DNA of 64,000 nt from Promethearchaeota archaeon. Its GTDB lineage: Archaea > Asgardarchaeota > Lokiarchaeia > Sigyniarchaeales > SOKP01. The notes beneath the pieces were generated by a model. The model made no database searches. It was given only the letters and a program-made list of their open reading frames with translations, and was not told the origin of the DNA. The DNA is taken from the NCBI GenBank assembly GCA_019058295.1, contig JAHPZI010000002.1:64001-128000 (forward strand). Direction: 5' to 3'. A program made the translations under genes and the position numbers. This document shows positions 1 through 64,000 of the stretch, one piece after another (positions within the stretch are counted from its first letter, which is position 1; the number at the start of each line of letters is the position of its first letter).

Positions 1-1
1 A

Positions 2-298
2 GAAACGATTAAAGTTCCCACCATGTTACGAATTCGTTGGGAAGACCCAAGTTCAATACCCATAAAAGCAACCTACAGCCATTTAGCGGCAGGAAGTGTC
101 CTTGATAGCAATGATAAACCTCTCAGTTGGATATTACATGAATACGAGCCTATTGATGATGGGACGCGATTGCGTACCACATTTCGATTACCCGCAAAGT
201 CTCCCCGATGGTTTTTAAAAGCTCTGCGTAAACATAATATTGAAGAGATAGGTGAATTTACAAATTTTTTACCATCGTTATACGAAGAGAATAAGTAA
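2..298 (+). CDS. DAPG hydrolase (PhlG)-like protein, 5'-truncated by window edge
   Basis: Frame open from base 2; C-terminal pattern LHEYEP..GTRLRT.F...HNIEEIG..FLP.LY resembles the PhlG family metal site. Confidence 0.55.
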   Translation, partial: ETIKVPTMLRIRWEDPSSIPIKATYSHLAAGSVLDSNDKPLSWILHEYEPIDDGTRLRTTFRLPAKSPRWFLKALRKHNIEEIGEFTNFLPSLYEENK

Positions 299-310
299 TT
301 TAAATTCTTT

Positions 311-1381
311 TTAATGTAGTTGTTTTCTTAATTCTTTTAGGATATTCTCAACTTTTTTATCTTTTATCCAATATCGAATTTTTTTAGATTTCAGTAAGGT
401 TTGAATTTTTTCGTTTAATTCATTTAATTTTCGACGATCCTCTTCCGATAATTGAGGTATTGCCTCTATTATTTTTTCTTTTACTTTTTCAATTTCTTTT
501 TCGATAATTGGAATACTAAACTGTTCTTTACCTTCAATAAGTCTCTTTCTCAAGATTTCTTTAATGTTTTTAACCCATCCTTTAATCCAGGGATAATTTC
601 CTTGCTTTTTTGGGTCCTCTATAACGATATTTTTTCTTTCGACCACAATTAAATCATCAGGGCATGAATTCTCGCAAGCACCGCAGTAAAAACATGCATC
701 TTCATTACATGCAATTTTTCCATATTTTATGACATCTTCGGCGCTTTCTGGAATAAAAAAAGATTCTGTGGGGCATAGATTAACACAAGCTTTACAACCT
801 TGCGGATCACACTTCCACAACATATTTTTTTTGATAATTACTTCTCCCTCTATAGGAGAATCAATATGAAAACATTGAGTGGGACACTCTTTTTCAATTC
901 TGAAATAATCTTTTACGCTGTTTCTATTTCGCACCTTTAAACATAATTCACAAATCTCGTTATTAAGATCTTCAACACATTTATCCTCATCGATTTTGTA
1001 AAATTTACCTATTGTAGGAAATTCATCAAGGTCAATTTGCCCTTCAGGTTCAAAATTTTCGTGAAATGCGTCGGTTGGGCAAACTATGGCGCACAACATG
1101 CAGTAGCAGCATTTTTCATGGTCAATTAAAAGTTTAGGATTAGATTCGTCTAAAATGTTTTGAGCTATTTCTGGAATTGGTCCAAGCTCAATAGCATCAA
1201 CAGGACATACAAGTTTACATAAACTACAACCTATGCATTTTTTAATATCGTACGTAAGTTCTTTTTTAATATCCTTATATTTCCAGTTGAGAAGGAATTG
1301 TTCTGGCCCAATTTCTAACCCTTTTTCAATTTTCTCTTCCGTTTCATCTTGAACATTATCTTCTTTAGACGCTTGAGTTAT
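311..1381 (-). CDS. Polyferredoxin (FwdF/MvhB-like), probably starting at ATA 1381
   Basis: Hand translation upstream of track ATG (1099) stays open to TAG at 1397-1399 and adds CIGCSLCKLVCP and CCYCMLCAIVCP; further motifs GCKACVNLCP, CFYCGACENSCP. Confidence 0.85.
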   Translation of the reverse strand: MTQASKEDNVQDETEEKIEKGLEIGPEQFLLNWKYKDIKKELTYDIKKCIGCSLCKLVCPVDAIELGPIPEIAQNILDESNPKLLIDHEKCCYCMLCAIVCPTDAFHENFEPEGQIDLDEFPTIGKFYKIDEDKCVEDLNNEICELCLKVRNRNSVKDYFRIEKECPTQCFHIDSPIEGEVIIKKNMLWKCDPQGCKACVNLCPTESFFIPESAEDVIKYGKIACNEDACFYCGACENSCPDDLIVVERKNIVIEDPKKQGNYPWIKGWVKNIKEILRKRLIEGKEQFSIPIIEKEIEKVKEKIIEAIPQLSEEDRRKLNELNEKIQTLLKSKKIRYWIKDKKVENILKELRKQLH

Positions 1382-1532
1382 TTTTAATCGACCACACTAA
1401 AAATTTTCCTTTTTCCTAAGTATTCTAAAGTGTTTCTTTTTATTAATTTTAATGACTAAAAATTAAAATAAAAAAAAAAATTGCTATTTAGAATTAATAA
1501 ATTGATCTCAAAAAAATCAAAAAAAAATTAAT

Positions 1533-2906
1533 TTATATTAGAGCTTGAAGTTTTGCAATTTTTTTTTCTACTTTTTTTCTACTGGATTTATTATCAGAAT
1601 AAATTGAAAATTCTTTTAGAATTTCAAGTGCTTTTTGATAATGTCGTATGGCATTGTAGTAATCACTCTTTTTCTCAGCTTTCTCACCAGCATTTTGGGT
1701 GTATTCAAGTTCCATTTCTTTATACTTTTTATCAAGTTCTAGAACCATGAATGAAATTCTGCCAATAATATTTTTAAAATTGAACCCGGTTGCCAGATAA
1801 AGCGCTTTTTCATATTCTTTTTGTGCCTCTGTATAGGCTAAAGTCTTTTCGGCAGTTTGAGCTTTCTTAATGAAATGGTCTATTAATTTTTTTGCCTCTT
1901 CATTGTCTATATGTTTAGCTTTTTCTTTTAATTCTTCTATCTCATTATCAGCAGCAATTATTGGGGAAATTAGTTTATTACTAGCTATTCTTATTGCATA
2001 TGTTTCTTCAAAGTATTCAACGTTGTTTTGAACTGTTTCAAGAGTAGTGGGAATTATTACATCTTTTTCTAAAAGCTGATAGATTTCATAAAGAATAACC
2101 TTCGGCTCAATCTTGAAAGTTTTTTTAACCTCATCAAGTAAATTATTGATAAAAAAGAATGGTTTTGAAGCTAGAAAATCTTTAGCAAAGTCTACAGCTG
2201 CTTTTTGAATATAATTCTTATTAATTGATTCCATTACATCCGGGGAAAAAGTATGTGTAAGAATCATTGGAAACACTAATTTGACATTGAATGTATCAAC
2301 CATAAAATCAATTGTATCATCAAAATCGAGAACTCCTGTTTTTAAATTCTCTATAATTTTATCTCGATAATTCCTTTCATAAACGTTCAAAAATGCATTA
2401 AGGAGATTTTTTAGGTCGTCAGAAGCAATTTCGTCCAATATCAAGCAGACTCTTATAAGTTCTCCATTTTTAAGTAAGACATTGAAGTTTTTGTAATTGA
2501 ATTCGTAGAATTGTTGGTCTGTTGCAAAATTTGTACTCTCTTCTGAAGCGTTGTCTGTTTCAGAAAAAATTATATTCGCTTGCATAAAACCGGTCAATAA
2601 ATCTATATCCATCCCTATCCTTGAAATTGGATAATTCACAATAGGTAACCCAGACTCTTTTGACAATATTAAAATATGCTTTAAGTTCAAAACATCTAAG
2701 AATTTTTGCCAGATTAAGTCACGTAACATTTCCATGCGTTTTTCTTCAGAATCCATCTCGAAAACTCTTATATTATCATTTATTTCGAGACCAAGTTCTC
2801 GAATCCGAATCATAACGCATTCCGTACAGTGATTTGGATATTTATCACATTCTTTTTTATCATATCCGCAATTAAATCCTATGCGACTAATCTGAAAATA
2901 AACCAA
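1533..2906 (-). CDS. Asgard-type protein: N-terminal Cys cluster, longin/roadblock-like domain, C-terminal TPR/MIT-like helices
   Basis: CGYDKKECDKYPNHCTEC; HILILSKESGLPI..DLLTGFMQA longin-like pattern; AQKEYEKAL and AIRHYQKAL helical repeats. Confidence 0.6.
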   Translation of the reverse strand: MVYFQISRIGFNCGYDKKECDKYPNHCTECVMIRIRELGLEINDNIRVFEMDSEEKRMEMLRDLIWQKFLDVLNLKHILILSKESGLPIVNYPISRIGMDIDLLTGFMQANIIFSETDNASEESTNFATDQQFYEFNYKNFNVLLKNGELIRVCLILDEIASDDLKNLLNAFLNVYERNYRDKIIENLKTGVLDFDDTIDFMVDTFNVKLVFPMILTHTFSPDVMESINKNYIQKAAVDFAKDFLASKPFFFINNLLDEVKKTFKIEPKVILYEIYQLLEKDVIIPTTLETVQNNVEYFEETYAIRIASNKLISPIIAADNEIEELKEKAKHIDNEEAKKLIDHFIKKAQTAEKTLAYTEAQKEYEKALYLATGFNFKNIIGRISFMVLELDKKYKEMELEYTQNAGEKAEKKSDYYNAIRHYQKALEILKEFSIYSDNKSSRKKVEKKIAKLQALI

Positions 2907-3294
2907 TTAAACCACAAATAAGTATTTAATGAATTGTCGAATTTTAAAAATATTTCAGTATATTCTCTTTTTTTATATATTCTTATTTTTTTACTATTTA
3001 AATAGTTAGTAAATTTTGAGTTTTTAAATTTTTAGAAACCATAAAATAAATTATTTTTCATGTTTTAGAAAGATAAAAAGACAAATCTCATTCTTTTTAG
3101 GATTTTTTTCACACTTATTTTTGTCTTAAAAGTAAATAGGATTAAATCTTGAAAGAATAAATTATATTAATACCAATTGCATAATAGATATTAATACCTA
3201 TATATAGGTTTTTTAAACAGAATTTAACTAAAAAATAAGATAATTTATTTTAATTAGTAATTAGTTAAAATAAAATTAAACAAGGGTTATAAGA

Positions 3295-6200
3295 ATGGAA
3301 TTAAAAAGATTCAAAAAACTTCATTTGATTCTTTTGTTGATCTTTCTATGTTCTATAATAACAATGGCATTTTTGTCAACAAATTCTAATGTTAACTCTG
3401 ATTGTGTAGATAAGACTTCAATTACAATTAACTCTGGAAATCAACCTAAGAGTTCACAAGAGCCTTTTGAAATGATTCAAGATTTTTCAGCGTCTACATA
3501 TTTTATATCTCCATACACATCACCCGGGGAGAATGACGAGGTTTATTTTTCTTTTATGGCAAATAAAAAGGGAAATTATACGATTAGAATTGATAATTAC
3601 CCCGCATTCATAACTGATTCAGAGATTGAAGAATATCATCCTTCATTTGATAATCCAAGTGGTACAGACTTATGGTATATGGGTTTTTATGAAGTAGACT
3701 CTTCATTAAATAATTTTGGTACGATTAATCTTAAATGGATGTTAAGTGAAGATAAAGGGAAAACGTGGGAGAATAACCTAATAAAGAATATTACAGCGCC
3801 CGCATCAGACAATCCCCTTTATTGGCGTTATTAGATATTAGGATCTGCATTTGCAGCTAATCCAGAAACAGGGGTTATGTTCTATATTACTTGGTTAAAT
3901 AGAACAGATCTTGTATGTATAAGATCTTTGGATAATGGTACAACATGGAGTGACCCAATAACAATTTTTAATTCAACGGTTATGGGAGCTAAAAATTCCT
4001 TGGATATTTATACAGCTCCACGAATGGACGTGGCAATACTAAAAAACGGCACGATATTGATAGTAAGTGAATGTGATGATGCACAATATACTGATTTGGT
4101 ATTTGTTCAAAGTGATAATAATGGAACCGAAGGGAGTTGGATTGCTCCTCAAAATGTAACTTGTGCGGTTGATGTATTTGGATTTAACCCAGAAGCAAAT
4201 GTTCCAAAAATTCAAGTAAATCGTAGTTCTGGCGTTTATTGGTTAATGTGGAATGCTTATAGACAAGGTGCAGGGACTTATAGAAATGATACAAAACGTT
4301 GGGCACAATTTCAACCAAATCAGAGTCCCTATACTAATGTTCAAACTAAAAACGTGACAGACAATGACTTGAGGGGAAGTTTTGATTTTTATTATGACCA
4401 TCATAATGAAAAAATTAGATTAATTAGGCTTTCAAGTCCTTATGGTATCCAAATAGAAAATTGGACATGTACAAACTTTAACGATAATGATTGGACAAGA
4501 ACAATACTGGGAGAATATAGTGATCTCGGAGCCATAGATTCCACATCAAGATATATTAATTACATATATTCTGACAATAAAAATAATATATTATATAGAG
4601 CACAATATCTCGGAAATACTGAGATTTTTCGTTATACTGTCCTTCCAGAAAGCATTTTTTTTATAAGGAAAGGATTATTTGATGCGGATCAACTAGTCCA
4701 AGTTCGTTGGAAGGGACGTAAATTTGACGGTTCTCCAATTGAGACTTCATTAGCTAAAGTTCTTTTTAGGGAAAATTACACCAATGAGGTTGGTGAAGTA
4801 GAACTTTTCATTATTATCGACAATTATAATCCTTCAATCAAAGAATTCCAACAAAACAGACAATATTTTAATCCTTTATCTTCCAACATAACTCTAACAG
4901 AAATACCATGGGAAATTCTTCCATCAGAGTCATGTGATGCATATTTGGAAGTTTTCAGTCAGGATATTGGGATAAGTGAATGGAATCAAATATTAGAAAA
5001 TAATTGGGATGACCGCCAACCTAAAATTTTCTATTCATATAGAGGGATATTATATGTCGCTTATAACAGCTTTGAATCTGGGAGGGACATCATTTATCTC
5101 ATCAAATCTTATGACAAGGGGATTACATGGTCAGATCCCATAAAAATTTATGAATCTACGCACCAAATTGCAGAAAGCGGTTTTCAATGTGCTGCCTGGG
5201 GCGATACTGTTTGCATACTTGTTCATAAAACCAATGAGGAACGCTTATTATTCCGAAGTTTTGATCAAGGTTCTACCTTTCAAGATCCCATAAACATATA
5301 TGACGCTAATTTGTTTGATGATGACGCTAAGCTCGTTTCTGATATGGTATTTACTAAAAATGGAACCATTTTTATAACATATCGAAATGATACTACTCAA
5401 TTCTATATTATACGCTCAGGCGATCTTGGAATTAATTGGACAGTGTCTAATATTTTTCCCGGAAACAATTCTTGGAGTACAGATTCAGGCGAACCTTTCT
5501 TAGCATATGATCCTGAAAATGATTTAGTCCATTTCGCAATGACCTTAGACAAGACACTGTCGCTTGAAAGTAGAATTGTAAATTTATCCATTGCAAGACT
5601 AAACGTTAGTATTAATCAATGGTCAACTCTTGAGAGCCTTAATTTGATAGAGGGAAGCTTTTTCACTCAGTTTTTTAACTTTATTATTACAAAAGATAAT
5701 AAAACCGCAACACCTAAGACAAAAATTACTTTTTTGGGGAACCTTACAATCCCAGATATAACCTTCACAATTAAAGAATTTGTCTCATATGATCTAGGAG
5801 ATAATTGGGGTAGTATGACGGTTTCAGATACTGATTTCTTTCAATCTGTGTGCACAAATTTAGCTGAAATTTTCTATATAAGAGCTGAAAGTGATGGGAA
5901 TGATGAGGAACTTTTCATTAAGAGAGAGGGAAGATTAGTTAAAACAGATTCATTTTCTCTTTCCACTTTTTTTTCATCAGAAATTACTTTTGATGGTATT
6001 GATGATTTTGAAGCTTACATAGATGAAGGAAATTATACATATGTAATAAGGCTAGAGGATTATGCAGGAAATAGTATGGAAGAAATCGGTTGGCTTTTTG
6101 CTGATTATAATGCTCCTCAAATAACAGATCTTTCGACGAGCCTAGGTGCTCCTCTTCCACTATATGACTTAACAATTATAGTCGACGTAACAGATGCTAT

Positions 6201-7884
6201 TAACTTTACAGTATATCTTCATTATAAGAGAGATGATGGTTCGTGGCAAAAGGTTCAAATGCATAATAATAGTGAGGATTCCTTTTCAGCTGTCATTCCG
6301 GGTGAGACAAATATTAATCGAATTGAATATTATGTAAGTGCTATTGATCTTGCAGGAAATGAATATATCTTGGATAACGACGGTAGTCATTATTCATATG
6401 GCATGCCAAATTTTGTTTGGTCAAGTGAAGGGCTGTTTAAGGAAGATAAAGATTACTCGTCTTCTAACTCCTATACATTTACTATAACAATATCGAGTGA
6501 CCTTGAATATGTCCAAGATGTTATATTTCGCTATTCTTATGATGAAGGAAATGATTGGGATGATTTAGAACTAGAACAGAGTAGTCCTGAATTTGAGGGT
6601 GAACTTGATGATATTCCAGGAGATTTACGAGAGCTTTACTATAAAATAATAATAATTGACATCTATGGAAACGAGTATGAATTAACAGATACACGAAAAA
6701 TCGAATTCTATCCAGAAGTACCGCGCCCTGAAGTTGATGTTTTTTGGACAAATATCTTAATAATAATTTCTGCAATTATAGGATTCTTGGTCGCGTTTGG
6801 ATATATCAGATTAAAGAACCTAAGTCATGAGAAGATATACCAAAAAATTTTAAGAAGAGAATTCATAAAAAAACCCAAAGAGCCAAAAGAAGAGCTTGAA
6901 GCTGAAGCTGAAATAATACCTTTAGAATCCACAAAGATTGCAACACCATTTACAATGACATATTTGGCTGTTTTATGCGGGACAGTGCTGTTATTTTCCT
7001 TAGGCATATTAGTTGCATATATCACGCCGGCGATGGGAATACTTATACTAGCAGGTAGTCTATTATTGGGTGTTTATGGGTATATGATTCTCATGAGTAG
7101 GGATATCACAATCAATGTCTACTTAGAACGAATTTATACTAAAAATATTATCCTTGAGTCCTTCCAAATGGCTTTCATGTTTTTCAATATCCTGATGATT
7201 TTAATAGTTGGATATTCAATGGATTGGTTTCGATATTATCTCGTAGAATCTACTTTCAATTTTGGTGATGTATCTATACCAAGATTATATCTTTCGGTAA
7301 TTGGTGTGTTTTTTACCTCATTAGTTCTGGTAATTATTACCACTTACGTTCAACTCAGGAAGATAGTTGTTAATATTCTTAAACAAAAATCTCAGGGAGC
7401 TTCTGAAAATATGTTATTATATTTAAAAGACCAAAATTCATCACGCATGATTACACATACGGGATATAAGACGATTGTATTTTTAGTAACTGTTCTTTTG
7501 GCTATTGTTACGACTACAAATCTATTAACGAATGAGACTGGGGTTTTATTAATAATAGTTCTTCTTCCTTTTGCGTTTTCTGGCTTGTTAGCTTTAATAA
7601 TTCATCGGCTTATTGAAAGAAAGAAGATAAAGAAAGAGAAAGAGCATATGGAAATGCTTTTTGTTGATTCTAAAAAGATATGTACTAAATGTGGTGAATC
7701 CGCATATCTATCCAATAAATTCTGTGGATCATGTGGAGCCCAGCTAATTTTCGAAGATATGATGGGGACTTATGTATCAAGATGTACTGAATGTAATGCC
7801 CTTCTCGATGAAAACGCAAAGCACTGTACCGAATGTGGAAAAGAAGTTCAACAAAAGAGTATTATAAAAAAAAATAATAAATAA
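3295..7884 (+). CDS. Large membrane-anchored Asp-box (BNR/sialidase-like) protein with Ig-like domains, several TM helices and C-terminal double zinc ribbon; interrupted by in-frame TAG at 3832-3834
   Basis: ORFs 3295-3834 and 3877-7884 share a frame; N-terminal hydrophobic signal; SxDxGxTW-type boxes on both sides of TAG (SEDKGKTW, SLDNGTTW, SYDKGITW, SFDQGSTF, SYDLGDNW); CTKCG..CGSCG..CTECN..CTECG tail. Confidence 0.75.
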
Positions 7885-7936
7885 TTTTTTTTCTATTTTA
7901 ATTACTTTTTATTTTTCAAATTTTTTCGCAACAGGT

Positions 7937-8446
7937 TTATGAATAATAGGAATAACTTTCCTTATCAAAACCGTTGACATATTCAATTGAAATTCCATCT
8001 GGACGATATTCTGGAGGATTATAAATTAAATTTAAATCTGGAAAATAAGCTCCGATTCCTTTTTTTGCTAGAATTATAGCAGGATGATTATTATTTGCGA
8101 AGATTTCTTCACTAATTTTTAGGGTGATAACACGGCATTGGTGCTCGTTCCATACACCTAAAGAATGAATATACTCATGCAATAGAATATGATAAGTATA
8201 GGCCCAAACTATTTCATAGGGTTGTTTTTCAAGAATAATTTTCAAAGGTGTTTTGTTCATAATAATATCGGTTCCTGGAGGAAAATGCATTCCACCAATA
8301 AATGCGCCTTGATACATTCCCATTTCTGCCAAACCCAAGTTTAAACCAGCCCTATGACGCCCTAGGATCTGCTTTACATCAGCTCGAACTTTTTCAAAAA
8401 TATCAGGCATTTCTTTCTTTAATTCTTTAAAATTTATATTATTCAC
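7937..8446 (-). CDS. Zincin-type metallopeptidase-like protein
   Basis: HEYIH (HExxH) motif; last gene of hsp20-cdc48-arsR run. Confidence 0.7.
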   Translation of the reverse strand: MNNINFKELKKEMPDIFEKVRADVKQILGRHRAGLNLGLAEMGMYQGAFIGGMHFPPGTDIIMNKTPLKIILEKQPYEIVWAYTYHILLHEYIHSLGVWNEHQCRVITLKISEEIFANNNHPAIILAKKGIGAYFPDLNLIYNPPEYRPDGISIEYVNGFDKESYSYYS

Positions 8447-8473
8447 CCAATTTTAGTTTTAGTTTTTACTAAA

Positions 8474-9298
8474 TTATAAATCAAAAAACCAATCATCTTC
8501 TTCTTCATGGAGAAAATCCATTATTTTTGATAAATCTTTAAGCAATGGTTCAATTGAAACTCGATTTCTCGCTCGTAAATCTATATCCATATCTGAAGAA
8601 AAGATGTCGTCTAATAGACGATCCAACAGACTAACAGATGTTTTTTTGAAATATTTTTCGGGATTGAAAAACAAAGTAAAAAAGATTTCTTCTCCCAAAT
8701 TTAGACTTTCCTTAATGAGTTTATCTTTTTTACGTCGTTCTTTAATTGATTTAAGAAGCTTTTCCTTATATTGCCTTTCCATTATATTTTTTAGCTCACC
8801 AAGAAAGCATTGTTTATTTTGTAGCAACATACTTCTCTCAATTTCTAAACTTCTTACATTATCTTCTATTTCTTTAATTCTTTCACCTAGGAATCTAATT
8901 TTTTTATTAGGTGATTTAATTCTTTGATAATCAGTAGAAAAATCAGTATCTTTGAGTTGAACTATATCGTTATCTCCCTTGATTTCTTCTGAACTATACT
9001 TAATATTGTAATAATGAGGATTTATATCTATTCTTATTGAAAGATTACTCTTAATACAATATTGTCCTCCTGGCTTTTCGGGATCTATTTCTTCAATTAT
9101 ATTATAACTAAGTAGAATTTTTAATTGACTATGAACTGCTTGTCTTGATATTCCTAATTCATTTGCTAATTCTGAAGTGGAGTGAGGAACTTTAGCTAAT
9201 TTTGATAAAATTAATCTTCTCGTTGGGTTTCCCAATATTTCCAATAAATTATCTAAACTGATAAAATTGCTATTTCCTTCACTTTCTTCTACTTCCAT
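8474..9298 (-). CDS. ArsR-family transcriptional regulator with coiled coil (archaeal heat-shock repressor-like)
   Basis: LGNPTRRLIL..SELANELGISRQAVHSQL wHTH; coiled coil; operonic with hsp20/cdc48. Confidence 0.85.
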   Translation of the reverse strand: MEVEESEGNSNFISLDNLLEILGNPTRRLILSKLAKVPHSTSELANELGISRQAVHSQLKILLSYNIIEEIDPEKPGGQYCIKSNLSIRIDINPHYYNIKYSSEEIKGDNDIVQLKDTDFSTDYQRIKSPNKKIRFLGERIKEIEDNVRSLEIERSMLLQNKQCFLGELKNIMERQYKEKLLKSIKERRKKDKLIKESLNLGEEIFFTLFFNPEKYFKKTSVSLLDRLLDDIFSSDMDIDLRARNRVSIEPLLKDLSKIMDFLHEEEDDWFFDL

Positions 9299-9349
9299 CT
9301 AAAAACTCACACTTTTGTTTAATTTTTTTATTTGTATTTAAAATTTTAA

Positions 9350-11572
9350 TCATCTATACATTTCTTCTGGTTCTTTTGCATATCTATCTTGAGCAATTTT
9401 GGCCCGGTCTGCAGATTTTAATACTTTTTCCATAGCATCATCGAATTCCTTTTTTGAAATTTTTACTTTCTTTACTGATTCTGAATCTTGTGAATTAATG
9501 GTAGGATCGGCTAGAGCTCTTCGAATAGTTAACAGAGTTGCTTCTTCGCATATTCCTTGTATATCTGCACCAGTATAATTTTCCATACTTTGTGCCATTT
9601 TATCAATATCAACATCTTTAGCTAAGGGTTTATTTTTAAGATGAATCTTAAATATTTCTTTGCGTGCTTTTTTATCAGGCATTGGTATTTCAATGTGCCT
9701 GCCGAATCTTCCTGAACGTAACATTGCTGGATCGAGCATATCAACCCTATTTGTTGCAGCAAGTAAAATAACATCTTTTAATCCTTCTAATCCATCCATT
9801 TCAGTTAGTAATTGTGATATAACTGATTCAGTTACGTGAGACCCAGCTGATCTTCCCCGTAATCCTGCTATAGCATCAATTTCGTCAAAGAAAACAATAC
9901 AAGGAGATGCTGACCTTGCTTTTCGAAAAGTTTCTCTTACCGCTTTTTCACTTTCGCCGACCCATTTGGATAAAAATTCGGGTCCCTTAACCGAAATAAA
10001 ATTCACTTCGCTCTCATGAGCTAACGCCTTCGCTAATAAAGTTTTCCCAGTTCCAGGAGGTCCATGAAGTAAAATCCCATTTGGAGGCCTTGAATGCAAA
10101 TGGCGATATAATTCAGGATATTTTAAAGGCCACTCGATCACTTCCTTTAATTGTACAATTACCTCTTCTAAACCCCCAATATCTTCCCAAGTTTCAGTAG
10201 GTTGTGTTATCAAGACTTCCCTTAATGCTGAAGGTTCAATACTATTTAACGCAGATTCAAAATGATTCATTTTAATTTGAAGATTGTTTAAAATTTCAGG
10301 GGGGATAGGTCTCTCTAAATCAATTTTTGGCAATATTTCTCTTATTGATAACATTGCCGCTTCTTTTGCCAATGCTTCAACATCTGCTCCAACAAATCCG
10401 TGAGTTTTTTCAGCCATTAATCGTAAATTAACATCATTATATAATGGCATTCCACGCGTGTGAATTAATAATATTTCATATCGTCCATCTGTGTCTGGGA
10501 CTCCAATTTCAATTTCACGGTCAAATCTTCCAGGTCTTCTAAGCGCAGGATCAATATCATTTACTCTATTAGTTGCTCCGATGACAATAATTTCACCTCT
10601 TCCTTCCAAACCATCTAACAAGGAAAGAAGTTGAGCAACAACCCTCCTTTCTACTTCACCAGTTACTTCGCCTCTTTTAGGAGCTATTGAATCTAATTCA
10701 TCAATAAAAATTATTGAAGGGGCGTTATCCTTTGCATCGTCGAAAATTTTGCGAAGATTTTCTTCACTTTGTCCGTAAAATTTGCTCATAATTTCAGGTC
10801 CACTAATCGTTATAAAATGGGCATCAGTCTCGTATGAGACTGCTCTTGCTAACAATGTTTTCCCTGTACCAGGGGGTCCATGAAGCAAAACGCCTTTGGG
10901 AGGATCAATCCCAATTCTTTTGTACAACTCGGGGTGTCTTATGGGTAATTCAATCATTTCACGGATTCTCTGAATTTCTTCTTCTAACCCTCCTATATCC
11001 TCGTAAGTAACTTTTGCTTTCTCTAACTCTATAAGCTCCATATGACTTTTTTCACTAAAAACAACTTTCGTGTCTAAATGAATTCGAACCGCATCAGCTT
11101 TTGGATAAAAATCTACAACTACAAGATCTACTCTACGAGCATAAGCGTAAAAACTTATAAGATCGTCTTTGGTAATTACACGATTCTCTAATTTTCTCGC
11201 CAATTGTTGAGGATTTCTTAATATTACAGCTTCTTTTAATCCCGCAAATGTTACTTTATTTGCTAAGGCAGCTTCTATTTTACGAATTTCCACGATGTCA
11301 TCTAAAGAAGCGCCTAAATTTCTTCTCAAGGATTGATCGATCCGAATTATGCCAGCTCCTTTATCTTCTGACCTTCCAGGGTATAATAAAGCAGCAGTTT
11401 TTTTATTAGTTGTAGGATGGGCTATTTCTACAACATCTCCTGTTTTTATGTTTAATTCTGCCGTTAAATCTGGATCAATTCTTACAATACCCCTTCCAGC
11501 ATCTTCCTTAAAAGCATCTTTTACTCTTAACTTATTCCCCTCTCTTTCATATCCACTTGTAAAACCACTCAT
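9350..11572 (-). CDS. cdc48: CDC48/VCP-family AAA+ ATPase
   Basis: Two GPPGTGKT Walker A, IDELD/FDEID Walker [10 protein letters not shown]-domain. Confidence 0.97.
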
Positions 11573-11637
11573 CTTTTTCCCGGTATATTAATTTTTATTT
11601 TCTTTCAATTAATATAATACTATTTATTAATTAAGAT

Positions 11638-12264
11638 TTAATCTTGATTTGTATTCTTTCTAAACTTTAATGTCGCAATCCCGTTATTGACTTCTAAATT
11701 GTAATTCTCCATAGAAATATTAAAGGGTAAATAAATATGCTTAAGATAATGCTTTAGGTCATTTCGAGCAGAAAATGTTATTTTCCTCTCAAATTCGTTT
11801 GAACTTAAGTTAATATCGTCCTTATTTATACCTGGAACTTCAATAATAATCTCATAAGAATTGTCAAAATCGTTAATTTCTGTATATGGTTCTATAACGC
11901 GTGATTCGGTTGTATATATACCAGATTCTGGTTCTAAAGAAAGTTCGCTAGCGTCAATTTCTCCTATTTGCTTAGAATTGAATATATTGTTAAATCTTGA
12001 GTCTACTTCAATATTGTGTTTCTGTAAATATTCTCGAAGTTTTTTCTCATCTATATCACCCTCAATTTTGATTTCTGGCTCATCCATTCCTGATTCATAG
12101 CGATATGAAACTTTAAATCCTCTAGCATTTTTCTTATTAAAATCTAAATCATTATCCGACTCTGGAATAAAAAAGAAATCTGCATCAAAAAATTTTGAAT
12201 TGAACTTAAATAATTTTTTTATATCATCTAAAAATTTATCATAATCATCCGACACTTTCACCAC
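11638..12264 (-). CDS. hsp20: Hsp20/alpha-crystallin small heat-shock protein
   Basis: EPYTEI..IIIEVPGI..NNGIATL C-terminal crystallin domain. Confidence 0.85.
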   Translation of the reverse strand: MVKVSDDYDKFLDDIKKLFKFNSKFFDADFFFIPESDNDLDFNKKNARGFKVSYRYESGMDEPEIKIEGDIDEKKLREYLQKHNIEVDSRFNNIFNSKQIGEIDASELSLEPESGIYTTESRVIEPYTEINDFDNSYEIIIEVPGINKDDINLSSNEFERKITFSARNDLKHYLKHIYLPFNISMENYNLEVNNGIATLKFRKNTNQD

Positions 12265-12281
12265 CTTTATTTTTGAGACTC

Positions 12282-12314
12282 TGTCAAGATCTTCTTGTCA
12301 AATAAATAATGACA
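12282..12314. promoter_or_regulatory. Candidate operator upstream of hsp20 operon
   Basis: TGTCA-N9-TGACA inverted repeat at 12296-12314 plus extra TGTCAA half-site at 12282-12287. Confidence 0.45.
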
Positions 12315-12406
12315 CTCGACCTATAAAAATTTATCGCTTTTAAAAAAATAATACCTAAAAGAAACAATTTATTAAAAAAACATTAGAAAATAAAATGAAA
12401 AAATAA

Positions 12407-13483
12407 TTAGATTTTTTTTTTAACTTGTTCTATGACTTCCTTTGTTCGATGGAGCAATTCAAAAGCAATTTGTGGATCTTCCCAACCTCCTAAACCGCAA
12501 TCAGGTCCTATGAATTTTAATCGATCGCCGTATAATTCAATTGCAGTTAATAAATTTTTTCTAATCCTTTCTTTAGGGTCAATTAAGCTTAATTTTCCTG
12601 AAACAGTTTTAAAATCATCTATAGAACTTCCCAAATCTAATTTCTCAGCAATAATGTTATCAATATTGGTTCTAGTGATGCCAACTCGAATAAATTTATC
12701 GTACTGATCCAATTCTTTTTTTGGAATTTTATTGCTCGAATCTGAAGCATATTCACATGTTAACACATCAATCTTTTTTGTCTGCATCGGAAGTATAGCT
12801 TTATTTAAAGTATGAAGATGAATTTGAATTGTGGCATCAACACCTTCTAGAGATTTATCTAAGATATTGATGATATCATCATTGTTTATATTAAACATAT
12901 CAACATAACCGAAGGAAGGCTCATCAATCGCAACGACTGACGTTTTTATATATTTATCATTTACTATCGCACTTTTTATAAAGGAGTTTACTGACCTTGC
13001 AAAATTTAAAGCCAAATCTAAGTATACAGTAAAATTATGCTGTTTAATATATAATTCTAATGGTCCAGTAACACAAATTTTAACATTTAAGGGATGTCCC
13101 GTTTCTTCATAATAATTTTTTGCGAAATTCTTAAGTATAAACAACTCGGGTATAAAAGCTTTTTGAGAATTTATTAAACCCGGGGCAGTTTCGTATTCTG
13201 AAATTGGTTTTAAGAATTGATTGTACATATCTAAATGCTGAGGGTAATTAATTATTTCTACTCCCGCTTTATGTTTTAATTGGAATGAACTAAGAAATGG
13301 ATTTATGAAATAATTATTAATACCTGTATGCTCTAAAATATCATTTTCATTCTTATTAATAAAAGCCTTGTAAGTTACCCAATAGAATTTACGATAATGC
13401 TCGATATCCACATTATTAGGCAGTGGAAAGCTACCAACATCATCAAATAGAGGGAATTCAATCAAATCTGATCTAAAACTCAT
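12407..13483 (-). CDS. Short (core) methionine synthase, MetE C-terminal-like
   Basis: DDVGSFP, TGPLEL, IDEPS, IHLH, GPDCGLG; 358 aa single barrel. Confidence 0.8.
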   Translation of the reverse strand: MSFRSDLIEFPLFDDVGSFPLPNNVDIEHYRKFYWVTYKAFINKNENDILEHTGINNYFINPFLSSFQLKHKAGVEIINYPQHLDMYNQFLKPISEYETAPGLINSQKAFIPELFILKNFAKNYYEETGHPLNVKICVTGPLELYIKQHNFTVYLDLALNFARSVNSFIKSAIVNDKYIKTSVVAIDEPSFGYVDMFNINNDDIINILDKSLEGVDATIQIHLHTLNKAILPMQTKKIDVLTCEYASDSSNKIPKKELDQYDKFIRVGITRTNIDNIIAEKLDLGSSIDDFKTVSGKLSLIDPKERIRKNLLTAIELYGDRLKFIGPDCGLGGWEDPQIAFELLHRTKEVIEQVKKKI

Positions 13484-13636
13484 TCTAGAATATAATTTGG
13501 ATAATATTGGAAAAATTTCTGAATTTAAAAATCTTTAGGAGAAAGTTATATTATTAAAAGTATGAATTAGTAATGTTTGTTATATTAATGAAATATAATC
13601 TCAATTTTTTTTAAGAAAAAACACATAATTATTATC

Positions 13637-14005
13637 ATGTCACTTGCAAGAAATGATGCTCCAAAAAGTTTTATCCCTATTTTTATGACATGGATTTTCC
13701 TATGTAATATCACAGCAATAATCCTAGCGATTATATGGTATTTTCAATTTCCCGAGAGTTTCAGATTTGATGCAATGGTCTCAATGTATATAATAATTGC
13801 GATAAATGTTCTTAGCATCATTCTATTATATCCCATGCTAAGTATGGATCCAATAACTCCATTTCTAAAGGGAGCAATCATATGGTTTATTGTAATATCG
13901 ATAATATATGTTATTTTGGGTGCTTACATTGCATTAATTCCGGGGACAATCCAATTGCTCGGAGACCTTTGGTTTCATTGGAAGCGTAATAAGCTGATAG
14001 GATAA
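13637..14005 (+). CDS. Small membrane protein
   Basis: 3-4 hydrophobic segments; precedes ABC genes. Confidence 0.7.
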   Translation: MSLARNDAPKSFIPIFMTWIFLCNITAIILAIIWYFQFPESFRFDAMVSMYIIIAINVLSIILLYPMLSMDPITPFLKGAIIWFIVISIIYVILGAYIALIPGTIQLLGDLWFHWKRNKLIG

Positions 14006-14043
14006 ATGGAAAAAAATCGAAAAAAGAATTTGAGAAATAATTT

Positions 14044-14994
14044 ATGTCAGAACTAGCAATAGAAACAAAAAATTTACACTTTACTTATGGAAAAGGTAAA
14101 TCTGCTGTTAATGCGCTTAGAGGCGTAGATTTCAAAATTGCTAAAGGTGAAAATTATTGCTTATTAGGTCCAAATGGATCGGGCAAAACAACACTCATTA
14201 GATGTATTCTTGGTTTATTAAAAGGCGAAGGGTCTATTTGTCTATTAGGTCATGAAATGCCCCGTGATCAGAGTAAAATTGTTTCGCAGATTGGTTATAT
14301 GCCACAAGCAATTTCATTGTACCCTGATTTATCTGTGAAAGAGTCTTTGCACTTTTTCGGAAAGATTTTTGGAATGAATAAGCAAGAAAGAGATGAATCT
14401 GTAGAAAAACATCTTGAGATATTCTTATTAAAAGAATGGAAGAATACTAAGGTTGATAATTTATCTGGGGGTATGAAACGAAGATTATCTTTAGCATGTA
14501 GTCTCATCCATGAACCGAAATTACTTATTTTGGATGAACCCACGGTAGGTGTAGATCCGACCCTTCGGCTAAATTTTTGGGATTATTTTAAAGACTTAAA
14601 CGACCAAGGTACAACGATAATAACAACAACTCATATAATGGATGAGGCTGAAAAAAGCAGAATTATAGGTTTTATGAGAAATGGAAAATTAATTGCTGAA
14701 GGAACGTATCATGAATTAAAAAAAAAAGTTCCAGGGAAAAGGAAATTAATTATTAAGACAAAAGAAGAAGATACAACACAATTAGTAAAAACTATTTACA
14801 GTGAATATCAATTAAAAGTGCTTTCTTCTAAGTTTAAACTTGAAATCTTTTACGATGATGATTCCTTGATTGACAATATATTATCACTTGTAAGAAATCA
14901 AGTTAAAATCTTTTCAATACAGACAGAAGAACCAAGTTTGGAGGATACTTTCATATTCTTTTCGAATGAGAATGAGGTGAAATTCGCAAAATGA
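14044..14994 (+). CDS. ABC-2 type transporter ATP-binding protein
   Basis: GPNGSGKT, LSGGM, LDEPT, TTH. Confidence 0.95.
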   Translation: MSELAIETKNLHFTYGKGKSAVNALRGVDFKIAKGENYCLLGPNGSGKTTLIRCILGLLKGEGSICLLGHEMPRDQSKIVSQIGYMPQAISLYPDLSVKESLHFFGKIFGMNKQERDESVEKHLEIFLLKEWKNTKVDNLSGGMKRRLSLACSLIHEPKLLILDEPTVGVDPTLRLNFWDYFKDLNDQGTTIITTTHIMDEAEKSRIIGFMRNGKLIAEGTYHELKKKVPGKRKLIIKTKEEDTTQLVKTIYSEYQLKVLSSKFKLEIFYDDDSLIDNILSLVRNQVKIFSIQTEEPSLEDTFIFFSNENEVKFAK

Positions 14995-16508
14995 AGTTAT
15001 CAAATATTAAAGCAATAGCGATTAAAAATTTTCATCAAATAAAGAGAGACCCACGTATGATCGCTTTATCGGTAATTGCTCCTATAATCATTACAGCATT
15101 ATTCGGGTTTGTATTTGGAGGTGAATTAACCCATATCGAAATTTATATTGTCGACAAGGATAATAACTTTGAAAATGTATTTGCAACTGAAATAATAAAT
15201 AAATTTTCTGAAGATTCAAGAATTCAGTTAAATACTAGTATTTCAGATCCAAATTTAGTTAAAGCAGCAGTAGCAAACAATTTTACTCAAGCAGCAGTGA
15301 TTTTACCAAGTACGTTTACACAAGATACATTGCTTGGTCGTGGCAGCCAAATTGATTTAATTATCGGCAATTTAAGTATTAATGCGTCAAATTATGTTAT
15401 TGCCTCCTTTGAAATTAGTTTTGGTATAATTATGGCAAAATATTTTGGTGCTTCTCAACCTAAAATTGTAATAAAACAGCTTCATGAAGTATCTGATGGT
15501 AAAATACCAGATAAAATCAATGTTTCTCTTTGTAATTATGATTTAGGATGGGCACTCTTACACGACAAACTGTCTGATAAAGTTATTAAGATTTTAAAGG
15601 AAGACGATACGGTTGACATCAAAAAAGTAAAATCAATAAAGGATAATGAAGATGACATTAAAAATGGAAACAAAAGAGGGATGATAATTTTTCCTAAAGA
15701 TTTCACATATGAAGCACTAGTAAATAAGGAGATAAGTGTTGATGTTAGACTTGATGGAGCGGAACCGCAAGCATGTGGAGCAATAATGGGTGCATTAAGT
15801 GAAGCATTGTCTGATTCATTTGAGGACACATTTGATAAAAAATCTTTCAATATTAATGAATATTATTATAATAATATTGATGGAACAGATGAATCTGTTG
15901 ACCCTATTACTTATTTTACACCAGCTATAATTGGTTTTATTGGATTTTTCTTTGGATTTATTTTAACGATGTTATCCTTTATAAGAGAAAGAAAAGAGGG
16001 AACAATGGAAAGGATTTTAACATCACCATTAAAACGTTCTGAAATTATAATTGGTTATATATTATCATTCAGCATATTATCTACAATTCAAGCTGCAGTA
16101 ACGTTGATTGTAGCAATCCTTATTTTTAATGCGCAAATAGAGTTTTCCATATTTATTCTTCTACAAGCCTATTTAATTATATATCTTCTATTATTAACAG
16201 CTCTGGGAATTGGTATTTTTTTATCAACTTTAGCAAAGACTGAATTCCAGATAATCCAATTTATACCCCTAATAATTTTACCTTTTATGTTGTTATCAGG
16301 GGTCTGGTCACCAATAGAAACATTACCTGATTTTCTTCGCCCAATATCATCATTTATACCATTAACATATGCTAATTTAGCTATGCGGGATATATTTCTT
16401 AGAAATGAGACAATTCTAGATATTATTTTACCAATAGGAATTTTAGCATTATCAGCTTTTCTAATGATTTCATTAGGAATTATAAAGCTTAATAAAACAT
16501 TGAAATAA
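14991..16508 (+). CDS. ABC-2 type transporter permease
   Basis: RERKEGTMERIL.SP motif, C-terminal TM bundle, ATGA overlap with ATPase. Confidence 0.92.
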   Translation: MKLSNIKAIAIKNFHQIKRDPRMIALSVIAPIIITALFGFVFGGELTHIEIYIVDKDNNFENVFATEIINKFSEDSRIQLNTSISDPNLVKAAVANNFTQAAVILPSTFTQDTLLGRGSQIDLIIGNLSINASNYVIASFEISFGIIMAKYFGASQPKIVIKQLHEVSDGKIPDKINVSLCNYDLGWALLHDKLSDKVIKILKEDDTVDIKKVKSIKDNEDDIKNGNKRGMIIFPKDFTYEALVNKEISVDVRLDGAEPQACGAIMGALSEALSDSFEDTFDKKSFNINEYYYNNIDGTDESVDPITYFTPAIIGFIGFFFGFILTMLSFIRERKEGTMERILTSPLKRSEIIIGYILSFSILSTIQAAVTLIVAILIFNAQIEFSIFILLQAYLIIYLLLLTALGIGIFLSTLAKTEFQIIQFIPLIILPFMLLSGVWSPIETLPDFLRPISSFIPLTYANLAMRDIFLRNETILDIILPIGILALSAFLMISLGIIKLNKTLK

Positions 16509-16544
16509 TTTTTTATATTTGCTTATATTAGTAGTTAAAAATCC

Positions 16545-16562
16545 AACAACTAGCTAGTTGTT
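16545..16562. promoter_or_regulatory. Perfect 18-bp palindrome upstream of trmB-like gene
   Basis: AACAACTAGCTAGTTGTT. Confidence 0.5.
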
Positions 16563-16654
16563 AAAAAAATAAATACTTAACTTAAAATACTCAGTATTCT
16601 ATTTATTAATTAAATACAGTTTTATTGAATTAATTAAAGATTAGATTTTAAAAA

Positions 16655-17527
16655 ATGTCTGTTTATAATCCATTTTCTGAATTTAATTTTAACGATGCTG
16701 AAGAAAACATTTACAAATTACTAATTCAATTATCTTTAATTCCAAGAAAAGATTCAAAAAGTACCTACCACAAAATAAAAGCGACTGACTTGGTAGAATT
16801 CTCAAAGTATTCAAAACCAAAAGTATATGATATCATTAAGAGATTAGAAGAAAAAAGATTGATCCAGATTGATAATACTCGTCCTAAATTTGTAAAACCT
16901 ATAGAACCTGCGATTTCAATCGAGAATTTATTAAAATCGCGGAAAATTGAATTAGAAAAAGCTTCTGAATCCATAATCAATGAAATTAAATCATTACCCA
17001 AGCTGGACATTAATTACCCATTCAGTGAAGTACCCCCTCTCTCTTTCATAACAGGTTTAGAAGAATATCATAAACTTATGAGAACTATTTTACAAGGAGC
17101 AAAAGATGAAATTATCCTAATAATAGCATATCTATTAAAATATGAAGAGGATCTTTTGCGAGATTATATACAAAAAGCTGTCACAAAGGGTATAAAAGTG
17201 AGGATTCTATATGGAGGTCCACCTAAGTTTAGGATCTACTTTAGAAAGGAGATACTTGAACCGATTGGTTTGGAAGATGGTCAGACAACCACTGAAATTG
17301 ATGTTAAAGCAATTAATTTTGCCCCTCCTATAAGAATGACAATGGTTGATAATCGGGAATTAATTATGACGTTAATTAAAACTAATGTGAAAAATAAAAG
17401 AATAAACATCGAAGAAGCTTCTGCACTTTTTTCAGATCATGAAGAGCTCCTTGAATATACACGTCGCACTTATATTCTCTTAAGACCGACAGCAGATGCA
17501 CAACTTGCTGCGAAACTTAAAGGATAA
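16655..17527 (+). CDS. TrmB-family transcriptional regulator
   Basis: SKPKVYDIIKRLEEK wHTH, RPKF..IEP, C-terminal GIKVRIL..VDNRE effector domain. Confidence 0.88.
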   Translation: MSVYNPFSEFNFNDAEENIYKLLIQLSLIPRKDSKSTYHKIKATDLVEFSKYSKPKVYDIIKRLEEKRLIQIDNTRPKFVKPIEPAISIENLLKSRKIELEKASESIINEIKSLPKLDINYPFSEVPPLSFITGLEEYHKLMRTILQGAKDEIILIIAYLLKYEEDLLRDYIQKAVTKGIKVRILYGGPPKFRIYFRKEILEPIGLEDGQTTTEIDVKAINFAPPIRMTMVDNRELIMTLIKTNVKNKRINIEEASALFSDHEELLEYTRRTYILLRPTADAQLAAKLKG

Positions 17528-17758
17528 GAATATTAATGAGATATGAAAATAATAAAAATATAAGTTAATTTTTATAATGGGTTAATTTAATTTCTGAACC
17601 TTGAAAGCTTTAAAAACTCAATTTATATTTAAAGAAATGCTCTTAAATAGGTAGAAACTATAAATACTTATTTCTTCTAGTGTAACTTGAAGAATATTAC
17701 AGATCTTTCTAGAAATGTTTATTTTTTTAGCAGATTCTAATTCTAATTGTGATGAAAA

Positions 17759-20311
17759 ATGCAAACTGAGATTAAAAAACAGGTAAAAGTTCCAGAATTT
17801 AACTCAATGGATCTTCACCCTCAAAATCAAATTCAAAAAGATCGCTTATTAACAGCAGATCATTGGATCTGCTTGGAACGGGCGAAATTTTATACGGATA
17901 GTTATAAAGAGACAGAAGGGCAACATCCTTCAATCCGTACAGCAAAGGCTTTAAAGCACACCTTTGAGAATATGACTATCGCTATTTATCCTGAGGAATT
18001 ATTGGTGGGAAATAGATCTTCTCAATATATTGCACCCCCTATAGCCCCAGAAAGAGGCGACATGAATATGGTAATAAAGTTTCTTTTACCAACTCTTAAG
18101 AAAAGATATGGATATCATATCACGAAAGAGCATAAAAAATGGCTTAATAAAGAGATTATACCTTACTGGAAAGATAAATCCGTGAGAGCTCTGAAGGTTC
18201 CATTATTTGAGGAGCATGATCTATCGGACAAACTCACTTTAGGCAATGGCGGATTAAAAAGACTAAGAAATGCGTTTGGTTTAAAACACATAGGTAAGCT
18301 GGTGACAGACCCAGATGCTAATTTCTTTGATAAAGTTAAATTCTTTTTACAATTACCAAAATGGATTAAGCTAATGAAAGTAGGTACCGCTGATAATGTG
18401 AAAGGAAGGGGAAGATGTATTGATATGCAAGGTCATATTGTTCCAGGATATAAGAATGTCGTGAAATTTGGATTTAAGGGGATAAAAGAACAAGCTGAAA
18501 ACAGATTAAAGACTGCTAAGAATGATTCAGAAAAGGGTTTTCTGGAGGGAGTTATTATGACTTGTGAAGCAATGAGGGATTTTAGTCTTCGCTTCACAAA
18601 ATTAGCTAAGGAGATGGCGAGTACTGAAACTGATGAGGAAAGAAAAAAGGAATTACTGAAAATTGCAAAAATTTGTGAAAAGGTACCTTGGAATCCTCCA
18701 GACACATTTTATGAAGCAGTCCAATCTTTCTGGTTTACTCATAATGTGGTAATAATCAGTTATGGGATGGGGGGTATGACTCCAGGGCGTCTGGATCAAA
18801 TCCTATATCCATATTATAAGAAAGATAAAGATGCCAATTTAATTACGGATGATGATGCTTTAAGGTTACTTGAAGAAGTTATCATAAAGATTAACAATAA
18901 TGTAGTTATATGGCCTAATGTATTGGGTGCTCGCCTCAACCATTTAGGTTCAGATGTTCAAGATATTACTTTTGGAGGAGTAGATCGAAATGGAGAAGAT
19001 GCAACCAATGAACTTACGTATATCTGTATGGAAGCAATAAAAAATACTAAGCTTGCTACTCAATCCTCTTTCCGAATTTCAAAAAATAGTCCTGAAGAAT
19101 ATTTAAAAAAGGTCTTGGAATTACACAAATATACAGCTGGACCAGCTTTGTTTAATGATGAGGTTATTATTAAAGCTCTTCAGAAAGATGGATATTCATT
19201 GGAAGCTGCAAGAGACTACTGTGTAGTGGGGTGCGTAGAGCCAAGTGGTAATGGAGATACATATGGAGCAACTGGAGGTACTAAACTATATTTCCCATCT
19301 ATTCTTGATTTGACATTTAATCGGGGTATTACAACCTTTTTTGGAGGGGAAAGGGATATTGATACGGGAGATCCCGTAGAGTTTAAGTCATTTGATGAGT
19401 TTATGGAAGCATATTATACTCAATTAGATCATATTGTTGATGTATGTGCTAAAGCAGGAGACTTGAGAGATCAAGTCTGGGCTGAAAACTATCATAATCC
19501 ATTGATTTCATGTACTATTGATGGGTGTATTGAAAATGCTATGGATATGACTCAAGGGGGAGCTGAACTCATGTTCCATGCAATTGGTGGCGGGGGATTA
19601 GGAACGATAGTGGATTCTTTAGCGGCTATAAAGAAATTTGTGTATGAAGAAAAAAAAGTATCTATGAACGATTTACTTCATGCTATACAAACCAATTTTA
19701 AGGATAACGAACCTTTAAGGCAAATCTTAATGAATGGTCCAAAATTTGGAAATGATGATGATTACACAGACAAAATCGCCGTAGAATTAGTGAAAAAGTT
19801 TTGTACAATGGTAAAAAGTAAAAATTTGTCAATGGGAGATTTTTTCAAACCAAGTTTTAGTTCTTATGGTCTAAATGTATATGAAGGAGCATTAGAACCC
19901 GCAACTCCGAATGGAAGAAAAGCGGGTGAGCCAATTTCAAACGCAATCTCTCCTTGTAATGGTGCTGAACTGAATGGTCCTACCGCAGCATTAAATTCAG
20001 TAGCTAAAATTGACCATACGAATATAGGATATGGTGATTCTCTGAATATGAGGTTCCCACCCTTCTTAACAGATAATGATAAGGGACTTGAAACCTTTAA
20101 GAATTTGCTTGAAACCTACTTTGAAAAAGGAGGAATGCATCTTCAAGTCAATAATATGGGAACTGACACATTAAAGGATGCTCAACTAAATCCTGAAAAT
20201 TATCCCGATTTAATTGTACGGGTTTCTGGATATTCAGCCTATTTTACAAGGCTTGGCAGGGCAATCCAAGATGATTTGATAGATAGAATTGAATTTTGTA
20301 ATTGTTTTTAA
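17759..20311 (+). CDS. Glycyl radical enzyme 1 (PFL2/dehydratase-type)
   Basis: Cys loop GCVEP; Gly loop RVSGYS; GRLDQ; ATPNGR. Confidence 0.95.
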   Translation: MQTEIKKQVKVPEFNSMDLHPQNQIQKDRLLTADHWICLERAKFYTDSYKETEGQHPSIRTAKALKHTFENMTIAIYPEELLVGNRSSQYIAPPIAPERGDMNMVIKFLLPTLKKRYGYHITKEHKKWLNKEIIPYWKDKSVRALKVPLFEEHDLSDKLTLGNGGLKRLRNAFGLKHIGKLVTDPDANFFDKVKFFLQLPKWIKLMKVGTADNVKGRGRCIDMQGHIVPGYKNVVKFGFKGIKEQAENRLKTAKNDSEKGFLEGVIMTCEAMRDFSLRFTKLAKEMASTETDEERKKELLKIAKICEKVPWNPPDTFYEAVQSFWFTHNVVIISYGMGGMTPGRLDQILYPYYKKDKDANLITDDDALRLLEEVIIKINNNVVIWPNVLGARLNHLGSDVQDITFGGVDRNGEDATNELTYICMEAIKNTKLATQSSFRISKNSPEEYLKKVLELHKYTAGPALFNDEVIIKALQKDGYSLEAARDYCVVGCVEPSGNGDTYGATGGTKLYFPSILDLTFNRGITTFFGGERDIDTGDPVEFKSFDEFMEAYYTQLDHIVDVCAKAGDLRDQVWAENYHNPLISCTIDGCIENAMDMTQGGAELMFHAIGGGGLGTIVDSLAAIKKFVYEEKKVSMNDLLHAIQTNFKDNEPLRQILMNGPKFGNDDDYTDKIAVELVKKFCTMVKSKNLSMGDFFKPSFSSYGLNVYEGALEPATPNGRKAGEPISNAISPCNGAELNGPTAALNSVAKIDHTNIGYGDSLNMRFPPFLTDNDKGLETFKNLLETYFEKGGMHLQVNNMGTDTLKDAQLNPENYPDLIVRVSGYSAYFTRLGRAIQDDLIDRIEFCNCF

Positions 20312-20324
20312 GGTTATGGTTAAA

Positions 20325-21848
20325 ATGTCTAAAATAAAAGAAATATATAAAGAAATTGAAAACATCGTCGGGTCTGATTATGTTTCTGATAAAGATTTCA
20401 TGAAAGCGGCATATTCTAGGAATGTAGATCCTGCCTTTCCCGATAGATGGGCTGATGTAATAGTTAGACCTGAAAATGCCGAGGAAGTTTCTGATATTGT
20501 GAAAATTGCAAATAAGTATAAGATACCTATTGTTCCAAGAGGCGGCGGGGCTGACTTGGTTGGCGGGTCAGTCTCAGAGGGTGGGATTTTGATGGACCTC
20601 ACTCGGATGAATAAGATCATAGAAATTAATGAAGATGATTTTTACTGTTTCGTTGAGTGCGGTATTACTTGGGGAGAATTGAATTCAGCACTTCTCAAAA
20701 AGGATTTGACTGTTGGGATTATTGGTCCTGGCAGCGGATTTAGTGCGACAATTGGAGGGGGATTATCAAATAATACAGCAGGATTTGGATCAACCAAATA
20801 TGGATTAATTACTGAAAATTGTCTTGGTGTCGAAGTTGTTTTAGGAAATCCTGAGGGTTCAATCATAAGAACTGGTTCCATTGCCAATCAATTTGCCAAA
20901 CCTTTTTGCAGGTATGGAGTCACTCCCGATTTTACAGGTATATTTCTTGGAGATGTGGGCACCATGGGTATAAAAACGAAGGCCGCCTTGAAACTTTATC
21001 CACATCCCCCTTATAAAATCAGAAAAAACTATATGCTATTGAAAAATGATTATAATCTACTTTTTAAAGTAATGAAGAAGTGTCAGACTGAACTTAGAGA
21101 TGGAATGCAAGATTTGTATGTAACTCCGCTTACAGCTGTAAAGGTATTGGCGTCTCAAGTAAAAAAAAAACCTCAAAAAAGAGCTAGAATAAAAGGACCT
21201 ATTTTACTTTTTATTTTAGAGGCTTTTAATGAGCGAATTCTAAAGATTTATGAAGAAACGCTTTCAGATATTATGAAAGATGTTGCTAGACCATTTGAGT
21301 GGACAGAACTAGATTTGACGGCAGAGTCAACAAAGGAATGGCGGTTTAATTTAGGTTTTTCATATACATATTTTAATAAATTTGTTTCACTTGCCCCACC
21401 GAAGATATCTTGTACCACATGTCATAAAATTCCTATATCTTCGATGGCTGAAAAGAAAGCGCTTAGTTCAGAATTTGATGATGCACATAAGGGTGAATTT
21501 CCACCCCAAAGTGTCGCATTATTTGCATCTTCAATCCATTTAATATCAAATGGTCATTGTGTTTTTGCTGGAGGATTTGCCACAGACAATATAGAATCTT
21601 CTCGGGACTTAGCAATGAAAATTTGGCATAAAAGGGTTGCAAATCAAGCTAAATATGGGGGCGTACATTATTGGTTAGGCGAATCGATTTCCCAATCAAT
21701 CGTTGAGTCGGGAGCACTTACCCCTGATTTCCTAAAATTTTTCAAAAACATTAAAAAAAGTGTGGATCCGAATTTTCTTTTAAGTCCAAAGAAATTCCAT
21801 ATGTATTCGTATAAAGATGATATAAATAAATACATTAAAAAAGAATAG
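20325..21848 (+). CDS. FAD-binding oxidoreductase (GlcD/D-lactate dehydrogenase/VAO superfamily)
   Basis: VRPE..EEV, PRGGG, TIGGG, DPNFLLSP; ATG at 20325 avoids overlap with GRE1. Confidence 0.9.
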   Translation: MSKIKEIYKEIENIVGSDYVSDKDFMKAAYSRNVDPAFPDRWADVIVRPENAEEVSDIVKIANKYKIPIVPRGGGADLVGGSVSEGGILMDLTRMNKIIEINEDDFYCFVECGITWGELNSALLKKDLTVGIIGPGSGFSATIGGGLSNNTAGFGSTKYGLITENCLGVEVVLGNPEGSIIRTGSIANQFAKPFCRYGVTPDFTGIFLGDVGTMGIKTKAALKLYPHPPYKIRKNYMLLKNDYNLLFKVMKKCQTELRDGMQDLYVTPLTAVKVLASQVKKKPQKRARIKGPILLFILEAFNERILKIYEETLSDIMKDVARPFEWTELDLTAESTKEWRFNLGFSYTYFNKFVSLAPPKISCTTCHKIPISSMAEKKALSSEFDDAHKGEFPPQSVALFASSIHLISNGHCVFAGGFATDNIESSRDLAMKIWHKRVANQAKYGGVHYWLGESISQSIVESGALTPDFLKFFKNIKKSVDPNFLLSPKKFHMYSYKDDINKYIKKE

Positions 21849-21883
21849 ATTTGAGACAATTTTAAATAAAAAAAGGATGAAAA

Positions 21884-22684
21884 ATGAGTTTTAGAAGAGA
21901 ATTAGAAGATATTAAAAAGAAAAAAGAAGAAATGATTACCAGCGTTTTTAAAGGAGCAGAAATGGTCTGGGTATTATGGGAAACTAAAAAGGAAGTTGTT
22001 GAGCGAGTACTCCCTCCCCCGTTGGAACCACTGAATCGTCCAATTGCTCTTGCGTTTGTAGCTAACTATCCCTCTCATTCATATGGATTGCCTTACAGAG
22101 AAGCAGCATTAATTTTAAGGTGTAAATATAAAGCTGAATTGGGAAATTACTTCCTTGCGATGCCCCTGACAGACGATAGAGCTACATTTGCTGGTAGAGA
22201 GATATTTGGCTTCCCAAAAAAAATCGCAAATGTCCATTTTGAGAAGAATGGAAACAAAATTTACGGATTTTCTGAGCGCAATGGAGTTAAAAATATTGAA
22301 ATTAAACTGAATATTACAGGTAAGTTCAATGATGTGGAAACCCCTAAAATTGTGTCTGAGATCCAAATGATTCCAAAAAGAGGTAAAGGAACTGTTAATT
22401 ACCTTTTTAAACATTTTCCCCATCCAACTAAAGAAGGATTTGATTATACCCCTTGGTTGATAAAGCAGGTAACTAAATCTAAAATCAAATCTATGCAAAT
22501 GGGAGAAGCTGAAATTACTTTAAATTCAACAATCCATGATCCATGGGGGGAAATTGAAGTTGTAAAAATTTTGGGGGGCATGTATTTACAATCTGAGAAT
22601 GAAATGTTCCCAGGAGAAATACTTACAGAAGTAGATCCTGATGAATTTTTACCCTATTCATACATTAAATGGGATTGGTATTAA
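21884..22684 (+). CDS. Acetoacetate decarboxylase-family protein
   Basis: LPPPLEP, YREA, GREIFGFPKK Schiff-base lysine motif. Confidence 0.9.
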   Translation: MSFRRELEDIKKKKEEMITSVFKGAEMVWVLWETKKEVVERVLPPPLEPLNRPIALAFVANYPSHSYGLPYREAALILRCKYKAELGNYFLAMPLTDDRATFAGREIFGFPKKIANVHFEKNGNKIYGFSERNGVKNIEIKLNITGKFNDVETPKIVSEIQMIPKRGKGTVNYLFKHFPHPTKEGFDYTPWLIKQVTKSKIKSMQMGEAEITLNSTIHDPWGEIEVVKILGGMYLQSENEMFPGEILTEVDPDEFLPYSYIKWDWY

Positions 22685-22713
22685 AAATAAGTTTTTAAAT
22701 TTAGAAGATTAAG

Positions 22714-25269
22714 ATGAGCGAAAGAATTAAAAGATTGCGTAAAAGATACCAGACAGAAATGCCAAAAATTTCAATTGAAAGGGCAAAATATTATACAGAT
22801 CAGTGGTTCGAAACTGAGAATAATGGAACCCCCCAGAATATACGAGTTGCACTTTCAATGAAGAATGTATATAAAAACATGACTCATTATGTAGATCCCG
22901 ATGATAGGATTGCAGGTTATTGGACTGAGGATTTTATGGGGATACCAATTGATATTGAACGGGGGGTTTTCAATAAAGTGTTTGAGACGGAACTTAGTTG
23001 GTGGACTCTTTTACGTTTCAGAATAGGAGCAATCCTAAAGTCCTTTAAATTCTTACGTGAAAAAGAATATTTGCATGACTTTCTACAAAATAATAAGAGA
23101 CTCCGCAAAGAAGGTTCCCAACCTTTAAATTTTGGAGTCAAAACAATGGAAAAAAGAAAAATAAATCCCTTTAAAATTAATAAGAAAGATAAGAAAATTT
23201 TATTGAAAAAACTCCTTCCGAAATGGAATGGGAACACGCTAGTAAATATACTAGAGGATGAAATTCCGAAAGCAGGTATTCTTTCAGGAAGTATGGTAGA
23301 ATTTTCTAATGCTATGCCCGCAAATACCTCTAGGCAAACTAAAATGATTAGTATGTGTGCTACAATATCTACTTACCAAGGCCATGTTATAATAGATTAT
23401 GAAACCCCAATTAAAAAAGGTTTGCTTAAAATGAAGGAGGAGATTGAGGTTGAAATTGAAAATAGTTCGTCATTATCCTCAGATGATTTAAATACATTAA
23501 AATCCCTTAAGACGGCAATAGAAGGAGTCATTATCTTCGCAGAAAGACTAGCTGAAAAGGTTGAATCTGAATATAACAAAGCAACCGATTCTACACAGAA
23601 AGCGATCTTAAAAAGAATGTTAGAAAATTGTAAAAAAGGTCCCTTATATCCAGCAGAAACTTTTTATGAGGCGATACAATCAGGATGGACAGTAAAAACC
23701 GCTATTGAGTTAGCACATCCTGTAAATTTACATTGTTTTGGTCGTATGGATCAAATATTTTATCCTTATTATAAAAAGGATATTGAGAATGGTATTATTA
23801 CCCAAGATGAGGCAAGAGAGCTATTAGAAGAACTTTTACTAAAAGTTATGTCTCAGAATATCAGACCAGAAACAAACTTGCTTGCAAATTTTTATCATAG
23901 ATTTTTAGGTTCTACTCCAATAACACTTGGAGGACTAAAACCTGATGGGACAGACGCAACTAATGAATTAACCTATCTTTTTCTCGAGGCTGCTAATAAT
24001 TCAAGGGCAGTAACAAATATCTCTCTCAGAATTAATGAAGCCACGCCCGATGATGTATTGTTGAAAGCAGCAGATGTTTTATATCAAGGGAGTTCAAATC
24101 TCTCGTTTTTTAATGATGATGTTAATGTAGAGTCGATGAAAAAAAGAGGCTTTTCTGAAGAGGATGCCCGCGATTATGCTGTAATGGGATGTGTAGAAAT
24201 GCTCTGTCCTGGTAAAACAGGGGGCATGAGCGCTAATGCATTACTTCTATGTAGGTTGTTAGATCTCACATTGCGTAATGGTGATTCTCAAACTTTTATG
24301 GGTCTTATTAAAGAATTAGGACTTAAAACTGGTGAACCAGATTCTTTCTCTACATTTGAAGAATTTTTGGAAGCCTTTTTAACTCAAGCAAATAAACAGG
24401 TAAAATTGCTTGTTGATGTCTCAAATCTTCGCGATCAATTATATGCTAAATATTTACCAGCTCCATATATCTCTGCTTTTATAGAGGGATGTATAGAAAG
24501 TAGGAAAGATGTTACTCAAGGAGGGGGAAAATATGATTTATCTGGTATCTCCTTCATCAATAGTATTGCCAATTTAACCGATTCTTTATATGTTATTAAG
24601 AAACTCATCTTCGATGAAAAGATAACAACTTTTAAGGAACTTATGAATGCAATAGATATGAATTATAACGGCTATGAAGACCTCTATTATAAAATTCTAA
24701 AATTAGAGGGTAAATGGGGAAATGGTTATAAAGAAGTCGACGATCTATGTCATTATGTTTCTAAACAGCTATTCGAAGACACATATAATTATACTTCTTA
24801 TAGGGGGGGAGCATTTGTCCCGTATCTTATCAGTATGACAACACATACTATTGATGGTCGAATCTCTATTGCAACTCCAGATGGTCGTAAAGCTGCTAGT
24901 CCTTATGCTGCAAGCTGTAATCCATATAATGTAGAAAAATGTGGTATAACCAACGTATTCCATTCCGTTTCTGCTATAGATTATGAAGATGTATTAGGAT
25001 GTGCTGTAAATGTAAAGTTTCATCCCACAGCCATAGGAGAAAAATTAGAAAATCGTGAAAAATGGATTGCTTTAATCCGCGCATATTTCGAATTAGGTGG
25101 ACAACAGGTACAACCCACTGTCGTTTCTGCTGAAATGCTTAAAGAGGCACAAGACAATCCAGGCATGTATGGAGATTTAATTGTTAAAGTTGGAGGATAT
25201 TCTGCATATTTCTGTGAGTTAGGTATTGAAATCCAAAATGAAATTATTGCTAGGACAGAACATGAATAA
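22714..25269 (+). CDS. Glycyl radical enzyme 2 (PFL2/dehydratase-type)
   Basis: Cys loop GCVEM; Gly loop KVGGYS; GRMDQ; ATPDGR. Confidence 0.93.
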   Translation: MSERIKRLRKRYQTEMPKISIERAKYYTDQWFETENNGTPQNIRVALSMKNVYKNMTHYVDPDDRIAGYWTEDFMGIPIDIERGVFNKVFETELSWWTLLRFRIGAILKSFKFLREKEYLHDFLQNNKRLRKEGSQPLNFGVKTMEKRKINPFKINKKDKKILLKKLLPKWNGNTLVNILEDEIPKAGILSGSMVEFSNAMPANTSRQTKMISMCATISTYQGHVIIDYETPIKKGLLKMKEEIEVEIENSSSLSSDDLNTLKSLKTAIEGVIIFAERLAEKVESEYNKATDSTQKAILKRMLENCKKGPLYPAETFYEAIQSGWTVKTAIELAHPVNLHCFGRMDQIFYPYYKKDIENGIITQDEARELLEELLLKVMSQNIRPETNLLANFYHRFLGSTPITLGGLKPDGTDATNELTYLFLEAANNSRAVTNISLRINEATPDDVLLKAADVLYQGSSNLSFFNDDVNVESMKKRGFSEEDARDYAVMGCVEMLCPGKTGGMSANALLLCRLLDLTLRNGDSQTFMGLIKELGLKTGEPDSFSTFEEFLEAFLTQANKQVKLLVDVSNLRDQLYAKYLPAPYISAFIEGCIESRKDVTQGGGKYDLSGISFINSIANLTDSLYVIKKLIFDEKITTFKELMNAIDMNYNGYEDLYYKILKLEGKWGNGYKEVDDLCHYVSKQLFEDTYNYTSYRGGAFVPYLISMTTHTIDGRISIATPDGRKAASPYAASCNPYNVEKCGITNVFHSVSAIDYEDVLGCAVNVKFHPTAIGEKLENREKWIALIRAYFELGGQQVQPTVVSAEMLKEAQDNPGMYGDLIVKVGGYSAYFCELGIEIQNEIIARTEHE

Positions 25270-25284
25270 AAAAGAGGTGTAATC

Positions 25285-26790
25285 ATGGTTTATATTCCAG
25301 GATTTCTAGTAAATAAGGTGTATGAGAGAGGTAGTTTACAAAACACAGAAGATGGGTTCACATTTACGTTTAAGAATACTATGACTCCCGTAAAAATTAG
25401 CGGGATGAGCCAATTAAAAATAACTATTGATGGTGAAATTTCAATCCCGCAAGAGAATGTGGAACTTGAACTTGGAGGTCGAATCTTCAAGGTCTCTGGC
25501 GAACCTTTAAAGGAACTTGTAGAATTTTCAAAAAATTCAAAACTTTTTATTCGTATTAAAGGAGATCATCTCTCAAATGGAAAACATGTGTTAAAAATTA
25601 GTTTTATTACTCATGAATATGGAGGAGTCACTCTTAAAGTTAAAGATGCCATGGGAGATATTGAATATCTAACTAAATGGCAGAAATTTAAAAAGCTGTT
25701 TTCAAGAAAAAAGAAGAAAGTGGCTATAAAACCTATGATTATTGAAGGGGAGTTAGGTGGTGTTCCATTAGATCCCGATTTTTCACGATTAGAAAAGGTG
25801 ATACATCATGAAATACCTGATAGAGTACCTTTATTTGAAGCAGAAATCGAAATACCGATTAAAGAAGCCTTCTTAGGTCGTGAAATCCAGACGGCCGAAG
25901 ATGATGTCGAGTTTTACATCAGAGCAGGTTATGACTTTGTACCCGTAGTTCCTCCCTTTTTCACGCCTAGAGTAATGCGACAAGCGAATGGGGATGAGAG
26001 GAGTTGGATTACCGAAAGTGAAGGGCGCATTAAAACTATAGAAGACTTTGAAAAATTTCCATGGCCTGACCCGGATGAAGTCGACTTCTCTTCTTTTTAT
26101 GAAATAGCAGCACTACTTCCTCCAAAAATGAAAATTTTAGGATTACTTTCACCAGCCGCAGTATTTGGAAACACATCCCAATCAATGGGATTAACTAATT
26201 TTTCTTATGCCCTATATGATAATATTGAATTAGTTGAAGCCTTATTCGAAAAAATTGGTTCTTCTTATTTAAAAATAGCAAAACGGCTTGCTAAAGTACC
26301 AAAACTAGGAGCAGTACTAATGTCAGACGATCTAGCACATACAGGAGGGTGTTTTATAAATCCAAAAATTTATAGAAAATACGTGTTCCCGTGGTATAGA
26401 GAGATAGGACGTGTTTTTGAGAATGCGGGCATTCCGTTTATTTTTCATTCTGATGGCAATTTTATGGCTGTTTTTAATGATTTAGCAGATTGTGGTGTCA
26501 AGGCAATTCACCCAATTGAGCCTCAGGCAATGAATATTGTAGAAGTTAAGAAAGAATATGGTGATAAGTTCTGTATTTTTGGTAATATAGATCTTGAATA
26601 TACATTGACCAGAGGAACCGTGGAAGAAGTCGAAGCACAAGTGAAACAAAGAATAAAAGAACTCGCACCCGGTGGAGGCTGGGGGTGTGCTGCTTCAAAT
26701 TCCATCCCTGATTATGTTAAACCTGAAAATTTTAAGGCGATGGTTGAAGCTGTCAAAAAATATGGTAAATATCCTATAAATATTGAATAA
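25285..26790 (+). CDS. UroD/MtaA-family methyltransferase-like protein with extra N-terminal beta-rich domain
   Basis: PDRVP, SDD, FHSDG, GNID, GGGW..ASNS; ~150-aa N-terminal extension. Confidence 0.85.
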   Translation: MVYIPGFLVNKVYERGSLQNTEDGFTFTFKNTMTPVKISGMSQLKITIDGEISIPQENVELELGGRIFKVSGEPLKELVEFSKNSKLFIRIKGDHLSNGKHVLKISFITHEYGGVTLKVKDAMGDIEYLTKWQKFKKLFSRKKKKVAIKPMIIEGELGGVPLDPDFSRLEKVIHHEIPDRVPLFEAEIEIPIKEAFLGREIQTAEDDVEFYIRAGYDFVPVVPPFFTPRVMRQANGDERSWITESEGRIKTIEDFEKFPWPDPDEVDFSSFYEIAALLPPKMKILGLLSPAAVFGNTSQSMGLTNFSYALYDNIELVEALFEKIGSSYLKIAKRLAKVPKLGAVLMSDDLAHTGGCFINPKIYRKYVFPWYREIGRVFENAGIPFIFHSDGNFMAVFNDLADCGVKAIHPIEPQAMNIVEVKKEYGDKFCIFGNIDLEYTLTRGTVEEVEAQVKQRIKELAPGGGWGCAASNSIPDYVKPENFKAMVEAVKKYGKYPINIE

Positions 26791-26804
26791 AGAGAGGTTC
26801 TATA

Positions 26805-27434
26805 ATGGAAAAATTAAAAGAATTAGTAGTAGAAGGATATAATAAAGATACTGTGGAAAGAATAAATATACTTTTAGAGAAAGGTAACAGCGCAGAAGAT
26901 ATTTTAAACAAAGCGTTGATTCCAGCTATGGATAAAGTAGGAGAATTATTTCAAAAAAATGAATATTTTATTCCAGATTTGTTGATCGCCTCAAGAGCAA
27001 TGGAAGAAGGGATGGAAATTCTAAAACCATTACTAGCCAAAGGAGAAAATACGAAATCCTTGGGAAAATTCGTCCTTGGTACAGTCAAGGGTGATCTACA
27101 TGACATTGGTAAGACCTTAGTAGAATCTGTACTGAAAGGTGCGGGATTTGAAGTGATAGATCTTGGAACTGATATTCCTCCTGAAAAATTTGTAGAGGCA
27201 ATAAAAGAGCATAATCCTTTCGCAGTTGGATTAAGTGCCCTTCTTACAATTACTATGATAGAAATGGAAAATGTAGTGAAGGCAATAAAAGAGGCAGGAT
27301 TACGGGATAAAGTTAGAATCCTGCTTGGAGGAGCTCCTGTAACTAAAGAATTTACAGAAGAAATAGGAGCAGATTTCTATGGAGAGGATCCTCATTCAGC
27401 AAAAAATTACCTCCTAAGTGTTATTAAACAATAA
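26805..27434 (+). CDS. Corrinoid (B12-binding) methyl-acceptor protein
   Basis: GDLHDIG (DxHxxG), SALL, GGAP. Confidence 0.95.
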   Translation: MEKLKELVVEGYNKDTVERINILLEKGNSAEDILNKALIPAMDKVGELFQKNEYFIPDLLIASRAMEEGMEILKPLLAKGENTKSLGKFVLGTVKGDLHDIGKTLVESVLKGAGFEVIDLGTDIPPEKFVEAIKEHNPFAVGLSALLTITMIEMENVVKAIKEAGLRDKVRILLGGAPVTKEFTEEIGADFYGEDPHSAKNYLLSVIKQ

Positions 27435-27519
27435 AAATAATATTTTATTAAAAATCTATAAAAAATTTTAATATTAATTTTACTATCTTGTAATCATCAA
27501 ATAACATTAAAAAAAAAAA

Positions 27520-28656
27520 ATGATAAAAATGATGAAAATAGAAAAATTGCCAAGAGAATGCGAAGAATATATGACTCCTAAGGAAAGAATTACAGCAATG
27601 ATTATGAGAAAGAAATGCGATAGAATCCCTGTTTTTCCATTTGTTTCTGCCGCAGCAGCACAAATACTTAAACTTAATTATGGAGAATATGCACAAAAGC
27701 CAGATTTATTTTTACGTGCGCAAATTGAAGCTCAAAAATTATTTGGCTACGATGCGATTACTGCGATGCCAGATTTATGTGTTGAAGCTCAAGGTTTTGG
27801 AGCGAACATAATTTATCCTGATAATAACGCTGCTTATCCAGATCCATATAATCCTGTAATAAAAGATCCTAGTGGATATAAGACTATTGATAAATTATTT
27901 GATTGGTCCCATGCAGACAGAATGAAAAATCAACTAAAGGTTGTAAGTACTATAAATGATCAATTACCCGATATGATGATTGGGGGAATGTCTATAGGTC
28001 CACTAGGACTCATTTCAAGACTTAGAAATGTTAATGAATTTGTACGAGACTTCATTCGGCATCCAGATTTAATCCATGAGGCATGTGAAAAAGTAACTGA
28101 TATTCAAATTGAATATATAGAGAAACAAATTGAGGCAGGAGCGAGGACTATAATGCTACCAGTTGTTTTAGCTGAGAGAGAACTGATGAGTAAAGAAATG
28201 TGGTTAGAATTTGATATGCCTTACCAACAGCGGATTGCTAAATTTGTCAAGAGAAAAAAGGCTCTATATTGTATACATACATGTGGTCGTGGGCCTTATT
28301 TCGATCTTTTAATTGAACACCTTAAACCTGTTCTTATCCAGAATGCTTTTTTACCGGATGGTGTTAAAACCGAAGAGGAAATGGTTGAAAAATATGGTAG
28401 AAAGTTAGTATTCTTAGGTTTTCTAAGTGTTGCATTGCTTGCTTGGTCAAGTCCTATGGAAGTAATAGCAGAATGTAAAAGAGAGCTTGAAGTCTTTGGA
28501 AAATCTCCCGCAGGATATTTTCTTGGAGCATCGTGTGAATACCCTCCATATGCTCCTTTATACAATGCACTGGCAGTAGTAAAGGCTGCTAGAATGTACG
28601 GGGCTAATTTTAAAACTGGAGAAGGACCAGATTATGAAGAGGAGGGTGCAACCTAA
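27520..28656 (+). CDS. MtaA/CmuA-type (UroD-family) methyltransferase
   Basis: DRIPVFP, DLCVEA, HTCG and ASCE zinc ligands. Confidence 0.9.
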   Translation: MIKMMKIEKLPRECEEYMTPKERITAMIMRKKCDRIPVFPFVSAAAAQILKLNYGEYAQKPDLFLRAQIEAQKLFGYDAITAMPDLCVEAQGFGANIIYPDNNAAYPDPYNPVIKDPSGYKTIDKLFDWSHADRMKNQLKVVSTINDQLPDMMIGGMSIGPLGLISRLRNVNEFVRDFIRHPDLIHEACEKVTDIQIEYIEKQIEAGARTIMLPVVLAERELMSKEMWLEFDMPYQQRIAKFVKRKKALYCIHTCGRGPYFDLLIEHLKPVLIQNAFLPDGVKTEEEMVEKYGRKLVFLGFLSVALLAWSSPMEVIAECKRELEVFGKSPAGYFLGASCEYPPYAPLYNALAVVKAARMYGANFKTGEGPDYEEEGAT

Positions 28657-28658
28657 AA

Positions 28659-29297
28659 ATGTCAAGAGAAGAAATTTTAGAAAAACTCAAGAATAGTGTT
28701 ATAGATTGCGATGAAGAGATTGCAAAGGAAGCTGCCAAAGAAGCTTTAGAGGCGGGAATCGATCCGATGGAGGCTTTAAAAGAGGGGCTTTATATGGGTT
28801 TGAAAGAAGTTTGCAACCAATATGAAGAAACTGTTTATATAACAGAAATGATATTTGCCTCAGATACATTTTATGCGGGTGCTAATATATTAAAAGCAAG
28901 TATAGATCCGGAAAAATTAAAAAAAAATAGAAAAGGTATTGCTGTGATTGGTGTTGTTGAAGGAGATATTCACGATCTTGGCAAAAATATGGTAAAATAT
29001 CTAATGGAAGCAGAAGGCTTTGAAGTTCATGATTTAGGATTTGATGTAAAAGCAGAGAGATTTATAGAAGAGGCAGAAAAATCTAACGCAGACCTCATCT
29101 TAATCTCATTGATGTTAAGTTCAATGTATCCAGAGATAAGTAAAATCGTCGGATTAGCAAAAGAAAAAGGTTTAAAAGCAAAAATAATGGCTGGTGGAGG
29201 ACCAGTTTCAGAAGGAATCGCTCAAAAATATGGCGCAGAGGGATGGGCTCTGACTGGTCCCTTAGCTGTTGAAAAAGCTTTAGACTTACTTAAATAG
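28659..29297 (+). CDS. Corrinoid (B12-binding) methyl-acceptor protein
   Basis: EGDIHDLG, GGGP. Confidence 0.95.
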   Translation: MSREEILEKLKNSVIDCDEEIAKEAAKEALEAGIDPMEALKEGLYMGLKEVCNQYEETVYITEMIFASDTFYAGANILKASIDPEKLKKNRKGIAVIGVVEGDIHDLGKNMVKYLMEAEGFEVHDLGFDVKAERFIEEAEKSNADLILISLMLSSMYPEISKIVGLAKEKGLKAKIMAGGGPVSEGIAQKYGAEGWALTGPLAVEKALDLLK

Positions 29298-29337
29298 ATT
29301 TAATTTTATATATTTTTAATATTTTTTTTATAATAAA

Positions 29338-30765
29338 ATGGTTATAACTCCTACTAAAATTTATGAAGATTTTAAGAATAATATTTTAGATAAACATTCC
29401 GCTGTTGATATTTTAATCTCACTAATAGAAAATAGTAAAAATAATAACATAAGAACTGAAAGCGTTGGATTTATTGAAAAAATTGGATATAACCACGATA
29501 AAATCTTTAGACTTTTTGAAAACTTATTAATATCAGATTCGAATAAAGAAGTTAGAATTGCTGCTGCTAATGCAATATATAAAAATTTTTTAGATAAGGC
29601 ATTAAGCCCTATGATGTATTCAATTCTTAATGAATCATCATTAGAATGCTTGAATATAGTTAAAAATTCTTTAACCAATATAATAAAAACATTGTTAGAA
29701 AGAGATGATAATTTCTCTAAACCAATCCTAATTAAAGAAATAAAGAAGATATCTAATCAAAAATTTAACGATAACTTGTATGATCTGATTAAGGAAGGTC
29801 AAATTAAAGAATTTTCAAGGAATGAATTAGCTCAAGTGTTAATTGATTACATTACAATTTCATTATTAAAAAAACAATTCCAAAAATTAAATTTCGAGTT
29901 AGAAAATGGAACAGTTAAAAAATTAGATTTAAGATTTAGATATTATAACATATCCTCCGAGTTAATATCGCCTTCTTCTCCAGTAATAATTCCGATCTTC
30001 AAAAATGATGGATTAGATACTCAATCAGGGTCAATTAATCCTCTATCTTCTTGTACTGAACTACATTTAAGTTATAATTCTTTAAAAGAACTTCCTAATT
30101 GGATAAAATCCCTTTCTTCTCTTGAATCTCTATATTTACATGGAAATTACTTAACTAAGCTTCCAGATTGGATTGGTTCTATAAGCTCGCTTAAAACAAT
30201 TGGATTATCTAGAAATAAATTATTGTCGCTCCCTAAATCTTTATTGGATCTTAGCTTGCTTAAATATTTGGGATTAAGCAATAATAATCTTAAATATGTA
30301 CCCGAATGGTTAGGATCACATAATTCGCTTGAAAAATTATGGTTGGATAATAATCATATTTTATCCCTTCCTGAGTCGCTTAAATCGCTTTCTTCGCTAA
30401 AATCTCTCTATTTAGGAAATAATAATTTAAGGATCCTTCCCGAAATTTTTGAGTCATTTAAATCTCTTAAGGCTCTATGGCTGGAAGGGAATGACATAGA
30501 AAAACTCCCTGAATCAATAGGTTCTCTCTCTTCCCTTGAATATTTATATTTGAATGATAATAAAATAAATGAACTTCCAAAGTCAATTAGTAAGCTTTCT
30601 TCGTTGAAATACTTACATCTTAATAATAATATGCTGATGAAAATTCCTGAATCGTTAGAACATCTCTCATCACTTAAAGGATTATGGTTAAAGGGTAATA
30701 ATTTAAAGGAAATACCTGATTCTATAAAAAAATTGAGAGAGAGAGGGGTTTCAGTTCATATCTAA
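29338..30765 (+). CDS. Leucine-rich repeat protein with N-terminal HEAT-like region
   Basis: ~10 tandem 23-aa LxxLxLxxNxLxxLP repeats; LISDSNKEVRIAAA. Confidence 0.92.
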   Translation: MVITPTKIYEDFKNNILDKHSAVDILISLIENSKNNNIRTESVGFIEKIGYNHDKIFRLFENLLISDSNKEVRIAAANAIYKNFLDKALSPMMYSILNESSLECLNIVKNSLTNIIKTLLERDDNFSKPILIKEIKKISNQKFNDNLYDLIKEGQIKEFSRNELAQVLIDYITISLLKKQFQKLNFELENGTVKKLDLRFRYYNISSELISPSSPVIIPIFKNDGLDTQSGSINPLSSCTELHLSYNSLKELPNWIKSLSSLESLYLHGNYLTKLPDWIGSISSLKTIGLSRNKLLSLPKSLLDLSLLKYLGLSNNNLKYVPEWLGSHNSLEKLWLDNNHILSLPESLKSLSSLKSLYLGNNNLRILPEIFESFKSLKALWLEGNDIEKLPESIGSLSSLEYLYLNDNKINELPKSISKLSSLKYLHLNNNMLMKIPESLEHLSSLKGLWLKGNNLKEIPDSIKKLRERGVSVHI

Positions 30766-32718
30766 TCAAAAATTATAATATTTTTTGAGTAAATAATCGA
30801 TTTCCTCTTCATTTAGTTCAAATAATTGAAAAAATAATTTATCAATAATTTTTTGAATGAAATCTTTATTATTATACTCAAGAGCTACCTTAATATCTGC
30901 CATTAAATCTATTTGGTTAAAAATTGAAAAAAATCTTAAATTATTTAATTTTAAAATCAAGTGATTTAGATTGTGCTGTTCAGAGGAACGATCTAGTTCA
31001 ATTAAACAGGAGATAAGGAATTTAATTACAGATAAAATCGCTAAATCTTCCTCAGACTGAAATTTTTCCATATTTGGTATAGGTAATCCATATTCAAGTT
31101 TTGTTTTGCTTCTTTTAATTTGAATGTTTTTTGCTTTAAATAGAAAGTGAACAAGTTTGGAATTTAAATAGGCCAGGATAAATCTATAGTTTACTTTTTC
31201 TTCCAAAATTCTTGGCCACAGAAAATATGTATCTGAGGTGGCAAAATAAGGAGAATTTGAAAATCCAAATATGTTTTTAGTTGAGATATATTTTAAAAAG
31301 ATTTTTTTACTATTCTCATATAAAGGTTCGAGATCTATTATTTTATCTTTAAAATCTTCTTCTAACCTTCTAATAAAAGTACCTCGTCTTGGAAAATAAA
31401 AATCTTCAGGATTTTCTTTTGCGTTTATTAATATTTCTCGTAATTCTTTTTCAAACTGTTTTAAATATGATGTAAGAACAGGATATTTTTTATCATATAA
31501 TTGATTTCGTTCATGTTCTTCATGATAAGGGAATTCATTTTTATTAAAATAAATTGCATATCCATCGTTATCATTCTGATTATATCCATAATGCTTTATA
31601 GATTTACTCTTGTATATTTTTTTAAGCCTATTTTTTTCTATTTCAGAAAGTTTTAAATAATGATTATTTATTTTAACGAAATATTCGTCATTTTCAATTT
31701 TTAAGTTATTTTCCTTGGTTAAAATAAAGATTTTATCCTTTATGAAGATTAAACCATTGCGAATTATAAAATAATCTCTTAATAAAGAAAGTTCTCCTTT
31801 AATGGAACAAAAATTTTCAATTTTATTAACAATTTCTTTAACTTCTTGAGGATAAATCAGATTCCAACTACCTTCTCTTTTCAAATCCCTATTAGTTGAA
31901 GCAGATTTATATCTCAATATATCATTAGATTCAGCGTTCTGGAGTAAATCCATAAAAATTTTCTTATTAAAGAGTTCATCTGATAGATTAGAGTTCTTTC
32001 TGTGCCGAACTTGAACAATCTCTATAGATTTATCAATTTTTTGTATTTTTTCTTGCTCATTTTTCTTTTGCAACACGAATATACAGTTATGTTGCCCTTC
32101 TGCTCCCTTAAATAGCTTTAAACGTGATAAATCGACATATTGAAGCAAAAAACACTCATCTATTATATGAGGTTTTAAAAATTTTATTCCTGTTTTTTTG
32201 GATTTTGTAATCCAATAATTTGTAGTAATAAATGATAGAATTCCTCCAGGATTTAATTTTATTATTCCTAAATGAATAAAATAATAAAATAAATCCATAT
32301 TTCCTACGAAATAGTTTTCGCATACTGGATAATTCTTAACATAATCTTGAAAAACTTCTGCATTATAGTTTTGCCCTAAATAGGGAGGATTTCCTATAAT
32401 TACATCAAATTTTTCATTAATGTTTGAACTAAAAAAATTTTCAAATTTGAATTTTACACTCGAATAAGTACTTAAAAGATGATCTTTTAAACAATCATCT
32501 ATTTCATAAGCAGTAATATCATTAAAATTGTTTTGAAGTAGGTATTTCAAGAAAATTCCTTTTCCAACAGATGGTTCTAAAATTTTGAAATCATGCGGGT
32601 TCTTATCATCAACCTCAATGAATTTTAATACATTATTTACCATAAACTCAGCAACATATTCAGGAGTGAAGATCTGACTAAAAGACTCATTCCTAATATT
32701 ATTATTTTTTAAAACCAT
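30766..32718 (-). CDS. Amino-DNA methyltransferase (Eco57I/TaqI-like, N6-adenine)
   Basis: QIFTP, LEPSVGKG, IGNPPY, DLFYYF. Confidence 0.9.
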   Translation of the reverse strand: MVLKNNNIRNESFSQIFTPEYVAEFMVNNVLKFIEVDDKNPHDFKILEPSVGKGIFLKYLLQNNFNDITAYEIDDCLKDHLLSTYSSVKFKFENFFSSNINEKFDVIIGNPPYLGQNYNAEVFQDYVKNYPVCENYFVGNMDLFYYFIHLGIIKLNPGGILSFITTNYWITKSKKTGIKFLKPHIIDECFLLQYVDLSRLKLFKGAEGQHNCIFVLQKKNEQEKIQKIDKSIEIVQVRHRKNSNLSDELFNKKIFMDLLQNAESNDILRYKSASTNRDLKREGSWNLIYPQEVKEIVNKIENFCSIKGELSLLRDYFIIRNGLIFIKDKIFILTKENNLKIENDEYFVKINNHYLKLSEIEKNRLKKIYKSKSIKHYGYNQNDNDGYAIYFNKNEFPYHEEHERNQLYDKKYPVLTSYLKQFEKELREILINAKENPEDFYFPRRGTFIRRLEEDFKDKIIDLEPLYENSKKIFLKYISTKNIFGFSNSPYFATSDTYFLWPRILEEKVNYRFILAYLNSKLVHFLFKAKNIQIKRSKTKLEYGLPIPNMEKFQSEEDLAILSVIKFLISCLIELDRSSEQHNLNHLILKLNNLRFFSIFNQIDLMADIKVALEYNNKDFIQKIIDKLFFQLFELNEEEIDYLLKKYYNF

Positions 32719-32854
32719 ATAATTTAAATTATAGGTTATAAAAACTAAATAATTGTTTGTTTAATGCTTATTATTTTGAAGATTTTATTAAATGAAAAGT
32801 AAGAATTATAAAAAATTATTTTTAATTTTTATTGATATTCTTATCCCAACTAAA

Positions 32855-33784
32855 TTATGCTTTTACTACTTCCACGAGTTTAGGAAATATTCTTGTGTAA
32901 TGGACTGCCATGCAATGTATGCCCGCTAAAAGACCTTTACTTTTCAATTCGGATATAAACGGTTTAAAGAACTCATAATTTAATTGATCGTACACATCTT
33001 TTTGTTCCTTCTTGTCAGTAACATCTGTCTTAACGCTTTTCCATTTAGCAAGAATGTCTTTTGGCACGTCTACTCCCGGAACAAACATGTCAAAACCTTT
33101 CGCAATCCCATAACTTTTCATTGGAAATATACCTAAAAATACAGGTACTTTATACTTTTGAATTGCTCGTAAAAATTCAATCGTCATGTCAAGGTCATAA
33201 ACAACTTGCGTTTGTATGAATTCAGCTCCCGCTTCAGCTTTTCTTCCAATTTTTAAGATTTCTGCCTCCATTGGATCTGCATTTGGATTAGCAGCAGCAC
33301 CAACATGCATAGTCGGCGGATGTTCAATTTCATTATTATTAATTTTTCCTCTATCCACCATTTCTCTAACAAGCTTAACTAACGTTGCGGAATCAAGGTC
33401 AAAAACAGGTTTTGCTTCAGGAACATCACCTAAGTTGGTATGATCACCAGTAAGAGATAAAACATTGCGAAGGCCCAAAGCTTGAGCTCCCATAATTTGT
33501 CCTGCCAAACCTATTTTATTACAATCTCTAACCGTTAATTGCCACACACACTCTAAACCCGTTTCTCTCTGTATTATATGAGAAGCTGCCATAGAATTAA
33601 TTGTCACTATTGCAAGAGGGCTATCTGTAATATTTGCGGCTACAACATAAGGAGCCATTTCTTTTGCTTCCTGAATGGTGTGAGAAAGATCACAAGTCTT
33701 TTCAGGTTCCAGTTCTCCAGTTAGAACAAATTCCCCTTTTGAAATCATCTCACCTAACTTTGAGTAAATTTTTTTCTCTGCCAT
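32855..33784 (-). CDS. metF: Methylenetetrahydrofolate reductase (copy 1)
   Basis: TGELEP, NITD, LTGDH, GAEFIQTQ. Confidence 0.9.
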   Translation of the reverse strand: MAEKKIYSKLGEMISKGEFVLTGELEPEKTCDLSHTIQEAKEMAPYVVAANITDSPLAIVTINSMAASHIIQRETGLECVWQLTVRDCNKIGLAGQIMGAQALGLRNVLSLTGDHTNLGDVPEAKPVFDLDSATLVKLVREMVDRGKINNNEIEHPPTMHVGAAANPNADPMEAEILKIGRKAEAGAEFIQTQVVYDLDMTIEFLRAIQKYKVPVFLGIFPMKSYGIAKGFDMFVPGVDVPKDILAKWKSVKTDVTDKKEQKDVYDQLNYEFFKPFISELKSKGLLAGIHCMAVHYTRIFPKLVEVVKA

Positions 33785-33796
33785 CTTCTCTCCCTC

Positions 33797-34468
33797 CTAC
33801 CTAAAAATTACCTCTCTTTGATGTCCAGAATCGGACCAATCTCTAGGTTCTCTTAATTTGCTGAATAAATCCAACCGTCCAATAGCTTTAAGGCGATTAT
33901 ATATTAGTACCCATCCGCAATCTCTCTCGTAATTTCCAACTTCACATTTGCCATTGACCATCCCACCACAAGGCCCATTCATTAAAGCTTTAGCACAGGT
34001 AGTTATGGGACAGATTCCTCCTGTTTCGTTTAATAGACAATCTCCGCAACCTAAACAGCGCATTCTAAACCGACCGATTCTTTCTGTCATTCCCATAAAT
34101 TCCGTATTATTAGTTACAAATACCTTTTTATTTGGATGTTTCTTACTAAGTATTTGGACTATAGATTGAACTCCGAGTCCACAACTTAATGTTACAATCG
34201 CATCTGCTTCTTTAACCGAATCATCAATTTTTCTTAAATCCTTCATCATAACTCTATTGTCGCATACATCTTCAGAAACAATGCCAGTTAAAACCTCAAA
34301 TCCTTCATTTTCTAATATCTCAGTCCATTCCTTTAATCCCTCTGTTCCTCCTGTTTGACATAATGCAGCACATACACCACAAGAAACAACAACAAGAGAT
34401 CTCACATTATTTTCTCTCAATATGTTTAAAACTTCATCAACCGGCTTTTTTGTTGTAATTACTACCAT
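33797..34468 (-). CDS. metV: MetV (Fe-S/Zn subunit of MTHFR, copy 1)
   Basis: CLGCGDCLL..GGICP..CAKALMNGPCGG..CEV..CGW. Confidence 0.88.
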   Translation of the reverse strand: MVVITTKKPVDEVLNILRENNVRSLVVVSCGVCAALCQTGGTEGLKEWTEILENEGFEVLTGIVSEDVCDNRVMMKDLRKIDDSVKEADAIVTLSCGLGVQSIVQILSKKHPNKKVFVTNNTEFMGMTERIGRFRMRCLGCGDCLLNETGGICPITTCAKALMNGPCGGMVNGKCEVGNYERDCGWVLIYNRLKAIGRLDLFSKLREPRDWSDSGHQREVIFR

Positions 34469-34658
34469 TTTATCATCAACAATTTTGTTTTAATATAAAA
34501 AATATATACCTATTTTAGAGAAATTTTCAAATTATTAAAATTTTAATATTAATTTTGATAAATTTATGTCTAAAAAAAATACTAATCTTTTTAAAAAAAG
34601 AAATAGTATTACGAAAAATAAAAAAATGAAAAAAAAAAGAAATTAATTTAAAATTGTC

Positions 34659-36158
34659 TTAACCACCAGCAGCAAGCATTCGACCGATAGGAGCAGCGAG
34701 TCCACCGATTATTGAGCCAAAGGATGTTAATTTCTTTAACTGTGTTTTTAAATCTTTAGAAACTTTTACGGATCTTGTTTTTCCTTCTATTATTGTACCA
34801 TCAGCTGTTTCTAAAAAGATTTGGATTGTCTGTTCTCCAATTTCTTTGGGTTCTAATGTAAGCCATGTTGTATCTCCATTCTCTAACATTATTGACATTG
34901 TTCCACAAATATCTTCACCAGTAGAAAACAATGGAATTGGTTTATTCGGAATTTCATAAGTTCCTCGCCCCTCAACTTCGATATCTAATATAATTTCTTT
35001 TGGATCAAAACCAGGTGCGGTAACTTTAATACGATATTCTTTTGCTTCAGGTGCGTTATTGTAAAGATAGACCATTACATTAAGTTCAGTTCCTTTATAC
35101 ACGATTTCTTGCGCAGATGAGTCCATGTATATTGGATCCTTAGATAACCGTTCGATATTATCAGCTAACTCTAGCTGGAGCCTATCAATGATATTGAAAA
35201 ATCCTGGATTGTATTCTTTAATAAATTCAAATATCTTATAGATATCTTTCTTTCCAAAATACCATCGATTTTCTATTAAACCCCCTTTATCAATATCAAA
35301 AGTGTCAGATTTTATATTTAATACTTCTGACATTTCGTTATTAAGCTGCTCATCTGTAAGGACATCATGATTTCTCAAATAATATAAGAACAGGATTTTC
35401 TCCATAGCAAAAGTAATAGGGAATTCCTCCGCTTCCCTCTTCTTTACAGCTTCAACAAAACTTGGATTAAGATTTTTATTAATAACTGCTAAATATTCAT
35501 CCCATTTCAAGAATGTGACAGGATCCAAATGATTGGATAGTACATCTGAGAAAAAGTTATCAAGAAATATCTGATGCGTCGTGGGTTTATAGAAATCCTG
35601 AAGTCCGTTAACATCATGGATATTGAGCTTTAAACTTCGAACTAACAACGCTAAACCGAACCCAAATAATGCAAAGCCGATTGCAACAAAACCAATATAA
35701 GAACGAGGCTCCTCTGCCGTTAATACCAACATTCCTATAAATAGCCCTAACGAGACTAAACATAAAAGGGCAATCATGAAAAGAAGATTTATTACACCCT
35801 TCACATTATTATAGAGCAAATCAAATCCGTCTAGACTATCAATGGGTCTGCCTCTCTTACGTTCAAATTTTAATCTTGCTTTTAGTGATTTTTGCGTATA
35901 AAATGCGCCTAACAGTAGTAAAATTGAGTTTAAACCGTAGATACCTAAAACAGTCCAAAAACCAATTACACCAACTATCGCAAAAACAGAAGCTCCTGTA
36001 AGAAAACCAACTAGAATCAATAAGGCAAGAACCACTAGCACAATAGGAAGTACAAATAGTAATAATTTCCCTATTCTATAGATATAATTTATCAGGGCAC
36101 CTTGCAAACTTTCTAATCGTTTAATTTTCTTTAAATCTTTCGCTAATCTTGGTTCCAT
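34659..36158 (-). CDS. Uncharacterised membrane protein, paralog A (4 TM + C-terminal beta-sandwich-like domain)
   Basis: 499-aa ORF; collinear similarity to 36314-37807. Confidence 0.8.
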   Translation of the reverse strand: MEPRLAKDLKKIKRLESLQGALINYIYRIGKLLLFVLPIVLVVLALLILVGFLTGASVFAIVGVIGFWTVLGIYGLNSILLLLGAFYTQKSLKARLKFERKRGRPIDSLDGFDLLYNNVKGVINLLFMIALLCLVSLGLFIGMLVLTAEEPRSYIGFVAIGFALFGFGLALLVRSLKLNIHDVNGLQDFYKPTTHQIFLDNFFSDVLSNHLDPVTFLKWDEYLAVINKNLNPSFVEAVKKREAEEFPITFAMEKILFLYYLRNHDVLTDEQLNNEMSEVLNIKSDTFDIDKGGLIENRWYFGKKDIYKIFEFIKEYNPGFFNIIDRLQLELADNIERLSKDPIYMDSSAQEIVYKGTELNVMVYLYNNAPEAKEYRIKVTAPGFDPKEIILDIEVEGRGTYEIPNKPIPLFSTGEDICGTMSIMLENGDTTWLTLEPKEIGEQTIQIFLETADGTIIEGKTRSVKVSKDLKTQLKKLTSFGSIIGGLAAPIGRMLAAGG

Positions 36159-36313
36159 AATTTATCAACTTTTTTTGATTAGAATTTTTTTTTTAAAAAG
36201 TATATACTAAAAAATAAAGATCGTGCTATTTATAAGATTAACGCATTGAAATTTAAAAAAAAAAAAAGCTGAAATTTTCAAATCTTTTTTCAAAAAATAA
36301 AAAAAAAAAGAAA

Positions 36314-37807
36314 TTAGGTAACTATGAGTGCTCTTGAGATAGGTGCTGCGATTCCACCCAAAATGGACCCTATTGAGGTAAGCTTCTTTAATTGACTTCT
36401 AAAATCTTTAGCAACTCGAACATTACGAGTTCTTCCTTCAATTATGGTTCCATCAGCAGTCTCTAAGAAGATTTGAATCGATTGCTCTCCAAGTATTCGA
36501 GGCTCTAATGTAAGCCATAGAGAATCTCCATTTTCTAGCATATCAGACATAACGCCTACAATATCAGTTCCTGAACTAGACGTGAGAGGTATTGGTTCTT
36601 CCGGTATTTTGAATGAACCTCTTCCCTCCACTCTCATATCAAGCTTAAATTCTCCAGGAGCAAAACCAGTTGCTATGACTCTAATTCTATATTCCTTAGA
36701 TTTTGGTGAATTATTAAATAAATAAACCATTACATTGAGAGCTTGTCCCTTAAAAACGGATTCATGAGCGAATGAATCCATATATATCTTATCTTGTGAA
36801 AACATCTCAATATTATCTCGTAATTCAATTTGAAGTCGGTCGATGATCTTAAAAATTCCTGGATTATGTTCTTTTATATATTCAAAAAGACTGAAAATAT
36901 CCTTTCTGCTAAAATAAAACTTGCCATCTATTAATAATCCCTTGTCGACATCAAATGTTTTTGATTCTATTTTGATTACTTCTTTTAATTCTGCTAAAAA
37001 GCGCTCCTCTTCTAAGACTCCTTGAGACCTTAAGTAATAAAGATAGAGAATTTTTTCTATGGCAAAAGTTATAGGTCGTTCGCCTTTTTCTAAGCCCTTA
37101 ATCTTCTTAATGAAAGCAGGATTTAAGATTTCGCTAATTCCTAATATATAATCATTCCATCTTAAAAGCGTTATTGGATCAATATGATTTGAAACAACAT
37201 CCGAAAATAAATTATCTAAGAAGATTTGATGGTTCGTTGGTTTATAAAAATCTTTAAGCCCGTTGACATCATATATATTTAAGTTCAAACTCCTGATAAG
37301 CAACGCTACTCCGATAGCAAATAAAGTGAATCCAATTGCAGCATAACCCAGCTCAATAAATGTTAGAATAACCATCGCAGCAAAAAGGGAAGTTGCTATA
37401 AGATTTAAAATAGCTGTAACTTTTAGTAGTGTTATTACTCTTTTTACATGATGAGTCAGCTCATCGAAACCATCAAGCGCATCAATTGGACGACCTCTCA
37501 TTCTCTCGAATTCTAACCGAACTTCTAATAGTTTTTTTGTCCTAGCGGCCCCTAAATAAAGTATAATTGAATTTAAAGTATAAAGAGCCAATATACCAAA
37601 AAAAATACCTATCAATCTAGTTGAAATAACAACTAAATCTACTAAGGTAAGAATAGCTAGTACTGTAATCCCGATAAGCATAAAGGGTAGAAGGAATTGA
37701 AGCCATTTACCTATCTTTGTAATAAAACGTATAATAAATGCCTGAAAGCGTTCAAGTTTATTTAATTCTCTTAAATCTTTTTCATAATTCGGTTCCATTG
37801 ATATCAA
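36314..37807 (-). CDS. Uncharacterised membrane protein, paralog B
   Basis: Shares RGRPID.LDGFD, HQIFLDN, QIFLETADGTIIEG with paralog A; likely ATG at 37798. Confidence 0.8.
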   Translation of the reverse strand: MISMEPNYEKDLRELNKLERFQAFIIRFITKIGKWLQFLLPFMLIGITVLAILTLVDLVVISTRLIGIFFGILALYTLNSIILYLGAARTKKLLEVRLEFERMRGRPIDALDGFDELTHHVKRVITLLKVTAILNLIATSLFAAMVILTFIELGYAAIGFTLFAIGVALLIRSLNLNIYDVNGLKDFYKPTNHQIFLDNLFSDVVSNHIDPITLLRWNDYILGISEILNPAFIKKIKGLEKGERPITFAIEKILYLYYLRSQGVLEEERFLAELKEVIKIESKTFDVDKGLLIDGKFYFSRKDIFSLFEYIKEHNPGIFKIIDRLQIELRDNIEMFSQDKIYMDSFAHESVFKGQALNVMVYLFNNSPKSKEYRIRVIATGFAPGEFKLDMRVEGRGSFKIPEEPIPLTSSSGTDIVGVMSDMLENGDSLWLTLEPRILGEQSIQIFLETADGTIIEGRTRNVRVAKDFRSQLKKLTSIGSILGGIAAPISRALIVT

Positions 37808-38311
37808 CTTATTTTATAAAGTATTATAAATAAGTATAGAAGAGCTTGATATTTATATTTTTAACGGATGAAAATTTAATTTTAACGGATGGTAAAAATT
37901 TCAACACTAAAAACTATCTATGAATTCTATTTTGATCGATCTTAAAGATTTTTTGAAATAAATATTAAGGATTTCGATCAAAAATTGGGAAGTTTTTATA
38001 CTTTTCGCGACAACTCTTTTAGTATTTTTTTTCCCAAAAAAATTAGTTTTATTTAAAATAGTAACAAATTGTGATCTTAAATTCCGATTTTTGCGGTTTT
38101 TCAAAAATTAATTTAATAAAAATTATTATATTCGTGAAAAATCTCTCATAAAATGATGAATTCCGTTTTTCGTCATAAAAATCGCAGAAAAAATCAAATC
38201 TTAAAAATTATTACCGGATCAGTAGAATACGATAAGAATTTTAACCAGAAACATTTATATACTAAAAAATCCTAACTTAAAATGGAAACAAAAAAATAAA
38301 AAAATAAAAAA

Positions 38312-38662
38312 TTGGAGGAAAAAAAAATGGAAGTAATAGAAAAAATAAAGAAAGAAGGAATTACAGACGAGCAACGCACAAAAATATATACTTTATCAAC
38401 TCATATTAGTAAAGAAACGCGAGAAGAAATTTGTCCAGCACTATATAACACTCTATTAAATACAGAAAAAGGAGCATTAAAAAATGAGTTAGGCAGAGTC
38501 ATATTCCATCTATATAAAAATGACAGTCTTACTACTGTTATAGGACTAGAAAAATTAATAGATGCTTCGTTAATAGTTGCTCCTGAAGAAATGTTTAAAA
38601 TTCTTGAAGAATCTGAAGCAGATGCTAAAGAATTGGCAAAGAAAATTAGACAGGTTTTATAG
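38312..38662 (+). CDS. Hypothetical alpha-helical protein
   Basis: 116-aa ORF with protein-like composition. Confidence 0.65.
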   Translation: MEEKKMEVIEKIKKEGITDEQRTKIYTLSTHISKETREEICPALYNTLLNTEKGALKNELGRVIFHLYKNDSLTTVIGLEKLIDASLIVAPEEMFKILEESEADAKELAKKIRQVL

Positions 38663-38781
38663 ATAATAAAAATTTTTTTAATTTCTCATTTTATATTTTT
38701 GGCTTTTATTAAATAGTAACCTAAAAATTGTTCTAATTCTTTTCTTAATAAAGAATATAACAAGATTTATTAGCTTTAATT

Positions 38782-39804
38782 TTGTCAAAATTTAAATCTG
38801 AGTTAAATGAAATAGATGGAGTTTATCAATTTAAGATTGATACGCCTTTCGACGTGGGATTTGTAACCATTTACTTATTCGAAATAGATGGTAAAAAGGT
38901 TTTCTATGATGCTGGATTAAATATGCGCAATTGGGAAAAATTATTTTTTTCTGCCCTTCAAGATATAAATATTTCAATTAAAGATATTGATTATTGTATT
39001 GTCTCGCATAATCATCTAGACCATACGGGGCTAATCAAGAAATTTAAACGTAGAAATCCTGACATTCAAATTGTAATGGGTGAATTAACTCATTCTACTA
39101 TGAAATGGGAGACAGAAAGTGAAAATTCTGAGGAATTAAAGAACGAAGCTAAGAAAATTGCTAAGGAAATGATTAAATTCGGGATTAGTGAAGCCCAAGG
39201 AAAAAGATTAGTTGAATGGCATACAATGTGGCCAAAGTTAAGGAGATATCATAAACCGGATCTAATTGTACGGGATGGTGAGGAGATTTTTTTCAAAACT
39301 AATAAATTAAAGATAATTTGGACTCCTGGTCACTCTGTTGGCCACATTTGCGTATTTGATGAAAATAATCGATACTTATTTTCAGGAGATCACATTCTTT
39401 CCAGAATAACCCCACATATAGGAAATTTTGTTATCAATCCAATGATTAGAAAAGATTACGATTTTGAAAATATCTTGGATTATTACTTAAAATCATTGGA
39501 TCGAATTGATAAATTAAATCCAAAAATCATCTTTCCAGCTCATCAAGAAATCATTTATAATCCACATGAGCGTATATTAGAAATTAAAGAACATCACAAA
39601 AATAGACTTAATGAAATTTCAAGTTTAATTAAAAATAATCCAATGGTTCCTATCAAAATTTCTCAGATTCACTTTGGAGAGGATTTGGATGAAATAAACA
39701 GTTTTTTAGCATTAAGTGAAGTTTTAGCTCATCTTATTTATTTAGAAAGTCAAGGAAAAGTTAAAAGAATTGAAAAGAACGGAAAATTCTTCTTTTCTAG
39801 CTGA
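38782..39804 (+). CDS. MBL-fold metallo-hydrolase with C-terminal winged helix
   Basis: SHNHLDH, TPGHS, SGDH, PAH. Confidence 0.92.
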   Translation: MSKFKSELNEIDGVYQFKIDTPFDVGFVTIYLFEIDGKKVFYDAGLNMRNWEKLFFSALQDINISIKDIDYCIVSHNHLDHTGLIKKFKRRNPDIQIVMGELTHSTMKWETESENSEELKNEAKKIAKEMIKFGISEAQGKRLVEWHTMWPKLRRYHKPDLIVRDGEEIFFKTNKLKIIWTPGHSVGHICVFDENNRYLFSGDHILSRITPHIGNFVINPMIRKDYDFENILDYYLKSLDRIDKLNPKIIFPAHQEIIYNPHERILEIKEHHKNRLNEISSLIKNNPMVPIKISQIHFGEDLDEINSFLALSEVLAHLIYLESQGKVKRIEKNGKFFFSS

Positions 39805-39850
39805 ATAATTATCTTATTATTATAAACAACAAGTAAAATAAGCTTAAACT

Positions 39851-40312
39851 TTATTGAAATTGATGATTGTTAGGTGAAGGAGTTTTGATTGGTTTTAAAA
39901 CAACGCAAACACGCTCTACGCTCTTTACATCACTCCTACCACGAAAAGTTTCCATTAATGCATCCAATTCGGTAATTTCAGGTACATTAACTTTAATTAA
40001 AACCCCACATTGACCGGCAAGAAAGTAAACTTCTTCGCATTGAGGTAATAACTGAGTCTCTCTTAATAATTCTTTTATTTCATTCTCCGATTTTGGTATT
40101 ACAGTGAGAAAAGCAATTATACAACGTTCTTCTTCTCTGCAGATCTTTATAGTGAACTTCTCAATTACACCATCCTCTTGCAACCGAACCACTCTTTTTC
40201 TTACTGTTGATTCAGACAAGTCTACTTCATCCGCAATTTCACGATATGGTCTTCTTGCATCCTCTATAAGCATTTCAAGAATGCGTTTGTCTTTTTCGTC
40301 CAGATTTTTTAT
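39851..40312 (-). CDS. Lrp/AsnC regulator, probably starting at ATA 40312
   Basis: Upstream in-frame IKNLDEKDKRILE completes helix 1; DARRPYREIA..LSESTVRKR. Confidence 0.9.
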   Translation of the reverse strand: MKNLDEKDKRILEMLIEDARRPYREIADEVDLSESTVRKRVVRLQEDGVIEKFTIKICREEERCIIAFLTVIPKSENEIKELLRETQLLPQCEEVYFLAGQCGVLIKVNVPEITELDALMETFRGRSDVKSVERVCVVLKPIKTPSPNNHQFQ

Positions 40313-40393
40313 TTTGTTTCATCTCATGGTTGTTTTTTAGTATTTTTAAAAAAATTTTAAATTAAAATTAAAAAAATTTTAAAGATTTGATAT

Positions 40394-41368
40394 TTAATAA
40401 TAATTCTTTGCATAATCTGGGTACTTGTCAAGGAGCGGAGCGAAAAGCCTCTCATACTCCACTGCCATACAATGGATTCCACTTGCTTTTGAATTTTTCT
40501 TGATCTCTTCTATAAATGGTACAAAGAACTCCACGTTAACTTTATCTAATGCGGCATATTTAGCTGGTTTGTTTCCTTTGTTATCCTTTTCAGCTTTCTT
40601 TAATGCATTTAGAAGCTCCTTTGGAACGCTTACCCCAGGAATATATTTGTCAAAGTACCAAGCAATCCCGTATGATTTCATAGGAAAGACGCCCAATAAA
40701 ATTGGAACATTATATCGAGCTAATTCATTGATGAAATTCTTAGCAACATCAATATCAAAAGCGGTTTGTGTTTGGATAAAATCAATTCCTTGCTCAACTT
40801 TTCTTCCTACTTTGAGGATTTCTGGTTCCATATATTCTCCTACAGCATTAGGATTAGCAACACACCCATAATTCATTTCAATCTTTCCGTCAGTTATCTC
40901 ATTACCAGAATAATCTGTCCCCTCATCAATCATTTTTTTAAGAAGCTCACAAAATTGAGTACTGTCAAGATCATAAGAAATACGACCCTGTTTGTTGTCT
41001 CCAAGGGCTGTATGATCTCCGGTGAGTACTAATACGTTCTTTAATCCCAATAAGGCTCCACCAAGAACGTCACCAAAAAGAGCAACTCGATTACGATCTC
41101 GGACGGCAACTTGCCAAACTGTTTCGATTTCAGCATCACGTTGTACTACAAAGCTAGGGACTAATGAGCATATGTAGGCGTCTCCTTGAGGACCATCTGT
41201 CACGTTAGCTGCAATGATACGATTGGTTTTCTTCATTTCCTTTGCGGAATGGACGACTTCTTCCATACCATCAGCCAATATTTTTTTGGGCTCGAGTTCA
41301 CCTGTAAAAACAAAATGTCCATCTGCAAGTGCTTTGCATAATTTACTATATGCAGGTCGTTTTGCCAT
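40394..41368 (-). CDS. metF: Methylenetetrahydrofolate reductase (copy 2)
   Basis: TGELEP, NVTD, RDRNR, LTGDH, FIQTQ. Confidence 0.9.
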   Translation of the reverse strand: MAKRPAYSKLCKALADGHFVFTGELEPKKILADGMEEVVHSAKEMKKTNRIIAANVTDGPQGDAYICSLVPSFVVQRDAEIETVWQVAVRDRNRVALFGDVLGGALLGLKNVLVLTGDHTALGDNKQGRISYDLDSTQFCELLKKMIDEGTDYSGNEITDGKIEMNYGCVANPNAVGEYMEPEILKVGRKVEQGIDFIQTQTAFDIDVAKNFINELARYNVPILLGVFPMKSYGIAWYFDKYIPGVSVPKELLNALKKAEKDNKGNKPAKYAALDKVNVEFFVPFIEEIKKNSKASGIHCMAVEYERLFAPLLDKYPDYAKNYY

Positions 41369-42064
41369 TTATTTCTTCTCCTCCTTTTCTTCTTTTATGT
41401 TTGTGTAATCCTTATTAATTGGGATATAAGCGGGACTAGTAGAAGAACGATAATCACGGGCAGGTCTATATAATGTAAATAAATCTAACCGATTGAATTT
41501 CTTCAAACGCTTATAAATTTCAATCCATGCACAAGGATGAGTATAACCCCCTACTTCACACATACCATCAACAGTTCCACCACATGGACCATTTTTAAGA
41601 TGTTTGGCGCATCCTGCTATAGGACAAATACCTCCTGTTTCTCCTAATAGACAACTTCCACAAGTCTCACAATATTGAATAAAATAGTTATCACCAGCAT
41701 TTTGAACACCGCCAAACATACTATTTTGGGCGGGGTAAGTAATGATATTTTCAGCTACTTTGTTTAACATCACAACGCCTAAGCCACACGCTAATGAAAC
41801 GATTGCATCGTACTCTTCTATGAATGGTCTAATCGTGGTGGCAGCAATTCTATCGTCGCATTGTCTTAAAACTGTAATTGCCCTCCATTTTAAGTCCTTG
41901 CCTTCAGTCTTAGCTTTTAATTCTAAAAGCTGTCCAAGTACTTTTGCCTCATTAATAGACCGAGGTGGTTGACAACATCCATCGCATCCAGCGATTAAGA
42001 TTTTGTTATAATCCTTTATCATTTCATATATATCGTTTATATCTTTCTGTTCTGTAATAATCAT
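41369..42064 (-). CDS. metV: MetV (copy 2)
   Basis: CDGCC, RQCD, CETCGSCLL..CP..CAK.LKNGPCGG..CAW. Confidence 0.88.
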   Translation of the reverse strand: MIITEQKDINDIYEMIKDYNKILIAGCDGCCQPPRSINEAKVLGQLLELKAKTEGKDLKWRAITVLRQCDDRIAATTIRPFIEEYDAIVSLACGLGVVMLNKVAENIITYPAQNSMFGGVQNAGDNYFIQYCETCGSCLLGETGGICPIAGCAKHLKNGPCGGTVDGMCEVGGYTHPCAWIEIYKRLKKFNRLDLFTLYRPARDYRSSTSPAYIPINKDYTNIKEEKEEKK

Positions 42065-42155
42065 ATTTCATTTCTCTATTTTTTTTTTTTTCCATTCTTA
42101 TTTTTATTTGATTAATGTAATTTTGTTTTGATTTTTAAAAAAAGGGATTTACATA

Positions 42156-43037
42156 TTAAATATTTAATTTTTCCAGTAATTTATTCGGTTTTACACTCCT
42201 ATTAGTAAGGCCCAGCTTATCTTTCTCTACACCAAACGCGATTGCCATCAATTCCGGCACATATAAAACAGGAATGTCGAGTTCTTTGCCAGTTTTTCGA
42301 GAAAGTAGTCGTTGTTTTCTATCGTATTGCCCCACACAAGCGGGACATACTCCAACCATTACATCGACTTCTTCTTCTAGTTCTTTGAGTTCAGTCATTT
42401 TGTCCTCGACAAGTTTAAATCCAATTTCCTCTTGAAGGCGCGCACAGAAACCACAGCATTCTAGTTTTCCAGCAAATGCAACAGTTTTTGCTCCTAGCGC
42501 TTTTATTATCTTATCTATGGTTTCTGGCCGTTCTGGATGATCAAATTGTAAAATTTTACTCGGCCTTATGAGATGGCACCCATAATGTACTGCCACGTTT
42601 AAATCATCTAAAGGATTCATTAAGATCTTTTTAATCTTCTCCAGGTATTCTTCTTGAGAGAACAGTTCTGCAAAATGATAGACATTCGAAGTTCCCTTAT
42701 ATTCATAACCTATTTTCTTTAAAACAGTATTTACCCGATCAAAAGCAGCTTTATCTTCTGATAATAACACTTTTGCAGTTTTTAATGTTTCAAAACAGCC
42801 AGAGCAGATTGTTAATATGTCCAGACCTAATTTTTCCCCTAAACAAAGGTTTCTAGCAGCCAATGTCAACCATGTATCAATGCTTACAGATTGAGTAGCT
42901 ACAGGGTCTGGACAGCAGCTTGCACCCTCCATTTCTTTAAATGTAAGTCCTAAATAATTCGAAATCTCTCTAAAAGCATATTCAAAATGGGGCAATTTCA
43001 ATGGTATTGTACAACCTAAATATAACGCATACTCCAT
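42156..43037 (-). CDS. hdrB: Heterodisulfide reductase subunit B
   Basis: YLGC, CCPDP, CSGC, HYGCH, CCG, CPAC. Confidence 0.95.
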   Translation of the reverse strand: MEYALYLGCTIPLKLPHFEYAFREISNYLGLTFKEMEGASCCPDPVATQSVSIDTWLTLAARNLCLGEKLGLDILTICSGCFETLKTAKVLLSEDKAAFDRVNTVLKKIGYEYKGTSNVYHFAELFSQEEYLEKIKKILMNPLDDLNVAVHYGCHLIRPSKILQFDHPERPETIDKIIKALGAKTVAFAGKLECCGFCARLQEEIGFKLVEDKMTELKELEEEVDVMVGVCPACVGQYDRKQRLLSRKTGKELDIPVLYVPELMAIAFGVEKDKLGLTNRSVKPNKLLEKLNI

Positions 43038-43582
43038 TATTTATCACTCTCCTTATTCTCTGATGCTTTTTTGATTAGATTTCCGATTCCTGTTTCATTC
43101 ATAATTATATCAATCTCTTTTAAATCAGGTGGAACGATTTTGGGCAATCCAAATCTATCTCTACGTCTATCAATATTAGTTGCCAATCCTCCTGTATAAG
43201 GAACTACATATCCATTATCATATATCGTTTGAATAGTTCCTCGATATTCCTCTGGACAATTTCCTTCTTTTACAGCTAAGTTTCTCAATAGCGCCAATAT
43301 AAAAGAATAATCCACACCCTTAGGACATCTTTCCGTACATCTATGACATAGGGAACATGTCCAGATTGCATTGCTGGAGAGGACTCTGTCTTTTAATCCT
43401 AACAGACAAGAAGCAACCACTCTGTGAGGTTGAAGATCAACGTATTCCGTTACAGTACAGCCAGATGAGCACACTCCACATTGAATACACTTTAGGAGTG
43501 ATTTTGCTCCTACTTTTTCGCTAATTTCATAGCGAAAATTATAATCTAAATCCTCTGCATTTATAATCTCTTCTTCTGTCAT
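43037..43582 (-). CDS. hdrC: Heterodisulfide reductase subunit C
   Basis: CIQCGVCSSGC and WTCSLCHRCTERCP. Confidence 0.95.
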   Translation of the reverse strand: MTEEEIINAEDLDYNFRYEISEKVGAKSLLKCIQCGVCSSGCTVTEYVDLQPHRVVASCLLGLKDRVLSSNAIWTCSLCHRCTERCPKGVDYSFILALLRNLAVKEGNCPEEYRGTIQTIYDNGYVVPYTGGLATNIDRRRDRFGLPKIVPPDLKEIDIIMNETGIGNLIKKASENKESDK

Positions 43583-43585
43583 TTT

Positions 43586-46500
43586 TTATGCTTCCTCCTT
43601 TGCTTTTTTAGGTTTATCGCCTGTCTTACTTAGTGGACCTAATTGTTTTATTTGATTAACAAAGTCTATAACGACTTCAGAGAATCGCTTTCCCTCGCTT
43701 GCTGACACCCATTCAAGGCGGAAACGATTAGGATCAATCCCTACCTTTCCAAGAATTTCATTTATTTCATTATATCTCTGCAATGTGTCGTAATTTCCTT
43801 CTAAATAGTGGCAATCTCCAAGATGGCAACCTCCGATTAAAACTCCATCAGCACCTTCCAAAAATGCTTGTAAGATATAACTTTTCGGTAGTCTTCCAGA
43901 ACACATCACTCGAATTGGTCGGATATTGGTGGGATATTGAAATCGACTAACCCCGCATGTATCAGCACCTGCATAACTACACCAATTACATAAAAAGGCA
44001 ACTATACGCGGTCTTTCATCTACAAATTCACCCTTCAGTGCTTCAGAAATCATAGGAGTTATTTGATCATCTGCAAAATGACTCATCGTAATTGCGCCTG
44101 CGGGACATGCAGCAGCACAATCACCACATCCTTTACATAAGAGAGGATTTGATTCAGACACTAATACGTCATTATCAAAATTAACTCCAATTGCTCCAAA
44201 ATTACACACTTCCTCACATTTCTGACATCCAATACATAAAGCTGGATTTACTACAGAAACCAATGGTTCATTCTCAACAATTCCAGCTGTCAAAGGAATT
44301 AAAGCATGAGCAGCAGCACCTCTTCCCTGAGAAATTGAATCTGCGATACCTTTTGGACCATGTGCCGTCCCTGCAAGATAGATTCCATCAGTTGCAAAAT
44401 CTACTGGCCTTAGTTTCACATGTGCTTCTAGGAAAAAGCCGTTTTGATCCCTTGGAACTTTAAGTAATTCAGCTAAAACCTTATTATCGTTTGGCTTTAA
44501 CGGAGTAGATAATACAACTTTATCAGCTTTAATATTAAGTGTGATCTGTGTTTGGATATCTTTTACTTTAACTTTAATATCACCATTAGTCAAGTTAACC
44601 TCGGGATATTCACTAAACCTAATGTAATTGACATTTTCACGAGCATCCCAATAATAATGTTCTTCATCAGTGCCTACTCTAATATCTCTATACATTACAA
44701 ATATTTTTGAGTTCGGATAATTTTCTTTCACATAAAGCGCATGTCTTATAGATTCAGAACAACAAATCAACGAGCAATAAGAACATCCCATCTCAGGATC
44801 AGTTTGCCTTGATGCCACACAATGGATAAATACCAATGTTTCTCCATCCGTTAATGTATTATCTCTTAGTTTTTCTGATAATTCTAATTGCGTCATAATG
44901 CGAGGATCTTCTCCATAATGATACCACCCTTCTGGTTTATATTCGTTGGCTCCAGTGGCAACAACAATAGCTCCAACATTTATATCGGAAACTTTATCAT
45001 CTGCTTTATTTTTAATTTTGACCTTAAAATCACCAATTGATCCTTTAACATCAATAACTTCAGAATTCAGATAGGGAATAATATTTTTAATTTCATTGAA
45101 TTCTTTTAAAGTCTCATTTAAAAATTCCTTAGAATCTATTCTATCAAAATTAATTTTATAGATAAGGTTTAAATTACCACCTAGTTTCTCTTCTTTTTCA
45201 ACTATATGTGTTTTAAATCCTTTTTTGGCTATTTCCATTGCTGCATTCATCCCTGCAACACCTCCTCCAATAACAAGAGCTTCTGGAACGACATCACCTT
45301 TGATTTTAAACTCCGTTTTTAGGAATCGCGAACGAGCAACCCCCATACGGATTAAGTCCTTCGCTTTATCTGTCGCTTTATCACGATCTTTCATATGAAC
45401 CCATGAATCTAACTCTCGAATACTCACGAAATTAAAAAGATATTCATTTAAACCAGCTTCTCGAATAGTTTTTTGAAATAATGGCTCATGTGTTCTTGGA
45501 GTACATGCTGCAACTACAACTCGATTTAGATTTAATTCCTCAATTTTCTCCTTAATAATATCTTGCGTTAAGCTTGAACAACTATATTTATTATCCATAG
45601 AAAATACTACATTAGGGAGTGATTTAGAATACTCTACTAACTCAGGTACATCGATGTAGCCACCAATATTAATACCACAATGACAAATAAAAACTCCTAC
45701 GCGGGGCTCTTCCCCTTCGCGCACTACTCTTAAGGGAGGTAATTCCACTCTTTGTTCTTCTTCTGTGAGCGGAACGGCATGTAATGCAGCTAAAGCAGCG
45801 GCTCCACTTGCTTTTGAGACAGAATTTGCAATATCATCAGGAGATTGACAAGAACCAGTCACATATACACCTTCGCGAGTTGACTGTAAGTCTTCAATAG
45901 AATTCTTTGTTTTGAAAAATCCTAGTTCATTTAATTCAATTCCTAATATTTTAGCAAAATCTTCAGTTCCCTTTCTAGGTATAACCGCATTTGCTAAAAC
46001 AACTAAATCAAACTTAGCAGTCTCGACCTCGCCCGTATCTAAATTTGCGTGTTTCACTAACAAATCGTGAGTTTCGGGATCTTCACGAATATCTCCTGGA
46101 ATTCCATGAAAGTATTTTAATTTATATTCATTTTTAGCTCGCTCAATAAATTCTTCTTGATTTTTTCCTATCACACGAGTATCGTTGAAAAAAATGGTTA
46201 CATTTGTATCAGAAGCGTGTTCTCTCGTGACGACTCCTTCTTTAGCCATGTACATACAACAAAATTTAGAGCAATAAGCACATAATGATTCGTTTCTAGA
46301 ACCTACACATCCAATAAACGCAATATTTTGAGCATGTTTTTTATCAGAAGGACGTAAAAGTTCACCTCCGGTAGGACCTGATGCACTAAGAAGCCTTTCA
46401 TATTGCATTGCAGTAACAATGTTAGGGTATTCCCCGTAATGATAACGTGAAAGGACTGAAGGATCTAATAGATCAATACCAGTAGCCACAATTATAGAGG

Positions 46501-47068
46501 CAACATTATACTCGACTACCTCGTCTTTCATCTCAAAATCTATAGCATCAGCCTCACATTCTTCTAAGCATAGTTTACAAGCACCTTTAGTTAAAAATAG
46601 GCATTTTTCAGCATCGATCGTAGCTTTTCTTGGAACAGCTTGAGGGAATGGAATGTAAATAGCTTGACGCATACCAATCCCCTCTTCAAACTCATTAGGT
46701 ATCTTTTTCATTGGACATTTTTCTGAACATGCCCCACACCCCGTACATTTATTAATATCGACGTATCGAGATTTCTTTAAAATTTTCACCTTAAAATCTC
46801 CGACTTCTCCAGCAATATCTTGAACTTCTGAATAAGTTAATAATTCAATGTTAGGATGCCGAGCGACTTCGACCATTTTTGGAGCTAGGATACAAATACT
46901 ACAATCTAAAGTCGGAAATGTTTTATCTAATTGTGCCATTCGGCCACCTACAGATGGAGATCTCTCAACTAATATGACTCGATATCCTTGTTCCCCTAAG
47001 CTAAGACTTGCTTCAATTCCTGAAATACCAGCACCGATAACTAAAATTGAACTTAATTCTTTAGTCAT
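43586..47068 (-). CDS. hdrA: HdrA (two flavin modules) fused to MvhD
   Basis: VIGAGISG..LDKTFPTLDC; second VIGGGVAG; ferredoxin motifs; C-terminal FLCNWCSYAGAD..RVMCSGR..GCHLGDCHY. Confidence 0.95.
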   Translation of the reverse strand: MTKELSSILVIGAGISGIEASLSLGEQGYRVILVERSPSVGGRMAQLDKTFPTLDCSICILAPKMVEVARHPNIELLTYSEVQDIAGEVGDFKVKILKKSRYVDINKCTGCGACSEKCPMKKIPNEFEEGIGMRQAIYIPFPQAVPRKATIDAEKCLFLTKGACKLCLEECEADAIDFEMKDEVVEYNVASIIVATGIDLLDPSVLSRYHYGEYPNIVTAMQYERLLSASGPTGGELLRPSDKKHAQNIAFIGCVGSRNESLCAYCSKFCCMYMAKEGVVTREHASDTNVTIFFNDTRVIGKNQEEFIERAKNEYKLKYFHGIPGDIREDPETHDLLVKHANLDTGEVETAKFDLVVLANAVIPRKGTEDFAKILGIELNELGFFKTKNSIEDLQSTREGVYVTGSCQSPDDIANSVSKASGAAALAALHAVPLTEEEQRVELPPLRVVREGEEPRVGVFICHCGINIGGYIDVPELVEYSKSLPNVVFSMDNKYSCSSLTQDIIKEKIEELNLNRVVVAACTPRTHEPLFQKTIREAGLNEYLFNFVSIRELDSWVHMKDRDKATDKAKDLIRMGVARSRFLKTEFKIKGDVVPEALVIGGGVAGMNAAMEIAKKGFKTHIVEKEEKLGGNLNLIYKINFDRIDSKEFLNETLKEFNEIKNIIPYLNSEVIDVKGSIGDFKVKIKNKADDKVSDINVGAIVVATGANEYKPEGWYHYGEDPRIMTQLELSEKLRDNTLTDGETLVFIHCVASRQTDPEMGCSYCSLICCSESIRHALYVKENYPNSKIFVMYRDIRVGTDEEHYYWDARENVNYIRFSEYPEVNLTNGDIKVKVKDIQTQITLNIKADKVVLSTPLKPNDNKVLAELLKVPRDQNGFFLEAHVKLRPVDFATDGIYLAGTAHGPKGIADSISQGRGAAAHALIPLTAGIVENEPLVSVVNPALCIGCQKCEEVCNFGAIGVNFDNDVLVSESNPLLCKGCGDCAAACPAGAITMSHFADDQITPMISEALKGEFVDERPRIVAFLCNWCSYAGADTCGVSRFQYPTNIRPIRVMCSGRLPKSYILQAFLEGADGVLIGGCHLGDCHYLEGNYDTLQRYNEINEILGKVGIDPNRFRLEWVSASEGKRFSEVVIDFVNQIKQLGPLSKTGDKPKKAKEEA

Positions 47069-47491
47069 ATTTTCTCAATTTTTTAATTTTTTAATTTTTA
47101 TACGAAAAAAGTTTGGAATCGACTTTTATTTTTTTACTATTTACTATAACAATCAAAATCATTAATAAATATTATTCAAAATGATTTTTTTTCGCAATAA
47201 TGTATTAATTTTTAAATAAAAATGTAAATCTTCGATCAAAAAATTCCAAGAAAATTACGAAAAATAATACTTTTTTATCTCTAATTGTTAATTGACGAAA
47301 ATGACAAAAAAATTACAATTTGAATTATTATCTGACTATTTTTAATAACATTTTGTTTTCTATTTGACTTTTTACTGAAAAATCGACTTATGCTTATATA
47401 AGAAAGATTAAAAATATGTAGTTTAATAATATATTAAAAAGAAAAAACAAAATTATTATTGAGTAACAATGATTTTTGGTGATCTTAGCAG

Positions 47492-48148
47492 TTGAAAGTG
47501 GTTGTTTCAGGTGCCTCTCAATGTGGAAAATCGGATTATATTAAATTCTTTGATAAAGATTCTATGAACGTACATGTAAAAGGACATACCGTTGCAATGG
47601 ATGTAGCATATATAAATTTTGAGGGTTTTCAAATCACATTGTTCGGCACGCCTGGTCTTTCAAGATTTAAAATAATGAGAAAAATTATTTTAAATGGTGC
47701 TGATGGAATTATTTTCATTTTTGATGCTGCTAATCCCAAATCTGATAACGATGCTATATCAGTATTAAATGAAATAAAAAATCCAAAGGTTCCAAAAGTT
47801 TATTTAGCTAATAAACAAGATTTGAAGGATGCACGTACACCAAAAATGTTGCAAACCCAAATTAAATTACCTAAAGATTGTAAAATTTTCCCGTCAAGTA
47901 CAAAGACTGGACAAAATATAAAAGAATCTTTAAAATATTTAGTATCTGAAATCTTTAAAAAATACAAAAAGCTTTTACAAATTCTCTGCAATTATGAAAC
48001 TAATATTAGAGGATTAGCAGAGAAAATACACAAGAATAAGGCTCAAATGCGCGAATTTTTATATGCTCTGGAAATTAGACGATTCATTAAGATTGATAGG
48101 GTTAATAGGGTATATCGAGTTAATGAAGTCTTAAAAAAATTAATTTAA
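47492..48148 (+). CDS. Small GTPase (MglA/ATP_bind_1-like) with C-terminal winged-helix-like tail
   Basis: GASQCGKS, TVAMD, FGTPG, ANKQD. Confidence 0.85.
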   Translation: MKVVVSGASQCGKSDYIKFFDKDSMNVHVKGHTVAMDVAYINFEGFQITLFGTPGLSRFKIMRKIILNGADGIIFIFDAANPKSDNDAISVLNEIKNPKVPKVYLANKQDLKDARTPKMLQTQIKLPKDCKIFPSSTKTGQNIKESLKYLVSEIFKKYKKLLQILCNYETNIRGLAEKIHKNKAQMREFLYALEIRRFIKIDRVNRVYRVNEVLKKLI

Positions 48149-48161
48149 GTAAAGTTAATTC

Positions 48162-49631
48162 TCACTCCGGCGGTGGTAAAATCTCTTTACTTTCAATACT
48201 AATGGTCTTAATTTCAGAAATTCTTTTTTCTAACTTAATTTGTCTGAGGTATAGCACCGCAATTAAATAAAATATTCCCGTAGATGCTAAGCAAATTGTA
48301 AGAATTTCCGAGTTTTCTTGGTTTGATCCCATAAGAATAAATCCTAATAAAAGAGAAGCTATCGCAGGGCCAACTGAAGCCATAAATGTGAGTAATCCGG
48401 TATATGCCCCTGAGATGGAGGATACAGCCTCATCTATATTTTCAGTTTCTTTTTCAATTTTTGCCGCAGCTTCATAAACTAATGCGCTATATATTGGTCC
48501 CGTAAACAATCCAAACGCGTACATAGACCCTAACACTGTACCCATAGTTACAACAAATAGAATAATCTTAAACTCAAAAGAAAGTATCTCTATCAAGAAA
48601 AAAAGCTCTAAAAACGATGCTATAACCGAAAACGCAATGCAAAGGGAGAATACCTTAATAAGTGTTTGTCTTTCACTTATTTTTTTCCAAAAATAATACC
48701 ATCCAAATTTACAGGTGAATGATACAAAAACATAAATAAAATAGTCAGTTCCTCTAAATTTAAGTACATATATTAGAAAGGGTATTATTATGAGACCAAC
48801 TATTCTGCCGGAAATCCCAGTATAGAATCCCACAGCCATAAATTTTCTGAACTTCTTATCCTTTGCAGGAATAATCATTTGATGAAAAACCATGCTAATG
48901 GATACTTTTTCTACTTCAGTTTCTAAGCTGGCTTTATGAAAACTCTCATTAACTGAGAAAAATGTTATAACTATACAAAATAATGCAAAAATAGCAAAAG
49001 TAGTTCCAATTAAAGGTATATAAAAAAGTAATATTTTACCTGAAGGCTGCCACCATTTGACATTTTGCGGATCTGGTAGTATACTTTGAACAACTAAAGG
49101 TACGAGTAAGCCTAAAATTGAAGAAATAATAAGCAAAATGGTTCCTGCTGATGCTATTTTCTGTCTGTTTTCCTCAGTTTGAGATTGTTCTGGGAACATC
49201 GATGCATGAGCTATTATAATTGATGTTCCAGCTATTGGTTTTATTATGATAATGATCCAAAAATATATTGCCGTAGGCCAAAACATTGAATTATTTTTTG
49301 GACAATACCAAGGTGGAAGCCAAAGTAAAATACTTACTACAACCCAAATTGGAAGCCCATAAAATAAATATGGTCGACGTTTTCCAAATTTTCCAGGTTT
49401 TTTATTATCAATAATGACTCCCCAAATAATCGAACATAACGCAGCAATGATCAATTGAATAGCTAATCCGATCGAAACAAGTAAAGAGTTTAAATTAATT
49501 GTATATACATAATATTGAAAGACAAATACACCACTTAACATATTTGTTAAAGAGACTCCAAAACCTCCTATAATATAGCCAAGAAGTCGTTTTCCATGTA
49601 ATTCTCGTGGGGCTATTATTGTCTCACTCAT
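48162..49631 (-). CDS. MFS transporter, GPH (MelB-like) family, paralog A
   Basis: D..PGKFGKRRPY motif, ~12 TM. Confidence 0.9.
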   Translation of the reverse strand: MSETIIAPRELHGKRLLGYIIGGFGVSLTNMLSGVFVFQYYVYTINLNSLLVSIGLAIQLIIAALCSIIWGVIIDNKKPGKFGKRRPYLFYGLPIWVVVSILLWLPPWYCPKNNSMFWPTAIYFWIIIIIKPIAGTSIIIAHASMFPEQSQTEENRQKIASAGTILLIISSILGLLVPLVVQSILPDPQNVKWWQPSGKILLFYIPLIGTTFAIFALFCIVITFFSVNESFHKASLETEVEKVSISMVFHQMIIPAKDKKFRKFMAVGFYTGISGRIVGLIIIPFLIYVLKFRGTDYFIYVFVSFTCKFGWYYFWKKISERQTLIKVFSLCIAFSVIASFLELFFLIEILSFEFKIILFVVTMGTVLGSMYAFGLFTGPIYSALVYEAAAKIEKETENIDEAVSSISGAYTGLLTFMASVGPAIASLLLGFILMGSNQENSEILTICLASTGIFYLIAVLYLRQIKLEKRISEIKTISIESKEILPPPE

Positions 49632-49720
49632 GTCTTGTTAAATATGGAATTAATTATTATCTTTATGATTCTGAAAAGGTAAAATGTTAAATTATTAAAA
49701 AAGCGAGTATTTTAATCTTT

Positions 49721-51190
49721 TTATACTGGTGCAACTGTTCTCGAAATCTTTTTACTTTCAATAGTAGTATCAATGTCAAATATACTTCTTTCTATTTTAA
49801 TTCGTCCAAGAATTAACATACTAATTAAGTAAAATATACCCATGGAACATAAACATAGAGTAATAATTGTAGGATTCTCTGAATTTGGCCCCATAAGAAA
49901 AATCCCTACCATAACAGTAGCAGAGGCTTGACCAACCGACATCATAAAACTCATTATTCCTAAATAAGATCCAGAAAGTTCGGAGACCGCTTTATCCTTA
50001 TCATTATTTTCAACTTTATCTGCAGCTTCGTAAATTAAGATAGCTGATAATGGCGTTGCAAACAATCGAAAGGAATATATACTTCCAAGCACTGTGCCTA
50101 TAGTTATAACAAATAGAATCATCTTAAACTCATAAGAAAGTATATTAATTAAAAAGAACACCTCTAAAAATGATGCAATAATGGAGCTAACGATGCATAG
50201 CGAATACATCTTAATAAGGGATTGTTTTTCTTTTTCAAGAATCTTTTTCCAAATAAAAAACCATCCAAACTTACAGAAAATTGAAATAAGAATATAAATA
50301 TAAAATTCATTTCCCTTAAATCTTAGCACAAAAGCAAGAAAAGGTATCACCAAAATACCTAAGATTCTGCCTCCAATACTATTAAAATATCTTACAGCCA
50401 GATACTTTCTATACTTTTTATCCTTGGCAGGAATTACCATTTGTTGAAAAGTAGCCAAAATTGATTTTTTTTTCATTTCAGTGTCTAAAGAGGTATTATG
50501 AAAGCTCTCATCTACAGAAAAAAATGTTAAGATTAATGAAATTACTCCAAAAATAGCAAATGCGATGCTTATCAATGGCATATAAAAAAGAAGTACTTTT
50601 CCAGAAGGCTCCCACCATTTAACGGCGGTTGGATCCTCAAGAATGCTCTGAATGATCAATGGGAGTAAAGTAGCCAAAATTGAGGCAATGATCGTGAAAA
50701 GAGTATTCATTGATGCTACACTTTTTCTGTTATTGTGCGTTTGAGACTGTTCAGGTAGCATTGATATGTGGGCTGTCAAGATTAAAGTCCCTGATATTGA
50801 ATTTAAAATGATTACTACACAAAAATAAATCGCTGTAGGCAAAAAAATTGAATTGTTCTTTGGACAATACCAAGGAGGGAGCCATATTAAGATACTAGTT
50901 AAAACCCAAATAGGTAATCCATAGATTAAAAAAGGTCGACGTTTTCCGAATCGCCCCGGCTTTTTATTATCTGTCATTACTCCGAATATAATTGAAAACA
51001 CCGCCGCGAGAATTAAACGAATAGCAATACCGATAGAAACAAGTAATGAATTTAAATTGACTGTGTAAACGTAGAATTGAAAGGCAAATACGGAAATTAA
51101 GAGATTAGTTAAAAATAGTCCAAAAAATCCTACAGAATATCCAAATAATTTTGTTCCATGTAATTCTCGAGGTTGTATTATCTCACTCAT
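49721..51190 (-). CDS. MFS transporter, GPH family, paralog B
   Basis: D..PGRFGKRRPF; start MSEIIQPRELHG matches paralog A. Confidence 0.9.
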   Translation of the reverse strand: MSEIIQPRELHGTKLFGYSVGFFGLFLTNLLISVFAFQFYVYTVNLNSLLVSIGIAIRLILAAVFSIIFGVMTDNKKPGRFGKRRPFLIYGLPIWVLTSILIWLPPWYCPKNNSIFLPTAIYFCVVIILNSISGTLILTAHISMLPEQSQTHNNRKSVASMNTLFTIIASILATLLPLIIQSILEDPTAVKWWEPSGKVLLFYMPLISIAFAIFGVISLILTFFSVDESFHNTSLDTEMKKKSILATFQQMVIPAKDKKYRKYLAVRYFNSIGGRILGILVIPFLAFVLRFKGNEFYIYILISIFCKFGWFFIWKKILEKEKQSLIKMYSLCIVSSIIASFLEVFFLINILSYEFKMILFVITIGTVLGSIYSFRLFATPLSAILIYEAADKVENNDKDKAVSELSGSYLGIMSFMMSVGQASATVMVGIFLMGPNSENPTIITLCLCSMGIFYLISMLILGRIKIERSIFDIDTTIESKKISRTVAPV

Positions 51191-51314
51191 GATGTGTAAA
51201 ATACACAATTAAATAATATCTTTTTGATTCTGAACAAGAAAAAGTCTATAAAAAATGGATTGAATTTATATATTCTATAAAAGTGTTAAAAAACATAAAT
51301 TATATGTCTAATTA

Positions 51315-51635
51315 TCAAAATTCATTAAATTCTTCTTTCAAAATACTTTTATATTCAAGTTCTTCATCTATGGATTCATCATCTTCAGATTCTGAGTATT
51401 TATCACATGGAGATTCTTTATCAAAAATCGTTAGAAATAATATTATTAAATTAGAAATATTGACATAGCAATCTCGGCAATTTTTATATTTAAATAATTC
51501 ATTAACAAGCTCAGAAATTAATTTGAATTTACATTTCTGAACTTTTTCCTTATCTAATTTGTATAATTCATGAAATCTAAGGGTACTTTCCAATTTTTTT
51601 AGATATTTTTTCTCACAAAATTGTGTCGAATTCAA
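51315..51635 (-). CDS. Hypothetical protein
   Basis: 106-aa ORF, TTG start after purine-rich GGGATGA. Confidence 0.55.
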   Translation of the reverse strand: MNSTQFCEKKYLKKLESTLRFHELYKLDKEKVQKCKFKLISELVNELFKYKNCRDCYVNISNLIILFLTIFDKESPCDKYSESEDDESIDEELEYKSILKEEFNEF

Positions 51636-51827
51636 TTATCATCCCTTTCTTATTTAATATCATTCTGAGTTTTTAATATCCACAAATTCATCAAAATCAA
51701 GATGAAACCTAGTAATTATTTTTAAATTAAAAAAAAAGATTAAAAAAAAGAATAATATCGTAGTATCACACGAGAGTAAGTCCTTTATTAAAAAGAAAAT
51801 GAATTAAATTTTTTCCAAAGGATTTAT

Positions 51828-53744
51828 TTATAAAAATTCCTCGGGAGATATTTCTTCTTTTTTATATTTTTCTTTAAGACTTAAAAGTTTCTCTCTTTCA
51901 TCATAAAGTATAGTCCAGAAAAATTCAGGAACGTTTTCTTCTTTCTTGAACATCGTTTCTATTCTTTCTAACTTTTCTAACATTTTAGTCACTCGAATTG
52001 CAAATTGTTCCATGTATTCTTCCTTGGTATAATCTTTCTCCAAATATTCGTTAAACAGTTCTTTCAAATCCTCATATTTCGGAATGTACCCTACTGGCGT
52101 CTCAATTGCCTCAAAATCTCCATGAAATCGTCCTTCTGCCCAAATAACCCAACATAACTTATCTAACATGCCGTTTAAATACTTACCATCCTGATTTTTA
52201 AGAAAATAATTAGTGGCGAACACTCTAGGGCAATGTTCTAACGAATTTCCAAATATCTGATGATTTTCTAAATATTTCCGTAGTGGTATTACAATGAAAT
52301 CTAAGTTGGCCATTGGCTGCTGTACCCTTACTCCAACTGCCCCAAGAGTTGCGGATGTTGTTTCTGATTCAATAGACGCCCCCAAAAATATACCATGTTC
52401 CCAATTAAGGCTTTCAAGGATCGGTGGCATTGTATCACTATCTCTTCCACCATAGAAGATACCATGGACAGGTACACCATCTGGATTATGTAAATTTTCG
52501 TCAGCATTTTTTAATTCCTCGATTCGAAGAGTATATCTTGCATTTGGATGAGCATGCGGAATTTCTTTACCATCCTTATCTTTCTTCCCCTTATACCATT
52601 CTCCTGAAAAATTTTCACCCTTATCGGGAATTTGCCTTCCATCACCAATCCAATAAGGTGTTCCTTCTTTTATTAATACATTTGAGAAGATTATTTCTCT
52701 AGGATTAGTAATAGCATCCCAAATATATGGATCATCTTCAGGATTTACATCTCTGATAATTCCAAAAAGGCCTTGCTCAATATTGACAACATGAGCATAG
52801 CCATCGTCCCATGGTCTGAGGTAAACGATGTCATCCCCTAGTACGGTTTGTCCAGGGAGCATTGCTGTGCTTGTTTTACCACATGCACTTGGATACGCTC
52901 CACAAAAGTATGACACTCGATTTTTTCCTTTAGGATGAACTCCTAAAATGAAATAATGCTCTGTCAACCAATCTTCATTATTAGCTTGGTTAATTGCTAG
53001 CCTTAATGCAAGCTTCTTTAAACCCAAACTATTACCAGCATATTGATTATTTACCGATAAAACGCGATCTTCGTTTAAATCTACATAAATCCTACGTTTA
53101 TCTAAATTTTTTGAAACTGGAGGATTTCCTATAAGCTCTCCAGAAGAATGAATGAAATAAAAGAAATCATTAGAACCATTCAACTTTTTAAATTCCTCAT
53201 AAGCTTTTCGATATAAAATATCCTCACTATGACATACATAAAGGGAATCTGTCAATTGCAATGCAAGAATTGAAAATTTAGAGTTAATAGGACCTAAACA
53301 AAAGAATCGAACAATACATTCGTTTCCTCTCATACAACCATCCATTATTTCCAAAATCTCTTTCAACCCTTCATCTCTGTCAATAGTATTAATCCAAGGA
53401 CTTTCATATTCACCTTTCGGGACCAATATTCTTGTGTTTGTTTTATCTCTGGCTTGATCGTGATAACCCATTGTAGAGAACGCATCGTAATGGATTGTAT
53501 GGCCATCTATGGATAATTTAGCTTCTTCACCAATTTCGATTGCCCTTTGCCTTACATAATCAATATCTTCTTGGGAATCAGTAATCACGGTAACTTTGCT
53601 GGGTTTACAAAGAGATACAAATTCGTTCACAATCTTTAAAACGTGCTCGTTATTCAAAGCATATAGTTTATCGAGACTCTCTTGGTCTATAACATCAGAG
53701 TCAATATTGATCGACAAATCTTTTACTCCATACATTCTGATCAA
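51828..53744 (-). CDS. pckG: Phosphoenolpyruvate carboxykinase (GTP)
   Basis: PSACGKT, GDDI, HPNARY, YGGRD. Confidence 0.96.
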   Translation of the reverse strand: MIRMYGVKDLSINIDSDVIDQESLDKLYALNNEHVLKIVNEFVSLCKPSKVTVITDSQEDIDYVRQRAIEIGEEAKLSIDGHTIHYDAFSTMGYHDQARDKTNTRILVPKGEYESPWINTIDRDEGLKEILEIMDGCMRGNECIVRFFCLGPINSKFSILALQLTDSLYVCHSEDILYRKAYEEFKKLNGSNDFFYFIHSSGELIGNPPVSKNLDKRRIYVDLNEDRVLSVNNQYAGNSLGLKKLALRLAINQANNEDWLTEHYFILGVHPKGKNRVSYFCGAYPSACGKTSTAMLPGQTVLGDDIVYLRPWDDGYAHVVNIEQGLFGIIRDVNPEDDPYIWDAITNPREIIFSNVLIKEGTPYWIGDGRQIPDKGENFSGEWYKGKKDKDGKEIPHAHPNARYTLRIEELKNADENLHNPDGVPVHGIFYGGRDSDTMPPILESLNWEHGIFLGASIESETTSATLGAVGVRVQQPMANLDFIVIPLRKYLENHQIFGNSLEHCPRVFATNYFLKNQDGKYLNGMLDKLCWVIWAEGRFHGDFEAIETPVGYIPKYEDLKELFNEYLEKDYTKEEYMEQFAIRVTKMLEKLERIETMFKKEENVPEFFWTILYDEREKLLSLKEKYKKEEISPEEFL

Positions 53745-53787
53745 AATTATTATTGAATCGTTAATATATTTTTTAAAAAATTTTTAG

Positions 53788-53808
53788 ATCCACATAAAAT
53801 ATGTGGAT
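53788..53808. promoter_or_regulatory. Inverted repeat upstream of pckG
   Basis: ATCCACATA-AAA-TATGTGGAT. Confidence 0.55.
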
Positions 53809-53997
53809 AATTATTTAAAAAATTTATGGGAACCATAAAAGATTTCTAAGATTTTCATCAAAAAATGAACATTTTTCAAAATATTATTTTCTCATATTAA
53901 AACTTATTGTTTCACATTGAACAATTTTTTATAAAAAAATAAAATAATGGGGAAAGATTGCAAAATTAATAGGAATTGATTTTAATTTATATTTCGA

Positions 53998-55638
53998 TTA
54001 TCGCTTGGAATGCTTCTTTTGGTAATAAATTACACCGACGCCTAAGATTCCAAGCAAGATAATAAATAGAATTATGGGATTAAAACTTTCCTCACCGTTA
54101 TCTCCTCCTCCATCATCATCATCCGTGCTTGGAATTTGCCCATATGGTTGAGATACTCCAGAACTGCCAAGCTTAAATCTCCAGAGGTCATTCAACCATC
54201 CAAAATCACCTAAATCGTCATAAGCATGACCTCCGAATAACCATAAATTTCCGTCCGTACCCGTCCAAGAAACTGAAAAATATCTAGCTCCCGGATAATT
54301 CGCCTTATCAGGAACTCCCTTCGTGCCATATACGCCATTTTGATTTGTGGTTTTATTTCCTGACATCCACGCCCACTCCTTTGAGGTGATGTTAAATCTC
54401 CAGAGGTCATTCAGATACCCAGAACCGAATCCGGAATAACCCAAACCTCCAAATAACCATAAATTTCCATCCATATCTGTCCCAGAAACAGGATTATATC
54501 TACCTCCCGGATAATTCGCCACATCAGGAACTCCCTTCGTGCCATATATGCCATTTTGATTTATGGTTTTTTTCCCTGACATCCATGCCCACTCCTTTGA
54601 GGTGATGCTAAATCTCCAGAGGTCATTCAGATATCCAGAACCACCTGATTCGGGATAACCATCTCCTCCGAATAACCATAAATTTTCATCCATATCTGTC
54701 CAAGAAACAGAACCCTTTCGACCTCCTGGATAATTCGCACTATCAGGAGCTTCCTTCGTGCCGTATACGCCATTTTCATCTGTGGTTTTATTCCCTGAGA
54801 TCCACGTCCATTTCTTTGAGGTGATGGTAAATCTCCAGAGGTCATTCAGCTGTCCAAAATCACCTGATTCGTTATAACCAAGACCTCCGAATAACCATAA
54901 ATTTTCATCCGTATCTGTCCAAGAAACAGAATCCTCTCGACCTCCTGGATAATTTGCCCTATCTGGAACCTCCTCCGTGCCATATACGCCATTTTGATTT
55001 ATGGTTTTATTCCCTGAGATCCACGTCCATTCCTTTGAGGTGATGCTAAATCTCCAGAGGTCATTAAGATATCCATTAATTAAACCTGATTCGGGAAGAC
55101 CATCTCCTCCAAATAACCATAAATCTCCATAAGTATCCCTCCAAGAAACAGAACCCTTTCGACCTCCCGGATAATTTGCCCTATCAGGAACTCCCTTCGT
55201 GCCATATACGCCATTTTGATTTGTGGTTTTATTCCCTGAGATCCACGTCCATTCCTTTGAGGTGATGGTAAATCTCCAGAGGTCATTCAGATACCCCCAA
55301 CTACCTGATTCGGGAAGACCAATACCTCCGAATAACCATAAATTTCCGTCCGTATCCGTCCAAGAAACAGGTCTATCTCTAGCTCCCGGATAATACGCCA
55401 TATCAGGAACGTCATATACCCCATTTTCATCTATGGTTTTATTCCCTGACATCCACGTCCAACTATAGGTCGCTCCATTACAATATGGTGTGCTTAAGGA
55501 GCCTGTTTTCTTGGACCCTATGACAACATCAGCAGAGAAAGTTATTGAGATAATTGATGTTGTTAATGCCGTGAAGCACAAAACAAGGACAAAATTTAAC
55601 CCTCTCACTTTACTCTGATATGTATTTAAGTTAGACAT
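53998..55638 (-). CDS. Membrane-anchored kelch-like beta-propeller protein
   Basis: Six YPG.R...SW.D..GNLWLFGG..YLNDLWRF repeats; N-terminal signal; C-terminal acidic linker, TM and basic tail. Confidence 0.9.
   Translation of the reverse strand: MSNLNTYQSKVRGLNFVLVLCFTALTTSIISITFSADVVIGSKKTGSLSTPYCNGATYSWTWMSGNKTIDENGVYDVPDMAYYPGARDRPVSWTDTDGNLWLFGGIGLPESGSWGYLNDLWRFTITSKEWTWISGNKTTNQNGVYGTKGVPDRANYPGGRKGSVSWRDTYGDLWLFGGDGLPESGLINGYLNDLWRFSITSKEWTWISGNKTINQNGVYGTEEVPDRANYPGGREDSVSWTDTDENLWLFGGLGYNESGDFGQLNDLWRFTITSKKWTWISGNKTTDENGVYGTKEAPDSANYPGGRKGSVSWTDMDENLWLFGGDGYPESGGSGYLNDLWRFSITSKEWAWMSGKKTINQNGIYGTKGVPDVANYPGGRYNPVSGTDMDGNLWLFGGLGYSGFGSGYLNDLWRFNITSKEWAWMSGNKTTNQNGVYGTKGVPDKANYPGARYFSVSWTGTDGNLWLFGGHAYDDLGDFGWLNDLWRFKLGSSGVSQPYGQIPSTDDDDGGGDNGEESFNPIILFIILLGILGVGVIYYQKKHSKR
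54175..55462. repeat. Intragenic tandem repeat, six units of 216-222 bp
   Basis: AAATCTCCAGAGGTCATT recurs at 54175, 54394, 54610, 54829, 55048, 55270. Confidence 0.92.
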
Positions 55639-55896
55639 TATTTTTCTGTTTCTGAATTATTATCTAGATTTTATTATTATTATTAAATTTTTAAGTATGA
55701 TCAATAAAGAATAGATCTCGTTTTTAGTTTTCTTTTACGCTCGGAATGATGAGGATGGGGTATTCAAGGTAGTATGATATTCTAATAGAAATAAAAAAAT
55801 TTTAAATGTTGAGACACAGCAAACCAATTCCTATCGACACAGAAATATGAGTATCCTCTTTCAAATATTTATTTTGAATAATAAAATTAGCTTTCT

Positions 55897-56907
55897 TTAT
55901 GGTTCTACAATAATTTTTATCTCTTTAGTATCGGGTTTTATAGCTTCTTGAAAACCTTCTTCCACTATATCATCTAAAGAAATAATTTTTGTAACAATTG
56001 GTTCAGGATCAATAAGCTTTTTAGCAACTAATTCTACAGCATACTCAAAATCTTTTTGATGATATGCATAGACACACTGAATTTTATTATGGTTCATAAT
56101 AAAAGGAAGATAACTTATTTCAAAGGGAGTATCAGAAACACCCACTTGAACTACCGTTCCTCCCTTGCGTACTAAGCTAGAAGTTGCATTTATCGCGGCA
56201 GGTCTTCCCGTGCATTCAAAAACAAAGTCAGCACCGCGCCGTTCTGTCGCACCTTTCACCTTCCCTATAATAGTTTTGTTTAGAGCAACATCTGGATTAA
56301 ATTTCTTCGCAACTTCAAGCCGATGTTTATTTTTCTCTATAACGATTAGTTTTCGCGCTCCAGATATCTTTAAGATCTGCATTAAGAATTGTCCAATTGT
56401 TCCCAAACCTAATACAACCGCGGATTCCCCAGTTATAAAGGGTCCTTCTCTAACAGCTAACAAACCTGTAGCTATTTGGTCATAAACTGTACCGTGCTTA
56501 TCCGGAATTGTGTCAGGGAGGGGAACAAGACTTGATGCTGGGACGGAGGCATATTCAGTGAAGCCACCATTTTTAAATAGTCCAAACCCTTCAAATTCGG
56601 CCTCACATATATTCGTGTAACCTTTCAGACACCAATAACATTTTCCACATGGCATTACAGGATTAATAACTACTCGATCTCCAACTTTCCATTTTTTTAC
56701 ATTAGGACCGAACTCTTCAATTACACCACAGGCTTCATGTCCCATCACTACAGGTACGGGATATAATCCTGTTTTATAACCTTCGAGGTCTGACCCGCAA
56801 ATTCCGGCATATTTTATTTTAACTAAAACTTCATCAGCTTTAGGAATGGGTTTTGGAATATCAACAATTCGAATTGTTTCTTTTCCTTCATATAATGCTG
56901 CTTTCAT
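55897..56907 (-). CDS. Zinc-dependent alcohol/polyol dehydrogenase (MDR family)
   Basis: GICGSD, GHE, CGKCYWC..C, GLGTIG; ATG at 56907 after GAGGT. Confidence 0.92.
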   Translation of the reverse strand: MKAALYEGKETIRIVDIPKPIPKADEVLVKIKYAGICGSDLEGYKTGLYPVPVVMGHEACGVIEEFGPNVKKWKVGDRVVINPVMPCGKCYWCLKGYTNICEAEFEGFGLFKNGGFTEYASVPASSLVPLPDTIPDKHGTVYDQIATGLLAVREGPFITGESAVVLGLGTIGQFLMQILKISGARKLIVIEKNKHRLEVAKKFNPDVALNKTIIGKVKGATERRGADFVFECTGRPAAINATSSLVRKGGTVVQVGVSDTPFEISYLPFIMNHNKIQCVYAYHQKDFEYAVELVAKKLIDPEPIVTKIISLDDIVEEGFQEAIKPDTKEIKIIVEP

Positions 56908-56933
56908 TTTTTCTCTTACCTCATGAAGATAAT

Positions 56934-58724
56934 TTATTTTTTGACTGTTACTAATTCGATAACTTCTTCTTTTTTCTTTACTTCGCGTTTCCAACTTCCC
57001 GGATTATAAGCTTCTTTTGCCAAGTAATCCATTACAGTATTTACTTTAGGATTCACTCGTACATCTATAATCGCAGGAAGGCCAGAATCAAAAGCTCGTT
57101 TTAGAGCTGGGCGAATTTCGTTTGGATCTATTACCAATTCTCCGTAACAATTAAAAGCTTCGGCATATTTATCATATCTCGTTTCATCGCTTAAAGATGA
57201 ACCTAAGCCAAAATATTTTCTTCCATGAGCTATTCGTTGACTTCTAGCGACCATTCCCCATAATCTATCATTACTTATAACAACTACAAATGGAAGATCA
57301 TGCCTGCGAGCCGTATCAATTTCCTTTCCATTGAATAAAAATGACCCGTCACCAGTTAAGACTAGTACTTTCCTATCAGGATAAACATATTTTGTAGCAA
57401 TAGCTATTGGAACGCCGCCACCGAGATGTTGAATACCAAAACTTCCAGAAAAAAATAATGACTTTGGAAAATAGGGTTTTAAGCCAGTAAGTCCCCAAAT
57501 TGTAGTATCTCCCCCATCAAGAATGATAAATCCATCTTCGGGCATGAATTCACTGATTTCTTTTACCAAACGCTGAGGATGGATGGGAACCTTATCGTTA
57601 GATCCGTCTCTTTCAACTCGCTCGTAAAACTTTTTTACTTCGGCTTGCACGGTTTTAACCCAAAGGATTTCAGGTCTTGGGGTACTAATTTTTGATTTTG
57701 TTATATTAATCATTTGAGTTAGAACCCCTTTTACATCTCCAACAATCGGTACATCGATAGCTCGATTTCTTCCAATCTCTTCGGCTTTTATATCTACTTG
57801 TATAATTTTCGCATTGTCATTGAAACATGGCATATAACCATAATTCATCATTTCTGTAATTCTTGCTCCTAATATAAGGATTACATCAGCTTTTTGAAGC
57901 AATGATGTTCCAGGACCATCTAAAGGACTTGCCAAACCAAAGTAGAGGGGATGATCAGGAGGAATACAGCCAAGCCCATAACCCCACATTCCTACAGGAA
58001 TTTGTGCTAATTCTGCAAATTCCACAATTTCCTTGGAAGCTCCTGAAAAGTTGGTTCCTGTACCTGCCATGATTAAAGGACTCTTGGCATTTAATAGAAG
58101 ATCTAAAGCTTTTGTTACCATTTCTTCATTTCCATATGGACCGTTGAAAGCGCGAAGAGTTTTAACGGGTTTGAATGCTTGTTGTATTATATCTAATTCG
58201 TCGTCACATTCTTTTACCATCACATCGAAAGGTACAAGCAAAAGTACTGGTCCAGGACGTCCAGTTGAAGCTATTCTAAATGCCATGTTGATATAATCTG
58301 GTAATCGAGCCGTTTCATAGCAGTACCCCGCCCATTTTGTTACTGGTCTGAAGCTCGGAATTACGTCTATCTCATTTGCAGCTAACTTTTCAAAATCCAT
58401 CATTGGTGTCGAACTACATAGAGCAACTAAAGGGATGCTTGCGTCCCATGCTATAGGAATTGAAGGGAATAAATCCGTAATTCCAGGACCAGATTGGACT
58501 GAACAAACACCAACTTTACCCGTAGCTAAATAGTAGCCCATAGCAGCATGCCCCGTTGCTTGTTCATGACGGAAATCAATCAAATCAATGCCCATTTCAG
58601 TACACTCTTTATCATGGCAGTAATTATAGATATAATCGTTATCTCCACATAGAGTCCAAATAACTTTTACTCCTTGATTGCTTAAAGCGCGAACAATTAG
58701 TTGGGCACCGTTTACATTAACCAT
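56934..58724 (-). CDS. ThDP-dependent enzyme (acetolactate synthase/2-hydroxyacyl-CoA lyase-like)
   Basis: RHEQ, GRPGPV, GDGSF..N ThDP motif. Confidence 0.9.
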   Translation of the reverse strand: MVNVNGAQLIVRALSNQGVKVIWTLCGDNDYIYNYCHDKECTEMGIDLIDFRHEQATGHAAMGYYLATGKVGVCSVQSGPGITDLFPSIPIAWDASIPLVALCSSTPMMDFEKLAANEIDVIPSFRPVTKWAGYCYETARLPDYINMAFRIASTGRPGPVLLLVPFDVMVKECDDELDIIQQAFKPVKTLRAFNGPYGNEEMVTKALDLLLNAKSPLIMAGTGTNFSGASKEIVEFAELAQIPVGMWGYGLGCIPPDHPLYFGLASPLDGPGTSLLQKADVILILGARITEMMNYGYMPCFNDNAKIIQVDIKAEEIGRNRAIDVPIVGDVKGVLTQMINITKSKISTPRPEILWVKTVQAEVKKFYERVERDGSNDKVPIHPQRLVKEISEFMPEDGFIILDGGDTTIWGLTGLKPYFPKSLFFSGSFGIQHLGGGVPIAIATKYVYPDRKVLVLTGDGSFLFNGKEIDTARRHDLPFVVVISNDRLWGMVARSQRIAHGRKYFGLGSSLSDETRYDKYAEAFNCYGELVIDPNEIRPALKRAFDSGLPAIIDVRVNPKVNTVMDYLAKEAYNPGSWKREVKKKEEVIELVTVKK

Positions 58725-58885
58725 TTAATTTTACCTCCAAACATTATTGAATTAATTAATTAATTAATTATTGATTCTTTAATATTTAAAGGTTGAATTT
58801 GCCTTGAAATAATAGTTTAATGATGATTTTAAGACAAATTCTAAATAAAATTTTAATAAAAAAAAATAAATTATAAAGAGAACTA

Positions 58886-60484
58886 CTAAGGCTGGAATCC
58901 TGTTTTTGAAGCGTTACTTGCTTTAATGATTCTGTCAACCCTTAAAACTAACTTTGCTAATTCGCTTCCAGATTTTAATATATAATTTACCAATGCTGCT
59001 GGCTCCACTATACCTTTTTCAAAATTATTTCCGATTGTATTTGTAATGGTGTCAATTCCTATCCATTTATCAGCATCAGTTTTATGAGCAGCTCTTAATT
59101 CGGTCAATCTTTCAATTTCATCTAATCCAGCATTATTAATTAAGGTTTTAGGGATTTCTTCAAGTGCAAGAGCATATGCTGTGACTGCGATTTGTTCTTT
59201 ACCACCAATTTTATTAGCGTAATCTTTTATTTTTTTGGCAAGTTCGATATATATTGCTCCACCGCCAGCGACTACCATTTGTGTATCAATAATTTTAGCA
59301 ATTACAGATAAAACATCATTTAAAGTGATTTCAGCAGAATTTAAAATCTTTTCAAGCCCTCCTTTAAGTAAAATCGACACAGATTTAGGGTTTTTACATC
59401 CGGTAAAGAAAGTATATTCATTATCCTCAATTTTTTCAAATTTCACTGTTTCTGCGTAGCCTAAATCATCTTCAGTTAAAGAAGTCAAATCATCAATTTG
59501 TTTTGCTCCAACGGCTTTTAAAACCGCCTTTATATCGCTATCACCTAAATTCTTTATCGCAGCAATGTTTTCCCTGGCTAAATAGGCGCCAAACTTATCG
59601 GAAATGTCTTTATTGTTTACAATCATATTTATTCCCAAGTCTTTAAAGATTTTCAAGTAATCTTGAAGTATTTTTTCTTCTTGATTCTTGAACCCTTGAA
59701 TATCCTCAGGTCTAAAGATTTGGATTTGAGCGTCAAACTCTGTTTTTACGACGTCCAATTTCTTTCGAATAACAGCAATTTTCACATTTTTCAATGCATT
59801 GGGCATAGCAGGATTAACTTTTTCCTTTTGAATGTAAACACCGTTAATTAATTCAGAATCCTTAAGAGATTTTCCGGCAGCTTTAACAATTTTTATATTT
59901 CCAACTTTAGCAAATGTATTTTCTTCACCAGCTATTTTCTTAACTGCCTTTAAAGCTAAGTCCGCAAAAAATTCTTTTAATGGAGCAATATCCTTCGCGT
60001 TCATAGCTGTCATAGCAGCATTTTTAAGATTTTTATCGTCATCTTTAGAAATTTTCATGGCTATTTCATTTACTAACTCAATTGCTTTATCTGTAGCGAT
60101 TTTATAGCCAGTTATGATATGTTTAGGATGTATTGATTGTTCAATTAAATCTAAAGCATTTTTTAAAAGAGCTGAGGTAAAAATTACGGCAGACGTAGTT
60201 CCATCTCCAATATCCGTGTCAATTGCTTTAGCTACATTTACCATCATGATTGCAGCAACATTTTCAATATCTAATGCTTTAAGAATTTCTGCACCATCGT
60301 TTGTAATAGTCGTATCACCTAACGTATCAACGAGCATCTTACTCATTCCTTTTGGTCCTAAAGTTGACTTAATTGTTTCTGTGATTGCAAGCATAGCATT
60401 AATATTTTGTTCTCGAGCTTGTTTTTCTTGAGTTTCTTCTGTACCTTCCTTAAGTATGATTATGGGTACTCCTCCAAACGACAT
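58886..60484 (-). CDS. ths: Thermosome (group II chaperonin) subunit
   Basis: TLGPKGM, TNDG, GDGTTS, GGGA. Confidence 0.96.
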   Translation of the reverse strand: MSFGGVPIIILKEGTEETQEKQAREQNINAMLAITETIKSTLGPKGMSKMLVDTLGDTTITNDGAEILKALDIENVAAIMMVNVAKAIDTDIGDGTTSAVIFTSALLKNALDLIEQSIHPKHIITGYKIATDKAIELVNEIAMKISKDDDKNLKNAAMTAMNAKDIAPLKEFFADLALKAVKKIAGEENTFAKVGNIKIVKAAGKSLKDSELINGVYIQKEKVNPAMPNALKNVKIAVIRKKLDVVKTEFDAQIQIFRPEDIQGFKNQEEKILQDYLKIFKDLGINMIVNNKDISDKFGAYLARENIAAIKNLGDSDIKAVLKAVGAKQIDDLTSLTEDDLGYAETVKFEKIEDNEYTFFTGCKNPKSVSILLKGGLEKILNSAEITLNDVLSVIAKIIDTQMVVAGGGAIYIELAKKIKDYANKIGGKEQIAVTAYALALEEIPKTLINNAGLDEIERLTELRAAHKTDADKWIGIDTITNTIGNNFEKGIVEPAALVNYILKSGSELAKLVLRVDRIIKASNASKTGFQP

Positions 60485-60521
60485 TTGAGATCATATCCTT
60501 AATTTTCTTATTTTTCTAATT

Positions 60522-60551
60522 GTTTTCTTAGTTTATATAAACTAAGAAAAC
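60522..60551. promoter_or_regulatory. Perfect 30-bp palindrome centred on TATA-like box upstream of thermosome
   Basis: GTTTTCTTAGTTTATATAAACTAAGAAAAC. Confidence 0.65.
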
Positions 60552-60640
60552 TTAAAAAAGTTTATGACTTGGAGATCATTAAAAAATAATTATTTAATCA
60601 ATAAATTAGGAAATAATTTGTAATTTATAATTTGAAAATA

Positions 60641-61096
60641 TTAGATTTCAACATAAGAAGAGTTCTTATATTCTTTAAGAACCATATTCGAAACCGTACG
60701 AGTAACAAAATCTTTTTCGTTTAATTCTCTTACAAAATTATGAACATCTTCAGATTCCCTAAATCTACATATTAGAGCTGCTGATTGTTCCCCTGTCGTG
60801 TGAAAAACCGAGCAAACTTCGGGTTTTTTTCCAATTTCGTTAAGAATTTCTTCAGTATGTTTTCCATCAACATGAATCCGAATTAAGAAAGTTAATTTAT
60901 AACCCAATTTAGTATTATTAAGTTTCAGCGTGTAACCTTCTATTATACTCTTTTCTTTAAGTTTTGAGATTCTATTGTGAATGGTGCCTATGGAGATGCC
61001 GAGCTGATCCTGAATTTCTCTGTAAGACTTGCGTGCGTCTTCTTGCAATATTCTTAAGATCTCTTTGTCAATACCGTCAAGTTGTTCTTTTTTCAT
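60641..61096 (-). CDS. Lrp/AsnC regulator
   Basis: LDGIDKEILRILQEDARKSY..ISIGTIHNRI; ATG at 61096. Confidence 0.92.
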   Translation of the reverse strand: MKKEQLDGIDKEILRILQEDARKSYREIQDQLGISIGTIHNRISKLKEKSIIEGYTLKLNNTKLGYKLTFLIRIHVDGKHTEEILNEIGKKPEVCSVFHTTGEQSAALICRFRESEDVHNFVRELNEKDFVTRTVSNMVLKEYKNSSYVEI

Positions 61097-61316
61097 TAGA
61101 ATCAAATATAATTTATTTTGAAAAATATTTAAATTTTTTTCACAATACAACCAATTTGTTTATTTAATTTAACACTATGAAATTTCAATATTTAAAGAAT
61201 ATATCTATATTTCATTAAAAAAGCGTTATAATAAGGAATCTAAATAATTTTTAATTTAAAATTGGAAAATCTGATTTTTTTAAATAAATTCAAGTTTTAA
61301 CAAAAAAATTATTTTT

Positions 61317-61751
61317 TTATTGCTTTTTATAAACTTCTTCAGGATTAAACACTTTTTTTCCAATTATTTTGATCTTTCCATCCACAAATTCGTTGTAGAA
61401 ACATGTATCATAGCCTTTATGACAAGCAGCCCCAATTTGTTTTACTTTAAATAATAAAGAATCTGAGTCGCAATCTGATATGATCTGCTGAATTTCCTGA
61501 ACGTGTCCACTGGTTTCTCCTTTTTTCCATAATTCACTACGAGATCTCGAATAATAATGAGCGTATCCTGTCTCCAAAGATTTTCTTACTGCGTCTTCGT
61601 TTGCGAAAGCTAACATTAAAATCTCATTTGTTTGACTGTCTTGTGTTATTATTGGTACTAAACGACCTTCGATTTTAGAAAAGTCTAAAATCTCAATGAA
61701 CTTATCTATTTCTTCTTTGGAAAATTGCTTCATAAATATTAAATTACTCAA
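61317..61751 (-). CDS. hisI: Phosphoribosyl-AMP cyclohydrolase
   Basis: YSRSR.ELW.KGETSG, DCDSD, ACH..CF. Confidence 0.96.
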   Translation of the reverse strand: MSNLIFMKQFSKEEIDKFIEILDFSKIEGRLVPIITQDSQTNEILMLAFANEDAVRKSLETGYAHYYSRSRSELWKKGETSGHVQEIQQIISDCDSDSLLFKVKQIGAACHKGYDTCFYNEFVDGKIKIIGKKVFNPEEVYKKQ

Positions 61752-61806
61752 TTACCAAAAAATTTTTCTATTTTAAATAATTAAATGGATAAAAATACTC
61801 TATAGA

Positions 61807-62931
61807 TTGAAAAAGATGAATGATAAACAACCTAATATTGATCCTTGGGGATCTGAATTAGTAGGGGAAAAGGATTATCAAAGAATAATAGATGAATTTG
61901 GTATCGAACTAGTGGAGGATCTTGATATTCCTGCAAGTTTTTTCGAGGATAATCTATTTTTTCGGCGAAAATTGATAATTGGACATAGAGGATTTGAAAC
62001 TATTCTCAAAGCTATTAGAATGCAAAAGCCATGGGCAATAATGAGTGGTATAAAACCATCAGGAAAATTTCATCTTGGAACATTAATGACAGCTAAAGAA
62101 ATGGTGGAATTACAAAACCAAGGAGGATTTGTTTATTATTCTATTGCGGATATTGAAAGTTATGTTGATCATGGTATGACATATGAAACTGCTTTAGAAA
62201 TTGCTCAAGATAATATAGCAGATATAATTGCTTTAGGATTAGATGTTAATAGAGCATACATTTGGCTTCAAAGTAAAGAAAATTTAGTTAAAGAAATGGT
62301 CTTTGAGGCTGGTCGTTATGTTACCCTAGCTATGATGAAAGCTATTTATGGAGAAAGGAGATTTGGGCTTTATAATTGCGCGCTTGTGCAAGTCGGAGAT
62401 ATTTTATTACCTCAATTAAAGGAAGAAGTAATGCCAACTGTAGTTCCAGTAGGTTTGGATCAAGATCCTCATTTACGTCTAGTGAGAGATCTTTCAAAGT
62501 ATTTTAAGAAAGATGGAGTAGATTTAATAAAACCAGCATCTACTTATCATAAATTGTTACCTTCATTAACCGATATAACTAAAAAAATGTCTAAAAGTAT
62601 TTCTGGTAGCTCTTTTTACTTCGATCAGCCTGAAGAAGAGATTTCTAAAATAATCTTACAAACATATACTGGTGGTCGTCGTAATAAAAAAGAACAACAA
62701 GAACTTGGAGGAGAACCAGATAAATGTATGATCTACCAAATTCTCAAAATATATTTTGAACCTGATGATGCAAAATTAGGAGAAGTGTTCCAAAAATGTA
62801 TTAACGGTGAGCTCATGTGTGGAGATCATAAAAGAGAATGTGCTGAAAAAGTGTTAGATTATGTTAAAAACCATATTAAGAAGAAAGAGCGAGCAATTGA
62901 TATAGCCCGACAACTTTTAAATTCTGATTGA
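61807..62931 (+). CDS. trpS: Tryptophanyl-tRNA synthetase (archaeal type)
   Basis: IDPW, PSG.FHLG, PVGLDQDPH, KMSKS, CGDHK. Confidence 0.95.
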   Translation: MKKMNDKQPNIDPWGSELVGEKDYQRIIDEFGIELVEDLDIPASFFEDNLFFRRKLIIGHRGFETILKAIRMQKPWAIMSGIKPSGKFHLGTLMTAKEMVELQNQGGFVYYSIADIESYVDHGMTYETALEIAQDNIADIIALGLDVNRAYIWLQSKENLVKEMVFEAGRYVTLAMMKAIYGERRFGLYNCALVQVGDILLPQLKEEVMPTVVPVGLDQDPHLRLVRDLSKYFKKDGVDLIKPASTYHKLLPSLTDITKKMSKSISGSSFYFDQPEEEISKIILQTYTGGRRNKKEQQELGGEPDKCMIYQILKIYFEPDDAKLGEVFQKCINGELMCGDHKRECAEKVLDYVKNHIKKKERAIDIARQLLNSD

Positions 62932-62963
62932 TGATAGTTTAGTTATCATCAATAACAACTATA

Positions 62964-63902
62964 TTAATCAAATAATGATTTAAGAATATTTAATATATCA
63001 TCAATCAAATCGGGAAATTTCTCCAGGAGTTTCTCTTTTTTCCCCTCTTCTATAATAGCTGAAATGTAATAATTATATTTATTAAATTTTATTCTATGCA
63101 AATATGAAAGAAAGTTATCCTCGATAGAAATGAAATTTTGACCAACATCCTCAGCAGAAATGTTATTTTCCTCTTCTAACATTCTTTTCAGTAAGAATAA
63201 ATGGTCCTTAATATTTTCTAAGAGGCTTATATAATAACTTGGATCTAACTCGCTATAAAATTCACTAATTATAATTCCATTTTCATCAAAAATTATGAGC
63301 GAAGTCGCGCCTAACTCCTCTAAATAATCTTCTAAAAGGGTTGACAATTCAAAAAATGCTTCATCAAAAACAGAAAGACCGTAAGAAACCAATTGAACTA
63401 TTGATAATATATCATAAATTGAAGTCTGTTGGAACAGTATTTTAAAATTAGGGTATTTTTTTGAAATACTTTCTTTTAAATCGTTAATATTGTTAATTAC
63501 GTCGTCATTACCTCTTATTTGCGGATCAAACTTATGAAAGCTTATAATAAGAGGTACATTTTCCATATCATTATCTTGAAAATATTTTAGGATTATTTCA
63601 AGATATTCCAAAGATAAGTCAAATCTATCTATATCTTGAACATCAATTATGAAAACAATTAAATCGGTGCCTGCAAAATAAGTATCTCTATTTTTTTCGT
63701 AGAGTTCTCTGTATTGCTTCTGCCCTCCCATATCCCAGTAATAGACACGGTTGCCCAGGAAGGTTGAAGTATTATATTCGACTCTAACTGTAGGTTTTAA
63801 ATCCATTATTTCTTTTTGGAAATCAAATTTTTTATCTAGAGCGGTCAAAATTGAAGTTTTACCTGCATTATCTAATCCTGAAATCAAAATTTTTATATCC
63901 AC
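62964..63902 (-). CDS. Arf/Rag-like small GTPase with C-terminal roadblock/longin-like domain
   Basis: GLDNAGKT, PT, WDMGGQ, HKFD, TSI; C-terminal LIIFDENGIIISE. Confidence 0.9.
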   Translation of the reverse strand: MDIKILISGLDNAGKTSILTALDKKFDFQKEIMDLKPTVRVEYNTSTFLGNRVYYWDMGGQKQYRELYEKNRDTYFAGTDLIVFIIDVQDIDRFDLSLEYLEIILKYFQDNDMENVPLIISFHKFDPQIRGNDDVINNINDLKESISKKYPNFKILFQQTSIYDILSIVQLVSYGLSVFDEAFFELSTLLEDYLEELGATSLIIFDENGIIISEFYSELDPSYYISLLENIKDHLFLLKRMLEEENNISAEDVGQNFISIEDNFLSYLHRIKFNKYNYYISAIIEEGKKEKLLEKFPDLIDDILNILKSLFD

Positions 63903-64000
63903 TTGAAATCACTACTTTTTTAACTTAATATAATTATTAATTAAGTTTTCTTAATTTAATATTTTGCAAAAAAAAATCTCATTTTAGTAGGTAGTTTTTA

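Follow-up and report, generated by a model that had tools for sequence, protein, structure and literature searches.

A putative catabolic gene island in a Lokiarchaeia-like genome with two glycyl radical enzymes, an acetoacetate-decarboxylase-like protein and corrinoid methyltransferases

The window analyzed here is a stretch of 64,000 nucleotides from a Promethearchaeota genome (GCA_019058295.1, contig JAHPZI010000002.1, positions 64,001–128,000), and coordinates below are counted from its first letter. Annotation of the window revealed ten co-directional genes on the + strand. A TrmB-like HTH regulator (16655–17527; PF01978, 31 bits) is followed, after an AT-rich promoter region of 231 nt, by a glycyl radical enzyme (GRE) of an uncharacterized family, GRE1 (17759–20311; PFL-like, 575 bits, and Gly_radical domains). 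Downstream are a VAO/GlcD-type flavoprotein (20316–21848; PF01565, FAD_binding_4), an ADC-family (acetoacetate-decarboxylase-like) protein (21884–22684; PF06314, 163 bits), a GRE of a second uncharacterized family, GRE2 (22714–25269; recognized by domain search, motifs and a tree), a protein with a URO-D and an N-terminal PF25653 domain in Pfam, MT1 (25285–26790), and a corrinoid protein with B12-binding_2 and B12-binding domains, Cor1 (26805–27434). Every spacer from GRE1 through Cor1 is 35 nt or shorter. After 85 AT-rich nucleotides come an MtaA-type UroD methyltransferase, MT2 (27520–28656), and, 2 nt further, a second corrinoid protein with the same two domains, Cor2 (28659–29297). The initial annotation had described these nine genes as co-directional, and their coordinates, strand and domain content all match; a leucine-rich-repeat (LRR) protein (29338–30765; Pfam), preceded by 40 nt, makes the tenth. 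The listed flavoprotein ORF opens at an overlapping TTG (20289), but the start is most likely the ATG at about 20316, just past the GRE1 stop.

On the left, a 122-aa ORF and an ABC-2 type transporter (together 13637–16508, + strand; ATPase 14044–14994, permease 14991–16508; Pfam) separate the TrmB-like regulator from a conserved flank made up of CDC48 and genes for proteins of 208 and 358 aa; the sister genomes G173 and G168 have no such left part of the island at this locus. On the right, a MetF/MetV-type methylene-tetrahydrofolate reductase pair (32855–34468, - strand; Pfam) is a conserved neighbor, syntenic in G167, G173 and G178, and is likely to be the sink for methyl groups. HdrABC-MvhD genes are also found in the vicinity of the island.

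The nine genes had been regarded as one "dual plus dual" unit. Comparative analysis revealed instead a composite of three modules with separate distributions: A (TrmB-like regulator, GRE1, flavoprotein and ADC-like protein), B (GRE2, MT1 and Cor1) and C (MT2, Cor2 and the LRR protein). Module A was found again in several Lokiarchaeia-like genera, and the TrmB-like gene is kept upstream of GRE1 in loci L017/L047, L018, L022/L053, L039/L064, L048/L165 and L049. The linkage of GRE1 is to the flavoprotein and ADC genes and does not extend to methyltransferases. Of 23 loci, 22 pair the flavoprotein with ADC, usually accompanied by an iron-sulfur partner of the CCG type; in this genome that partner is absent from the cluster copy and is located on contig C22. 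Within the family, 28 of 135 genomes carry an MT2 ortholog, whose occurrence is independent of MT1, and MT2 shows backbone synteny with an RM methylase and MetFV. MT2-Cor2 has its own distribution and does not form one unit with the GREs: the two genomes nearest to this one among those with GRE2-MT1-Cor1 do not have it, and MT2-Cor2-LRR is present in sister species G173, which has no GRE island. The LRR protein of G173 is 87% identical, occupies the same position and travels with MT2-Cor2. In another genus (g11), MT2 follows a GRE2-like gene and an activase. Module C belongs to the chromosomal backbone beside MetVF.

GRE1 and GRE2, two of the eight GREs in the genome, are 32% identical to each other. 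As the initial annotation noted, both contain a single-Cys GCVE loop (Cys492 and Glu494 in GRE1; Cys493 and Glu495 in GRE2) and a Gly loop (RVSGYSAYF with Gly824; KVGGYSAYF with Gly828). GRE eliminases work through a Cys/Glu dyad. The single-Cys loop had been taken as the mark of an eliminase, but it is not exclusive to eliminases. The view that both are eliminase-type yet outside the characterized families was borne out by comparison with these families. Neither reaches any of their curated cut-offs (GRE1 scored 575.9 against TIGR01774, cut-off 678.2), both scoring about half of each NCBIfam equivalog cut-off. The best solved relative of GRE1 is glycerol dehydratase (GDH; 486 bits, 342 bits for GRE2), with GRE1 His226 aligned to GDH His164. 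The aligned substrate-contact residues of GDH, HypD and CutC are replaced in both enzymes: at the positions of GDH His281/Ser282 and Asp447, GRE1 has Gly-Gly and Gly, and GRE2 has Asn-Leu and Ala. The motifs AHPVNLHCFGR, MGCVExxCPGKTG and KVGGYS are kept in GRE2 proteins from Asgard archaea to bacteria. These sequence features support the assignment of GRE1 and GRE2 as uncharacterized members of the PFL2/eliminase class. No activase gene was found within the window; two stand-alone activases are encoded elsewhere in the genome, and activases adjoin GRE2 homologs in relatives.

No other partner of GRE2 is as widely conserved as the ADC-like protein, which had not been singled out before: 13 of 20 GRE2-family genes have an ADC gene within 6 kb. 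ADC catalysis depends on a Schiff-base lysine. Alignment to solved ADCs identified the GFPKK lysine pair (Lys112/Lys113) and Glu73, and a bacterial ADC beside GRE2 homologs, 39% identical, keeps the invariant residues including GFPKK. In the flavoprotein, the FAD-binding domain alone is recognizable; its PDB matches, p-cresol methylhydroxylase (100 bits) and D-lactate dehydrogenase (96 bits), cover residues 13–243 only.

In MT1, a beta-sandwich cap (residues 1–125) and a Lys-rich linker precede an MtaA/UroD-like barrel. Family alignments showed FHSDG where the H-x-C zinc motif would be, and no zinc site. In a Foldseek search with the AlphaFold model (pLDDT 88.5), the best structural match of the barrel was MtaA (4AY7, TM 0.75), with UroD decarboxylases scoring close to it, and the cap matched DgpB/CarC (TM 0.60–0.66, E about 1e-7). 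The DxHxxG motif is present in both Cor1 (DLHDIG, residues 97–102) and Cor2 (DIHDLG, residues 103–108).

We then analyzed the linkage of these genes across genomes. Adjacent GRE2, MT1 and Cor1 genes recur at ~80% identity in genomes G167 and G168 and on two JGI contigs, and G168 has in addition a diverged, compact paralogous operon (GRE2'-activase-MT1'-Cor1'). A TauE/SafE-family permease is encoded inside this paralogous operon. The bacterial operons contain, in this order, TetR, MT1 (63%), GRE2 (58–61%), an activase, two reductases, ADC and an acyl-CoA-dehydrogenase-like protein (ACAD). MT1 orthologs are rare, and a GRE2-family gene is present in 14 of their 39 metagenomic loci versus none of ~40 loci of cap-less MT1 relatives. 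Similarly, four of five MT1-positive Asgard genomes have a GRE2-family gene, compared with 35 of 395 others. MT1 linkage is scattered over the whole GRE2 tree. Thus, the proposed conservation of a GRE-corrinoid-methyltransferase linkage holds for GRE2-MT1(-Cor1), both among Asgard relatives and among bacteria and in several gene orders, but not for GRE1. Our literature search found no paper describing the GRE2-MT1 linkage, in agreement with the earlier statement that no characterized operon is known to have such a combination.

The genome encodes 13 UroD-family proteins, ~8 small corrinoid proteins and 8 GREs, and with so many UroD and GRE genes some adjacency could arise by chance. The GRE, flavoprotein and ADC genes might then make up a catabolic unit of their own, and the pairs of methyltransferase and corrinoid genes might be ordinary members of the large O-demethylase-like repertoire of Lokiarchaeia that by chance stand beside the insertion site. 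Consistent with this, MT2-Cor2-LRR is backbone, GRE2 is absent from about half of the MT1 loci that are informative, and there are Asgard GRE2 orthologs at 68–72% identity with no MT1. On the other hand, MT1 and GRE2 adjoin each other in at least five different orders of genes, on contigs from both archaea and bacteria whose GC spans 0.31 to 0.62, which was never seen for the cap-less relatives; the compact paralogous operon of G168 and the placement of a second methyltransferase type, MT2, in genus g11 also argue against mere neighborhood, which we consider rather unlikely.

The best explanation, to which we assign a probability of roughly 0.55, is that the stretch is an accessory catabolic island inserted beside the conserved MT2-Cor2-LRR/MetVF backbone, whose functional core is a module of GRE2 from a GRE family of its own, an ADC-like Schiff-base enzyme and the substrate-specific methyltransferase MT1 with its carrier Cor1, shared by archaea and bacteria, that would carry out demethylation followed by radical elimination. 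An O-methylated substrate may first lose its methyl group, which MT1 would move to the Co(I) of Cor1, and a hydroxyl would thereby be unmasked. GRE2, for which either of the stand-alone activases presumably acts in trans, would abstract hydrogen with its thiyl radical, and its Cys-x-Glu dyad would eliminate the neighboring group to give a carbonyl compound. This could be bound by the ADC-like enzyme via Lys112/113 and decarboxylated or cleaved. Redox steps might be carried out by the flavoprotein, and in bacteria by two SDR-type reductases and the acyl-CoA-dehydrogenase-like protein. GRE1, under the same TrmB-like regulator, probably acts on a related, perhaps unmethylated, substrate, and Cor1 would hand its methyl group on to tetrahydrofolate and to the MetVF/Hdr branch, whose genes lie alongside. 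Several observations speak against this explanation: besides the loci in which MT1 and GRE2 occur apart and the possibility of adjacency by chance, most bacterial MT1-GRE2 operons show no corrinoid gene in their vicinity, a search of the genome (79% complete) found no RamA/RACo-type activator, the window has no activase, and the CCG partner of the flavoprotein is not in this copy of the cluster. As a leading but tentative guess, the substrate could be an aromatic or glycoside-like compound that is methoxylated and has a side chain bearing a hydroxyl. Because the trio of oxygen-sensitive GRE, B12-type methyltransferase and decarboxylase-like protein also recurs in unrelated sediment bacteria, its gene content points to an undescribed anaerobic breakdown route for a methylated compound.

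The order of the two steps could also be reversed. In a CutC-like scheme, GRE2 would cut a C-O, C-S or C-N bond beside a carbinol and set free a small leaving group that is methylated, such as methanol, methanethiol or a methylamine-like compound; MT1/Cor1 would then strip off its methyl and pass it to tetrahydrofolate. UroD-type enzymes handle methylthiols in methanogens, which fits this scheme, as do the Cys-x-Glu dyad and the 1,2-eliminase His kept in both GREs and the TauE/SafE-family permease of the paralogous operon. However, MT1 lacks the zinc-thiolate site that activates thiols or methanol, its cap is of the bulky-substrate type seen in C-glycoside deglycosidases, and it co-varies tightly with GRE2, which is unexpected if its substrate were a generic small molecule. 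In one bacterial MAG the operon occurs as two paralogs, only one of which includes MT1, and the copy lacking it better fits an optional pre-processing step. We therefore regard elimination first as unlikely.

It is improbable that MT1 is a B12-independent UroD-fold decarboxylase or lyase acting on the GRE2 substrate, with Asgard Cor1 serving another enzyme. Most bacterial MT1-GRE2 operons indeed have no corrinoid gene nearby, the zinc site is absent, and UroD decarboxylases score near MtaA. Nevertheless, in all Asgard loci seen the gene immediately after MT1 is Cor1, 8 of 29 high-GC loci have a corrinoid gene next to MT1, the bacterial MAG mentioned above keeps Cor1 orthologs (57% identity) within methyltransferase islands elsewhere, MtaA remains the best structural match, and MT1 relatives at 40–45% identity are classical methyltransferase-corrinoid pairs. 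Finally, single-Cys Asgard GREs have been called alkyl- or benzylsuccinate synthases (Ass/Bss), hydrocarbon-activating enzymes, on 29–33% identity (Zhang et al. 2021; PMC8163825), but this is very improbable for GRE1/GRE2, which score far higher against GDH (486/342 bits) than against MasD (267/192) or TutD (247/177), keep the Glu two residues past Cys and the eliminase His, and have no small-subunit genes nearby.

Compared with known GRE 1,2-eliminases (glycerol dehydratase 1R8W, propanediol dehydratase 5I2A, HypD 6VXC, CutC 5FAU, HpsG/HpfG/IslA), GRE1 and GRE2 share the PFL-like fold, the C-terminal glycyl radical domain, the Cys-x-Glu loop, the GDH His164-equivalent His and the need for a PflA-type activase with extra ferredoxin clusters. 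They differ in the replaced GDH His281/Ser282/Asp447 and HypD Asp278 and no genes for an activase, a microcompartment shell or an aldehyde dehydrogenase adjoin them; their partners are the ADC-like protein, flavoprotein and corrinoid methyltransferase. The acetoacetate decarboxylase family also includes Sbi00515 and MppR. Like CaADC (3BH2) and CvADC (3BGT), the ADC-like protein has a full-length Pfam ADC match, the E-x-x-G-F-P-K-K Schiff-base lysine pair and a buried Glu. With 61.6 bits it stays below the NCBIfam cut-off for the ADC subfamily (150), and it has Ala at the carboxylate-binding Arg position of CvADC. Unlike known ADCs, it has an oxidoreductase partner in every case (FAD+CCG, ACAD or SDR), and often GRE2 as well.

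MT1 shares its barrel fold with the methylcobamide:CoM methyltransferase MtaA of Methanosarcina mazei (4AY7), but is only 17% identical to it and has FHSDG in place of the zinc motif, whereas MT2 keeps the zinc ligands H-x-C...C as His253-x-Cys255...Cys339; this organism, moreover, would not be expected to have a coenzyme M metabolism. The N-terminal fold of MT1 resembles beta subunits of C-glycoside deglycosidases (DgpB, CarC; 7BVR, 7DNM, 8QVC, 9M3B), which likewise combine a small beta-sandwich with a TIM-like barrel. However, the cap is fused in MT1 rather than a separate subunit and the barrel is UroD/MtaA-like, not xylose-isomerase-like; neither a metal site nor 3-keto-sugar chemistry is implied. 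UroD-fold MT I and corrinoid proteins constitute the Mto/Mtv O-demethylases, homologs of which have already been recorded in Lokiarchaeota (PMC8630106, PMC8359953). In common with Mto/Mtv/Odm systems (MtoB-MtoC-MtoA-MtoD) of methoxydotrophic archaea and acetogens, a UroD-fold methyltransferase adjoins a corrinoid protein of ~210 aa with the DxHxxG His-on motif, and the organism has a folate-type methyl branch (MetVF, Hdr). In contrast to these systems, no RamA/RACo-type corrinoid activator gene was found in the genome (79% complete), MT2-Cor2 behaves as a separate unit, MT1 carries a beta-sandwich cap not described for MtoB/MtvB, and the system is embedded in a GRE operon.

The window (GC content about 31%) lies on contig C2 of a 3.2-Mb, 79% complete metagenome-assembled genome (MAG) of a Lokiarchaeia-like member of the Promethearchaeota, whose named close relatives include "Promethearchaeota archaeon AMARA_1S". 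DNA near-identical to the window is present in sediment metagenomes from several studies. ORF listing together with Pfam and NCBIfam scans recovered, in place, every gene named in the initial annotation, all on the forward strand: a TrmB-like regulator (16655-17527), the glycyl radical enzyme (GRE) GRE1 (17759-20311), a flavoprotein whose start is probably the ATG near 20316, a protein of the acetoacetate-decarboxylase (ADC) family (21884-22684), a second GRE, GRE2 (22714-25269), the UroD-fold methyltransferase MT1 (25285-26790) with corrinoid protein Cor1 (26805-27434), and the methyltransferase MT2 (27520-28656) with corrinoid protein Cor2 (28659-29297). An LRR gene follows (29338-30765). 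Spacers from GRE1 to Cor1 do not exceed 35 nt, and MT2 is preceded by an 85-nt AT-rich gap. Further upstream (3295-7884), a 179-aa ORF precedes the gene for a BNR/Asp-box protein of 1335 amino acids whose C-terminus carries a double zinc ribbon.

Both GREs contain the superfamily domains (PF02901, 575 and 489 bits; PF01228, 101 and 74 bits, for GRE1 and GRE2, respectively) and share only 32% identity with each other. The Cys-x-Glu and glycine loops previously read from the sequence are present in both: GCVE (Cys492 in GRE1 and Cys493 in GRE2), RVSGYS (Gly824) and KVGGYS (Gly828). We placed the two enzymes against characterized families using curated HMM cut-offs and PDB scores. The initial annotation had considered that both might fall inside a characterized clade, and by these scores they do not: both reach roughly half of the NCBIfam equivalog cut-offs for HypD, HpsG/HpfG, CutC, indoleacetate and 4-HPA decarboxylases and PFL, with HypD scoring best (556.8 and 419 vs. 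a cut-off of 1100), and both miss the PFL2/glycerol dehydratase subfamily TIGR01774 (575.9 and 469.6 vs. 678.2). The solved structures closest to both are glycerol dehydratase, CutC, HypD, and propanediol dehydratase. Pairwise alignments (1R8W, 6VXC, and 5I2A) revealed that the Glu two residues after the Cys, which we take to be the general base, and the His corresponding to GDH His164 are kept in both GREs. The positions of GDH His281/Ser282/Asp447 and HypD Asp278, presumably substrate contacts, are replaced by Gly-Gly and Gly in GRE1 and by Asn-Leu and Ala in GRE2. Asgard and bacterial members are 55-63% identical within each GRE family, and the GRE2-specific loops are near-invariant across domains, which argues for a single conserved specificity of the GRE2 family. 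Among these loops, AHPVNLHCFGR and GCVExxCPGKTG are predicted to touch the substrate. An X-succinate synthase (Ass/Bss) identity was rejected, as MasD (267 and 192 bits) and TutD (247 and 177 bits) scored far below glycerol dehydratase (486 and 342 bits), and the ORF listing contained no Ass/Bss-type small-subunit ORF in the cluster. Asgard GREs have been labelled Ass/Bss (PMC8163825); because the succinate synthases score far below the eliminases, this label does not fit GRE1 or GRE2.

No GRE activase gene was found within the 64-kb window. Elsewhere in the genome, TIGR02494 matches an orphan gene on contig C30, a direct neighbour of another GRE on C21 and, on C3, a sequence joined to a GRE in one ORF, which makes two stand-alone activases and one activase-GRE fusion. 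The fusion is a 1092-aa ORF at approximately 12957-15776 of contig C3 (loci L003/L016), in which an N-terminal activase with radical-SAM domain and ferredoxin clusters precedes a full GRE. The genome encodes eight GRE paralogues with pairwise identities of at most 43%. Activases adjoin GRE2 homologues in two fetched loci (L043 and L222) and in bacterial operons.

To place the first part of the cluster, the ADC-like protein was searched in 400 Asgard genomes, and the ORFs of 20 fetched regions were clustered. A flavoprotein, a CCG iron-sulfur protein and the ADC-like protein form a near-universal unit (22/23 loci), which a GRE adjoins in nine loci; several genera, as well as JGI contigs, share the order TrmB-GRE1-flavoprotein-(CCG or hydrolase)-ADC. 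GRE1, flavoprotein, and ADC constitute an Asgard gene neighbourhood. The CCG partner missing from the window is encoded elsewhere in the same genome, on contig C22 (208679-213058), after two flavoprotein paralogues that are 59% and 66% identical to that of the window; this CCG protein is 77% identical to the one inside the islands of relatives. In the flavoprotein, only the FAD domain can be recognized, and p-cresol methylhydroxylase and D-lactate dehydrogenase match that half equally well. The ADC-like protein matches PF06314 (163 bits) and has an invariant GFPKK motif (Lys112/113) and Glu73; it misses the NCBIfam ADC subfamily cut-off of 150 (61.6 bits) and, unlike CvADC, does not keep the Arg position of that enzyme. 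Members of this subfamily are always paired with an oxidoreductase: FAD plus CCG proteins in Asgard archaea, an acyl-CoA-dehydrogenase-like protein (ACAD) in Desulfobacterota, and an SDR in Clostridium and Paenibacillus. A JGI contig of about 80% identity (Ga0452209_001631; L047:14778-18028) carries an island with a duplicated GRE1, three small ORFs of unknown nature before GRE2, and three radical-SAM/SPASM genes plus a flavin oxidoreductase downstream of Cor1. Upstream of its TrmB gene lie a divergent sulfatase and an anaerobic sulfatase-maturase-like gene, and the same sulfatase pair is upstream in locus L048.

Full-length MT1, with both cap and barrel, is rare in Asgard archaea (5/400 genomes), where UroD-type methyltransferases are generally abundant. 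Among the close relatives with visible context, namely the genomes G167 and G168 plus a pair of JGI contigs (about 80% identity), the order is GRE2-MT1-Cor1. G168 contains a second, diverged operon: GRE2' (60%), activase, MT1' (78%), Cor1', a variant radical SAM protein, and a TauE permease; these last two genes lie at L043:12373-14576 on contig C167 (NF045502, 376 bits; TauE/SafE family). Scanning species genomes with the ADC alignment located bacterial operons of the order TetR, MT1 (63%), GRE2 (58%), activase, HpnA/SdmB-like reductase, SDR, ADC (40-43%) and ACAD-like gene. Module carriers among sediment bacteria belong to Thermodesulfobacteriota, Actinomycetota, and unclassified MAGs. On a tree of GRE2, all Asgard sequences group in a single supported clade amid bacterial sequences, with MT1 linkage on both sides. 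ADC is the most constant partner, lying within 6 kb of 13/20 GRE2-family genes, with most of the remainder on truncated contigs. A conserved GRE2-ADC-MT1 gene neighbourhood crosses domains.

It is possible that GRE2 and MT1 are merely co-located. A metagenome scan with the MT1 alignment yielded 39 loci with orthologues of at least 55% identity; 14 of them contain a GRE2-family gene, directly adjacent in 11 cases, on contigs with GC contents of 0.33-0.62. When at least 1 kb was visible on both sides, GRE2 was present in 7/14 loci. Cap-less MT1 relatives (40-45% identity), which are classical methyltransferase-corrinoid pairs, had a GRE in 0 of approximately 40 loci. MT1 and GRE2 are kept together in at least five gene orders: GRE2-MT1-Cor1; GRE2-activase-MT1-Cor1; TetR-MT1-GRE2-activase plus following genes; GRE2-MT1 on high-GC contigs; and TetR-GRE2-activase-ADC-ACAD...MT1-Cor1. 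A GRE2-family gene is present in 4/5 MT1-positive Asgard genomes vs. 35/395 others, a comparison that is supportive only, because kin are not independent. A bacterial MAG (G400; loci L126 and L127) has two paralogous GRE2-activase-reductase-SDR-ADC-ACAD operons, of which only one is preceded by MT1. tblastn found no corrinoid gene beside MT1 in L127, and two Cor1 orthologues lie elsewhere in that genome within general methyltransferase islands. These two observations fit MT1 being an optional, substrate-specific front end.

The linked GRE-methyltransferase cluster proposed initially is supported for GRE2-MT1-Cor1, which recurs in Asgard archaea and bacteria, and is not supported for MT2-Cor2. 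MT1 and MT2 can hardly be aligned with each other. Orthologues of MT2 (74-92%) are present in 28/135 genomes of the family and are absent from G167 and G168, both of which carry GRE2-MT1-Cor1. The sister species G173 lacks ADC, GRE2, and MT1, and its locus reads CDC48, a 202-aa and a 352-aa gene, another 352-aa gene, MT2-Cor2-LRR, restriction-modification (RM) methylase, MetF, and MetV; another genus has a similar MT2-Cor2/RM/MetFV arrangement. On this basis, window positions 13637-27434 are an island inserted between conserved flanks, MT2-Cor2-LRR is backbone, and the cluster as a whole is composite. In G167, the island borders directly on the RM methylase and MetFV. The island of the window has no significant direct repeats at its boundaries. 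The RM methylase (Eco57I/TaqI type; 30766-32718) lies between the methyltransferase genes and MetFV, a position kept in three genera (G167, G173, and G178). In one further genus (g11), MT2 orthologues lie downstream of a GRE2-like gene (52%) and an activase, so that a functional tie between MT2 and GRE2-type enzymes is possible.

Both methyltransferases match PF01208 (85 bits for MT1 and 167 bits for MT2), adjoin a corrinoid protein and miss all NCBIfam MtaA/MtbA cut-offs. MT2 has the MtaA zinc motif H-x-C...C (His253, Cys255, and Cys339). MT1 has FHSDG instead of this thiol-activating site, and its Cys468 is not conserved; absence of the zinc site fits a substrate-to-cobalt (MT I) role. In the predicted model of MT1 (pLDDT 88.5), the barrel best matches MtaA (4AY7). 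The N-terminal domain of the model is a beta-sandwich matching C-glycoside deglycosidase beta subunits (DgpB and CarC), which confirms a side remark of the initial annotation and suggests a lid for a bulky substrate. Cor1 and Cor2 each contain a B12-binding_2 cap, a Rossmann domain, and DxHxxG. No PF14574 match, which would mark a RamA/RACo-type reductive activator, was detected in the 79% complete genome, and one pterin-binding gene was found.

We propose that MT1 and Cor1 would demethylate a methylated substrate, that GRE2 would then carry out a radical 1,2-elimination, and that the carbonyl product would be processed by the ADC-like enzyme, with the methyl group entering the folate branch. 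The reverse order, elimination before demethylation, is also possible. The substrate may be a methoxylated aromatic or glycoside-like compound, for which there are several weak hints: MT I is of the UroD type, its pocket is capped, the flavoprotein is VAO/PCMH-like, CCR/DFR-like and SDR reductases are present, GRE2 has hydrophobic loop residues, and the habitat is sediment. A second option is O-methyl sugars or cyclitols. Carnitine-type elimination to acetoacetate, cleavage of 2-(methylthio)ethanol or 2-methoxyethanol, and hopanoid or sterol side chains (an idea from the HpnA/SdmB-like reductase of the bacterial operons) were considered and not adopted, being unsupported.

In its widest form, our reading is that GRE2 and MT1/corrinoid would constitute a new two-cofactor system for anoxic breakdown of methyl ethers beyond ordinary O-demethylases, shared horizontally between Asgard archaea and sediment sulfate-reducing bacteria. 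Example substrates would be O-methylated sugars, cyclitols, and lignin side-chain units, and in the most radical version a GRE-made substrate radical would react directly with the carrier of the cobalt-bound methyl group, so that methyl transfer would proceed by radical chemistry with no radical-SAM enzyme involved. Taken jointly, we consider this unlikely, at roughly one chance in eight (0.12).

Two MetV-MetF pairs lie downstream of the cluster (32855-34468 and 40394-47068). Genes for HdrC, HdrB, and HdrA come before one of them; this HdrA has 1160 residues, its flavin module is doubled, and an MvhD domain is fused to it. Such a MetFV-Hdr arrangement is acetogen-like, here in an archaeon, and the two pairs together with the HdrABC-MvhD set could plausibly serve as the sink for methyl-tetrahydrofolate. 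The interval separating the MetVF loci holds a tandem pair of paralogous genes (34659-37807), each encoding about 498 aa without Pfam match; the first is conserved (76%) at the corresponding site in G173.

Our literature searches found no description of GREs and corrinoid methyltransferases acting together, and nothing relevant on a GRE with ADC, a corrinoid protein, an O-demethylase, or ether cleavage or demethylation; a Hodarchaeales microcompartment preprint has GREs in its references only. Through a GRE plus corrinoid module, a methylated compound that anoxic sediments must commonly contain would be degraded by a new catabolic route, and C1 units would enter the Wood-Ljungdahl pathway at its folate branch. 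Asgard GREs have habitually been annotated as hydrocarbon-activating Ass/Bss enzymes, a practice that the present analysis corrects. Two GRE families, an ADC-like subfamily, and a capped methyltransferase family, all of them new, also acquire concrete genomic partners, so that a hunt for the substrate is now practical. The conserved combination, the capped MT1 family, and the GRE2 and ADC-like subfamilies were not found described in the searchable literature. The kinds of enzymes are known. For chemically hard bond cleavages, anaerobes rely mainly on two tools, GREs and corrinoid methyltransferases.
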